NCBI GenBank assembly: GCA_023334545.1
Contig: JAADVB010000128.1
Span: forward strand, 1 to 51,424
Origin: Salisapilia sapeloensis CBS 127946
Lineage: Eukaryota; Protista; Oomycota
Direction of reading: 5' to 3'
DNA: 51,424 bases
In this document: piece by piece, positions 1 to 51,424 of the stretch
Layout of the letters: the number at the start of each line of letters is the position of its first letter
How positions within the stretch are numbered: position 1 is the first letter of the stretch
Program-made: the position numbers and the translations under genes
Notes under the pieces: model-generated
What the model was told of the DNA's origin: nothing
What the model saw: the letters and a program-made list of their open reading frames with translations, nothing else
Database searches by the model: none

Positions 1-931
1 TAGCGATAACGTAATGATAGACATCGACGTATCTATCAGTCTCCAAATTGGTCCGAATGAAGAAGACGTGGTCAAGTTTGTGTACACTTTGGGAGCTAAT
101 CGTTTGGACGAGTGGCTGTACAGTATCACACAAGAGTCGATCCGAGGTCTTGTGAATTCTGTTCGTCATGACCAAGTGCATGATCTCCGTGAAGAGTTTG
201 CAATTGGAATGAAAAGCGACCTTAACGCCAAGATGAATGAATTCGGCGTGCTCATTCACAACGTCAAAGTGACCAGTGTCGCTCTTCCAAACGCCTTGTC
301 GGAGACGCTGGAGGCCACTACTGCATTTAAGACCAAGATGGAAGAGCAAGAAAAGAACCATGAAAGTCAACTGCGTGTACTCGTGAATGACGAAACACGA
401 AAATTAACCGCTCTCGAAAAGGAGAATGATCGTTGCATCCAAGACTTACTGGCTGAAAAGGCTCGTGCCATTATTAAAAGAGACGAAATGCGAACGATTG
501 CTGAGGCCAAAGCCGAGGTTGCTATTGCGAAGGAGGAATCAAAATGCCGCAATCGCATTAAGGATGCAGAAGGCATGAAAGACACTGCTGTCGCTGCCGC
601 GGAGACAGAGGCATTGAAGGCAAAAGCGATGCCATCCGTGGAACTGAGCAATCTCAAACGTGACTACAGTCAATACATCGATGCTGCAAATATCAAGCCA
701 GAGGCTGTTATTAATGCTGCTAAGCGTGAGGCAACTGTGATCCGGGTAAATGCAGAAGCAGAGAGTCGTGCAGCATCCAACTTGACTGAAAAACGTGAGT
801 TCGATTACCAAAAGAAGCGAATTGAAATCCAGTCCAAAGTCGCATCCATCATGCCCATGGTGGTAAGTGGCAAGAATGGAGACGACATAATTCGTAGCAC
901 TGTGATGGAGGGTTTCGACGTCCGCGACTAA
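1..931 (+). CDS. SPFH/Band-7 (stomatin/flotillin-like) domain protein with coiled-coil tail; 5'-truncated by the window edge
   Basis: The frame is open from the window start (S-D-N-V-M-I-D-I-D-V-S), matching the SPFH 'T.DNV.i.vd.sv' strand. It continues with 'QESIRGLV..V.hdqv.dLRE' and 'FGVLIHNVKVTSVALP', then an A/E/K-rich coiled coil. Stop at 931. Confidence 0.8.
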   Translation, partial: SDNVMIDIDVSISLQIGPNEEDVVKFVYTLGANRLDEWLYSITQESIRGLVNSVRHDQVHDLREEFAIGMKSDLNAKMNEFGVLIHNVKVTSVALPNALSETLEATTAFKTKMEEQEKNHESQLRVLVNDETRKLTALEKENDRCIQDLLAEKARAIIKRDEMRTIAEAKAEVAIAKEESKCRNRIKDAEGMKDTAVAAAETEALKAKAMPSVELSNLKRDYSQYIDAANIKPEAVINAAKREATVIRVNAEAESRAASNLTEKREFDYQKKRIEIQSKVASIMPMVVSGKNGDDIIRSTVMEGFDVRD

Positions 932-1781
932 ATGAAAATAAAACAAAAATAGATTAAGTGATATCATATTTAATCTTGAATGTTAGATGGCTATCCTCTT
1001 GCTATGAATACTGGCTGAGAAGTTCCCCGATTTATGATACCACATGAGTAGCGCCAGGTAGGAAATAGTGCTAGACGATCGCACAATCTCCAATCGGAGG
1101 TCGTACCACCCAAACAACCGTAAATAGGAACACAGGCGGGAATTTCTAGATTACCAAGGTAGCTTCAGCGAGGAGTCAGGCTTATTAAAGCGAAATATTT
1201 GACTCGTGGGTTTTCTCCACGAATACTCCGCATCGAATCGGCGAGAATTAAATATAAATAGCATAATGGTCAAAGTTGCATGCAAAAACGACTATGCGAT
1301 TCGAAGCTAACGCAATTCGTACTGTCAAATTAGTTTCAAGTAAGAATAAGAGTATGTGGAGCTAGATGCACCATCGTCCTAGGTTACCAGTGTACTTGGC
1401 GAATAAGAATATAAATCTAGCGACTTCAATTTGATACTCCGCTTATGATAGTTGCTTTGCATAGAAAATACGTCTGGATTAGACTGCTAATAATACATGC
1501 AAACGTCTCGTAGTCCTAGCTTGGTTTCACATAAATAAACTACATTGTCTAGAACAGCGTCGTGCAGCAAGTCAAGAATATGATGCAGATATTTGAGGTA
1601 AGCGTGCTATCTTTTGCATAACACGAATGCAAATTGATTTTTAAAGCTTTAATCTCGACTTCATACCATTGATGATGTAAGATTTCGAATGCCGAAGCAT
1701 GAGTTCATGGGTATCGTTACCTCGGATCATTTTGGATGAATATTCTAGCTGCTTTTATTTTAAATTTGCACCCTTCTTCGC

Positions 1782-2714
1782 ATGAATACGATGCCACTAT
1801 TTGCATATTCCATTGCATGCTTGTCGCTGATACCCTTTGTCTGTAATAGCATCGTAGTCAATGCGGAAATCCGTCACATAAGCTCGGTTTCTACTCCGCT
1901 CGGTATAAACTTGTCGACAACAGAAGAGAATCGTGTCTCGAACGGCGATCAGGTCGAGGACGGCGAGGCTACTGAAGTCGTCTACATCGAACAAAGGTTA
2001 AAAACTGGCGAATATGCAGGCTGCACAGGAACTCTCTTATCTCCAAGGTATGTTGTGACTGCGGGACATTGCGTCACGGATGAAGATTTGCCAGACGGCG
2101 AATACCCGCCGATGACTGTATATGCTGGCTCGAGGTTTCCAGACGGCAAAGATGGAAAAGTACAAAGAATACCTGTGCTAAGTGTGTCTTTACATAAAGA
2201 CTATGATCATCGAACAAGTGACTATGACGTCGCTGTCCTTAAAATATTAAATTACTTAAGACCCTCAGAAACCCAGCGCTTCATGCAACTTGGTAGTCGA
2301 GAAGAACCTTACTTGGATAATACTGGGAAGGCCACAATCTACGGATGGGGAATGACTGACCCAGAATCACTAGGTTCAGATGAGCTTCTTCGAGGCGATG
2401 GATTGAACGTAATCGACATCGAGATATGCAAAACATACTACAACACTTGGTGGAAGTGGTTGACCTGGCGGTTTCAGACATTTTGGGTAGGCGACACCAG
2501 CCTTTGTGTAGAACCCGGGAGCAAGCAACACTCCTGCCAGGGAGATAGCGGAGGACCACTGATCCGAGATAGGAAGTTAATAGGCATATCCAGTTGGGGA
2601 CCTTCCACCTGCGATGGAAATCAACTGAAACTTTACACCAAAGTCAGTGCTGTTTGGAATTTTATCAATAAAACGGCCGAGCTTGGTCTAGATGGTACTG
2701 ATAAAGGTGAATAA
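1782..2714 (+). CDS. Secreted chymotrypsin/trypsin-family (S1A) serine protease with intact catalytic triad
   Basis: Hydrophobic N-terminal signal-like segment. TAGHC (His57), DYDVAVL (Asp102), CQGDSGGP (Ser195), GISSWG. Six conserved Cys. Intronless ORF. Confidence 0.93.
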   Translation: MNTMPLFAYSIACLSLIPFVCNSIVVNAEIRHISSVSTPLGINLSTTEENRVSNGDQVEDGEATEVVYIEQRLKTGEYAGCTGTLLSPRYVVTAGHCVTDEDLPDGEYPPMTVYAGSRFPDGKDGKVQRIPVLSVSLHKDYDHRTSDYDVAVLKILNYLRPSETQRFMQLGSREEPYLDNTGKATIYGWGMTDPESLGSDELLRGDGLNVIDIEICKTYYNTWWKWLTWRFQTFWVGDTSLCVEPGSKQHSCQGDSGGPLIRDRKLIGISSWGPSTCDGNQLKLYTKVSAVWNFINKTAELGLDGTDKGE

Positions 2715-2774
2715 ACATCGTGCTTTAGTACTATTTTAATATTATGTTGACATTGGAAGGACAGAGTTTTATGT

Positions 2775-4476
2775 TTATTCTTGTCTATTGAAAGCCTCGA
2801 TCGGCCGTAGTTGATCTAGCGGCCAACGTGGAGAGTACCGAACATTGGATGCCACACCTCTTTCTCCACCTTTGTAGCGTTCATATGCAGCCCATGCGAT
2901 CATCACGGCGTTGTCTGTGCAGTACTTGGCAGGCGGAAATACGGTCTTGATTTTGTTTTTCTCCATGGATTCTGTCAATCGATGACGAAGGTACTGGTTC
3001 GAAGCTACTCCGCCGCAAACAACCTGCGCACAAACATAGTACTTAAGTCGCTTATGTCTGTCACATGTAGTACAAGGCAGCTTACTAAATGCTTCAACGA
3101 AGTGCTGACTTTAGCTCTTCCCCATTCACAGGCACGAATGGACCGTCGGACCAAGTGGTCTACAGCTCTCGTCTGGAACGAGGCACAGAGATGCCTCTTT
3201 ATTTCTTCGTCCATGTCATCTCCTAACTACAAATTCAAATGTCACACTCATATAACATACAAATAAGTCGATGACTAAGACGTACGCGCTTGACTTCACG
3301 CAGCATGGCAGTCTTCAGACCCGAGTAAGAGAAATCACAGTCCTACTCGTAAAAGTTACTACAATTAAGTCACCATACAACTCGTAAAGTACCAACTTTT
3401 CGTCGGATCATAGGCTCTGGGAAATCATACACAGTAGCATCTCCTAGCGCTGCCATTTCCTCGATGATTCGACCGCCGTGCTTGTTACCAGTGTCGAGAG
3501 AAAGCAGTCGAGCCACCTTGTCGTATGCTTCACCTATAGAATCATCCTGCGTGTTGCCAAGCAGCTCATACTCGCCAATTCCCTGGTAACGTAAGTAAAG
3601 ATACAGATAGCAGAACATACTACGAAGCATACCTTGGCAAGGACGAGGCAGCAATGGCCTCCTGATACTAGCAGTACAAGAAAAGGGAATTCTGGACGCT
3701 CTGTAGGAAGCTAAGTGGGCAATGAGCGTGACTTTTGGCGATCCACAAGTAAAATATCATGTCAACGTACATCGGGCATCCGAGCTACAAGTACATGAGC
3801 CTACAGATATGAATGTTAACTGAGCGAGTACAACACTGCATACAGCTATAACTGCGTACCTCTAGGTGGTTAACAGGCATGAAATCCAGTTGGTGCTTGA
3901 GAGCAATCTCTTGGGCTGTTCGAACTCCAACACCGAGACATGGGGCCAAACCAGGGCCGGTGGTCACCGCGACGGCCGTGAGGTCCGCCTCCGATTTTAA
4001 ACCACTACCATTCAGTTCATTAATTCATCTTTTTAGGAGCGATGGTGTTACATCAATACCTTTCCTCCAGAGCAGCTTGAACGACATGAGGTATGTTGTC
4101 GGCGTGTGCACGGGCTGCCATCAGTGGCATGACACCTGCATCATGACCAAAGTTGTTCTATTTAGAGTATTGACAGGACAAACTGCCGATAATTTGAAAC
4201 CTTTGTACTGGGCATTAAGTTCCCATTGTGAAGATACGACGTTGCTTAATACACGGCCTGTATCAAGGTCAAGCACTGCAGCTGCTGTGTCATCACAGCT
4301 ATTTTCATCGTAAGTATCCATATTTCATCTTATGATCTATTATTAATAGACTCTGATGCAACTAGGAGGTACCTGGTCTCGATACCGAGCAGATAGGATA
4401 CAGAACGTCGGCCAGGACTGACTAGACAGCGTGTAGAACGACCTGCGAGGTGTCGAACCAGTGCCATTAGCACCAT
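2775..4476 (-). CDS. OSGEPL1: Organellar tRNA N6-threonylcarbamoyltransferase (TsaD/Qri7/OSGEPL1, Kae1 family), multi-exon
   Basis: Exon fragments give LLGIET(S)CDDTAAAV, VAVTTGPGLAPCLGVG, NHLE|AH, FPFLVLLVSGGH, DDSIGEAYDKVARLL and CTDNAVMIAWA...RYSPRWPL. Several GT-AG introns separate them. An Arg-rich presequence-like N-terminus starts at ATG 4476 (or 4467). Confidence 0.9.
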
Positions 4477-4689
4477 TCGCAATTTGTGTCCAATAAATGT
4501 GTTTAGACATATATAACATAAATAAGATATTATGAATAAAATAATGGTTAATAAATACTCATTGTACATATGATACCTGATTAAGGTATAATAATTTTAG
4601 CATATAATTGGGAAAATCGTGTTGAATCAGTCCAGAGACACCTATTTGGGCAACAAAAGCCAGAATTCTCCATCCGGAAGATCGAGACG

Positions 4690-6110
4690 ATGGGTAGCGA
4701 TGATGTGGCGGCCATGGCGAGCAAGATCGAGCAGATTGTCCGCAAACAAGGATGGGAGTCAGACAGCGCTGCCGCATCTTCCCTTCAGCGCATCCTAGGC
4801 AAGCTCACAGCGGCGAAAGTGGACCAGGACCTGCTTCGGACGACGCGTGTGGGGAAGCTGGTGCACAAAGCAGGTAAGCATCAAGACGAAGTTGTGCAAG
4901 GCTACAGCTCCAGCCTAGAAAGGAAATGGCAACGTGACGTAGGGTGCACTCCAAAGATAGCTCCATCCAAATCGCCACCGTCGTCCAGCCCAACGCGTGG
5001 CATGAACCTCAGCCAAGGAGGAGCAAAGTTAGAGGAAGCTAGACAGAAACTGAAGCTCAAATATGATGAAGAGCGTGACAAAAAAGCTTCTCGAAAGGTC
5101 CAGGTACTGGCGAATCCGAGAATTAAAGGCCGTAAACCGGCAAAAGTGTCTGTTAAGGCTGGGCCGAGAACGCTAAAATCGAGAAGTAGTGCGCCTGCAA
5201 GAGTGTCTGTGAACGTCCCACGGATGCTGTCTTCCACGCCAACTAGTACTCAGAAGATGGATCCTCGGGACAGGTACTTTTAGCATAACGAGATACGTGC
5301 TCCTTTGCCTCTAATGGAACCAATAGGATGCTAGCAGAGAGGCATGCTCGACGTCAGCAAGTGCTCCAACGCGCTCGACAAGAAGCTTCAGGAGGGAAGG
5401 AACCATCGAAGAGTCGAGCCCCGGAGCGTTCCAAGTCTGTTCCACCATCGAGTCAGCGTCCTGACAGTCGTAAAGCGATGCTGGATAAGCTGTACCCTCG
5501 CATATGTGGAGCGACGACGGAGTCTGCACCGGCGACTGCATCCAAGAGCAGCTCTAAAAAGTCCAAGAAGAGCGCCACCTACACGAGTGGACAGCGGGAG
5601 GTTCTGGAGTGGCTGCGGAGTCTCCCCGTGGACATGAGCGAGTACGCTCCTGCGTTCTTCGAGAACGGTTTCGACTCGATGCAGCTCTTGACGACGATCG
5701 AGACGACGGATCTACCGTCGTTGGTGCCGAAGAAAGGCCATCATCGATTGATCCAACAGGGTTTGAGCGATCTTAAGAAGAAGAGGAAGACAAGTGCCAA
5801 GAAAAACGTGAAGCGTAGTGCGTCGGAGCCTCGAAAGCGCAAAAGGAGCACCTATGACGACTACGAGGACTACGAAAGCGATGACAGCTTTGTGGTGGAC
5901 GACATGGATGGAGGGTACCGACCTGGCGCCATCACTAAGATGTTCCAGAAGGGTAGGAGGAAGCCAATGTACGACTCGGATGGCTCGAGCGACATGGAAA
6001 CCTCGTACGCAGATATCCAGAGGGAGGAGATGAGGAGCTCCAAGGTCGGTGAGTTCGAAGACTACCAGGAAGAGCTAAGGAATAAGAAGTTGGCCAAGAG
6101 GAAGAAGTGA
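4690..6110 (+). CDS. TFIIS N-terminal domain + SAM domain + SPT2-like C-terminal domain protein (two ORFs joined by intron 5274-5326)
   Basis: A 53-nt intron (ag|gtactt...ctaat...aatag|g) joins the ORFs in frame (D-R-M). TFIIS-N: LGKLTAAKVDQDLLRTTRVGKLV...SLERKW. SAM: VLEWLRSLPVDMSEYAPAFFENGFDSMQLL...GHHRLI. SPT2-like: DMETSYADIQREEMRSSKVGEFEDYQEE. Confidence 0.78.
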
Positions 6111-6299
6111 CGCGTCTTAGGGCGTATTTAAGATCACTTGCTCTCATCTCGAGGTAGAAGGTAGATAAGACGAGGAACAAGATTGGTATAACATATTAGA
6201 TGCGGATTGGTAGAAATTGAAATGTCGAGTCTAGGATTGGAGTAAAATCGAGTACGTGAACACATCGAACGATCCTCCACCTCTCGTACGTAGCGCATC

Positions 6300-7723
<1,424 letters not shown>

Positions 7724-7741
7724 ATACTGGAAAAGAATGGC

Positions 7742-8602
7742 TTACGCTTTGGTCTTTCGACGCTTGCCTCCGTGTTTCGCACATAGTCCAGTCGCCCCTC
7801 GAGCCCCCGTGTTACAGCCAGGGTACTTGCATCGATAACCTCCACCGTGGAGGAGACAGTAGCTACTTGAGCCCTGTGCTCCCTTGTCACAACCTTTTGT
7901 GATGCACCTCCGACCGCCTCCATGACGTTGGCACAGTCCCAACTTTCCTCTTGCACCTTTCGTACATCCTGGATGCGTACATCTTCTCGAGTTGTGCCGA
8001 CCTGTTAGTTTGTCCTCGACGGCAGAGCTAGTCGACGGACTGGAGACTTCGGACGAGATGTCGAATGATAGCGTAGGTTCGTAGGATTCGCTCTTGACGT
8101 CCACAGAAGGAGAGATGGGCTTTGGATCGTCCGGTCGGAGGTAGTTGACTAGTGGACTCGGGAATGATGGGAATGGAATGTTGTCTGTGGCCTCGATCGA
8201 CCGCTTTCGGTCGTTCTGACGAGGCAAGGAGCCCATGAATAGCTGGTTGTCGGGAGGGGCGTCCGGGACACCTTCTCGTGGGTCGAGACGAAAGTTCTGC
8301 GGCAGGAGCTTCTCTTCGTCCATGAGAATACGGTGTGGATTGTGGCTCGGATAGTAGACCTGGACGTTGTCTGACGATCTTGGGATGCAGAACGGATCGT
8401 GCTGCAGAACCGTGCACGCGTTATCTGATCGGAGGTTCTGATTGACAAAGAGGTCTGCGATCGAAGCGTCTTTGTAGACGGGTGGAAGAGAGGCCATGGC
8501 CTCTCTCGCTCGAGCAGCCTTGGACACTCGTGGGAAAGAGGCCATAGTCTCCATCGCCTGCGCAGCTTCCTTTTCCCGCTCGTTGCACCTCGTCATCGCC
8601 AT
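7742..8602 (-). CDS. WRKY19-like Cys/His zinc-finger repeat protein (C-x4-C...C-x2-HGGG repeats)
   Basis: Three C-terminal repeats: RRCTHPGCTKGARGKLGLCQRHGGG, RRCITKGCDKGAQGSSSYCLLHGGG and YRCKYPGCNTGARGATGLCAKHGG. The start codon is uncertain. Confidence 0.8.
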   Translation of the reverse strand: MAMTRCNEREKEAAQAMETMASFPRVSKAARAREAMASLPPVYKDASIADLFVNQNLRSDNACTVLQHDPFCIPRSSDNVQVYYPSHNPHRILMDEEKLLPQNFRLDPREGVPDAPPDNQLFMGSLPRQNDRKRSIEATDNIPFPSFPSPLVNYLRPDDPKPISPSVDVKSESYEPTLSFDISSEVSSPSTSSAVEDKLTGRHNSRRCTHPGCTKGARGKLGLCQRHGGGRRCITKGCDKGAQGSSSYCLLHGGGYRCKYPGCNTGARGATGLCAKHGGKRRKTKA

Positions 8603-9454
8603 CGGGTCGAGTCAACAGGATATGGACGTGGATTTCCCGTGAATGTGATCGGATAGTTTGCGCAATCTCAGATTGCTGGCTCTGGTCGATCGCTATACTT
8701 GGCGCAAGATGAGCCGATGATCTTAAAAGGGAGTATGCGGATGTGGAAACGGAAGTCGCGGTCGACATAGAGTTGTCTTGGATTCGAGGTGACAAGATCC
8801 AAGGTGCCTCCCTTTGTCAATTCATCCTCGCTGACGATCCGAAATTCGGATGAAGATTTGTGACGAGGCACTGTGAATGTGAATGTGAATTTGATGTGAC
8901 GGCTGCTGGGAACTATCTTTCTTTATGGTAATTTGTGGGCTACTAGAGACTGGAAAATAAATGGACGGTAGACAAAAAAGAACTAGTAAGCTTCATGGAT
9001 TGACGACGCAGGCATACTCGAAAGTCATTTGGAGACATGTGATGGAAACTAGCGCTGGCCGATTGTCGTGTCGCGACGGGTGACCAAACTTTTTTCTTCC
9101 TACTAGAAGCTACGTCTGACAACGGCCTCTTCATCCCGGGATGGAAGGAATAGCTTGATGAACTCAAACTACGGAAGATGTATATCAGCATTACTGGATG
9201 CTTTCTTCGATCAAAGCATTAGTGCATTGCTCTAAGAGTCGATGGTTTCCATTCTTCCAATATTCATCGAACTTTTCTAGCCATGCTACCTAGTCTAAAG
9301 CACGGAGAAGTACGCGCCAGTTCCAACCGTCTCTTTCAGTACCCTATGAAGGGTTCGTCAAAGTGCTTCGGAGACCAAGTTTCAGTTCCTACTTCTGACG
9401 ATCTCGAACAAGGCACTCGTGTGATTTTGGTCTCAGTCATCGTGCAAAGTCAGC

Positions 9455-12400
9455 ATGACGTTGGCGGAGTGTAGTGAAAGAAAGGAAGTTTTGACCAGTG
9501 GTTGGAGCAGCAATGAAGAACTGTACGCTAATATCCGTCTCGCCTCGTCTCCGTCTTCAAGTACATGTCAGACTCCGACAAAGACGCCTGGTAGAGATCC
9601 AGTTCAAAAGGAGACGAGGAAGTATAAGATGAGCACTTCGCCATCAAGACGTCGATCTCCGTGTCAAAAGAGACGTCCGAAATCGAAGAAGAGTACCCAT
9701 CGGCCCGTCACTGAGGACCAATTCGACAACTTTGTACTGAAACGAGTTGCGACAGCTCCTGGTACCAAGGAAAATGGGATTCAGGTGCCAGTGTCAGTAA
9801 CACAAAGTCAGTCCGCGAGTATCCGAGGACGTCAAAGTGTAAAGGTTGTGCGAACTAAGCCTACTATAAGCTGTTTAAAGCTAGAGCAGTCTACGCTTCT
9901 AACGTCGGACAAGCTTAAGAGTAAGAAGAAGAGAAAGCCGATACCAACTTTCGATTTATCTGTTGACAATGACGATGCTCGCCCAACGATTGTATTGTTT
10001 GATGCGAGCACTTTGGATAATACAAAAGAAGAGGCTGCTACGAACGTGGAGACAAAGGGTGACGAAATTATGCTTTTTGATGAAAGCGTTTTGGATAGCA
10101 ACTTGGCAAGTGTAACGAATCGTGATGTCAGAACAACGCACAATGATTTGGATGAGCTTATTAAAACCTTCAGACTAAATGATAGAGGTAGCTCAAAGGG
10201 GACTCAACCGGCAGTTGTACTGTGGGATGAAGCTGCGCTTGACCCAAACGATACGCAATTAGCTTCAACCTACTCTGCATCCTCTGGAGGCTCCTCGCAG
10301 TGCCAAGAACGACAAGAGGCTATGGATGACTTTCGTCATTCGAAGAGAAAGGAGACTTTATCAAGACATCGAAACGAGAGGCTAACAACCACCGAGTTGA
10401 GATCCACCGTCGATTCCGTGACAGACGAAAGTCTTTTGACGTCAGGAAAAATGACACATCGCAGCGAGGAAGTAGATGCGTCTATGAGAGCACCTGAAGT
10501 GGCAGGCATAGCTGACGACAACATCGCCAAAGTCTCGAGTAGACGTGTGAAGCACTCGATGGAAAATGCAAAAAGCGCATCAGTATCAAAGAAGAAAGAG
10601 TCCGCAATTGTCCTTCACCATCGTCATTTTGTCCAACCTTCCCAATGGGTACCACACAAGTAAGTTACCATCTCTAAGACTTTTCTTATGTATCAGTATT
10701 AATCATGTATTGAGTAGACAGCGAAAGTCATGCTATGTCTGCTTGCGAGACTTTAGCGTTCTAAGGAAGAAGCATACTTGTCGTATGTGCGGCCAAGTCA
10801 TTTGCGGTCGTTGCTCCGTCTTCGAGCTCGTGGACATTCCCTTTGTCAGCAGATGCCGTATTTGTACTTCTTGCTTTGTCTCCTATCGAAAGCAGGCTAG
10901 AAAGGAGACAAGTGAATGTCAGCAATTGGATGCAGCACATAAAGGATCTGCATCTCCAGAGCTAATTTCGATTGATACAAAAGATAGCTCTGATGACAAT
11001 GATGACGATAGCCTGCTCGAGGCGATTATGCCGCGTGAAAGCATTCCGATACTGTCACCTCCAGAATTTAGCAACTCGGACTTGTATCTACCACCCCTTC
11101 CGTCCGATTGCTTGCTTTACAATGACTCGTTTTCAACGATTGAGTCTGTCCTCCCTCACTTGACCAGTCGATCCATCGAGGGCGAGTTCGAAGCTGCTGT
11201 GAAAGCACGTGATTTGGAAAAAGAAGTAGAGGACAGTCGTCAGCGTATTGCATTATTGGAAGAGAGGGTTCAGCTGCAGGAGGCATCAAAAGAAAGGCTT
11301 TCGGACGGTCAACAGCAGGAGCTGATGGAAGCTAGAAAGCTGATTTCTGACTTGGAAAGCAAACTTCTGGAGCAAGAGGAGTCCATGTATGTCGCTCGGG
11401 CTAGCTGTTCCTCCATTCGTTACCCCAGCGAAGACGGGGAAGAAAACTCGACGTTAAAGAAGAAACTCAAGATGCTAGAGCGGCAGCTAAAGGATGCAGG
11501 CATAAGCGCCGCAGAAATGATTCCGTACGAAGTTGCGAAACGCAAAGTACAGGAAATATCCCAACGAATGCAGGAAATAACACGTGAAGGGGCGACACAG
11601 AACTGTCGAGAGTACTTTGTACTGGAGCAGCAAATGGAAAAGTATAATACAGCGCTATTACTGTCAGATGAATATATCGAGGAGCAGGCACGGAAAGATC
11701 GGGAGTGGGAAGAAAGTGTTTATATGGATTGTGTCTTGGCTCTACAACAAGTACGAGCGTGCATTCCAGTGGATTTATCAAGGCTGAGCGAAAGAGAGCT
11801 GCTCCAGTTAGAGTCACCTTCTGGAGGTCAAATGTCAGCTGAGCTAGCTAAAAGACTGAAGCGAACGAGCGTTCTATCTTTGCTTCGGGAGGACCCATCC
11901 AATATTGCTAAGATGCATCCTAGCGTGATCGAATCCTATCGAGCAACTGGTCTGTGCTTGCTTGAAAGGCGAGCACTACATGCTGCATTGAAAGAAGTGG
12001 CTGCCGGATGGAAGCAGCGACAGGGCGATGAACTGAGTTTGCGTAAAGCGGACTGGTTTAAGAAGCTCAAGGAGACATTGGCAACGAGTCTATACCAATA
12101 TGAGCGTCACTGCTCCGAGTCGAGTGCTCCGAGTGAAAGTCATTTATGCCAGTCGATAGGTCTTGCCTGTCCTGTGCGTATGGAGAAGAAAGTGGAGGTT
12201 CTCTACGGTAATCTGGGATTTCCGGAAGGTGGAGTCTACATCGCCCATGATGTCGTCAAAGGTGATCCGGACAAGGCTGGAGAGAAGGCACTTTTAGAAG
12301 CACAGAGTCATGCTAAAGAGAAGGTTGGCATTCACAGAAAGGTGAAATTGAAAAAACACTATAAGGGACAGGTTCGAGAAATCAGTCTCGCAATGGCTGC

Positions 12401-13004
12401 AATGGATGAGATGGATGCAGCATTAGACAAACTGAAGGTATTGGATGCTGAGTTGGAAGCTGGAAGCGATTGTACTGCGCTGGTTCAGCATGCCAGAGAT
12501 ACAGTCATGCTACTTGCCAAGCGAACAGGCATCTGTCTGATCGGCAAAAGGGACGCAACGAAAGACGGAGAGGACGTAAGGTCCAAGGTGGAGATGGAAG
12601 AGTCTAGCACTGTCGTGGCTTACGTCAAGTCGATTTTGGGCGATGTACAAGACGGTGATGTCGCATCGAAAGGAATTGTGACACAAGTTACAGCTCTCGT
12701 GCAAGAGGTCGAAGGAAAGAATGAAAAGGCAGGGGTTACCAGTCAAGACAGTGGACGGACTCCACTTTGCAAACGCGTCCAACGAGAGGTTCGTGCAGTC
12801 GAGCCAATGGTGAAGCAAGTGGAAGTTAAAGCTCAAGCCCCAACGTCCAAGTCCCCAACAGATCTCTTCGCAGCTATCCGAAAGCGCCAAAGCAATGCTC
12901 TCACGCAAAAGGTCGAGGAGAAGAATGAGACGACTCAATCGTCAAAGACCAAGGCACCGATGGACCTGCTTGCCGCCATTCGTAAACGCCAAGAGACTTC
13001 GTAG
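9455..13004 (+). CDS. Large FYVE zinc-finger protein with coiled coil and C-terminal WH2-like repeats (intron 10660-10717)
   Basis: A 58-nt intron (aa|gtaagt...gagtag|a) restores the FYVE domain: QWVPHK-QRKSCYVC...RKKHTCRMCGQVICGRC...CRICTSC. The N-terminus is long and low-complexity. A coiled coil follows at about aa 215-310 of the second ORF. Confidence 0.82.
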
Positions 13005-13134
13005 ATGAGCAGAAACGACTTGTATGTATCAAATGAGTTCAAAGGATAAACGCCAATACATTTGAGAAATAGTTCTGCCTATGGAACATCTAACAACGAG
13101 AGAAAAGAACCACCTCGGTCAATACGCTTCCGTC

Positions 13135-15279
13135 TTAATTACCATTTGCACCGTCTTTCGGCTGCAATCGGAAGCACATGTGCACCGGTTTCGGAAGCTC
13201 CTTGAGCATCCGCATTGTCTCTTTCAATCCAAGACCTTCCGTCGAGATGCCTCCGAAGGACACGAGCCAGTCACCGTCTTGCAATCGATCCAGGCCTTGG
13301 GAATAACCATGGCCAGTGAGGCGAGACACGACGATGCGCTTGTCTTTCTTGCGCTTAAACGTGATGCCGAGCGGACCTTCCGCCCAGTTCACGTACACTT
13401 CGGGTGGCGGTAGTTGCTTTGTAACACGCGCTTGGTTGTGCAGCTTTGGTACAAGCTGACCAGAGGCGTCGATGCTGTCGTAGTCACTGAATTCAGAATT
13501 GGCATTGGATTGAATCGACATCAAGACACTGTTTGCCTTTTGCATGGCGACGTTCTGCGCTCGGTTCCGCTCTCGTTCTTCCTCAATGTACTTTTTCCGC
13601 AGCAGTTCAATCTTGCTGCCTTCCTTGTTCGTGTCAGGGTACGGCGGCGGTGGGCCTTCAATCGGCGGTCGCTCCCGTCCAGACATGGTGAAGACATCCA
13701 TGTAGCTCGGAGGGGGCGGCAGCTCCGTCACTGGCTTAATCTGGACCCTCCCATTCTCAATCTCGGACACTCGTGGCGGTAGATCCTCCTCTGCTTTCAC
13801 AACTTCATCGTACGATGGCGGAGGAGGAAGGTCCTCTTCGATCGGAGGCGACGGCTCTTCCAGTACTGTGTTACTGGTTATATTCGGCGGCGTCTTCCCT
13901 CCGCTCAACGGACGTGCAGGCTTATTTAAGGACTTGTCGCTTGAAGAACGAGCGTGGTGGAAATTACCGGACGTTGTGGCAGGCGCTTCCTTCCTCTGCG
14001 CTCGCAGTTGTCGAAAGTTGGGCACATGGTCATTCGTCACGGGGTCTGACCCCGCGTGGATCCGCGCGGGCTTCTCAAAGATGAGAATGACTGGTTTGCG
14101 GACCTTGCGGAGGTACTCGAAGGCTCCTTCAATGCCGAGCGTATCGACGTCTTTCCCTCCGATGCGAACAAAGACGTCTCCTGCTTCCAACTTGTCACTT
14201 AGAGGAGCAGACCCCTGTCCTGTAATCTTGGAGACGATGACTCTATGGTCCGTTCTGCGCTCGATGATCTGTATGCCGAGCAGCCCGTCCTTCCAGAGGA
14301 CAGAGTACTGGTTCGGACCGAGTTCAGGCTCCGCTTCGTCCAGGCGGAGCTTCCCGTGTCTCGCAGGGTCTCTCGTCGTACTGCTTGACGTAGTCCGCGT
14401 CGGCGGATCCGTCGGGTCGTTCGGATCGTGCCGTCGGAAACGCAAGTGGACGGGCTTTGCAGAGGTCTGCATGAGCTTGACGGTCTTCTTGAAGCCAATG
14501 TCAGCCGTCCGGTGACCGTTGATCGCGATGAGGACGTCATTGACCTGAATCTGCGCCACGGATGGACTCACTCCATTTCCTGTGACTGTCTTTACGAACG
14601 GCATGCCGTCCCTCTGTTTCACGCCGCACCCTAGAGGCCCTTCTGCCCATATCACGTCGTACTCATCTTCCGGAACGACGGGCATCGTAGGCACCGGTGC
14701 TTGTGACTGCTCTGTGACCAGGTCTTCTGGACTCAGTGGTCGAAAGACCAAGTGGATGGGGAACCTACCGCTCTTGAGTTGGCTCACGACCTCTTCAAAA
14801 GGCAGGCGAGTGACATCCTTCCTGTTCATCGAGACGAGGACGTCTCCGGCTCGAGCGTACTGGAGACCTTTTGCGTCCCCTTTCTTGTTGACGCGACGGA
14901 TGATCGGCACACCTGATGCGTTCTTGTGGAAGATGATGCCTAGCTGACCGTACTCCCACGTGATGGTGTAAAAGTCTTCGTCGTCTTCCGGCTCTTCCTC
15001 ATCCGGCACAGAGAGCGCTCGCGTGCGAGATTCGACGAGACTGCCGTCGATACTATCGTCTCTCAACAGACTGGATGCGTCCGACCGACGCAACGTCGAG
15101 TCCGATTGTCGGTTTCGACGCATGCTTTCGGAAAACTCTTCCGTATCTCGCCATCGATCACTGAGCTCGCTAAAGTCCGACTCTCGAATGTCGTCGGAGA
15201 GCATGTCGAGCTCCGAGTCGACATCCAGAGGAGCTCGGCTCGTGACTCCATGGGCCATTGGGCTTGGTAGAATGTACAA
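13135..15279 (-). CDS. Multi-PDZ scaffold protein (four PDZ-like domains) with PPxY motifs
   Basis: Four repeats of 'Y.v.W..G.LGi...' followed by 'GD.l....g' and 'v.l.Fr'. The proline-rich linker carries LPPPPSY twice and PPPPY. Confidence 0.8.
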   Translation of the reverse strand: MYILPSPMAHGVTSRAPLDVDSELDMLSDDIRESDFSELSDRWRDTEEFSESMRRNRQSDSTLRRSDASSLLRDDSIDGSLVESRTRALSVPDEEEPEDDEDFYTITWEYGQLGIIFHKNASGVPIIRRVNKKGDAKGLQYARAGDVLVSMNRKDVTRLPFEEVVSQLKSGRFPIHLVFRPLSPEDLVTEQSQAPVPTMPVVPEDEYDVIWAEGPLGCGVKQRDGMPFVKTVTGNGVSPSVAQIQVNDVLIAINGHRTADIGFKKTVKLMQTSAKPVHLRFRRHDPNDPTDPPTRTTSSSTTRDPARHGKLRLDEAEPELGPNQYSVLWKDGLLGIQIIERRTDHRVIVSKITGQGSAPLSDKLEAGDVFVRIGGKDVDTLGIEGAFEYLRKVRKPVILIFEKPARIHAGSDPVTNDHVPNFRQLRAQRKEAPATTSGNFHHARSSSDKSLNKPARPLSGGKTPPNITSNTVLEEPSPPIEEDLPPPPSYDEVVKAEEDLPPRVSEIENGRVQIKPVTELPPPPSYMDVFTMSGRERPPIEGPPPPYPDTNKEGSKIELLRKKYIEEERERNRAQNVAMQKANSVLMSIQSNANSEFSDYDSIDASGQLVPKLHNQARVTKQLPPPEVYVNWAEGPLGITFKRKKDKRIVVSRLTGHGYSQGLDRLQDGDWLVSFGGISTEGLGLKETMRMLKELPKPVHMCFRLQPKDGANGN

Positions 15280-15428
15280 TACACCGTGCGTAGGCTCTCG
15301 CCCTCGTCTCCCGTGGCTAATGCAGACGATATAGTAGAATACCGAGGTGAGTCACGTGTGTCGATGTGTCAAAGTTCTCTTGACTTGAATAAGTCTTTTA
15401 GAACAAATGCGACTGTCTTGCCACACGG

Positions 15429-17228
15429 ATGAAAAAGAAAAGAGAAGGAACTTCGGAAGAAAGACCGACGATGGCGCAGGAGACGCCAGCGAAGCCGCCT
15501 GCGCCCCGAGGAAGGTTTTCCACGCCTAATGTGAGTCTAGCTGACGGTGTAACTTTGCCGAATAAGAAGAAGGGAGGAGCGAAAGGAGCGTTGGAGCTAG
15601 CGATGTTGGCGGCGGACGTGCCATCGGATAAGCCGCCTGCGACACCAGTGAACAAGGCTGGTGGGAGGAAAAGAAGAGCAGTAGAACCGACGGGTGCAAG
15701 TCGAGTAGTCAAGTCTGTACTGGAATTTGCAGAGTCTGTAAAGAAGCAGAAGCGGGATAGACTGAGTGTATCACCGATCCAAGAGCCCACGACGCCTCGG
15801 TTGTCGTCACCGGAAGAGGACGAGGACCTCCGGTCCATCCAAAAGACACTGTTCACACCCAAGAGCGACCGCAAGTCTAAAAAGAGAAAGCCGAGGGCAG
15901 ATAGCAATGTAGTTAAGAAGCTTTCGTTTGTGAGTGACATCAAGTCCGAATCTACTCCGTCCAAGATCCTCCTGCAGGACTGGTGTGTCGTGTGGCCACC
16001 AGTCGTAGAAGCCGATATGACCATGTCTATTGGCAAAGTCCAGCCACAGTTAGATATACGAGGAATGGTGGATGGAAAGGAACAAGTGTATCGAGTAGCG
16101 AGGCGGAAGACGCATTCGACCTTTGAGTCTGTCGGTAGCGTAGCAGTAGAGCTGGACGATGGGATGTCGACGGTTAAGGCGGAGGAGGGACAGGTGCCGT
16201 CACAAGTGCAGGAGCTGATGCAGGATGGACTGCCGCAGCGAGTGTTGAAAAAGTTTAAAGCGATTGTAAACGAGTTAGATGCAGGTGTACGTCGCGATGT
16301 AAAGGAAGTGGAGCCAGAGGCAGAACCAGAGCCAAAGACTCCACTTAAAGAGATGACAGAGATGAAGCGAACGAAGAGCGGTCGAGTCGTGTCGCCTGTG
16401 CTGGATTGGTGGCGTGGCGAACGCAACGTTACGACGGTGGCTGGCGTGAAGAAGCATGAAGGGTCTCCCTCTCAGCTGGACAAGTCAGCTCCACATACCA
16501 AGAAGCGTATTATTCGGACGCTTCCGAAGAAACCTGTGAAGAAGGAACCGAAAAAGGAACCGAAAAAAGAGGACATCAGTTGGAGTCAAGAGCAACTGCA
16601 GGCGCTAGCAATAGCACAGCGCAACGTCCGAACGACTGGTAACTACTGGGCGAATGTGGCGAAGAGAGTGGCTGGGAAGACGGCGAACGAGTGCCGACTG
16701 AAGAGCTTGGAGGCGTTTGATGATGCGGCGACCAAGAAGAAGAAGGTGGGGAGAAAAATGAAAGTGGAGATGGACGACAAGGTGCCCAGAGCTGGTACGA
16801 ACAAGTTTAAGAAGCAAGTGCGTCGGTTTGTCCAAGAGTACGAGAAGCTGCATGCGGATGATGCGTTCGAGAACAGTGCTCAGGTGGCTCCAGACTTGGC
16901 GAAAGAGCTGGACGAGCTGGAGGCGCCAGGGACAATGGAGGTCATGCCGAGCCCGGAGAAAGTTGGTGTCGACTTCCTAGAGCCAATAAGCGCGAGTAAG
17001 CGAGATGCTGTCGATGCGTATGTTCGACAGCTAAAAAGAGGGAAGAGCCAGCTCATCAGTCCAGAGAAGATGGCTGCCAAGTCCAAAAAGCCAAAGCATA
17101 ATGTTCAGATGGAAGAGGAAAGTGGTGGGCGAGTGCTTAAAGCCGAGCAGAGTCCTGGGGGTACCACACGCGTGCGAGTGCAGAGAAGTGAATGGAGTGA
17201 CGAAGATGAAAGCAGTGATAGTGACTAG
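15429..17228 (+). CDS. MIS18BP1: KNL2/M18BP1 homologue (SANTA domain, CENP-C-like motif, SANT/Myb domain)
   Basis: SANTA-like region ILLQDWCVV...ELMQDGLPQRV. CENPC motif KRTKSGRVVSPVLDWWRGER. SANT SWSQEQLQAL...YWANVAKRVAGKTANEC. The post-SANT motif RAGTNKFKKQVRRFVQEY...DDAF resembles M18BP1 'KVGTLKRKQQMREFLEQ...DDFF' as I recall it. Confidence 0.8.
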   Translation: MKKKREGTSEERPTMAQETPAKPPAPRGRFSTPNVSLADGVTLPNKKKGGAKGALELAMLAADVPSDKPPATPVNKAGGRKRRAVEPTGASRVVKSVLEFAESVKKQKRDRLSVSPIQEPTTPRLSSPEEDEDLRSIQKTLFTPKSDRKSKKRKPRADSNVVKKLSFVSDIKSESTPSKILLQDWCVVWPPVVEADMTMSIGKVQPQLDIRGMVDGKEQVYRVARRKTHSTFESVGSVAVELDDGMSTVKAEEGQVPSQVQELMQDGLPQRVLKKFKAIVNELDAGVRRDVKEVEPEAEPEPKTPLKEMTEMKRTKSGRVVSPVLDWWRGERNVTTVAGVKKHEGSPSQLDKSAPHTKKRIIRTLPKKPVKKEPKKEPKKEDISWSQEQLQALAIAQRNVRTTGNYWANVAKRVAGKTANECRLKSLEAFDDAATKKKKVGRKMKVEMDDKVPRAGTNKFKKQVRRFVQEYEKLHADDAFENSAQVAPDLAKELDELEAPGTMEVMPSPEKVGVDFLEPISASKRDAVDAYVRQLKRGKSQLISPEKMAAKSKKPKHNVQMEEESGGRVLKAEQSPGGTTRVRVQRSEWSDEDESSDSD

Positions 17229-17250
17229 GTTGTATATTTATAATAGTAGA

Positions 17251-19038
17251 TCAACTTTGCTTTTGAACGAGGTATTTGTGCACGGCACGGAAACCGGACG
17301 AAAGAGCTGCTTGCATGGCGAGGCCGGACGTATCCGTTAGTCCCACGTGCTCATAGAGGTAGACTACGACGTCTAGATAACCGTTTCGAGACGCTTTCTC
17401 AAGCGCTCGAACGCTGCATCTTTCTGTACGGTGCTCATACAGGTAGGAGACTACGTCTAGATGTCCATTTTTACAAGCATCGTCGATCGCGAGGGTGGTA
17501 CATCCTTCTGTGCGATTTGCATCTAAGAACATGGCGATGTCGAGATGTCCATGTGCAGCAGCACCGTCCATTGCCTTCGAGGACGCACTATATCCTTGTT
17601 CATGGAGGTACTGCACGACGGTGTAGTGTCCATGCGAAGCAGCCATGTCCATTGCTTCTGTACTCCCGCCTTCTAAACGGTGCTCATGGAGCCACTTGAC
17701 AATGTCCAAGTGTCCATGCGCAGCAGCAGCGTCTAGGACAGACGCATGAAAGCGATTAGATTCGTCACTTGAAAGCTTTTGGATAGATGCCAAGTCACCA
17801 CTACGTGCCAGGGCACGGATGGCAAACTCATTGTACGAGCACCGTAGATTCTGCATGCTCCATTGGACGACTTGAGCCTTAGTGCAGCTACCGATGATCT
17901 GCTGGAAGACGCGGATGCGTGTGAGAGGAGAACGGACGTGAAACCATTGGATGATGTGCGTATGCCCAGACGACAGCGCTTCGAGTAGTAGAGACCCAGC
18001 GCGTTCATTGAATGGATCGTGGAGGTCACCTAGCATATTGTGATCGGACTGAAGGTACTCCAAAATGTGCAAGTGACCGTAGACGACGGATTCATGTGCT
18101 ATCGGATGGAGGGAATTGAAGGAATGAGGGTACTTTTGAAGCAGCCACTTTAAAATATCCAAGTGGCCGTGACGAGAAGCCACAACTGCAGCTCCTACAG
18201 CTCTACCTTCACAATGTGCGTGGTATAACCAGCGAACCATGTGGAGATTTCCACTGGCGGCAGCTGAAGGCAAACAGTCTCGATACGAGATCGGTTCGTC
18301 CAAGTACTCTTTCTGTTTCTTGTCTAGCCAAAGAAGTGTTTGCAGACTACCACTTTTGCAGCAAGAGCGGGAGAGAGCTGGAAGATCGATCGTGCTGAAC
18401 CACGTCGACTCTGTCTGTAAGGACTCGATGTATTCCATAACGTGGACATGCCCATTAGATGCTGCCTTGGTCATCGCGGCGGAAATGTTGTATCCTCCGA
18501 TGGAATGGCCGTAAAGCCACTTGACAGTATGCAAATCACCGCTTTCACAGGCACTCTCAAAGGCAGAGTTGGAATCAGCTATTCGTTCTTGCTGGCCAAA
18601 GTAGATCCACTCAAGGACGTTTAGACAGCCATGATGCGATGCAGCATTGATGCATTCGTGTGTTAGAGCTGTAGGTCGTTTGCTGAATAGATACTGCAGA
18701 GATGGAAGGTGACCGACGGACGCTGCTGTGTTGAGTGCGTCTCGAGGAATGCAGCGATCCGGATGCAGCTGTACAATGCATTTAAGCAAATCAAGGTTTT
18801 CTGCCGCTATGGCAGTGCCAAGTGCCTCTCGCCAGTCATTGTAGCCCACATGCTCATGGGCCTGCAGCATCCATCTCTTCATGAGACGCAAAGAATTGTG
18901 CCGGACTGCTTGGTGGAAGCGGAGTAGACTGCTAGCATCCAGAAACTGACTGACGAGGTTCTCCACATCCCGGTCTACACTTTTATCATGGACTACGACT
19001 GCGACAGACGTAAGTGCAGGTACAAAAGTCGACTCCAT
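17251..19038 (-). CDS. Oomycete-type ankyrin-repeat protein
   Basis: Many degenerate 'AA..GHLdiv.wLh' repeats, e.g. DAAAAHGHLDIVKWLHEHRLEGGSTEAMDMAASHGH. Confidence 0.85.
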   Translation of the reverse strand: MESTFVPALTSVAVVVHDKSVDRDVENLVSQFLDASSLLRFHQAVRHNSLRLMKRWMLQAHEHVGYNDWREALGTAIAAENLDLLKCIVQLHPDRCIPRDALNTAASVGHLPSLQYLFSKRPTALTHECINAASHHGCLNVLEWIYFGQQERIADSNSAFESACESGDLHTVKWLYGHSIGGYNISAAMTKAASNGHVHVMEYIESLQTESTWFSTIDLPALSRSCCKSGSLQTLLWLDKKQKEYLDEPISYRDCLPSAAASGNLHMVRWLYHAHCEGRAVGAAVVASRHGHLDILKWLLQKYPHSFNSLHPIAHESVVYGHLHILEYLQSDHNMLGDLHDPFNERAGSLLLEALSSGHTHIIQWFHVRSPLTRIRVFQQIIGSCTKAQVVQWSMQNLRCSYNEFAIRALARSGDLASIQKLSSDESNRFHASVLDAAAAHGHLDIVKWLHEHRLEGGSTEAMDMAASHGHYTVVQYLHEQGYSASSKAMDGAAAHGHLDIAMFLDANRTEGCTTLAIDDACKNGHLDVVSYLYEHRTERCSVRALEKASRNGYLDVVVYLYEHVGLTDTSGLAMQAALSSGFRAVHKYLVQKQS

Positions 19039-19209
19039 CTATTTCAAGTAGCAGGTACTAGATTCCTCTGCGAAGCTCTGGTAGACGAATGAGCCTTTCG
19101 CTGGTTGACGCATCGGAATGTCACCAAATAGCTCGATGCTAATTTGCATCCCATGATTTCGCAATCAACGTATCCTTGAAGACATGCACTCGGCACATCA
19201 TTCTTGATC

Positions 19210-20209
19210 ATGCTCGACCTAAGAGAGACTACCTCCGGCGTGGTCGGCGCCACCTTTTGCGTCTACTCTGGTCTGCCGTTCGATGTCATCAAGGTGCGAC
19301 TGCAGACGCAGAGCTCTATTAACCCATACTACAATGGCGTGCTGGACGCCGCTCGGAAAATTGCTGGTGAGGAGGGCGTCCGGGCGCTGTGGAAGGGCGC
19401 AGTGCCGGCACTCTCGAGCTCTATGATTGAAAACTCTGTGCTCTTCAGTGCAAATGGCATCGTGAAGCGTTTCTGGGTCGCCTCCTTCCTGCGCAACGAC
19501 AGCAACAACTTGTCGACACTCGATGAAGCCTTAATTGGCAGTGCCGCCGGCATCTTCTCCGCAACCGTACATTATCTTCTAAAGGTCTACAGTGCAAGTA
19601 CTAAATGGTAAATGGTCTGTAGGCAATCACGCCTGCAGAAGTAGTCAAGTGCCGTCTCCAGTTCCAACGCAGCCAAATCGGCAAAGGGGGTGGGATCACG
19701 TAATTGTACATTTAGGTGACCGCCATCCTAATGCAAAAGTAGAGTTCCACGGACCAATCGACTGCGTGCAAAAGGTCTTCAGGCAAGAAGGCACTAGAGG
19801 TCTCTTCCGAGGCTACAGCGCCCTGTTGCTCCGCGACGTTCCGTTCAACTTTTTCTTCTTCGGTTGCTACGAGTTCTACACTTCGACCCTAATGCGTCTA
19901 CTCGATCGGTCGTCCCGAAATGAGCTCCATCCTGGTCACATCCTCTTTTGCGGTGGACTGTCAGGCGCCACTGGCTGGAGCCTCATGTTCCCAGTCGACG
20001 TGCTCAAGTCCCAGATGCAAACGGCGGCGCTCAAGGCAGGAGCTAGCACCTCCCTTCGCGGTACACTGAAGCATGTCGTGCAAACGCACGGCGTCCGAGG
20101 CTTGTACCAGGGCTGGTCTGCGGCAGTGCTGCGTGCCTTCCCCGCAAACGGAGCGCTCTTCCTCGGGGTAGAGATGACCCACCGCTTCTTCCGAGCCACG
20201 GGCTTGTAA
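19210..20209 (+). CDS. Mitochondrial carrier (SLC25), ornithine/basic amino acid carrier-like; intron about 19567-19622
   Basis: Three carrier signatures: PFDVIKVRLQ, PAEVVKCRLQ (after splicing) and PVDVLKSQMQ. The motifs ENSVLF, RDVPFNFFFFGCYE and RAFPANGALF resemble SLC25A15/ORC1. The ORF-track start at 19204 is TTG, so the first ATG is 19210. Confidence 0.88.
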
Positions 20210-20241
20210 CAAATCGATCGTTCAGTTTGGAATGGAAACGT

Positions 20242-21917
20242 TTATTGTTTAAAAGCGAGGATGGCGCTATGCTGTCCGCCGGCATCGATCGCCAGGATCT
20301 GAGCGTCCCCGAACTGCGTATTCGTCCACTCGAGCTCCCTCGGCTTGGTCTCGTCCTTTTCCTCGCCATTTCCAAGCGCCAGCATATCCCCGTACCCCCA
20401 TGCAAAGACCTTGTCCTTATCCGAAAGTGCAATCGTATGGTTCGATCCGGCGGACACCATCTTTATCGGCGCATCCGTCGGGAACGTGACTTTGTGCGGC
20501 TTGTCTCGGAAGTCGCCTGTTTCGCACACCTCAAGCATACCGAGCTGCCCCGAGTCGCCTCTACCGAACGTATAGACGTCTCCTTTCAACGTCATGATGA
20601 CAGAGTGGTGCGTTCCTCCACTTACAAGAGATACGTTTTCATCGACTAGTGTGTCCACGAGCTGAAGCTCCTGGCAGTTATCTCTGCTGCCGATACCCAA
20701 TTGACCATAATTGTTCAGACCACACGTGTACAAGTATCCGTTCTTGCTGGTGGAGAAGAGCGAGTGGTAGGAGCCACACGAGATGGACTTGATGGACGGC
20801 AGGGGAGACGAGCCGAGCGTCACTTTGGCTGGAGTCAGGTGCTCCTTGTGCACCATGGACGTGTTGTACTCTCCGGACTCATCCTTGAAGTCCATGGTCG
20901 TCGCACGACCCATTTGACCCATCTCGTTCAGTCCCCACGAGTAGACGCTACCGTCGTGCGTTCGGGCGAGGTTGAAGACCGATCCGCAACGCACTTCGGC
21001 AACGTTAGACAGCGACTTGATCTGGTACGGACGCGTCTGTACATCTTCGTATGAGCACTAGGAACCATACGAGACGAAAAGGTAGAGACGTACCTGCTTC
21101 TGCTTAAAGGAGGACGCCGGCGAGTCCGAGTCACACCATGGCTTGCCCTCTTTGTCTTTGTAGCTGCCCCACGTGAACACTTTCCCAGCGGCCGTGAGCA
21201 CAGCTGTGTGGCAATCTCCACCGACCGCCTAGTTCGCATGACGACATGAGATAAGGATTTTGATTGTATAAAGCAAGAAAATGTACTTGAATGGCCCAAT
21301 GTTGATCCGGACCGAAGCCTTCGACCTTAGCTGGCATGTTCTCATCGCCGTCTCGACCTAGAGCGCCGTCGTCGTTGCAGCCCCAGGAGTAGACTTCGCC
21401 ATAGTAGGTGATGGCGATCGAGTGGAGACCACCGCACGAGAGCTGGATGATAGGAATTTTAGATAAAGCAGAGATGATGCGAGGGTACTTGACAATCATA
21501 TCGTCGTCTGTTTCTACACCATGGCCTAGCTGTCCACAGTCGCCGTTGCCGAACGTCATGGCCTAGTAAGAGTGTTTACATGGTCAATGCACGCCAAAGG
21601 GTACAAGTCAGAGAGGTACATACCGTGCCATATTGATCACCGAACTTGGACATGATCTCACGTGCATAGCGAATGTACTCGCGGGCGTTTTCACACCAGT
21701 CGCCATGGCGGTTTTGATCCCATTGCGATTGCAGAGCGTCCGAAAAGGTGGTGTTGAGCTTTTGCAGGTGCTGAGCGCGTCGCGAGTCGATCTGGCGACG
21801 ACGAAGCTCCGCGTCAGAAGCTCTGGTCATGCCCAGCTCGACATGGGTGTTTCCATTCGCATTCTGAGCCTCGAAGTCCTGCTTGGAGACGCCAGTATCC
21901 TCTCGTCCGCGCTTCAT
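20242..21917 (-). CDS. RCC1: RCC1 (Ran guanine-nucleotide exchange factor) with N-terminal Nup50-like exon; 4 exons
   Basis: Blade motifs match RCC1 proper: TFGNGDCGQLG, SWGCNDDGALGR, VFTWGSYKDKEG, GLNNYGQLG, TFGRGDSGQLG, FAWGYGDMLALGNG and DAGGQHSAIL. Exon 1 (21917-21624, 98 codons) splices in frame via intron 21623-21563. Confidence 0.9.
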
Positions 21918-24176
21918 CGTTATAGTTCGAGCGGTTTGTTGTTGGTACCAAAATTGGGGTATGTTTAGTAGAGGTTATTTTGCGTCTTAAGGAGCAAGGA
22001 GGCTGTGGACAGAGGTGGTGCAGGCATGGCAAGTTGCTATGAGCGCTGTTGAAGTAGCTTCCAGCCTATCTTCAGATCAAGTGATCCTTTCCCTTTACGA
22101 AGCAATACTTTTGTTTTCCTTTTATACTGAATAGAGTGCTTTTGCATGTGCAGAGTCGACGAAATGTCTGTCGTGATTTGATACATGAGATTTGTCGGAG
22201 CTGCTCAGCAATTAAGCGGTGTGTCGAAATATTAGCACGGCAACCTCAGCTTGAGTCACATGCTATAATTTTAATGCTTTGATTCATTCTGTAGTCTGGT
22301 GAGCAAATACATAGTCAATAATTATCCATGTCTGCCATATGTGTACCCCATGGCGGAAGTGCTGGAGTCTTTACTTTCGGTTATAACAGAATCGTACTTG
22401 AAAGCTTTACATCAATACAGATATTGGCATATACTCGAGAAAGCATTAAAACGGTTTCTCGCGTCTGACTAAGAGATATTTATTCAGCTTCAACTGTGTA
22501 GCAGTCTGTTTTAAAGAAAACTAAGAGTGACTTTGAGGTTTTGCAGTATAGTTTCAAGACCTGCCACTTGCTACAACTTGTGTATTGCTTTTCGACAGCA
22601 TGTTGCGTCTATCTAAACATCGGCAGTTATCACATCTTGGCAAGCAGAGAAAAGTGTAGCTAAGAAACAATTATTTTGCTGAAAAAAGCATTCAAGAGGC
22701 AAAATTGCGAAGCTTTATTATGATTGTGACTAATGTAAAAGTAACTTCCGTTGCGGGAGAAAGCTAGGTGCTGGCTTTGTAGCAACTGACTCATTTCATC
22801 ATTTACTAAGCTTCTGTGTACATGCAAGCTCCTACGGTAATCCAGATTGTACCCATCCACACATATATTAATTCAAGGGAATCCTCTTCAGTGAAAGATA
22901 TTCGGTAGAGGTCAGCAAACAGTCTTACGATACAGACTGCTTTTGTATGAAGGGGCACATGCGCGCCGTATCCCATTCCATACCGAGATGTATTCCACAG
23001 CAACGGCGATGCAACGGTCAGCATTTAAAACACTAGGTGTAATACATGGGAACAATCGTACTGTGACGGCAAGCAAATTCGCCTAGTCATAAGAAATGTT
23101 GTCGGACGTAAATTTTTATTGTTCCAACCTGTCCTCCGGATTGTGTGCTATTTAGAAAGCGGTAAAATAGATTAAAGGGAAAGCAAACTTGAAAGAAATT
23201 GATGTCGTAAAGCCATGATCATGATGCTATTTTACGCAGTGAGAGCAAATATGGAAGGCATCCATGTCGTAGACGCTTCATAACTTTCTAAAAGCAAAGC
23301 TGTTGAAGCTTTGACAGTCGTGCTAATGTAATGGCCATGCAGCTTGTTCAGAAAGAATGTGGTTGACAATGCCACTCGAAAATTATTAGAGGGTTAGACA
23401 TTATTTCACCCAGATCTAATGCGGTCAACTATTCGAATGAAGTTACCGTATATGTCTCCAGCTCTTGTGATGCTTGCAGAGTTGCTAATATGACCTTTGA
23501 GTTGTATCAGATAATCTCGTGAAAGATCCTTTAGACCACATAGTCGCAATACGCTATGCCAAAATCTGATCGAAGGAAGGCCAAGTTTTGCAGAAAGCGA
23601 GTTCTTATTCGACAGAAAAGTATGCTCGAGGGCATGATATTTATGGTTTCTATTTTGTTCAATGGGCTAATGTCTGAATTGGTGGGGGACGTGTGCATGT
23701 ACGGAGATAGGTCGATTGGTTGCAGTTCAAGCCGGAAGCTCTTTGGTGACGATTCGGAGTGAAAATTACCGTGGATGCCAATTAACATGGGACCGGATGG
23801 ACGGTAGTCGGTTTCCTGCCGTTTGGGTTGTATATCATTTAAACCTTCCCGCCAATTTCTGATACAAATGCAAAGTGCAGTCGGCCAACTGTTCCAATGG
23901 AGGATAGTGTCGATAAGAACCGAAGCTGTAGCAACCAAATTGTAGTCGTTTCTGAAGAGCTATTCGCGCAGGATAGAATTGATGGATTCTGGGTTGCTAC
24001 CAATGCTTATTTGCACCTTTAAGTCTGAACGCAACCGACGTCATCTCCTTCGCTTCCCCGTCCGGCGCCCCTCGGCAGGGATAGGCAAGACGAAACCGAT
24101 TGAAACGGTACTTGAAGAAAGACTTTTCCGTCCAAACAAATAAAAAGTATTTTCCTCAACTCTTCGTCGAGTGAGA

Positions 24177-26672
24177 ATGGACCAACGACCGGAACGGTCT
24201 CGAACGTTTAGTGGAGACACGATGACAGCAATCCCAGAAGACAATAGCTCGACAACACCGGTCGAGCCACCCATGCCACCCGTCATAGCCCATCGACTCC
24301 GGCGCTCGCCGTCGGAACCGATGGAGCCGCTGCATCTGGTCCGTAACGAAAGCCCACGCCTCTCGAGCGCCCAATGGCAGGAGCAGGCCGAGCGTCTAAG
24401 TCTGCGCGTGCAAGAGCTCGAGATGGAGAATTTGGTGCTGAAGAACACCCAAGGTGGTAATGGTCTGGTGTCATCAAACACGTCGTCGCAATCCATGACC
24501 CATGCGAGCCGACCGATCGCAAGGTCCGCGAGCTGTCTCCATGGACTCGGTGGATACACTGGTCGCACAGTACGTGAAGCTGCCGCCGCCTCCCAGCGCT
24601 CTCGAATGAAGCGGTCTGCATCAGCTGCCAAGCGCTTGACGGAACGACCACGGCCTGGACAATCCAGTCGCAGTATGAATGCCAGTCTTAGCTGCAATAA
24701 TCTCTCGGAACTGGATATTGCGCCCTTGAGTTCCGGTCGCGAGTCTGCGAGTCAGTCACAGTCGACGCCAAAGCCCATGCGGAAGCAGTCGCCAATGTCC
24801 TTTAGTTCTACATTTCGCTCAGCATTGGAGACGTCCGACGCACGGCCGAACACTGTTAGTGAAGATGACACCACTTCTCCTAAAGTAACATCTCCTCGGT
24901 CCTACTTTGAAGCCGGCATAAGCACCAGTCAGAGGCGATTCACGACCGAGTCGAGACCTCGTAAACCGCCAGGGCATAAGCGACCGAAGGAATCGGACAT
25001 TCGCATTTGGGTCGGAACATGGAACATGGGTGCTGCCGACCCGTTTACTGACGGCGATGGACTGCTGGATGAACGACGGTCAGCGAGTATGATTCGGAAC
25101 CTCGTACCCAGAGGATACCATATCTACGTCCTTGGTGTACAGGAAGGAGTATCTGAAAGCGTCTACCACTCCGTCGTAGCCTACTTGAACCGGAACAGCG
25201 AAGGCTTGAGGTACTTTCGCATGGAGCTTAAGAACAATGCTTCTATGACAGTGAACAAAAACCACCCGATGGACGCGACTATCGACGCCGTGCATGGTCG
25301 TGGAGACGGTGCGTTTATGGGCACCAAGTTCACTGGGATGGCCGTCTTCTGCAGTGCTACTGTGCGTCCGTATGTCCGTCTCATTCGAGCAGGTGTCCAC
25401 AAGTTCCACTTGGCAAGTGGATCGAAAGGAGGTGTCGCAGTGGCGCTACTTGTCCGCAGCACGACAATGGCATTTGTGAATTGCCACTTGGACGCACGAA
25501 GCGATGGCAATCGTCGAGAACAGATCTGGAATCTAAACGCGAACTTGGGCAAAGTGATGGGCCAGTCGAACTTTGATCTGACGGAGCAGTTCCACCACGT
25601 CGTCTGGATGGGCGATCTAAACTACCGGATCGTCCATGTCGACGCACCGTATGTGCTGCAGATGCTGGAGGAGAAGCGGACGCTAGAGCTGCACGAAAAG
25701 TTCGACGGACTGCTGAACGACCGGAGAGTAGGAGGTGTGTTTGAAGGCTTTACAGAGCCCTCCATGTTCCCTGACTTTTACCCGACGTACAAGAAGATTC
25801 CCGATCGAGGGTACGTGAACGATGAGGAGGACGGATGGGCGACTGACGTCTACCGAGTGCTGTACAAGGAGCCTTTCTATAAGGGAGGCAAGGTGAAGAA
25901 GCGAGTGCCAGGCTGGTGCGACCGTATCCTCGTACACTCTCTACTGGTGAGTGAGTCGACGTTGACGCCAGAACAAGTGCTGGTGGATGCCAGGAGACAG
26001 TTGTGGAGAGACAACTACCGGTCCGTCAATAATGGTGAAGGGATGGACGTCAGCGACCACAGCCCCGTTTATGCCACCTTCACGCTGGCGTTCCGACGGA
26101 AGCACGACTCTAGCGGCACTGCCGAGCAGCTCTCGGCCACTGCACCGATTAAGCGACGCTCCTTTTCCAGTCGGACGCCTAACGAGAGTCTTCCGGATCG
26201 ACAGCCATTCTCTTCCAGCAGCTACTTTGACCATCCGAGAGTGGTACGGCAGATACATGCTCTGCGAACGATTTCGACGGTCCTCCGGGTATTCAACTTG
26301 CGACTGGCATACGGAGCACAGACAGTTGTCCCGAAGAAGACGAGACTTGTTACGCCGTTGATCGGAGAGGATGGAAAGCAAAGTGATGTGATGGCCGAGC
26401 GCTTGAGAGGAGGTAGCGGACAGCTCCACATGGCTGTGAACGCCGTCATGAGTCACTCCAAGTCGCTGGCAAAGTTGCATATGCTCGTGTGGGTCAAGCA
26501 CGACTCGATCAGCGGCCATTGCGTGCTGTCTTTGAAACGGATTTCGAAGCAGACGGACGGAGGGGAGGTCAAGTTTAGAGTTCCTCTATATCAAAATTCA
26601 CTACGGCTGATGCAGGACCAGAGTCCAGTGGTCGTTCTGTTCTCGGTGCGAACGAAGACGTTCGCCAAGTGA
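24177..26672 (+). CDS. Inositol polyphosphate 5-phosphatase (EEP superfamily) with long N-terminal low-complexity region
   Basis: IWVGTWNMG, VLGVQE, FVNCHL, VWMGDLNYR, FYPTYK, PGWCDRIL and SDHSPV. The ORF-track start at 24171 is GTG, so the first ATG is 24177. Confidence 0.92.
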   Translation: MDQRPERSRTFSGDTMTAIPEDNSSTTPVEPPMPPVIAHRLRRSPSEPMEPLHLVRNESPRLSSAQWQEQAERLSLRVQELEMENLVLKNTQGGNGLVSSNTSSQSMTHASRPIARSASCLHGLGGYTGRTVREAAAASQRSRMKRSASAAKRLTERPRPGQSSRSMNASLSCNNLSELDIAPLSSGRESASQSQSTPKPMRKQSPMSFSSTFRSALETSDARPNTVSEDDTTSPKVTSPRSYFEAGISTSQRRFTTESRPRKPPGHKRPKESDIRIWVGTWNMGAADPFTDGDGLLDERRSASMIRNLVPRGYHIYVLGVQEGVSESVYHSVVAYLNRNSEGLRYFRMELKNNASMTVNKNHPMDATIDAVHGRGDGAFMGTKFTGMAVFCSATVRPYVRLIRAGVHKFHLASGSKGGVAVALLVRSTTMAFVNCHLDARSDGNRREQIWNLNANLGKVMGQSNFDLTEQFHHVVWMGDLNYRIVHVDAPYVLQMLEEKRTLELHEKFDGLLNDRRVGGVFEGFTEPSMFPDFYPTYKKIPDRGYVNDEEDGWATDVYRVLYKEPFYKGGKVKKRVPGWCDRILVHSLLVSESTLTPEQVLVDARRQLWRDNYRSVNNGEGMDVSDHSPVYATFTLAFRRKHDSSGTAEQLSATAPIKRRSFSSRTPNESLPDRQPFSSSSYFDHPRVVRQIHALRTISTVLRVFNLRLAYGAQTVVPKKTRLVTPLIGEDGKQSDVMAERLRGGSGQLHMAVNAVMSHSKSLAKLHMLVWVKHDSISGHCVLSLKRISKQTDGGEVKFRVPLYQNSLRLMQDQSPVVVLFSVRTKTFAK

Positions 26673-26781
26673 TTCGGGAAACTCCTGCTAGTAGTATATG
26701 CCTTCATCTTATTCAAATAAGATACTTTTTTCATTATTCGTTTTGTCTTGAGAAGTCACATTCGGCGCCTTGTGGGAGACC

Positions 26782-27659
26782 ATGGTCGTCGAGATGGAGT
26801 CCAAGTTTGAAAGACTCGAGGGAGGGTTTGCGCTATCGAAAGATTCATTTGTCAAGGAGAAACTGATGCAGTGGTACGTGGTAGTTGCTACGACTCGAAG
26901 CGTGTAGCTCATGCGTGTGTAGGAATCTAGCGGATGCCTTAAAGGTGGAGAGGTTTCGAGTGAAGAGGAAGATTACGAGTGAGAATGAAGAGGAGATTGT
27001 AAAAGACTTTTTCAGGGATGAAAACGCAAAGGATGTGCTCAAGGTGCGTTTGTAGATAAGTTTTCAAGTCATAAGTGTATCCGAGTAATAGTGTGTGTGT
27101 GTGTGCTTTGTAGCTTGGAGGATCGAATGGAAACGAGGTGCAACGATTAAAGGATGTCGTCTGCTGTAAGCTGCAGACCCAAGTGACAAGCATGAGTTTC
27201 TTTGACAAGCTTGCTGATGCTGGAATCGTGAGCCACAGTACAGGAGTACTTCAAAGATGTTTAGACGAAACTTATGATGGAAGCACAGTGAGCGATCTTT
27301 TGAAGGAATATTTTGTCAATCCTGAATCCGAGACACAGGAGCTATTTGATGAGGATGAGCAGAAAGAGTTCATTTTCCACCTACTTCGGGCATTGGTAGT
27401 CGGTGGTCCGTTGTGTCAAAGCGATGAAAGCTTCGAGCCGTACAATGAAGTTACTCGGTTACTGTATAAAGATCTCTTGACTGTACGCAAGAACGCGACA
27501 GACAAGCAGAAGATTGACATTACATCAAGTGTCTATAAAGTAGACGGATCGACTGTATTCCAAAGTCCAACTTCGCGTTTCCACACTTGCTTCGTGATTC
27601 TAGACGCTCGAAAGCGCTGGATCACGGTCTGGCATCACCAGTTTAAACCGTTCTGGTAG
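26782..27659 (+). CDS. CFAP300: Cilia- and flagella-associated protein 300 (C11orf70 family), 3 exons
   Basis: Exon 1 MVVEMESKFE...KEKLMQW|. Exon 2 NLADALKVERF...DFFRD. Exon 3 TSMSFFDKL...SDLLKE...EQKEFIFHLLRALVVGGPLCQ...TRLLYKDLLTVRKN...CFVILDARKRWITVW. Confidence 0.85.
27091..27105 (+). repeat. (GT)7 microsatellite in the second intron of the CFAP300 gene
   Basis: gtgtgtgtgtgtgtg, read directly just upstream of the ctttgtag acceptor. Confidence 0.8.
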
Positions 27660-27813
27660 ATAGATGCGCTTGATAAGCTCCATAAGCAGTCGAGCTAATA
27701 AAAAGAATATACTTCCTTCAAATTCTTATCTTTTACTACGAAGCGCGTGATTGGCTTTAATTCCTTGGACACTAAGGAAGACATGAAAGTGTCAAATTGG
27801 TATTGGAGTCATC

Positions 27814-29097
27814 ATGGAGCGTGTTCCGCTTCGTCTAGGCCGCATTCGGACAAATGTAGAGACCTCGGCACCCTCAAAACCTTCTGTCCGTATATATGAT
27901 TTGGATGGAGATAGTGAAACGAGCACAGGTGAGCTTTTAGAACCAGTTTCCAAGGTTCGAGTGTGTCGCATTTGCACCGTGAACAGCTCCCGGTACACTT
28001 GTCCTCGCTGCAATGCACCTTACTGCAGCGTTGACTGCTACAAAGAGCATGGAATGTCTTGTACAGAAGCATTTTATGAATCTCACGTTCGGAGCGAGAT
28101 GACTTTGCAGCAAAAGGACACACAGGACAGTTCTAAGGACATGACCGAAGTCCTTAATCGCGTCAAAGAGTTCCAGCAACAGCAGCTCGATCAGTCCAAT
28201 GAAAGTACTCTAGATGACACAGTGTTAGAAGAACGACTGCAGCAACTGGCGTTGATGGATGAGCATGAACTATCGTTGGATGTGCTCACACCGGAAGAGC
28301 GAAAACAGTTTTTGGCGGAAGTAGCAGATGGGAGACTAAGCACCCTTGTCACTCTGTGGCAGCCGTGGTGGCTCATGAGTCCAAACGAGTACGAGAAAGA
28401 GACTCGTGTGCAGCGAGACGGTCTCATATGCGAAACGATTGGCAATCAAGTATATGAAGAGGAAGAGGAGTCGGTGAAGATAGAGTCCAAGCCATTTCCA
28501 TCTGCTCTATTCTCTAAAAATGACCAGAAAGCGATGCCCAGCAGCTTGGATCAGATTGTAAAGACTGCTGTATCTCCTTGCGTTCGCTTCCATCTTGTCG
28601 ACATTATAGCGTCGTACACTCTACTCATGCGCCTGTTCAATGGTGACTGGACGCAGGACGTCGAGGACGCTGGAGCTCGACTACTGGAGCTGTCGTCAGT
28701 ACTCGGTGAAGATGCTCGGTTCGAGACGTTGGAAGAACTGGTCGGGTGTTTCTTGGAGAAGACATTTAAAGACGGAGGAACAACGTCCACTTCAGAGATG
28801 AAGATTGGAACTAAAAAGGCACTAGAGGACGCCACGTCAGTCCTTAGCAGCCGTCTTTTCGCATTGGACGCAACTGCAGATCTGCAGTCGCTCTTAAAGC
28901 AATACGAATCGCTCCTGTCGACTGCATCCGCAGCGAGTAAGCAAGAGAAACGCGAGATGAAGGCAGCCACGAAGCGTGTTCGCAACACTAGACGCAAAGT
29001 CGGTTTCTACCAGATGTGGACGTTCCATGCGTCCGAGGGGAATCTCCAGTCGCTCCAACTAGAGCTCTCCCAACTCGTTTCGCAGAGCACGACGTAA
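27814..29097 (+). CDS. ZNHIT2: Zinc finger HIT domain protein 2-like
   Basis: HIT finger CRICTVNSSRYTCPRCNAPYCSVDCYKEH..CTEAFY, followed by 'LTPEERKQF...DGRLS.LV.LWQPWW', which is typical of ZNHIT2. Confidence 0.85.
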   Translation: MERVPLRLGRIRTNVETSAPSKPSVRIYDLDGDSETSTGELLEPVSKVRVCRICTVNSSRYTCPRCNAPYCSVDCYKEHGMSCTEAFYESHVRSEMTLQQKDTQDSSKDMTEVLNRVKEFQQQQLDQSNESTLDDTVLEERLQQLALMDEHELSLDVLTPEERKQFLAEVADGRLSTLVTLWQPWWLMSPNEYEKETRVQRDGLICETIGNQVYEEEEESVKIESKPFPSALFSKNDQKAMPSSLDQIVKTAVSPCVRFHLVDIIASYTLLMRLFNGDWTQDVEDAGARLLELSSVLGEDARFETLEELVGCFLEKTFKDGGTTSTSEMKIGTKKALEDATSVLSSRLFALDATADLQSLLKQYESLLSTASAASKQEKREMKAATKRVRNTRRKVGFYQMWTFHASEGNLQSLQLELSQLVSQSTT

Positions 29098-29245
29098 GAC
29101 TGCTAGTTACATATGGTTGGAATTTTTTATTGTTTTTGATCTTTTGGTACTCCACTTGTCTCCCTGTCGTTCGAATGAAAAAAAATCTACGGAAAAAGTA
29201 TGAAAAACGAGGGACCTGCTTCCTCGGACTAGATGTGTCGCATGC

Positions 29246-31036
29246 TCATGTGCTCGCCGGTGGTCCGCTGCCTTTGAGTGCGTTCAAAGCAGTCATCCAC
29301 TTGTTAAACTCTCGACCGGACGGCGCGGTAAGTATCAGCTTCTTCCCGGCTTGACTGAACTCTGGCGTCGTGATGGCGAACGTCATGCTCTTGGCGTCCG
29401 TCACTTCCACGTTCATCTCGTTCAAAGTGATGGACGAACTCTTGGCACCTACTTGATGCACCAAGCTCTCCTTCTTATACCCCGTCAGCTTCCGGCCTCG
29501 CAGCACGAAGAAGCGCTTCTTAGCACCGAGGAACCTCCTGCTGCTGGCTACTTTTAACGTCCCTTGGGTGCACGTGAACGGGAGGATGGCGCGCACCCAG
29601 ATCGGCGGACCGATAAAGTTGTCCACCAATACGTACTCGTTCTTGGCCGTACTAATGTTGAGCTCCTGATGCTTACTGCGACTGCTCACAGTCACGATCC
29701 GACCACACATGATCTCGTCTTCTAGCAGATTCGTGTCCTTATTCACAAAGAGCAGTCGCTCGTGGTCCGTCAAGAGGAGATGGTATCGCTTCTTCTTCCG
29801 CTTGTACGACACGGGGCCTGCTAGAAGAATGCTCTCTCGTGTCTTTAGGAGACTGTCCCAGATGCGCATGGACGGAGAACGGACGATGGCGACGATGGCA
29901 TTCCGGTTCTTGCGCTTCACGGCACTGCAGGCGTCCGGCCGCATGGACAGCACCATGTCCTTGAGAATGTCCACTTCGTTCGGCGCTAAGACATTGTCCT
30001 GCGCGAGGCTTTCGCAGAACTCGAGCATTTCCTCTACGAGCATCGTCTCGCCTTCCAACGTGACGCTCGTGAGACTGCTACCGGAGCCCCGGCGACCGGA
30101 TTGAGAGCTGCCGTGAGGAGACTGTGCCACAGTGGACGCGAAGGAAAAGCGAGAGGTCATGGCGCTAGTGGATCGCCCGGACGGCGTGTTGACCGCCGAC
30201 TCTCGCCGACTGAAGACGACCACGAGAGGACGCTCGGCACGACTGAGGAGCGAGACGGCGCGATGGTACTCTGGTCCGTTGAGCACTTCTCCATCGACGG
30301 CGTGGATAATATCGTTCACACGGACGCCGTGGGCCTCTGCATAGCCGATAATGTTCGGGTGGGCCATCGGCAGCTCTTTCACAATGACATTAAAGTCGTC
30401 GGTGGTGATCGTCATGTTCAGACTGGAGCCTCGGAACTCGACGGCGTAGAGGCCGTTGCGAGACATGGGTCGGAAGAACTGGATCGACAGCGGACGCACC
30501 TGCGTCTGGAGCATCTGGACGACGGTGTCGTAGGACCTTCCGACGGTCCGCGCTCCCTGCACCTTGTAGATGACGTCTTCTGTGCATATCTGATTCGAGG
30601 CTTCAGCTGCACCAAGCCCACCGCTCGGGTGACGCTTGAGCTGATTGACGATGACGCTATTGTTGTGCTCTCGAATGGTCATGCCGAGCTGTCTGTCCTG
30701 GAAGACGACCTCGAAGACCTCGGACGTCTTGAGTGGCGCGTAGGCCTCCGTCTTCGGAGAAAGCGTGAGGCATAACGAGTTGGTGACGTTGTTGAGCGCG
30801 TCCTTGGTGATGGGAACGAGCTGGGAGATGGACGGATCGATGAGGTCAACCCATGCTTCGTCGGTGACTCCAAACTGCTGCCGAAGCTGCGCCTCGATGA
30901 GAGACTCAAAGACCTGATCCGGGACCTTTGCGTCCCACTCAATCGTCCTCGTAGATCCGTCGTCGAGGTCGATGACGCGTAAGCTCGACGTCCCTAGCTG
31001 CTCCATGGACTCCATCGTGCCAGCCAAGCGGCTCAT
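29246..31036 (-). CDS. Protein with two PDZ-like and two PH domains (first PH is PDK1-type)
   Basis: FEVVFQDRQLGMTI...EDVIYKVQG and YAVEFRGSSLNMTI...NDIIHAVDG (PDZ). LLAGPVSYKRKKKRYHLLLTD...PIWVRAI and QGTLKV...KKRFFVLRG...EFNKWMTAL (PH). Confidence 0.78.
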   Translation of the reverse strand: MSRLAGTMESMEQLGTSSLRVIDLDDGSTRTIEWDAKVPDQVFESLIEAQLRQQFGVTDEAWVDLIDPSISQLVPITKDALNNVTNSLCLTLSPKTEAYAPLKTSEVFEVVFQDRQLGMTIREHNNSVIVNQLKRHPSGGLGAAEASNQICTEDVIYKVQGARTVGRSYDTVVQMLQTQVRPLSIQFFRPMSRNGLYAVEFRGSSLNMTITTDDFNVIVKELPMAHPNIIGYAEAHGVRVNDIIHAVDGEVLNGPEYHRAVSLLSRAERPLVVVFSRRESAVNTPSGRSTSAMTSRFSFASTVAQSPHGSSQSGRRGSGSSLTSVTLEGETMLVEEMLEFCESLAQDNVLAPNEVDILKDMVLSMRPDACSAVKRKNRNAIVAIVRSPSMRIWDSLLKTRESILLAGPVSYKRKKKRYHLLLTDHERLLFVNKDTNLLEDEIMCGRIVTVSSRSKHQELNISTAKNEYVLVDNFIGPPIWVRAILPFTCTQGTLKVASSRRFLGAKKRFFVLRGRKLTGYKKESLVHQVGAKSSSITLNEMNVEVTDAKSMTFAITTPEFSQAGKKLILTAPSGREFNKWMTALNALKGSGPPAST

Positions 31037-31350
31037 CCTGATCTTTTATTCGCGTTTGTTCGACTCGTTTGTTATTCGACTCGCGATGGTATGAAAAAGC
31101 CAGATTTTTTATCGTAATCGTGTACGACGTATGCGAGGCAATGAGGTGGTCGATACGACCAGGCACGGCGTAGATCGAGACGTGTACGAAAGGATAAGAA
31201 ATGCCTTTGCGACGGCAGCTGCACCGAGGATCACACCAAGTCTTGGATGTCGTGCGGTCTGAATCGAGGGAGCTGCACAGAGAGAACAGGGGGTACACAT
31301 AGTCCGAATGGATATTTCCAACGCAACCAACAATCCGAACGACCGTCGAC

Positions 31351-34300
31351 ATGGCCGGTCGACGCCACGAGGACGTCCTGGAGGCATGCACGCGCAAGCT
31401 CAAGCACGATATCGTCGACATACGAGCGAGGGCGCTCAAGAGCATGGCTCTTAAGATACGAGGCGGACTATGGCCTCGGGTGTCCGAGCAGACAGACCGA
31501 CAGGTTGTGCGTGAGCTTGCCAAGCAATTGCTTCGGTGCTTGGAAGAACCTGCGTTGGAGGAGCAGGTGCTGCAAGTGCTCCGGCTGATCCTGCAGGATG
31601 ATCGTAATGTCGTATTGAACGCACTGCGAGAAGAACGGGCAGCTGAGCGACTTGTACGAGCTTCGGATGGAACAACTGGCGACAAGAAAGACATTTATGA
31701 GCAGGTGATTTCATTGCGTACTTTTGGACTAGTCGGTCATGTAATTTAGAATTCGTGTGCAGCTCTTGGACAAGATTTACGCCACCAAGGAGACGAGAGC
31801 TGACGCATCATCAGTAGTAATAGAGAACAAGCCTACAAAGGCAGCGAATCGACCGGTTGGCTGCGTCGGTGCAAAGACATCTACTCTGCAGACGCATTCG
31901 TACAAATCAGAGCGACATAACTTTACAGAAGCACAGCGTAATGCAGCAAAAGAGAATTCTAGTAGAGCAAAGAATGACTCTGACCTGCATGAATTGATCA
32001 AGACTGGATGGAGATTTCCACCAGTCATACTATCCACCACGGACGACCAGCGGATCTTTGAGTACCAAGTCAAGTTACGTCTGCGAAGCACGACGACTGA
32101 CATTGTAGAAATGTGCGACTCCTTTCGCCACACTCTCTTGCGTGATTTCCCTTCGGAAGTGTTTTTACAGCGTCCAGAAGTCCTTGAGCACTTTATACAG
32201 CTAACACAGTTGCCTCTCCTGTCAAAAGAGAATGAAGAGCGTCAAACTCAAGCGTCTGCAATGGAGGAAGCCTTCCGACTGTCCTTTGGCGTAAACTACT
32301 TTGACAGCGTCCACTCCACATCTTTCTCGTGTAAGACCAGTAACTTGACCTGTGCAGTATTTCTCGCTAGTCTCCGAGCCATTGAAGGCTTTGTCGTCGC
32401 GATTAAAAAGGCTAGAGACGTGCACACTGACCCTGTGTTCCAAGTGCATGCGACTGCCGGTCAAATAGATGAAGAAGGGAATGTAAGTGGCGAAGCGAAC
32501 TATCCACGAAGTGATGCTGTTGTGGTGACAAAAGTAAAACAGGAGACCATGCCATGGTCCTTGGCAGGGGCAGCACACAAGATCATACTGTCTCTCCTCC
32601 CTCTACTACGTTCCAGCATCCACCCTAGGATGCATATATTAAACGTGTTGCACGAGACAATAACTCTGGTGCGTGAAAACGGTCCGGAGGATGCGATGGT
32701 AGAAGTTGAACGAAAGAGAGTTAAAAACTTGCTGGATATGATAGCCAAAGTGGTGGGGTCTAAGACCCCAGAAGAGCTCAAGACTAGCTTTTCATTCAGT
32801 GTCTTTTGGCGTGTGTTGGAGCTGACGGTCAAGCTCTTGACAATGTACCCAGCAGATTTTTACACCTCGGATGGACAGTCATTCATCCCAGGTAACGTGC
32901 AGGAACTTGTACGGAAGAGTGCGGCAACGTCGGCCTTTGAAAGTATCTTTAGAGTACAATCCGACGACTTGTCTGCGTTTGAAAGATTGGCAAAGGTCGA
33001 TGCTGGTCTGGAAGAGTACGTAGACAACGTAGGACGTTCTAAAGCAGAGTGGACGGAGATAGAGGACTTGGTGATAATTATGAGACAGAAGAAGGAATGG
33101 AAGAGTGTATCGAATGAAGAGTTGGAGACAGCGGCAAAGCTAACACAGGCACTCACTCTATATGGCGAAGCAGATGCAATCTCAATCGCAGAAAGTCTAG
33201 CTCAGATGTCTTTTGTGGGTGACGCTAGCGAGATCATTCAGTCTATTATACAAAATATGATAGTCTACGTCATGTCAACAGCAGAGCTGGAAGCGTGTAT
33301 TGGTGCAGCTTACTTTAACCGTCTCCACACTCTCTTGACTGCTGGAAAACCTTCTTGCGGACCAGGTATAAAGAGTGCAGTATATGACGCTCGTACGTTC
33401 TCCAGTGTGTTTACTGTCCTGGCCGAGCGAATGGATGAAGACAAGGCAGAGACTCTTTGGGGTCTCGTTCAAGTGGTCATCGATTTTGCTCGACAGGACG
33501 GTCAGTTAGATAGTTTTAAACCTCTCCTGCCTTTTATTCAGCACTATGCCTACATGGACCCGTCCACAGTTACTAGCAGTAGGCATCGTGCGCTTCAAAG
33601 AACGCTGGTGGAGATTGCGAATGAGCTGGAAAGGTCTTGCTCGAGCTCGGAACGGATCGTACTGATCAGTCGCTGTCTGTTGCATGCATCTGCCTACGTC
33701 CGTCGAGCAGCGTCTTCGGGTGTCTTGCATCTCCTCTCCGACCATGCTGATGAGTCATTTAGTCCGGAACGAGAGACATTGCTAGATCCTTTCTCCGACG
33801 CAGATATCATTGCAAAGACACTGCTGCAACGGACACTTGGGGGACGGAGTGAAGTGGACAGCTCGAGACTCATGAATCAGATATCCAACCTACTCCAGCT
33901 ACTCGAGACGAGAGACTTGTCCGTACGCAGAAGAGCGTGGAGAGAACTGGCCATGCTGGTCGAAGTCGTAAGTTGCTCGTCTCTTGGCCTGCTGGTAGAG
34001 ATGGGGAAGGTCACAGCTATGCTGGATGTCATCCAGACAGCACTGCGAGATGACGATGAAGTCAAGATGTGGGCGTTGCAAGTGGTGCGGAACTTTATCC
34101 AGATGGACCGAGACTTTCGACGAATGCTTGTGCAAAAGGAAGAGTTCTGGATACTTGTCCTCTTCAGTGTCTACTCTTGTTCGTGGGAGATTAAGAGTGA
34201 AGCGTATTGGATCCTCTTCCTACTGACGTGTGATGCAGATATGTTTGTACTGACGAGAGAAACGAGACTGAAGGAAGAGGTCTCGATCCCTCTCTTTCTA

Positions 34301-37285
34301 AAAGGATCCTTTGGGTTCCCACAAAAGTACTGGGATAGAGGTCTAGTGTCCACCACCACACTGTCTTGTACGATCCAGAGACAAGGGGCACGAATCGAAA
34401 AGCCAGTGACGACGGTGGAAGAGACGGATGACCTGGAGTTTGTTGTGGAGAAGGTAACGTCAGCGAAGACGCATGCCAAGTTCTTGAATGGCGTGTATCA
34501 CCTGCTGCAGCTTTGTGGCCACCCACTCGTACAGCAGCAGATGAGAGATAGATGGAAGCTGGTATTCCAAAATTATTTAACCACCCCTCCGAAGAGTGTG
34601 CGAGACGAAATGGTCGTCAGCTGTGTCGTATGTGTCGTGCACTCGGTTCTCGACGGCATGGACCGAGAGCAGCAATTCCAAGTCTTTGTCGTTGTCAAAA
34701 AGAACTTGCTCCCGTTGCTGACTAGAGCCGAGAGCACGCTGCTGTCTCTTCAGATCATCCGTCTGCTGCTGTCGCTTGCAGGGGACACGCACGTGTCAGA
34801 TCTCTTTCTCTCCCTTGCAGTGGACACGGATCTCCTTTCTATCATCGCGACGCAGTACACGTCCGTCTATTCTAGTCAGAGCGTCTTGCATGCCTCTGCT
34901 CTGGAGCTGGTGCTTGCTTTCCTTATCAAAGCCCAAGCAGAGAAGAGTCGAGAGGACCCGACGGTCTTCTTGGACCTCATTCTGAACCGACTGCAGCCGA
35001 TGCTGGCGCCTATGATCGCAGTCGTCACCAGCTACCGCCTCCCGACGTCTTTTGACGGGTACCAAGTGTACAGTCTTGCTGTCCAGTGTCTAGTCGCACT
35101 GTATCAGACGTTCGGGACGGATGCATTAACGCGGCGAGGTGTCATGGCCGAGGATGGTGGGTCCTGGATGTCTCGACTGCTCTATGACCACACGTCGCAT
35201 ATGCGGTACCTTGGTTTCCGTATGTTGTCCATGCAGGAGGAAACGGACGGCAGCTGTCTCCAACTTGCGCTAGACACTGCTCTGGATGCCTCCGAGGCGG
35301 ATATGGTGCGGAGCGAGGCAGTTCACGTCGTCTCGAATGCCGTGATGCGAGATACGAGCAGTGTTGATGGCATGGGAAGTGAATTTGTACTCAGTACGAT
35401 GAACAGGGTAAAGGAGCTGTCGTATGACCTTCCATTCACAACGATGGCATTCGTACGACTCTTGCGTGTGCTGTGGGTGCATCGGAAGGACGGACAAACG
35501 TACGGCGACATGGAGACTTCGATGGACGTCCATTGGATGAACTGGTTGGTCCAGAGTCTGTCGCTCAGAGAAGAACGAAGTAGTGTTAAGCTTGATGTAT
35601 GGATAGCTAAAGTCCTGCCTGCAGTCTTGCAGCGCATGGACGACTGTCTGTTTCTTATTCAGTCGCTTTTCCGAACGGATGCAGGAGAAGAGAACTTTAG
35701 TCGATTAGCACAGGACACTCCTCTTGTGTATCAGTTGGTAGAGCTCATGAACGACCTGAACGTGTACTTGGGAGAACTAGATCCAGTCACGTCGGACGCC
35801 AAGGAACTAGCGTACAAGCTGCTGACGTCGTGCAGTTCGACGCTGTCATCTCTTGTTCTGTCTCCTGTCGTCATGCAAGCAGTTGATGTTCATGCGCTTT
35901 CCTCCAGCTTGATGAAAGTGCTTACGGCTTTATTACAACCTCACCACCCACTCTCTTTTCGTGTGTCTTTATCTCCAGTCATCATCGCAGCTAGTGCTAC
36001 TTGTGTGGACGAATCGCAGGAGGACTTGAGACAGCTAGGTATGCACCTGTTCGACGTATTTAAGGAGACGTGTACTCCAGATCATGATGGAAAAGGGGAT
36101 GTACCAGCACAAGAGCTACTTGTCATGGCGTTTGCGTTGGGTAGTGTTTTGGAGAAGAGTGAGTCGATTAGAAGACTTGTGGTGCTCCAAGACGGTGTAA
36201 AGCACAGCGTACAGTCTCTGAAAGAATTGTGTACTCATATTCGAGCGACTAGTACGAATGCTAAGGTGATGACACACGTTTCCATCCAGTTGCATATCCT
36301 TGGCTGTCTTGTCGGTGGAGACTTTGAAGCCCAGCAGTCTGCTCACCAGGAGAAACTTCTACCGGCTCTGCTAGAGAACTGGGACCTCCTACAGGCGGAT
36401 AAAGCTACCTTTTCTGATACGATGCAACTCTTGACCAACTTTGTGCATGGGAACAAGGAGGTGAAAAGAGTATGTATGAAGGCGTACAAGTCGAACATTC
36501 TTCTTTCAAAAGCGTTTGAGCTCGTACTTCCCCTACAGTCTCGAAAGATCGGACGCATGCGAATGCTGGAAGAGCCACCAGTAGTAGACGCTAGTACGAG
36601 CGACCTCGTGAGTACGTTTTTGAAAAGCATCTTGCTACATAACGAATGTCTCCAGTGGAGTGTCAAGTCCGGGTACATCGATCGGCTCGTGGATGACATC
36701 GAGCATCGTCTTTCGGTGCTGAGAAAGACGGAGAAAAGGGAGACAAGCCACGTCCATCACTTGGCGAATCTGCTACACATGGTAGCCAATGTGGCGTGCC
36801 TAGAAGAAGGTGCGCAAGTTCTTTGCAATCGGTCCTCTGGTCTCTACCATATCTTCTCCGATGTACTGTCTTCGACCGACGATGAGGTGGCACTGGTCGG
36901 TGCTCTCTTCATCCGCAACTTAAGCTGCTCCAAGTGTGCTAAGACACACTTTAGCTTATGGGAAAAATCCATGGCTCTCTTACTCGAGAGCTTAGAGAAG
37001 CATATAGAGCATACGGTTGGAAGGTTTCTGGCGTATGGACTGTGGGGACTTGTGTCGGATCACCAATCGGCTCGAAGTCTGTTGCTTCGAGGAGATACGA
37101 AACAGTTGATAGGGCGTTTGCTGTCATCCAGGACGAGAGGTGTGTTGCGTATAATTATATTTCGAATATCGAACGAGTTCACTGACGCTATTCCTGCAGA
37201 TGTAAAGAGCGAAGGAGCGGAGGAATTAGGCTTGAGTCTAACTGGAATTTTACGTTGGCTAGACGGAGACCAAAGGGATGAGTAG
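31351..37285 (+). CDS. RTTN: Rotatin-like ARM-repeat centriole/basal-body protein (intron 31705-31762; probable 60-nt intron 37140-37199)
   Basis: N-terminal RKLKHDIVDIRARALKSMALK and RDFPSEVFLQRPEV match the rotatin N-terminal motifs. The intron cag|gtgatt...gtgcag| joins the ORFs in frame. About 1900 aa, helical. Confidence 0.85.
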
Positions 37286-37521
37286 AGAGTACATCGTGGT
37301 GAAGTCGCAAATTTAAAGACAAAGTTCAGGCAAGAGTGCGTAGTGGAAGCATTTAACAAGTGGATTTTTGACAAAGACAGACAAGTACCCTTTCCTTCCA
37401 TCGATCATACGACCACGCGATGCAAGTTTCGAACAAGTCAAGTCTGGATGGAATGAATTGTCTCCGTACTACCTACACATTCGCATTTACACACTAACGT
37501 TTATTACGTTAAGCAAGAGCG

Positions 37522-39771
37522 ATGGGGCTCTACTCGACCAAAGAGGAAGAGGAAACCCTCCTTCGCTTCCTACGTTACCACACGTGGGAAGTTAGTGTTG
37601 GGTACATTGTCATGCTCTTCTTTTGCGTCATGCTATTGCAATACACATCCATCGTGAACGCCCAGCTTCGCTCTGGAGATACTTCTCTCCAGCAGAAAGC
37701 TATCCTTCCGACGTTCCGATCGATGCTTAAAGCACTTGCCATCTCATCTGGCATTATCATGTGTATCAATTCAGCTTTTATCTATACGGTGGATGTGGGC
37801 CATTCACACCTCCATGCGTATATCGACATGCTCTTGAGCGGTCAGCACTTCACACTCGTACTCGCACCCATATTCATGTACCAAAAGAGTTTGTCGGATG
37901 CAGCTCTCTTTCGGTCCATAGGGATTACTATAGTCTTTACGATGGCAGGAATACCGTTGGCCTGGATCCATGGCGTCCCGGACTACACGTTCTTGTACGC
38001 AAATTGGGTCATAACCACCGTCTTCTTTATTTACTTAGCGATTCGGCCGCCCGCAAGAGCTTTTAAAAAAGTAATTCGACGCTACTCGATCTTTGCCTTC
38101 GTCCAACTCTTTTTCAACCTCGCACATTTGGAACTTGTACGGTCGAAGCACTTGGATATCGCGAGTCCAGTCGCTTCCATCACTTCGCTCTGGATGACCC
38201 TCACGCCGTATATGGTCTGGAAGATTATCAAGTCTGACACGAAGTACTGGCGTGGCAAAGGCAAGAGCAGTGTCGGACTCCAACAGCTCTTTTCAGAGCG
38301 TATCAAGTTGCCTGAACGAGTATCCGCTGCTGGTTTCCACATGCTCATTGAAATGCATCGAAGCCACGTCCTCGATTTCTCCTGTCTTGGGATGAAACAG
38401 CAGATTGGTACAGGCGAGAATTCAACTGTCTTTAGCGGCGTGATGCGAGGCAAGACGCCTGTTGCATGCCGTGTCTACCTTCCATCGGACCTCTCGGATA
38501 CTGTGATTGCACAGTACTCGCAAGAGGCAGCTCTGTGTGGTAACCTCACGCACCCGAACATTGTTCGTTTTCATGGACTTGCAGTCTGTCCTCCATCAAT
38601 TATTATGGTCTTTGAACTATGTAGAGGAACACTGAGGGACATTGTACAACGAAGCGACTCGGAGTATGCATGCAAGAACCTTGTGACAATCACACAGATG
38701 CTGGATGCAGCGCGAGCTATAGCCTTCCTCCACAGTTTTAAGCCTCCCTTTATTCATGACGAATTGGATCTTTCCAGTTTCCTTGTCGATACTGACGGTG
38801 TTGTAAAGCTCAATGGATTTGGGGATAGTCGACTACGAAGTCAGTTCCATCCGGAGAAGGAAAAGAACCGACTAAAATGTTCGTGGCGACGGCGTGCTGG
38901 TCTGGAAATTGACTCGGAAGGAATGCTTTTATCCACTCATAAACACTCTAACTCCGCGGACACGAATGACAAGGCAGTTGAGACTTTAAACGCTGAACGT
39001 GCGGACGTATACGCCTTGAGCATGGCATTTTGGGAAATTATTCATCCTCACGTTGAGATGCCTCGAGGTGGAGACGAGCTGTTTAATGATCCAGAGTGGC
39101 GGCCTGGCTTTTCTTCTCTCGTACCGGTCGAGCTACAAGAACTTGTGAGGTGCATGTGGGATTCAAACATTCAGATGAGACCGAGTGCGCATGACGTTGT
39201 CAAGCAACTCGAAGATTTACAGGAAGTCGCCCTGGAGGATAACGTCGAGTCCGTTGCGTCCACCGTCAGCAATTGCCAAATAAGTGAGCAAGCGTTGACA
39301 GCAAGGGAACGATTCACTGGCTCGGATGCTGTCCGCAGCTTGGTAATGACGAACGAAGTAATGTTTCGATGGGAAGGCGTTCGCTTGTGCAATGCCTGGA
39401 TGGAGGCTGGATTCCTCCATGAAGAAAGGCATTTGAAGAGGTTTCAAAACAAGCCCGACTTGAGATACTACTTTAGTGCACAGGCAAGAATGGAAACCTC
39501 CATCTCTATCGAGGATGACTCGACGATTATGGTGAATACACCAGAGTGCAATAGTGGCAGTAAGTCGAAGGCGTTGTATCGAAAAGAGACGGCGTGTTCA
39601 TGTCAGTTGCACGCAAGAAGGCTAGCCTTGCCAAGAAGAAACTGGATGAATGCGTTTGGTGTATATGAACAGGAAATGTTGTCCAACACGGAGAATACAG
39701 TAAGCAGTTCCTTGGAAAACATGCTGACCTCGGCGCTTGTTGACGAAAGATCGACTACAAGTCCAGAGTAG
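37522..39771 (+). CDS. Multi-pass membrane (7TM-like) + TKL-like pseudokinase + DEP domain receptor (GPCR-TKL type)
   Basis: About seven hydrophobic segments in aa 20-240, ending in DTKYWRG. Kinase fold (IGTGENS, HPNIVRFHGL, ADVYALSMAFWEI). DEP-like segment FTGSDAVRSLV...GVRLCNAWMEAGFLH...YYF. Confidence 0.82.
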   Translation: MGLYSTKEEEETLLRFLRYHTWEVSVGYIVMLFFCVMLLQYTSIVNAQLRSGDTSLQQKAILPTFRSMLKALAISSGIIMCINSAFIYTVDVGHSHLHAYIDMLLSGQHFTLVLAPIFMYQKSLSDAALFRSIGITIVFTMAGIPLAWIHGVPDYTFLYANWVITTVFFIYLAIRPPARAFKKVIRRYSIFAFVQLFFNLAHLELVRSKHLDIASPVASITSLWMTLTPYMVWKIIKSDTKYWRGKGKSSVGLQQLFSERIKLPERVSAAGFHMLIEMHRSHVLDFSCLGMKQQIGTGENSTVFSGVMRGKTPVACRVYLPSDLSDTVIAQYSQEAALCGNLTHPNIVRFHGLAVCPPSIIMVFELCRGTLRDIVQRSDSEYACKNLVTITQMLDAARAIAFLHSFKPPFIHDELDLSSFLVDTDGVVKLNGFGDSRLRSQFHPEKEKNRLKCSWRRRAGLEIDSEGMLLSTHKHSNSADTNDKAVETLNAERADVYALSMAFWEIIHPHVEMPRGGDELFNDPEWRPGFSSLVPVELQELVRCMWDSNIQMRPSAHDVVKQLEDLQEVALEDNVESVASTVSNCQISEQALTARERFTGSDAVRSLVMTNEVMFRWEGVRLCNAWMEAGFLHEERHLKRFQNKPDLRYYFSAQARMETSISIEDDSTIMVNTPECNSGSKSKALYRKETACSCQLHARRLALPRRNWMNAFGVYEQEMLSNTENTVSSSLENMLTSALVDERSTTSPE

Positions 39772-40922
39772 TGAATGCTGGAGTTAGCTCATATAGGTAA
39801 GTAATTAAAAGAGCAGTGCCCATACAGCAGCAGAAGCAGGATTGGGATTTAATGGAAAAGCTCGTAATACAAATGAAGCCGCCAATCAAGATTTTATCAA
39901 CGCGATTTATGTAGCATTGTGTTCGATTATTCGATGCGAGAATTCGGCATTGGCGTCACATAAGTAGATGGCGAATGAATAGATTCCTGAGTAGATGAGT
40001 TGAAGACATATTTCATCAGTAGCGCAGTCTTTCGAATTAAGCTTTGCTTTAAAACACTAAAGCCAAGGTAAATTCGAATGAAGCCCATACGACAGGGTCT
40101 GCAGAAGAACTATTAGCATTCCAGTCATTCTGTGGATAGCCAGCTTAAACAAAACTATAGCATCGCATGAATTAATATTGCGCTCATGTATGCTTGCACG
40201 CGTGTGCTTTGTTATATGGAGCATGTCCGAAAAGTTGGTGCATCATAATAGAGCGTACTGATTGCGTCTTGATATTCCAAACCTCTTTCCAAAAACTTCG
40301 CTGAATGTAGAGCTCTTAAGCGCGGTAGGAGGTAAGATGCAAGTCCCATGAATCCAATTTAAAAGCACGCAAAATTTGCCGGTGGACAGCTTCATGAGGA
40401 TTTCAGTCAGTATACATTGACTAAAGGTTTCCGTTAGAGCGTATGTTGTGTACTCCAGGCTGATTAGATGTGGATGAAATGTTCGAACGCCTCGATCTTT
40501 GGAGTCCGAGAGTACTTGAAGCGAATAATGAATTCGATATAGAATCGTGGACTCTCCTGAACTATTGTCATATAGACTAGGTACATGAAAGAAAATAATT
40601 TCGCAGAAATCCATTTATTCCAGTTTCTTTCTACTTTTGCTTTCGTGTACTTGCAACCTTTTGGCTTTGCCATATTGAGCGGATCAGCTATATCTTTGCG
40701 TGCAATGGCTGGATAACGGCAGACATGCTATCGTAGCTAGATTACAAGATGCCCTGTGAAAGCACTGGTAGAAGCTATACCTCTTGCTTTTTAAATGTAC
40801 ACACCGATAAAACGCTTTCCAAGTGTCCGGTAACCTCGATCGGAGTTAAAATTGCATCTGGAAACTTGTGTTCCACAGATGTACCATCGAATATCAATAT
40901 CGCTTCGATAGACTGGAAACCA

Positions 40923-42635
40923 ATGCTGGGTCGATGGAGCAGACGACAGGCATCTCGTGCTTTGCTGAATGGAAACACAACAAGATTGCTGAGAACAGGA
41001 AAAGGACGCAACCGCCGGCCTGTTGAAGAAGCCTTTGACGCTGCACCTGAGGCGCCAAAACCAAAGCCAAAGCCTTCGAAGCCACAGCGGGCAGTGACGG
41101 TGCCGCCATTTATCCGAGCACGAACGCTGGCCAAGGCACTTGGTGTCTCTGTCGATAGAGTATTTGATAAAGTGGTTTATCGTCGAGACAGGAAGCTGCA
41201 CATGGTCATTGGCAGTGAGCGATGGCAGTTTGACAATGTAAAGAATGTCATTTTCCCATTCGACATCGCAGATGCCATCGTCGACCGTCTTGGAGCTCGC
41301 ACCGACTACGACGAAGTGGAACCAACCTTTAGTAGTCTAGCGGAAAATCATGAAACCGGATGGGTGACTCGAGATCCTGTGATAGCAGTTCTTGGACATG
41401 AAGACCATGGTAAAACGACATTGCTTGATGCATTGCGAGGCACCAACGTCCGGAAGAGAGAGGCGAATGGGATCACCCAAACCATCCACGTGTGTGAGAC
41501 TTCGCTGGATGAAGGTCGCTCGGCCACGTTTCTCGATACGCCCGGCCAGTTCCATTTCTTCCGCATGCGAAGCAGCGCTGCTCAACTAGCAGATGTAGTG
41601 GTGCTTGTCGTGGCAGCAGATGAGGGTTGCTGTCTTCAGACGGAGGAAGCGATCGGAGCTGCTGAAGAAGCCGAGCTTCCTGTGGTCGTCGCCATCAACA
41701 AGGTAGACTTGGTGTCGGACGAAAGCGTCATGGAGTCGTTAAAGCAAGAGCTTCGCGAGTATGTGGCGCTCGAGGATAGTCCAATGGTCGAGATCAGTGC
41801 AAAGGACGGTAAAGACCTGGATAAGCTGATGACGGCGATCAAAGAGGCGTCAGACCAAAGCTCTGTGCAGAATCGGCTGAGAGCTAGAGGAGACTCAAAA
41901 GCGGAGGGTGTGGTGCTGGAGAGTCGGAAGCAGCCTGGAAAAGGCCACGCTCTTAAAGTCCTGGTCAAGCATGGCGTATTGAAAGAAAAGAACCACTTTG
42001 CAGCTGGCATGATTCATGGCGTCGTCCGCAGTTTGTGGGATGCACAAGGGGAACGAGTAAAGGAAGGAGTAGCCGGAAAGGTTGTAGAAGTCGTATATGC
42101 GAACAAAAGTAAAAACAAGGACGCGCCGATCGAAGCAGGTTTCTTTGCCTTAGAGGAAAAGAGAGCGATGCAGGTGGTAGAACAGAGAGAGCTGCAGAAG
42201 GAGCTGGAAGAAAGCGTTGTGTCAACTGGAAATGCGAATGACGTAGAAGAGGAAGCACAGGAGGAAGTACAGGAAGGGATGCAAGAGGGGGTGCAGGAGG
42301 ATTTAGAGGTAGTGGAAGAGCTGGATGTGAACGACATGAAGGTGGTGCTCGTGAAGGCAGACGGAGGCATTTCTCTCGCGAGCATCCAGGACACTGTAGA
42401 TGAGATGCCGAGTATCTTGACCGCCAAGATCGGCATTGGCAACGTGTCTGTAAATGACATCGACACAGCTTTTGAGCACAAATGCCCTATCTACGCTTTT
42501 AACGTGAAGCTGCTGAAGAGAGAAGCTAAGTATGCAGCGTCTAGAGGTGTTCAGGTACACATTTATTCCCAGGTGCATGAGCTACTGGACGACGTTGAAC
42601 GTTTACAGGGAGATAATCAGTCGGAATCGAAGTAG
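40923..42635 (+). CDS. Translation initiation factor IF-2-like GTPase, probably mitochondrial, lacking the C-terminal domain IV
   Basis: IF2-N-like segment (IRARTLAKALGVS). G1 GHEDHGKTT, G2 GITQ, G3 DTPG, G4 NKVD, then domains II and III. The Arg-rich presequence-like start is at ATG 40923. The in-frame ATG at 40749 is probably UTR. Confidence 0.85.
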   Translation: MLGRWSRRQASRALLNGNTTRLLRTGKGRNRRPVEEAFDAAPEAPKPKPKPSKPQRAVTVPPFIRARTLAKALGVSVDRVFDKVVYRRDRKLHMVIGSERWQFDNVKNVIFPFDIADAIVDRLGARTDYDEVEPTFSSLAENHETGWVTRDPVIAVLGHEDHGKTTLLDALRGTNVRKREANGITQTIHVCETSLDEGRSATFLDTPGQFHFFRMRSSAAQLADVVVLVVAADEGCCLQTEEAIGAAEEAELPVVVAINKVDLVSDESVMESLKQELREYVALEDSPMVEISAKDGKDLDKLMTAIKEASDQSSVQNRLRARGDSKAEGVVLESRKQPGKGHALKVLVKHGVLKEKNHFAAGMIHGVVRSLWDAQGERVKEGVAGKVVEVVYANKSKNKDAPIEAGFFALEEKRAMQVVEQRELQKELEESVVSTGNANDVEEEAQEEVQEGMQEGVQEDLEVVEELDVNDMKVVLVKADGGISLASIQDTVDEMPSILTAKIGIGNVSVNDIDTAFEHKCPIYAFNVKLLKREAKYAASRGVQVHIYSQVHELLDDVERLQGDNQSESK

Positions 42636-42706
42636 TTTTGAATCACAAAATGTGAACTGTGCTATTTTTATCTTTTCGACGCCGATTCTTTCTCGTTTTG
42701 ACTCGA

Positions 42707-44926
42707 ATGGAAACGATACTGCTGGAGGCCAAGTTGAGCAGAGGCAGGGAACAAAAGAACCAGCGTCCGCAGTCGCGTGGGAAGCCAAAGTATGAGGAGA
42801 GTTTTGGTGGTATCGGCACGATTCAGTTGGTCGAGATACGTCCTGCTACGATTTCATCACGCTCCATGTTCGCTCTTAAGTTCATCCATGTAAAAGTGTC
42901 GAATGAACGGCATCTTCCGCTGAATGTGCTGCTGCTCCGTGATAAGTTTAGAGGGTCCAGCGCGAACGAGAAAGAATTGAAGTCTTTAGATGCTGTCGGC
43001 GAAGTCGTACAGCTAGATGACGGCCCGGATGGATGCTGGAAAGGGCACGATATACTACCAGACGTCTTTGTCCAAGAGCTAACGGTATCTGACCCACTAG
43101 CGTACGCATCTATTGCGATTTGCAAGCTTTCAGTCGCACGTCCGCCAACGCCTCTTCCTCTTATCTACGCTTTTGGAGACTTTGAAGCGTACCAACCACC
43201 ACCAAAATCATTCGATCAGATACAGCAAGAGCTAGAGGAGCTGTCTAAGTCAACACTACACCTGCTCATTAACAGTGATCCAAAGACTTTGTCAGATGAA
43301 GACGAGTTGAATCTTCCTAAGCTACAGCGTCAGGCAAGACACTTCTTTCGACTCTTCGATGAAGACAAGTCGGACTCGATCGACTTTGACGGTGAGTTTG
43401 GATTTCAATTGTTGTTACCTTTACGTCTGATAACCTCATTATAGAATTCAAAAAGATGCTTACCTACCAAAAGCTAAATATATTGGATTCAAAGGCTTTA
43501 CGATTCTTTCAGTTGGTTGACGATCACAACAAGTACGTACATATGTCTACTTGTCAATGAATTGTGTCTAAGCAAATTGAAGTGTAGAGGGTACATTGAC
43601 GAACGGGAGTTTGTCATTGCTCTGTATATAGCTCATTATCTGCGTCGAGAAGCGAGGAAAAGTGAAAGGTTACCTGGAACTCCTGCTGTTTCTCCAATAG
43701 ACGTGTTTCACCAATTGGATGGGGACCATGACAACCTGCTCAATTATTTTGAATACCAGAAAGCAATGCAGATTCTTAGCACGAACTATCCGCAGCCATG
43801 GTCAGAACGAGAACTACGCAAATGTTTTCCAGTTCATTCGTTTACGATTGGAAGAGAGGCTTTTCAGCAGGCATGGGCGCAACTTGTGGACGCCCGTCGA
43901 GAGCTAACTCTAAGAGGCATTGATTACAAAAGTCGACTGCGGAGCATGCGCTCAAGTAAAATCCCTCTGAAGCTGTGGAAAGAAAAGGGTATGAATATAT
44001 TAGAAAGATTGCTTTTGGACGTCGTGGACGAGGAACAAAGAGTCGAAATGGAGTTGGCTCAGCGAGCAAAGGATGAAGTCGTGCAGCTGGAAAAGACCAG
44101 AAGAGAGGGTGCTCAGGAGGAGAATCGAGAGAAACTTAAATTGCAGCGGCAAAAAGATATCACCATGCGAACGGCGGTGGCCGTCCGAGAGAGGAAGGAG
44201 AAGATTGATAGGAAGAAGGAAAGACAGCTTCAGGCTCGACAGGCGAGAGAAGAACGAACTCTACAGAAGGCAATTGAAGAAGAAACCTGGATGAGAGGTC
44301 AATATGAGAAGGAGGTCGCAAAAGGTTTCGCAGAGCTACAAGCTAAGCGATTAAAGGTAGAGCGGGCAACAAATGGACGGGATACATTAAATCTATCTTT
44401 GCAGGGATTGACAAAATTACCTGGAAGGATTTATTTGGGGGAAGAAGCTACTATGGACTTGTCTTATCTACTCTATGTAAACATATCCGGTAACCGACTG
44501 CGAAGACTACCCGGCATCTTTTTTCAGCATCTTTTGAATGTTCAGTGGTTTGATGCAAGCTCAAATTGCCTGGAAGAGCTTCCAGACGAAATTGATAAGA
44601 TGAAAAGCTTAGAAGTTCTAAATCTCCATAACAACAAGCTGGCTACTGTACCAAAGCAAATGTATGGTCTGCCAAAACTTAAAAGGCTTGCAATTAGCTT
44701 TAACTTCCTCACAGAATTTGGTGAAGGCTGCGAAAATTTGCAAATGTTAGAAGAGTTGGATCTAGCGAATAATCGTCTACAGAGATTGTCGAGTGGTCTG
44801 GGGGAACTACGACACTTACAGTATTTGCGAATTGCCAATAATCCGAATCTGGATCGCCTTCCGGATACTTTTATCCAGCTTGAGCAAATTGCCAACGTGG
44901 ACTTTGGATCAAACGCTCTGCGATGA
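42707..44926 (+). CDS. EF-hand + coiled-coil + leucine-rich-repeat protein (introns near 43393-43445 and 43533-43587)
   Basis: EF-hands DEDKSDSIDFD|EF, DDHNK|GYIDEREF and DGDHDNLLNYFEY. A long E/R/K coiled coil follows, then about 9 LRRs (e.g. LEVLNLHNNKLATVP) with no introns in the LRR block. Confidence 0.8.
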
Positions 44927-46316
44927 GGAGTGGCATACAGAAAGGGATTGTCAGGATTAAGTGCCGTCCAAACTGGTAGACTTGTAATTTGCAATCCGAA
45001 GAACAGTTCTAATCATTAAGTTGTGGTGAAGTGCATCTGTATTGGCGTAAAGTGATGAAATAAGTTACCAGGGGAATAAACGAGCTATCAATTAGTTTTA
45101 AATTTTGTGTTGTGCTGGCCTTTTCATGAAGGTCACTACCCATGCTATGAAGATGTACTTGAAAATATGATTTCTAGCAGAAGATATGTCTCAGATGCCA
45201 ATCGGTATGTAAATTGTAAGATCAAGAATTTTGCTTTGCTTGTAGTGTGTTCTTTGGTCAATGTTTGCTTAGAGGATGTAGCTTATTTGATTATAGTTTG
45301 CGCTAAGCTTGCAAAATTATGTATAGATACTTGCTTTGCCGTGCAAGTCACGCATGGCTAAAGTTCGACAAGTACGAAGCTTTGCCAGTTAGTAGTACAA
45401 CATGTCTTTGCAAGCGTAAGTCGACAATTTGCTAGCATGAGCTAGCACGAAGGAAGCTCCATAAGACGTATGTCTTAAGTGTTTACATTGTTGTAAGAAT
45501 TTCTCTCTACCTTTTTCAGTGTTCGTGGTATCATGAACTCTCATTAACTGAACTGCAATCAATGCTTTAAGTATCAGTTGTAGAGAAAGTCGCTAAATGC
45601 GTTTTCCAGCACGACAATTTGAAGTGTGCTTTGCGTAGTTACGGAAAGCCATCTCTATTCTATAGGTAGAAGAAATTCGATCTAGCTACAATTTGTAGTC
45701 GTGTCCCTATTATGATACACCAACTATGAATGGTGTAAAGGTTGCCTAGGTGTGCATAGCAAAGTACTTCATGATTGTTATATAAGCTCAAGTACTTTGC
45801 AGCAAGTTGTCAAACTTACGAAAACCTGGAATCGATATAAACAACCTGATAGTCAAATATCGGCCGGAATTGCCTAAACTAAAAAGACGTCTTGAACTCG
45901 ACACTACTTACTCAGTCACTCTCCTTCCGAGAACGAGCCGCTACCAAAGGCGATTTAAGCCACTTGAACATAAGATGCTTGAGAAAGTATGAAAATAAGC
46001 ATGATAAAATGATTCAAGGTTTCCATAGGTTCGGTCATGCCAATTGTGGCCTAAGCTAGAACAAAGATATAATAAGTTTGCGTGAAAACTAGATATTTTA
46101 ATTGCTCCCAGAGCAACATAACATGCTACCAAAGCTAAAACCTATTAAAATGCTTCCAGTAAAGAGGAAGACCTCTCTGTTTTAGTTGCACGCTCAACCT
46201 ATAATTCATTTAAATTGTTGACAGCTCAGTTATCGTTGCGTCTGAGGAAAAGAGAAAATAAGCAATGGAAATTTAAGCTTGGAGAACGGCCTCAGACATT
46301 ATGCATGTGTTCCCAA

Positions 46317-48119
46317 TTACCCGTGAAATGGCACCACCTTTATGGGCAAATCGCTATTCACTGACAACTCTACACCAGGAGTGGAAATGATTTGGTGTGG
46401 ATCCTCCAGCAACTTCAAATCAAACTTGCTGATCATAGAGCAAATCACGATCTGTAATTCGACCATTGCCATTCGCTGTCCAATGCATTGTCTTGGTCCG
46501 GTAAGCTGTTATCAAAAGAGACATCATTAAGCACGTATAATGATTTAAATGGTGAATCAGAACGTACGAAAATCGGAAACTGGGATGGCGTGAAAGCGAT
46601 AATGTCTCCCGTTGTCTGGTCGATCCAGCGCTCGGGCTTAAACTCATGTGCGTCTTCTCCCCAAACAGAAGACAAGAATCCTGTAGCCCGCATGGCAGCC
46701 ATGATCTCAGTGCCTTTGCTCACGTACGTACCGTCAACAAGTGTAGTCGACTGTAGGGCACCTCGCGATGACATAGGGACCGTCGAGTTGAGACGAAGTG
46801 TCTCTCGAATCGTACCCTCCAAGTAATGGAGTTGATCAATCTCTTCGACGGTCGGAACTTCTGCGTTTCCGCCCAGAAGATGGGGAAATTTGCTCTTGAT
46901 CTCAGCGCGAATTTTACTCACAACTTCCGGATGGCGATTCAGTTCGACGAGGATCCAGGCCATCGTAGTGCTTGTTGTCGCGGATCCAGCGAAAAAGAAG
47001 TTGAAAACCATATCGCGCATTAATGTCGGATCCGCATCCAACTTTCCAGTCGTTGAAGCTTCCTTGGCTTGACTGTCTAAGAATAGAGTAATCAAGTCCT
47101 TCGGACGAGACATCGAGCTGTCATCGACGTGACCATCTTCCATCTCCTGCTTTTTCTTGTCAATGGACTTGTGGATGATGTCGTAGACCAATCCGTCCAA
47201 GTACTGTTTGCTCTTGGCAACTTCTGCTTCTTCACCAATACCAAACATCCGTCGGAGTGTCCAAAGCCAATGTGGCTGTGAAAATCGACGAAATGTTCCT
47301 CGGGACATGACGCGTATGCTTTCGATAAAGTCGTTCGTCTCTCCTCGCAACCCTTTCTGCATGCTTTCCAAATCAACGCCAAACCCAATCTAGGCTCGCA
47401 AGACTGAGTCAAATGATTTACAGCAAGGTAGCAAGTGTTCTTTTACCTGAGTAAAGACATCCGTTGTGAATTCAGTGAACGAGATCCGAGCGGGAACGAC
47501 CGTACCGCGCTTTGCATGTTCACTCAAGACTTGCACGAATTCACGGCTGCGCTCTCGAATCGTCGTATGCATGACATCTTTCATCATTTGCATGCTGAAC
47601 AAATGGGAAGCTGTCTTTCGTTGAAATTTCCAATGGCTTCCAACACTGTTAACAATACCGTATCCGAGTAAGTCGTAGTTGCGGTCAAGTGACAATGGGC
47701 TTCGGACAAAGATGGCACTCTGTGTCTTGTAGACGTCTTCGATATGTTCTGGGGCCGAGACAACTACCATTGCAGGACGATTCAGAACTTTTAGCATCCA
47801 GGGTTTCCCTTCCTTCTCCTCGCACACTTCGGTAATCCATTCACTCATCCTAGCGTATCAATCGTACAAGTCGTAAGACTTGCGAACTTAATTATTTAGA
47901 TGCTGAAACTTACCGATGACGATTACGAGCAAGCTGAAGGGTGCTACCCAAGAGTGGTAGCGCTCCATCCGGGTGAGGCAATGGCTGACCATCAGGGGTG
48001 TAAGCACGAGGTCTTTGGACATAGGATAAAAGTATGTATCCTGCAGCAAGCGGAAGAGCTACAACCGCCACCGATTGAGGTGTAGAAAGCTGCTCAAAAG
48101 TTTCCATTGCACGGTCCAT
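46317..48119 (-). CDS. Cytochrome P450 (CYP86-clan-like fatty-acid hydroxylase type), 4 exons
   Basis: N-terminal membrane anchor and Pro-rich hinge, WKFQRK, I-helix FFFAGSATTST, ETLRL, PERW. The spliced haem motif reads F|LTGPRQCIG. Stop at 46319-46317. Confidence 0.93.
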
Positions 48120-48610
48120 TTTCGTTTGACGAAAGTTCTCTTACGGGGCCGACCGGTAGTTGTCAAGTGAAGGGGTCTGATTTTCGGAGGTCCAGCGTTG
48201 TCGGTACGTCATTTTACCAAACGCTACCAGAGTATCCTAAAGCGTTGCAACACACATCAAAACCATCCAGGTCGGTCACGTTTCTTGTAAACAAATCGTT
48301 AAGTCAGCAAACGCAATGCATCTAGGTAGATTTGTTAGAATCAGTATGTGCGAAGAGATATTGATTCGAACGATAGTAGCGTCATGTTAATAAAAGGGCG
48401 TCAGATCTACAGAAATATCGAATTTGTACAAGTGTGGTGGTTGAAGCATCGTTCTGAATGAACCATAGGAATGATACATGACAGATCTAGCACTCCTAGT
48501 CTGATAATGGACCACCTCTGAGCATAGTTTATCTTTTCTTTAGTCAGAGTTTAAAGCTAGAACCAGCACGATAAGAATCGAGGCAAGACTTCCAAAGGTT
48601 TTGCCACCTG

Positions 48611-48623
48611 AAAAACATAAAAG
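48611..48623 (-). terminator. RNA polymerase III terminator (oligo-T runs) downstream of tRNA-Gly
   Basis: The minus strand reads ...CA-TAC-TTTT-ATG-TTTTT-CAGG immediately after the tRNA 3' end. Confidence 0.7.
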
Positions 48624-48625
48624 TA

Positions 48626-48696
48626 TGCGCCGTCCGGGAATCGAACCCGGGGCATCTCGATGGCAACGAGATATTTTACCACTAAACCAACGGCGC
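48626..48696 (-). tRNA. trnG-GCC: tRNA-Gly (anticodon GCC)
   Basis: The reverse complement is GCGCCGTTGGTTTAGTGGTAAAATATCTCGTTGCCATCGAGATGCCCCGGGTTCGATTCCCGGACGGCGCA. It has an acceptor stem, a TCTCG/CGAGA anticodon stem with loop TTGCCAT, and a GGTTCGATTCC T-arm. A and B boxes are present. Confidence 0.96.
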
Positions 48697-49501
48697 TTGT
48701 TAAATCGATCATTTACATATTTATATAAAAATTATTTTAAATGTTAATACAAGCTCATTTTATGATAAACTTCACCTACAAACCCTGTAACTACAAAAGT
48801 CTTTTTATTTGAAACGAAAGTATTCAAGTTGATAGGAAGACCGTATAGCTACCAAAGGGTCCAAGTAGAGTGTGGTACTGATTGAAGTTAAAGTTGTGAT
48901 GAAGTTAACACAAACTCTGGAACATCCAACTAAAACAGCGGTGTGGACAGAGTACCTAGAATAGCCAGACGTTAAGCAGTCTTCTTTGATTGAACTCGAA
49001 CGGATTGGTATATAGGGCACGTTAAAGATAAAACTAAAGTAGCTTTCCTCAAACGGTTATTGCATTTAAAAGATCATTCAATGATCAAGTTAAAAGAACA
49101 AGCTACTCTTTAAATGATTTACATTCCAATCTAGATTGGCCTGCACGATGCAATCTAGACGATATCCTTTATCGACAACCTTTTTTTCGATTTGCGTAGA
49201 TCAAAATAAATTTGTGCCCAGCCTAAGTATGATTTGCTTTCCTAGTCCTTGCATTTTATCAGAATACAAGCAAACACACAACATTGGCTTCCAATTGAGC
49301 CAAGCCCGACGGCAAGATGCTAGACATGCTGCAACGGTCTTTATAGATATAGAGCAGTCAAAGCGATTTAAATCAGTGTTAACAGCCAAGGGAGTTCTCG
49401 TTAACCTTAAAAGAAAGAAAAATGCTAATTGCTGAAAGACGAATTTTTGACTTTGGTCCCGGAAAAAATAAATCTTTCGGTGATCAAGTTAAGCTTACGC
49501 A

Positions 49502-51387
49502 TCACTCGAAGACGGAAGCATTCGAACAGATGAGATCCTCAACGTCGTATGAAGTGAGCTTTGTGCCTCCGACATCGCTAGCAAAGTACATAAGATTAGC
49601 TACTGAAGAATGCCATTGATATGAACGATGGCTTTGTTACGTACAGATACACTAGGCACGATGATGTTGGGAACCATAACTGTAAATTGAGCTTCATCTT
49701 ATCACCTTCGTCAAACTTGCCTGTGTTGTCTGTGTTGTCGGACAAATCCCTACTCAATAGGAGTCAAACTTTCCGACGGAGAAGAGAGATTGTGCAGGAC
49801 TTACAGATACTTTAGGTTGGGAAGTCTCGCGCGATCATGTTCTGTATTACGGAAAACTCCAGTTTTCCACACTTTTCTCGGTTTCGGAGAGAATCCATAA
49901 CCAACTAAATGGTTATCCTTTAGTTGTCTATACCATACAAAGTTTTCATTAGCAAAACGATGTACAAGTATAGAGTCTTGTCGACATCATCGAGCGTATC
50001 GACATACATTTTTTCGATCAACGGAATGTAGGCGTCGATAGTTGTTAATTCGTTGTGTAACATAGAGCTGTATATGAATAAAGTTAAAGTGAAGAGCCTC
50101 ATTGCTATTCGAGGGTTACGTACACTTTCTTAAGTTTAGGCCACATGCCACTCCATTTATTTATCTTCGCGCGATCCGCAATTCTTTCACATGCTCAGCA
50201 TACGAGTATTAAAGCTTCCATATTCGAATATCGCTACGTACAGTTTCGTCACCGATTCAAGAGTGTAGGCCTGCGGATTACCGATCACTTTCATATCGTT
50301 CCAACTCACATCTCTGTTCGAATGGCTCAGTTACATACTCTTCGCGAGGAGCTAAAATGACACATACATAGTGCGAAGACTCTTACACTTGTTCCCACGC
50401 AAGCTATCTTTTGACAATTTGTTGTTTGAAATGTCCCTACCCTCCACACTTGTAACCCTTTGAATAAGTTTATCATGCAAATGTGCCTTACAAGTAATTT
50501 AGCGGCATCTTGTCACATTTAAAATCAGTAAGCCAATTGCTATTTAGTCTCCTATATCACATGTAAATAGTCAATTATGCGGACAAGGCAAATGAATGCC
50601 TATATCGTACGCCTCAGTTAGTTTCGGCATCTTTGCTCCAAATTCTACAACGTCGTTGCTCTCTAGATTTCTGCACAAAAATGTTGAATTCAAGCCAGAG
50701 AATAACTAGACGAATACTTACAAGTACTCGAGGTGTTTCCAGTTTCCAGTGATCTTCTTTAATCTGCCGTCGGTGCTATTTCTAAATTGTATTTGTTATA
50801 GAACATATATTTAGCTATCCAAGTACAGCTTTGACAGCAACATGTACAGTTTGCGAAGGTTGGGAAAACGGTCTGCATCCAGGCTCTCGAACAAAGTTCC
50901 GTTCATATACCTGCTCAAGTGAAAATTTAGTACATATACTACTTGGAGACATCTATAACCACATCAGTCATACAGCTCTTGTAGAGTAAGAGACGTTCCA
51001 GAGATCTCTGTAATCTGGTTCTTTTTAATGACACTGCACGAACCGAATGAGTAGATGTTCATTTAACTAGTAAGTGCTTGAAAGCCAACGTACAGAGTTT
51101 TGGCGTGATCGAATTGACTTGCATTGATCTTTGTAACGCTGTTATTGCTCAGATCGCTACAATGAAGAAATATGAGTGATCTGCTCGTGATAATTACATT
51201 TCACATTAAACAACATTATTTTCAAGTCGTATGGAAAGGATATAGCAGATAACATTTCATCATCAAGCTCCTTGTGGGCAAATGCATCATAGAAATAATC
51301 GTTGGCTTCTGACGCCAAAGCTTGCCACGTAGCCACAAGGAGGAAGAGCAGCACAACTTGCACACTTGGGCGCTTCACCCCAATCAT
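49502..51387 (-). CDS. Secreted leucine-rich-repeat protein encoded by at least 14 short exons; 3' end uncertain (may extend to about 48805)
   Basis: Manual splicing gives signal peptide MIGVKRPSVQVVLLFLLVATWQALA-SEAND..., then LKII|DLSNNSV, AKTL|VIKKNQI, LQEL|YMNGT, LRKL|NSTDG, LEYL|NLESNDV, LTEA|RLNSNWL, LNYL|DISNNKL, LRTI|DVSWNDM, VTKL|IADRAKI, LKKV|SMLHNEL, IEKI|QLKDNHL, LKYL|DLSDN and LVYL|DVGGTKL. There are thirteen GT-AG introns of 51-80 nt and no in-frame stop until 49504-49502. Confidence 0.85.
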
Positions 51388-51410
51388 GGTCGGATAGTTG
51401 AACTAAATCA

Positions 51411-51417
51411 AAAGTGA
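51411..51417 (-). promoter_or_regulatory. Possible oomycete-type initiator element (YCAYTYY) upstream of the LRR gene
   Basis: TCACTTT on the minus strand, about 25-30 nt upstream of ATG 51387. It is a short motif and could occur by chance. Confidence 0.35.
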
Positions 51418-51424
51418 CTACCTA

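Follow-up and report, generated by a model that had tools for sequence, protein, structure and literature searches.

Two protein families, and a contact between them, are the closest described systems to the locus reported here. RCC1 (Srm1/Prp20, Pim1), the guanine-nucleotide exchange factor of Ran, is a seven-bladed propeller preceded by a tail of ~25-45 residues that holds a nuclear localization signal (NLS) and chromatin and DNA contacts. Nup50/Npap60 and Nup2 present, in order, a KR pair, a G-x-F-x-x-A-S-x-x-x-L-x-x-R-x-I motif, a basic cluster and a conserved helical segment, and also have FG repeats, plus a Ran-binding domain at the C-terminus. An interaction of Nup2 with Prp20 is known from yeast, and RanBP3 is known to stimulate RCC1. 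Work published in 2021 showed, in frog extracts and human cells, that Nup50 binds RCC1 and stimulates it in trans; residues 1-114 of Nup50 stimulate RCC1, RCC1 binding is lost in the G25A/F27A and K36A/R38A mutants, and residues 144-189 mediate pore targeting through Nup153 and ELYS (Holzer et al., 2021, EMBO J, PMC8634129). The N-terminal motif of Nup50 and Nup2 includes residues required for the binding of importin-alpha as well as RCC1 (PMC8634129). In vertebrates and yeast the members of the Nup50-RCC1 pair are separate proteins, whereas at the locus described below the corresponding modules are covalently joined, in a Rosetta-stone pattern.

The window, by which we mean the whole 51,424-nt stretch of DNA that was analysed (contig JAADVB010000128.1 of the oomycete Salisapilia sapeloensis CBS 127946), contains a minus-strand RCC1 gene at 21917-20242 with four exons and 499 codons. 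Exon 1 (21624-21917, 98 codons), recognized from its open reading frame (ORF) and sequence, starts with the ATG at 21917. Its product reads MKRGREDTGVSKQDFE...EIMSKFGDQYGT, with ...FGDQYGT as the last residues at 21624, and the peptide that had been quoted for it in the original prediction is its true translation. Residues 1-45 (21783-21917) comprise an NUP50-type N-terminal motif, M-K-R-G-R ... G-M-T-R-A-S-D-A-E-L-R-R-R-Q-I, and residues 46-95 (21633-21782) a helical hairpin, ..HLQKLNTTFSDALQSQWDQNRHGDWCENAREYIRYAREIMSKFG. This Nup50-like head is separated from the propeller by intron 1 (21563-21623), which is 61 nt long, reads gtatgt...ctag and lies in phase 0. Exon 2 (21287-21562, 92 codons) opens from 21562 with AMTFGNGDCGQLGHG, which is RCC1 blade sequence; it encodes the first blades (Pfam RCC1, 2.2e-19) and aligns in a single stretch with residues 38-116 of human RCC1 (5TBK_I). 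Intron 2 (21229-21286, 58 nt) has its GT at 21286-21285 and its AG at 21230-21229, and is followed by exon 3 (21094-21228, 45 codons), an RCC1 blade with 60% identity to RCC1 of Peronosclerospora sorghi. Intron 3 (21037-21093, 57 nt), whose joint was seen in spliced contigs, leads into exon 4 (20242-21036), where 264 codons and a TAA stop at 20244-20242 complete the remaining blades (Pfam RCC1-like domain, 1.4e-58; 55% identity to P. sorghi RCC1). Unlike Nup50 and Nup2, the 499-codon product lacks an FG-repeat region, the head passing directly into the RCC1 blades, and it lacks the C-terminal Ran-binding domain (PF00638), a Pfam scan of exons 2 and 4 returning RCC1 families only; the C-terminal partner of the head is instead the RCC1 propeller.

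Searches with the window gene and with Nup50 were made exon by exon, and full-length work was carried out on an uninterrupted orthologue, the 522-aa protein of P. sorghi (P0005). By orthology, the gene is the genome's canonical Ran exchange factor RCC1. Residues 102-517 of P0005 are collinear, in one stretch, with residues 31-416 of human RCC1 and form the same seven-bladed propeller; the AlphaFold model of the protein has a mean pLDDT of 93.9, and its fold matches 1-10 are all Ran exchange factors of the RCC1/Prp20 type from human, fly and yeast. Within its own 22.4-Mb genome the window gene was by far the top RCC1 match and the single clear orthologue, the other RCC1-like matches lying in very large ORFs with much lower scores. 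The alignment of P0005 with human RCC1 starts at residue 102 of the former and residue 31 of the latter, and it bears out the expectation that the head replaces the usual short tail of RCC1: the ~100-residue Nup50-related head sits where animal RCC1 has its short N-terminal extension.

That head and propeller belong to one protein is evident from contigs of four public runs, which were compared over 20100-22300. Three of the runs (X2, X3 and X5) are samples of one organism, A, and the fourth (X6) is from a second organism, B, that is ~97% identical. The contigs omit precisely 21563-21623, 21229-21286 and 21037-21093, and because these introns are missing with GT-AG borders the contigs derive from spliced RNA. 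In each of the four runs one molecule extends from upstream of the ATG to the stop and contains the whole coding sequence. The exon 1-2 junction, for which a check by cDNA had been proposed, is present in these spliced contigs, and the predicted phase 0 joining of the 98-codon exon to the RCC1 propeller over a 61-nt intron is thereby confirmed in all four runs. Six of the seven differences listed for organism B in exon 1 fall at third codon positions, which indicates that the frame of this exon is under purifying selection. Orthologues are unbroken through the junction (...KFGxxxGxVLTFGSGDCGQLGHG, against ...KFGDQYGT|AMTFGNGDCGQLGHG in the window), MKRxR is the start of all full-length orthologues, and a Logan contig (L006), which is oomycete since an elicitin gene lies on it, encodes the head together with the first blades in a single unbroken ORF that lacks intron 1. 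The original prediction had itself raised a contrary scenario, in which exon 1 is part of a different transcript and the true RCC1 start is the exon 2 ATG at 21559. That ATG does sit close to the start of exon 2, and the RNA label of the runs is a guess; nonetheless, contigs that lack all three introns link exons 1 and 2 in four runs from two organisms, the orthologues are continuous across the same junction, and the substitutions in exon 1 are mostly at third codon positions. A start at 21559 is excluded by the spliced contigs together with the continuous orthologue ORFs, and we assign a separate transcript next to no probability. Two modules that elsewhere are separate, interacting proteins are thus found on one mRNA here and in one ORF in relatives.

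The relationship of the head to Nup50 emerged at the level of the family. Exon 1 of the window, used alone, did not match Pfam NUP50 (PF08911; curated cut-off 22.5 bits) even at E<=10, a single-sequence search of solved structures with the window head did not find Nup50, and nothing relevant came from the ESM Atlas, whether it was queried by language-model features or, with the folded head, by shape. Pairwise BLASTP of the window head against the organism's own Nup50 gave an E of 0.025, and a BLOSUM alignment of the two showed three collinear pieces, head 1-43 with Nup50 2-48, head 51-79 with the end of Nup50 exon 1, and head 80-91 with the start of exon 2, each of which beat shuffles in pairwise comparison (p 0.0005-0.003). 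An earlier profile of 7 head sequences reached 28.7 bits in two collinear domains when compared with Nup50 in HMMER, and when the whole genome was scanned with this profile in six frames the Nup50 locus was the sole non-self match (E 0.0125). The larger alignment, A4, holds 74 head sequences, and its profile matched exon 1 of the organism's Nup50 over 89 columns (hhalign probability 97.8%, E 1.3e-12), with the FG-type linker of Nup50 appearing as one long insertion; this linker, which spans ~75 residues between the two segments in Nup50, shrinks to a few residues in the RCC1 head. When the halves of A4 were compared separately, the first matched residues 1-70 of Nup50 (probability 96.9%, P 1.6e-10) and the second matched the end of Nup50 exon 1 (probability 94.8%, P 5.5e-8, last profile column 43) and then the first residues of exon 2 (P 2.8e-4, from column 44), so that the second match, stopping at column 43 and resuming at column 44, continues over the site of the Nup50 intron without loss of a column. 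Cross-controls of the two halves were negative (P 0.3-0.56). A scan of the genome with the second-half profile missed the Nup50 segment, which is split there by an intron, and gave just an 11-bit chance match.

Comparisons outside the genome gave a concordant picture. PF08911 was matched at E<=0.01 by 44 of the 74 orthologues, two of which exceed the curated cut-off (P0049, 28.4 bits; P0073, 28.7 bits), and no other family recurs; the window head, scanned as the first member of A4, again gave no match. Among solved structures the best match of the A4 profile was residues 1-51 of yeast Nup2, a peptide bound to importin-alpha (E 0.0052), followed by human Nup50 (E 0.58; VGTFSMASEEVLKNRAI, as given by the structure search); the 7-sequence profile did not match Nup50 in the same search, the match requiring the 74-sequence profile. 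An independent, stramenopile-specific extension of RCC1 whose short basic and helical motifs came to resemble those of Nup50 by convergence might be considered, since the motifs are short, the window copy alone lies under every family threshold and the pairwise BLASTP E is just 0.025. It is very unlikely, however, given that matches at P<=5.5e-8 were obtained for each of two distinct segments, in unchanged order and with negative cross-controls, that the match continues exactly over the Nup50 intron, that PF08911 is matched by more than half of the orthologues, and that yeast Nup2 is the top solved-structure match. Judged from these comparisons, homology is established for the family, and the window copy is included by family membership; we therefore regard it as highly probable that the 98-residue head is homologous to the front part of Nup50/Nup2 and fused to RCC1. 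Of the likenesses first proposed from the window sequence, that of the first half to the Nup50 N-terminus (KR...F-x-R-A-S-x-x-x-L-x-x-R-R-I) was upheld by profile matches to the organism's Nup50, PF08911 and yeast Nup2, and that of the second half to a further Nup50 segment (LN..F...W..EY..YA.EI) by a profile match to the organism's Nup50 in the correct order. The comparison of residues 1-98 with PF08911, which had been suggested at the same time, was negative for the window copy alone at E<=10 and positive at E<=0.01 for 44 of the 74 family members.

The genome also encodes a free Nup50, the presence or absence of which had been singled out as a point to check. It contains exactly one PF08911 locus, on another contig (C489, ~15490-17150, plus strand, corresponding to 1480-3139 of L001), and the gene there is complete: it combines a NUP50 domain (3e-08) with SFGG repeats and a Ran-binding domain that is split and, of the two genes, is present in this one only. 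At its N-terminus it resembles human Nup50 (7.2e-05), and a word-index search with its exon 1 gave zero matches. A 61-nt intron (L001 1950-2010) splits its conserved helical segment, ...WIEAAQ / EYLKYADEI, whereas no intron interrupts the RCC1 head at the equivalent position. The fusion does not replace Nup50, and the fused form and free Nup50 coexist.

The conserved positions of the head fall into the same two parts. The family motif is MKRxR, then F-x-R-A-[ST]-x-x-x-L-x-x-R-[RK]-[ILV]; the corresponding stretch of Nup50 and Nup2 binds importin-alpha and includes the positions at which mutations do away with both binding and stimulation of RCC1. K2 and R3 are kept in 69 of the 74 sequences of A4, and counts relative to the conserved alanine (itself 71/74) are 31/74 for G(-5), 59/74 for F(-3), 60/74 for L(+5), 73/74 for R(+8) and 70/74 for R/K(+9); the position equivalent to K36 of Nup50 is not conserved across the 74-sequence family. 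Near-invariant residues are K2, R3, A33 and R41 in the first half and L54, N55, F58 and Y81 in the hairpin. The window copy departs from Nup50 in having M for the conserved F (F27-equivalent), and its glycine is displaced by one, while A, L, R and R are kept; it scores under the Pfam threshold. When the window head was folded with A4, the first half had pLDDT values of 49-82 and the two-helix hairpin of 92-95, and the hairpin of the full-length orthologue P0005 had values of 93-96. The low values suggest that the NUP50-motif half (residues 1-45) is probably flexible, and the hairpin is both the best-conserved and the best-folded part of the head. The hairpin is homologous to the conserved segment that, in the organism's own Nup50, separates the NUP50 domain from the FG repeats; from position and sequence it is a candidate equivalent of vertebrate Nup50 144-189, a segment that in yeast lies within the Nup2 MAR.

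The fusion was at first tentatively ascribed to this lineage, a scope that the survey of stramenopile RCC1 orthologues widened. A search of exon 1 against 1.84 billion representative proteins gave six matches, all of them N-termini of oomycete RCC1, and a search restricted to residues 1-110 of P0005 returned P0005 itself and nothing else; with the whole P. sorghi protein as query, 120 RCC1 orthologues were listed. Those from oomycetes include Peronosporales, Pythium, Lagenidium, Aphanomyces, Achlya and Saprolegnia, and those from ochrophytes include Ochromonadaceae, Pelagophyceae, Aureococcus, Aureoumbra, Parmales/Triparma, Undaria and Tribonema. In a local HMM search the head was present in 116 of 126 RCC1 sequences. 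The fusion is old, for oomycetes and many ochrophyte algae share it in their RCC1.

Several members of the family vary at the N-terminus. Six algal orthologues (P0085, P0092, P0097, P0106, P0115 and P0124) keep MKRxR and the hairpin and are missing the middle F-x-R-A-S...R-R motif, which makes the hairpin the part of the head that persists most. Two metagenome orthologues carry a zinc ribbon of the RanBP2/Nup153 type (PF00641, cut-off 27 bits) ahead of the Nup50-like head, at residues 48-77 of P0059 (32.9 bits) and residues 25-54 of P0069 (34.2 bits), so that RCC1 is joined there to a further module of nucleoporin type. In the cluster of P0073, which has a Pfam-level NUP50 domain, one member bears the EukProt label of a foraminiferan, Bolivina argentea; the fusion may extend beyond stramenopiles, or the sequence may be a contaminant from algal prey.

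Overall, the best explanation of the locus, and a likely one, is an RCC1 with a homologous Nup50 head made up of a NUP50-type motif and a hairpin. Like the N-terminus of Nup50 and Nup2, the first half would be disordered until bound, with KR and R-R making contacts to importin-alpha and the F/R residues making contacts to RCC1. Importin-alpha binding by the head would lead to nuclear import of RCC1, and the fused motif may place a Nup50-like element for cargo release or activation beside the site of RanGTP production, and may offer an RCC1-stimulating contact in cis. The hairpin, for its part, could tether RCC1 to the nuclear basket or to an ELYS-type partner, or pack on the propeller; as the best-conserved part of the head, it must have a partner, perhaps the propeller or else a protein of the basket or ELYS type. 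A role of the head in cis stimulation or pore tethering is plausible, and we place it slightly below an even chance. By analogy with the vertebrate system, the head might both activate and position the Ran exchange factor of which it is part, a proposal that we make tentatively: the NUP50 motif would touch the propeller, or Ran on the propeller, and raise exchange as free vertebrate Nup50 does, and docking of RCC1, at the nuclear basket or at an ELYS-like chromatin partner, would fall to the hairpin. Predicted as a complex, the head and the propeller of P. sorghi RCC1 scored 0.01, a value that counts neither for nor against binding.

The same homologous head could also be an import signal only, that is, an importin-alpha-binding tail without a role in exchange or at the pore, whose high affinity would let it stand in for the short NLS tail found on RCC1 of animals and yeast. 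Those tails bind importin-alpha (the complexes 5TBK and 5T94 are among the fold matches), the head is located where they sit, conservation in its first half is highest at MKRxR and R-[RK], and some algal orthologues are reduced to MKRxR and the hairpin. We nevertheless consider import as the sole function, and a high-affinity substitute for the NLS tail as its form, to be rather unlikely, because the part with the best conservation and the best predicted fold is the hairpin and not an NLS, so that something else appears to be selected, and because F(-3) and R(+8), which in vertebrates are RCC1-binding residues, are kept in most orthologues. If the head does serve as activator and positioner, the Nup50-RCC1 axis would be older than the split between stramenopiles and opisthokonts, and stramenopile RCC1 would be a natural single-chain complex for solving how Nup50 stimulates RCC1.

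Both families and their interaction were already known, and what is new is the domain fusion. Full-text literature searches turned up no description, for oomycetes or stramenopiles, of a fusion between Nup50 and RCC1. The head-propeller architecture is visible in the precomputed Pfam matches of two database proteins, so the fusion was discoverable from databases, yet to our knowledge it has gone undescribed. Its conservation as a covalent unit throughout a major group of eukaryotes is independent evolutionary evidence that the Nup50-RCC1 partnership is real and old, and it highlights the F/R motif and the helical hairpin as the important parts. The fusion is also a compact single-chain protein usable in structural and biochemical work, and it changes the annotation of RCC1 in ochrophyte algae and in oomycetes, a group with important pathogens of plants and animals.

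Two minor observations concern the region ahead of the RCC1 start. The orthologue of Hyaloperonospora brassicae (P0018) has ~50 additional residues (1-50) ahead of MKRxR, probably the result of a mis-called start codon. In the window, just upstream of the RCC1 start, a low-depth spliced contig at 22005-22245 on the plus strand lacks a 73-nt intron (22081-22153) with GT..AG on that strand; this RNA is a contig of its own in X5, at a depth of 6.6 compared with 163 for RCC1, and was merged with the RCC1 mRNA by the assembler in X2 and X3. It suggests that a divergent, spliced plus-strand RNA enters the AT-rich 2-kb gap at 22039-24030 upstream of RCC1.

What the first reader, a model, noticed from the sequence alone, without database searches (positions are those of the whole stretch)
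49502..51387. Hidden secreted LRR gene built from one-repeat-per-exon, frame-symmetric cassettes
Seen: on the minus strand, 13 consecutive introns all fall after the second base of the codon for the last hydrophobic residue of 'LxxL', i.e. at the same place in each LRR (LxxL|xLxxN). Introns: 51214-51157, 51093-51034, 50973-50911, 50847-50782, 50721-50671, 50610-50552, 50491-50437, 50367-50314, 50241-50184, 50123-50068, 50007-49928, 49804-49750 and 49644-49578. Donors are mostly gtacgt/gtatgt/gtaagt-like. Internal exons are 63, 60, 63, 60, 60, 60, 69, 72, 60, 60, 123 and 105 nt, all multiples of 3. The spliced frame is stop-free for about 350 aa, starts with a signal peptide, and has unusually short (20-24 aa) repeats whose sequences differ strongly from each other. 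The ORF track shows only fragments of it. By contrast, the other LRR gene in this window (44.4-44.9 kb) has an intronless LRR block. Known: one-LRR-per-exon organisation occurs in plant ERECTA-type receptors, and in brown-algal (Ectocarpus) ROCO LRR genes it has been linked to exon shuffling of ligand-binding surfaces. Inference: this may be a diversifying secreted recognition or effector protein. Any exon can be skipped, duplicated or swapped without a frameshift.
Basis: partly seen in the sequence, partly recalled or inferred. Interest (0 to 1): 0.85.

Follow-up and report, generated by a model that had tools for sequence, protein, structure and literature searches.

The report
Expressed one-repeat-per-exon secreted LRR gene
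This is a real, transcribed gene of a divergent oomycete that encodes a small secreted leucine-rich-repeat protein with one repeat per tiny exon, a layout already known from plant receptor kinases, brown algae and ciliates, and the available data give no sign that the exons are skipped or were recently shuffled.

Summary
It splices to 1104 nt (367 aa) without a stop. All 13 introns are GT..AG, phase 2, and split the codon of the first Leu of LxLxxN.

- **RNA support:** contigs confirm 8 junctions exactly and 2 partly. Introns 3 and 9 are not covered. Intron 13 is retained in two runs of one sample, which gives a 358-aa form. The transcript ends near 49444, so there are no further 3' exons.
- **Protein:** it has a signal peptide, 13 LRRs of mostly 20-21 aa, no TM segment and no RxLR motif.
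- **Host genome:** a divergent, apparently unannotated oomycete.
- **Gene family:** DNA contigs show further copies with the same exon borders. First-stage notes of this scan (unchecked) report about 20 similar genes on other DNA of this genome.
- **Known precedent:** rice LRR-kinase introns have the same position and phase (PMC3050792).
- **Diversification idea:** no exon skipping was seen, and exons and introns within the gene are no more alike than shuffled sequence. It stays untested at family level.

The parts
51403..51404 (-). Acceptor AG of a 5'UTR intron; the upstream 5' exon lies outside the window
   Evidence: RNA contigs in X1 and X4 leave the genome at 51403 and continue with 76-83 unlike letters. 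The sequence reads ttgatttAG|ttcaac.
51388..51402 (-). 5'UTR part of the first coding exon
   Evidence: Covered by RNA contigs X1 rec4 and X4 rec8.
51215..51387 (-). Coding exon 1 (57 codons plus 2 nt): start ATG, signal peptide and N-terminal flank
   Evidence: A paralogous DNA contig matches 51213-51390 only, at 85% identity, and stays open. That marks both the ATG and the donor as borders.
51313..51387 (-). Signal-peptide coding part (residues 1-25: MIGVKR, hydrophobic core, QALA then SE)
   Evidence: Highest Kyte-Doolittle 11-residue window is 3.0, at residues 9-19. No other hydrophobic segment is present. The cleavage site is inferred from the -3/-1 rule; SignalP was not run.
51157..51214 (-). 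Intron 1 (58 nt, GTTGTT..TAG, phase 2)
   Evidence: Exact RNA joint 51156/51215 in X4.
51094..51156 (-). Exon 2 (63 nt, LRR 1)
   Evidence: RNA X4 rec7.
51034..51093 (-). Intron 2 (60 nt, GTACGT..CAG, phase 2)
   Evidence: The X4 loose end of 9 nt at 51094 equals the start of exon 3. Partial support only.
50974..51033 (-). Exon 3 (60 nt, LRR 2)
50911..50973 (-). Intron 3 (63 nt, GTATGA..CAG, phase 2), with a tandem GAG|CAG acceptor
   Evidence: No RNA coverage. A splice is required, and 7 frame-compatible GT..AG solutions exist; this one keeps the LRR register.
50848..50910 (-). Exon 4 (63 nt, LRR 3)
50782..50847 (-). Intron 4 (66 nt, GTACAT..TAG, phase 2)
   Evidence: The X1 loose end of 15 nt at 50781 equals the end of exon 4.
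50722..50781 (-). Exon 5 (60 nt, LRR 4)
   Evidence: RNA X1 rec3. A 43-kb DNA contig matches 50711-50770 at 83%, with an AG placed at the same exon start.
50671..50721 (-). Intron 5 (51 nt, GTAAGT..CAG)
   Evidence: Exact RNA joint.
50611..50670 (-). Exon 6 (60 nt, LRR 5)
50552..50610 (-). Intron 6 (59 nt)
   Evidence: Exact RNA joint, with a 1-nt cut ambiguity.
50492..50551 (-). Exon 7 (60 nt, LRR 6)
50437..50491 (-). Intron 7 (55 nt)
   Evidence: Exact RNA joint.
50368..50436 (-). Exon 8 (69 nt, LRR 7)
50314..50367 (-). Intron 8 (54 nt)
   Evidence: Exact RNA joint, 28 nt on the shorter side.
50242..50313 (-). Exon 9 (72 nt, LRR 8)
50184..50241 (-). Intron 9 (58 nt, GTACGT..AAG), inferred
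   Evidence: No RNA coverage. A splice is required, and 10 frame-compatible solutions exist. This one has the consensus donor, a typical length and keeps a full repeat, but its AAG acceptor is unusual.
50124..50183 (-). Exon 10 (60 nt, LRR 9, weakest match to the motif)
50068..50123 (-). Intron 10 (56 nt)
   Evidence: Exact RNA joint in X1 and X2.
50008..50067 (-). Exon 11 (60 nt, LRR 10)
49928..50007 (-). Intron 11 (80 nt)
   Evidence: Exact RNA joint in X1 and X2.
49805..49927 (-). Exon 12 (123 nt, LRR 11 with a basic insertion of about 21 aa)
49750..49804 (-). Intron 12 (55 nt)
   Evidence: Exact RNA joint in X1 and a matching loose end in X2.
49645..49749 (-). Exon 13 (105 nt, irregular LRR 12, Cys339)
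49578..49644 (-). Intron 13 (67 nt, GTACGT, CTAAT at -22, TAG). Seen only retained; retention ends the frame at TAA 49598-49596 (358-aa form)
   Evidence: Contigs X1 rec1 (49493-49674) and X3 rec6 (49444-49664) run through it. Both runs are from one sample. Retained-form translation. Splice signals.
49502..49577 (-). Exon 14 (76 nt including TGA 49504-49502): last LRR-like unit and C-terminal flank with Cys360
   Evidence: The sequence is transcribed, but its joint to exon 13 was not observed.
49444..49501 (-). 3'UTR, ending at an A-run
   Evidence: X3 rec6 ends at 49444, and depth is zero from 48700 to 49427 in all four RNA runs.

Best explanation
This is an ordinary, mostly constitutively spliced nuclear gene of a divergent oomycete. 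It encodes a 367-aa secreted protein that is LRR-only: a signal peptide, a short N-terminal flank, 13 short LRRs (mostly 20-21 aa, two with insertions) and a short C-terminal flank. It has no membrane anchor and no kinase.

**How the layout arose (inferred).** Each repeat sits on its own exon because the array grew by tandem duplication of an exon-plus-intron unit. Every copy inherited the same intron position (the first Leu codon of LxLxxN) and the same phase 2. A 2-2 symmetric unit is the only kind that can duplicate or be lost in frame. Within this gene the copies have since diverged to background nucleotide similarity, so the layout here is a historical footprint, not evidence of ongoing shuffling.

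**Family (shown and inferred).** The gene belongs to a multi-copy family in this genome whose members share exon borders. At least one other copy, or a divergent allele, shares an identical exon 1 and upstream region and then diverges sharply. That pattern points to recombination or gene conversion between copies.

**Function (inferred).** The protein most likely acts outside the cell as a ligand- or protein-binding solenoid at the wall or surface, possibly alongside the LRR receptor kinases of the same design that unchecked first-stage notes report elsewhere in this genome.

Shown: structure, expression and copy number. Inferred: secretion, fold, binding role and the duplication history.
For: **Gene model**
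- 14 exons, 13 GT..AG phase-2 introns, an open 367-aa frame.
- RNA contigs give 8 exact joints and 2 partial ones. There is no depth in introns 1-12 or in the intergenic 48700-49427, so DNA carry-over is unlikely.

**LRR nature**
- The LxxLxLxxNxL-type pattern hits 10 times, against a mean of 0.78 and a maximum of 5 in 5000 shuffles. Spacings are 20-23 residues or sums of these.
- blastp against the Pfam-verified LRR block of the neighbouring gene gives E = 9e-7.
- All 16 weak PDB hits of the one-repeat profile are LRR proteins.

**Secretion features**
- An N-terminal hydrophobic core is the only hydrophobic segment. There are 5 N-x-S/T sites, 4 Cys and no RxLR motif.

**Family**
- DNA contig rec5 matches exon 1 alone at 85% and stays open, with 10 of 57 residues changed.
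- rec2 matches exon 5 plus its donor at 83%.
- rec4 (depth 71.5) forks at 51213 into rec1 (37.1) and rec3 (35.1).
- About 20 first-stage notes describe the same design elsewhere in the genome (unchecked).

**Age of the repeats**
- Exon-exon identity is 0.552 against 0.528 for shuffles. Intron-intron identity is 0.569 against 0.516. Neither maximum exceeds the shuffled maximum.

**Host and precedent**
- The neighbouring IF2-like GTPase and kinase have their best hits in oomycetes at 41-52% identity, and the IF2 tree places the window inside oomycetes with 100/100 support.
- Precedent for the same intron position and phase: PMC3050792.
Against: - Introns 3 and 9 are inferred only.
- Intron 13 was seen only unspliced, so the 367-aa C-terminus has no RNA support and a 358-aa form may be the main product in that sample.
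- The RNA evidence is assembled contigs of low depth (3-8) from one study, which drop rare isoforms.
- The 15 codons visible upstream of the ATG in the 5' exon are stop-free, so an upstream start is not strictly excluded.
- No relative was found outside this genome. The exon-1 search of 1.84 billion representatives and a metagenome scan both returned nothing.
- Fold, Pfam membership and secretion were not computed for the whole product.
- The half-depth/double-depth fork could reflect two divergent alleles and not two loci.
Confidence: 0.78

Rival explanations
1. Diversity generator. The symmetric one-repeat exons are used to produce many binding surfaces, either by alternative exon skipping within a transcript or by frequent exon gain, loss and swapping among family members. 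This would resemble what is proposed for brown-algal ROCO genes and would yield a variable secreted recognition or host-interaction repertoire.
For: - All 12 internal exons are multiples of 3 with 2-2 phase, so any of them could be skipped in frame.
- The gene is multi-copy.
- One copy is identical through exon 1 and upstream, then more than 20% different, a mosaic pattern.
- RNA contigs of exon 1 stop exactly at the exon end in two runs, as expected if two different second exons follow.
- Brown-algal LRR exons are reported to be alternatively spliced (PMC11378527).
Against: - All 8 joints seen join adjacent exons.
- There is no excess similarity between exons or introns within the gene.
- The paralogous exon 1 shows about 12 non-synonymous and 6 synonymous changes, roughly consistent with relaxed constraint and not with clear positive selection.
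- Coverage is too thin to see minor isoforms.
Confidence: 0.13
2. Host-directed secreted effector or decoy. The oomycete secretes LRR-only proteins that mimic or bind host LRR ectodomains, and the plant-like intron position reflects a shared origin with plant LRR receptor modules.
For: - Signal peptide and no anchor.
- Same intron position and phase as rice LRR-kinases.
- No syntenic counterpart next to the IF2 or kinase orthologues in Pythium insidiosum or Globisporangium polare.
Against: - The lifestyle of the organism is unknown here.
- There is no RxLR or LFLAK motif.
- The repeats are 20-21 aa and lack the plant-specific SGxIP segment, so this is not the plant LRR class.
- Phase-2 LRR introns occur in several unrelated lineages, so convergence is plausible.
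Confidence: 0.06
3. The annotated start or end is wrong in a way that changes the protein's nature: the frame begins in the off-window 5' exon, making the hydrophobic segment an internal signal anchor, or the retained-intron 358-aa form is the only real product.
For: - 15 stop-free codons precede the ATG in the RNA loose end.
- Intron 13 is seen only retained.
Against: - Paralogue conservation begins 3 nt before the ATG and is lost upstream.
- Intron 13 has the same GTACGT donor as four other introns of the gene (three of them seen spliced), a CTAAT at -22 and the family position and phase. The exon after it continues the LRR pattern up to a stop.
Confidence: 0.1

Closest known systems
Plant LRR receptor kinases with one LRR per exon (rice LRR-kinase group 5; ERECTA-type), PMC3050792
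   Same: Introns in the LRR domain split the first Leu of xxLxLxx in phase 2 and separate single repeats. The exons are short and frame-symmetric. The layout is explained by exon duplication.
   Different: Plant exons are typically 72 nt and encode 24-aa plant-specific repeats, and they sit in proteins with a transmembrane segment and a kinase. Here the exons are mostly 60-63 nt (20-21 aa repeats without the SGxIP segment), the protein is LRR-only and soluble, and the host is an oomycete.
Brown-algal ROCO / type I LRR genes (Ectocarpus, Saccharina), PMC3341825 and PMC11378527
   Same: A stramenopile lineage with one LRR per exon, phase-2 symmetric exons and LRR-only family members. Exon shuffling and alternative splicing have been proposed.
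   Different: - The exons are uniformly 72 bp.
- Judging from the exon consensus quoted in that paper, the LxL motif lies mid-exon, so the intron position differs.
- Many members carry ROC-COR domains and are cytosolic.
- Their exons are similar enough to trace shuffling, whereas the exons here are at background similarity.
Tetrahymena LRR genes with 90-bp exon arrays, PMC6564038
   Same: Extreme phase-2 bias, tandem arrays of equal small exons and a very large lineage-specific family.
   Different: The exons are exactly 90 bp (30-aa unit), the host is a ciliate, and the arrays are linked to a retrotransposon. The authors stated that such arrays had not been described elsewhere.
Oomycete LRR receptor-like kinases (Phytophthora sojae PsRLKs), PMC8254037 and PMC3268121
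   Same: Extracellular LRR proteins of oomycetes. First-stage notes report LRR-RLKs of the same exon design in this genome (unchecked).
   Different: No kinase or TM segment here. Those papers do not mention intron structure, and I could not fetch an oomycete LRR-RLK locus to compare.

Membership tests
Leucine-rich repeat proteins (LRR superfamily) | Tandem 20-30 aa units with the LxxLxLxxN/CxL segment | tested here: met
   10 pattern hits against 0.78 expected (maximum 5 in 5000 shuffles), with spacing of 20-23 residues. Column counts: L/I/V at position 1 in 12/13, N at position 6 in 9/13, L at -3 in 10/13.
Leucine-rich repeat proteins (LRR superfamily) | Sequence similarity to a profile-verified LRR domain | tested here: met
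   blastp of the spliced product against the neighbouring gene's Pfam LRR_8 block gives E = 9e-7. The one-repeat profile against PDB gives only weak hits (E 0.1-1), but all 16 are LRR proteins.
Leucine-rich repeat proteins (LRR superfamily) | Curved solenoid fold | not testable with these tools
   The spliced product has no reference and is too long to type, so structure prediction and fold search were not run.
Plant-type modular LRR exon design (as in rice LRR-kinases) | Phase-2 intron splitting the first Leu of xxLxLxx | tested here: met
   All 13 introns, compared with PMC3050792.
Plant-type modular LRR exon design (as in rice LRR-kinases) | 72-nt exon encoding a 24-aa plant-specific repeat (LxxLxLxxNxLSGxIPxxLGxLxx) | tested here: not met
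   Exons are mostly 60-63 nt, and the repeats have no SGxIP segment.
Plant-type modular LRR exon design (as in rice LRR-kinases) | Transmembrane segment and kinase domain | tested here: not met
   There is no hydrophobic segment after the signal peptide, and the transcript ends at 49444.
Brown-algal exon-shuffled LRR (ROCO type I) | Traceable nucleotide similarity between LRR exons (recent shuffling) | tested here: not met
   Exon pair identity has mean 0.552 and maximum 0.683, against 0.528 and 0.714 for shuffles.
Brown-algal exon-shuffled LRR (ROCO type I) | Alternative use of LRR exons in transcripts | tested here: inconclusive
   Only adjacent-exon joints were seen, but the data are low-depth contigs that drop rare forms.
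Brown-algal exon-shuffled LRR (ROCO type I) | ROC-COR GTPase domains | tested here: not met
   The 367-aa product consists of the signal peptide and LRRs only.
Tetrahymena 90-bp LRR exon arrays | Exons of exactly 90 bp | tested here: not met
   Exon sizes are 60-123 nt.
Oomycete host-translocated effectors (RxLR, Crinkler) | RxLR(-dEER) or LxLFLAK motif after the signal peptide | tested here: not met
   No match.

The most novel reading that the evidence does not exclude
An otherwise intron-poor oomycete keeps a large family of LRR-only and LRR-kinase genes built from 60-nt phase-2 cassette exons. Copies exchange segments, as suggested by a partner that is identical through exon 1 and upstream and then sharply diverges. 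This would give a recombining repertoire of secreted and surface binding proteins. The intron position identical to plant LRR kinases would then reflect either a shared ancient LRR exon module or a strong convergent constraint.
Probability: 0.15. Interest if true: 0.75.

Novelty: new member of a known kind. Interest (0 to 1): 0.42.

Why it matters
**Annotation.** ORF-based or prokaryote-style gene calling misses this whole class of gene, and the genome appears unannotated in the collections searched. RNA-guided annotation would probably recover a sizeable secreted or receptor LRR family.

**Evolution.** This adds an oomycete to the short list of lineages with one LRR per phase-2 exon: plants, brown algae, ciliates and vertebrate glycoprotein-hormone receptors. 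It shares the exact intron position with plants. That makes it possible to test whether this layout is inherited or arises repeatedly.

**Biology.** Secreted LRR-only proteins could act as partners or decoys of oomycete LRR receptor kinases, whose ligands are mostly unknown.

Tried and rejected
1. **Annotated model and organism name.** I looked up the products of three neighbouring intronless ORFs. None is on record.
2. **Exon 1 search.** phmmer of exon 1 (57 aa) against 1.84 billion representatives gave 0 hits. This used the only job of that kind.
3. **ESM Atlas.** Look-ups with exon 12 and exon 1 gave scores of 0.73 and 0.59, which is noise level.
4. **Metagenome scan.** The scan with exon 1 gave no tblastn-confirmed relative. 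Exon 12 is too short for that tool.
5. **One-repeat profile.** Against PDB there were only sub-threshold hits. hhalign against the neighbouring LRR block was uninformative.
6. **Route to oomycete LRR-RLK loci.** A search with the kinase domain of the neighbouring 7TM-kinase returned only orthologues without LRR domains.
7. **Synteny.** Loci around the IF2 and kinase orthologues in Pythium insidiosum and Globisporangium polare show no LRR gene.
8. **Related species.** DNA runs of two other organisms from the source study have nothing at 80% identity or more.
9. **Second copy in the window.** tblastn found none. Only generic LRR similarity to the 44.5-kb gene appeared.
Rejected on RNA evidence.
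11. **Left out.** Pfam scan, whole-protein homology search, the listing of cluster members, AlphaFold and fold search of the spliced product. It has no reference, read-through references are not accepted here, and it is too long to type.
Full report
**1. Observation**

On the minus strand, 14 exons from 51387 to 49502 join into 1104 nt (367 codons plus TGA at 49504-49502) without a stop.
- All 13 introns are GT..AG and 51-80 nt long. Donors are mostly GTACGT, GTATGT or GTAAGT.
- All introns are in phase 2. Internal exons are 63, 60, 63, 60, 60, 60, 69, 72, 60, 60, 123 and 105 nt.
- The split codon encodes L/I/V in 12 of 13 cases (A once). It is followed by xLxxNxLxxI, and a Leu sits three residues before the next split. 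The intron therefore always cuts the first Leu of the LxL strand motif.
- Twelve introns carry an in-frame stop and the other (intron 11) shifts the frame, so none can be read through. This is why an ORF list shows only fragments.

**2. Transcription**

Four runs labelled RNA, from one study of the same organism, hold parts of the gene. When laid on 48700-51424, their contigs behave as follows.
- They skip exactly introns 1, 5, 6, 7, 8, 10, 11 and 12.
- Loose ends of 9 and 15 nt match the neighbouring exon across introns 2 and 4.
- Depth is zero in introns 1-12 and in the whole intergenic stretch 48700-49427. The contigs are therefore RNA and not carried-over DNA.
- Introns 3 and 9 are not covered. 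Because the frames on both sides are fixed by confirmed junctions and the unspliced sequence has stops or a frameshift, a splice must exist at both. Intron 3 also has a GAG|CAG tandem acceptor, and intron 9 an unusual AAG acceptor.
- Intron 13 differs. Two contigs (49493-49674 and 49444-49664) run straight through it. Both runs come from one sample. Retention ends the frame at TAA 49598-49596 and gives a 358-aa product with a 16-residue tail.
- Intron 13 nonetheless has a GTACGT donor, CTAAT at -22, a TAG acceptor and the family position and phase. The exon after it continues the repeat pattern. I keep it as a probable intron that is spliced inefficiently or in a regulated way. The spliced joint is unobserved.
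- One of those contigs ends at an A-run at 49444, and nothing lies below that. The transcript therefore ends there, and the suggested extra exons down to 48805 are not used.
- At the 5' end the contigs leave the genome at 51403, after an AG, and carry 76-83 other letters. This is a 5'UTR intron whose upstream exon lies off the window.

**3. The protein**

- Residues 1-25 have a basic start, the only strongly hydrophobic stretch of the protein and an A-x-A-like end.
- There is no later hydrophobic segment, no RxLR or LFLAK motif, five N-x-S/T sites and four Cys.
- An LRR core pattern hits 10 times, against 0.78 expected and a maximum of 5 in 5000 shuffles, at spacings of 20-23 residues.
- The product aligns with the Pfam-verified LRR block of the gene at 43.5-44.9 kb at E = 9e-7.
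- A one-repeat profile finds only LRR proteins among its 16 weak PDB hits.
- The repeats are short, mostly 20-21 aa. Exons 12 and 13 carry insertions.
- Secretion, fold and binding role are inferred. I could not run Pfam, homology search or structure prediction on the whole product, because a spliced protein has no reference here and is too long to type.

**4. Whose genome**

- The products of three neighbouring ORFs are not on record, and exon 1 finds nothing among 1.84 billion representatives. The genome seems unannotated in these collections.
- The neighbouring IF2-like GTPase has its best hits only in oomycetes: Globisporangium 50%, Pythium and Phytophthora 45-49%, Albugo 43%, Saprolegniales 41-44%.
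- A tree places it inside oomycetes (100/100), but on a long branch without a resolved position.
- The neighbouring kinase is 51-52% identical to Globisporangium proteins, and the local gene order is partly shared with G. polare.
- In this window most genes are long uninterrupted ORFs of up to 1842 aa. Thirteen introns in 1.9 kb is therefore exceptional locally.

**5. Copies**

The probable source DNA run holds further pieces.
- An 867-nt contig matches only 51213-51390 at 85%. That span is exon 1 plus the GT of the donor and 3 nt before the ATG, and the flanks are unlike. With the 18 of its 26 differences that the tool listed, exon 1 stays open, keeps a signal peptide and changes 10 of 57 residues. 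The sequence after its GT gives an immediate in-frame stop, so this copy also needs a splice there.
- A 43-kb contig matches 50711-50770 (exon 5 and its donor) at 83%. Its adjacent letters place an AG exactly at the exon-5 start.
- The contig carrying 51213-51424 has depth 71.5. At 51213 it forks into the reference path (37.1) and a second path (35.1). The second path is unlike the reference for 105 nt, then matches 18 nt at the same spacing, then diverges again. Two sequences are therefore identical through exon 1 and upstream and very different afterwards. They are either two loci or two very divergent alleles.
- The RNA contigs of exon 1 end exactly at the exon end in two runs, as a fork in the RNA graph would produce.
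- First-stage notes of this scan list about 20 further one-LRR-per-exon phase-2 genes in this genome, both LRR-only and LRR-kinase. They are unchecked, but they agree with the contig evidence that this is a family.

**6. Is it shuffling now?**

- Within the gene, exon pairs are 55% identical against 53% for shuffles, and intron pairs 57% against 52%. Neither maximum exceeds the shuffled maximum, so there is no recent internal duplication.
- All observed joints link neighbouring exons.
- The layout is best read as the footprint of old exon-plus-intron duplications. A 2-2 symmetric unit is the only kind that can multiply in frame.
- Family-level exchange remains possible, given the mosaic copy, but it is not shown.

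**7. What is known**

- Rice LRR-kinase genes have LRR-domain introns that split the first Leu of xxLxLxx in phase 2, and 72-nt exons that encode one repeat. The authors explain this by exon duplication and shuffling (PMC3050792). This is the same position and phase as here.
- Brown-algal ROCO LRR exons are 72 bp and phase 2, and are alternatively spliced. That paper also notes phase-2 introns in gonadotropin receptors (PMC11378527; PMC3341825).
- Tetrahymena has tens of thousands of 90-bp LRR exons flanked by phase-2 introns (PMC6564038).
- Human NLR LRR exons are also strictly modular (PMC6642158).
- Papers on oomycete LRR receptor kinases do not mention intron structure. Full-text searches found no description of this design in oomycetes.

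**8. Verdict**

- The reading as a hidden, expressed, secreted-type LRR gene is supported.
- The idea that it is a diversifying cassette system is not supported for this gene and is open for the family.
- It is a new example, in a new lineage and with shorter 60-nt cassettes, of a known gene architecture.
- Interest is moderate. The value lies in annotation of an overlooked family and in the plant-identical intron position.

Noticed in passing
window 51403-51424 and beyond the window end: The LRR mRNA has a 5'UTR intron. RNA contigs leave the genome at 51403 after an AG and carry 76-83 nt of an upstream exon that lies outside the window.
   Followed up: partly
window 51213-51424: The DNA contig over exon 1 and upstream has double depth (71.5). 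At 51213 it forks into the reference path and a second, strongly diverged but collinear path. This is either a second locus or a very divergent allele sharing an identical 5' part.
   Followed up: partly
window 48626-48696 (-): tRNA-Gly(GCC), about 750 nt downstream of the LRR gene's 3' end. It is the only Rfam or ARAGORN hit in the window.
   Followed up: yes
window 51283: RNA run X4 (a different sample) reads C instead of T. The change is synonymous (Ala35, GCA to GCG) and also occurs in the 85% paralogue.
   Followed up: yes
window 50911-50916 (-): Intron 3 ends in a tandem GAG|CAG acceptor. Either site keeps the frame, and they differ by one residue.
   Followed up: partly
window 29246-39771 compared with L002: The gene order (PDZ/PH gene, very long rotatin-like gene, 749-aa kinase) is partly shared with a Globisporangium polare contig. 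The kinase has exactly the same length (749 aa) at 51% identity.
   Followed up: partly
window 40749-42635 (+): On an oomycete tree the IF2-like GTPase sits on a very long branch (1.79 changes per column).
   Followed up: no
window 48000-51424: The LRR gene and its surroundings are more AT-rich (GC 0.40-0.42) than most of the window (0.46-0.55). Its GC3 (0.49) lies within the range of the neighbouring genes.
   Followed up: partly
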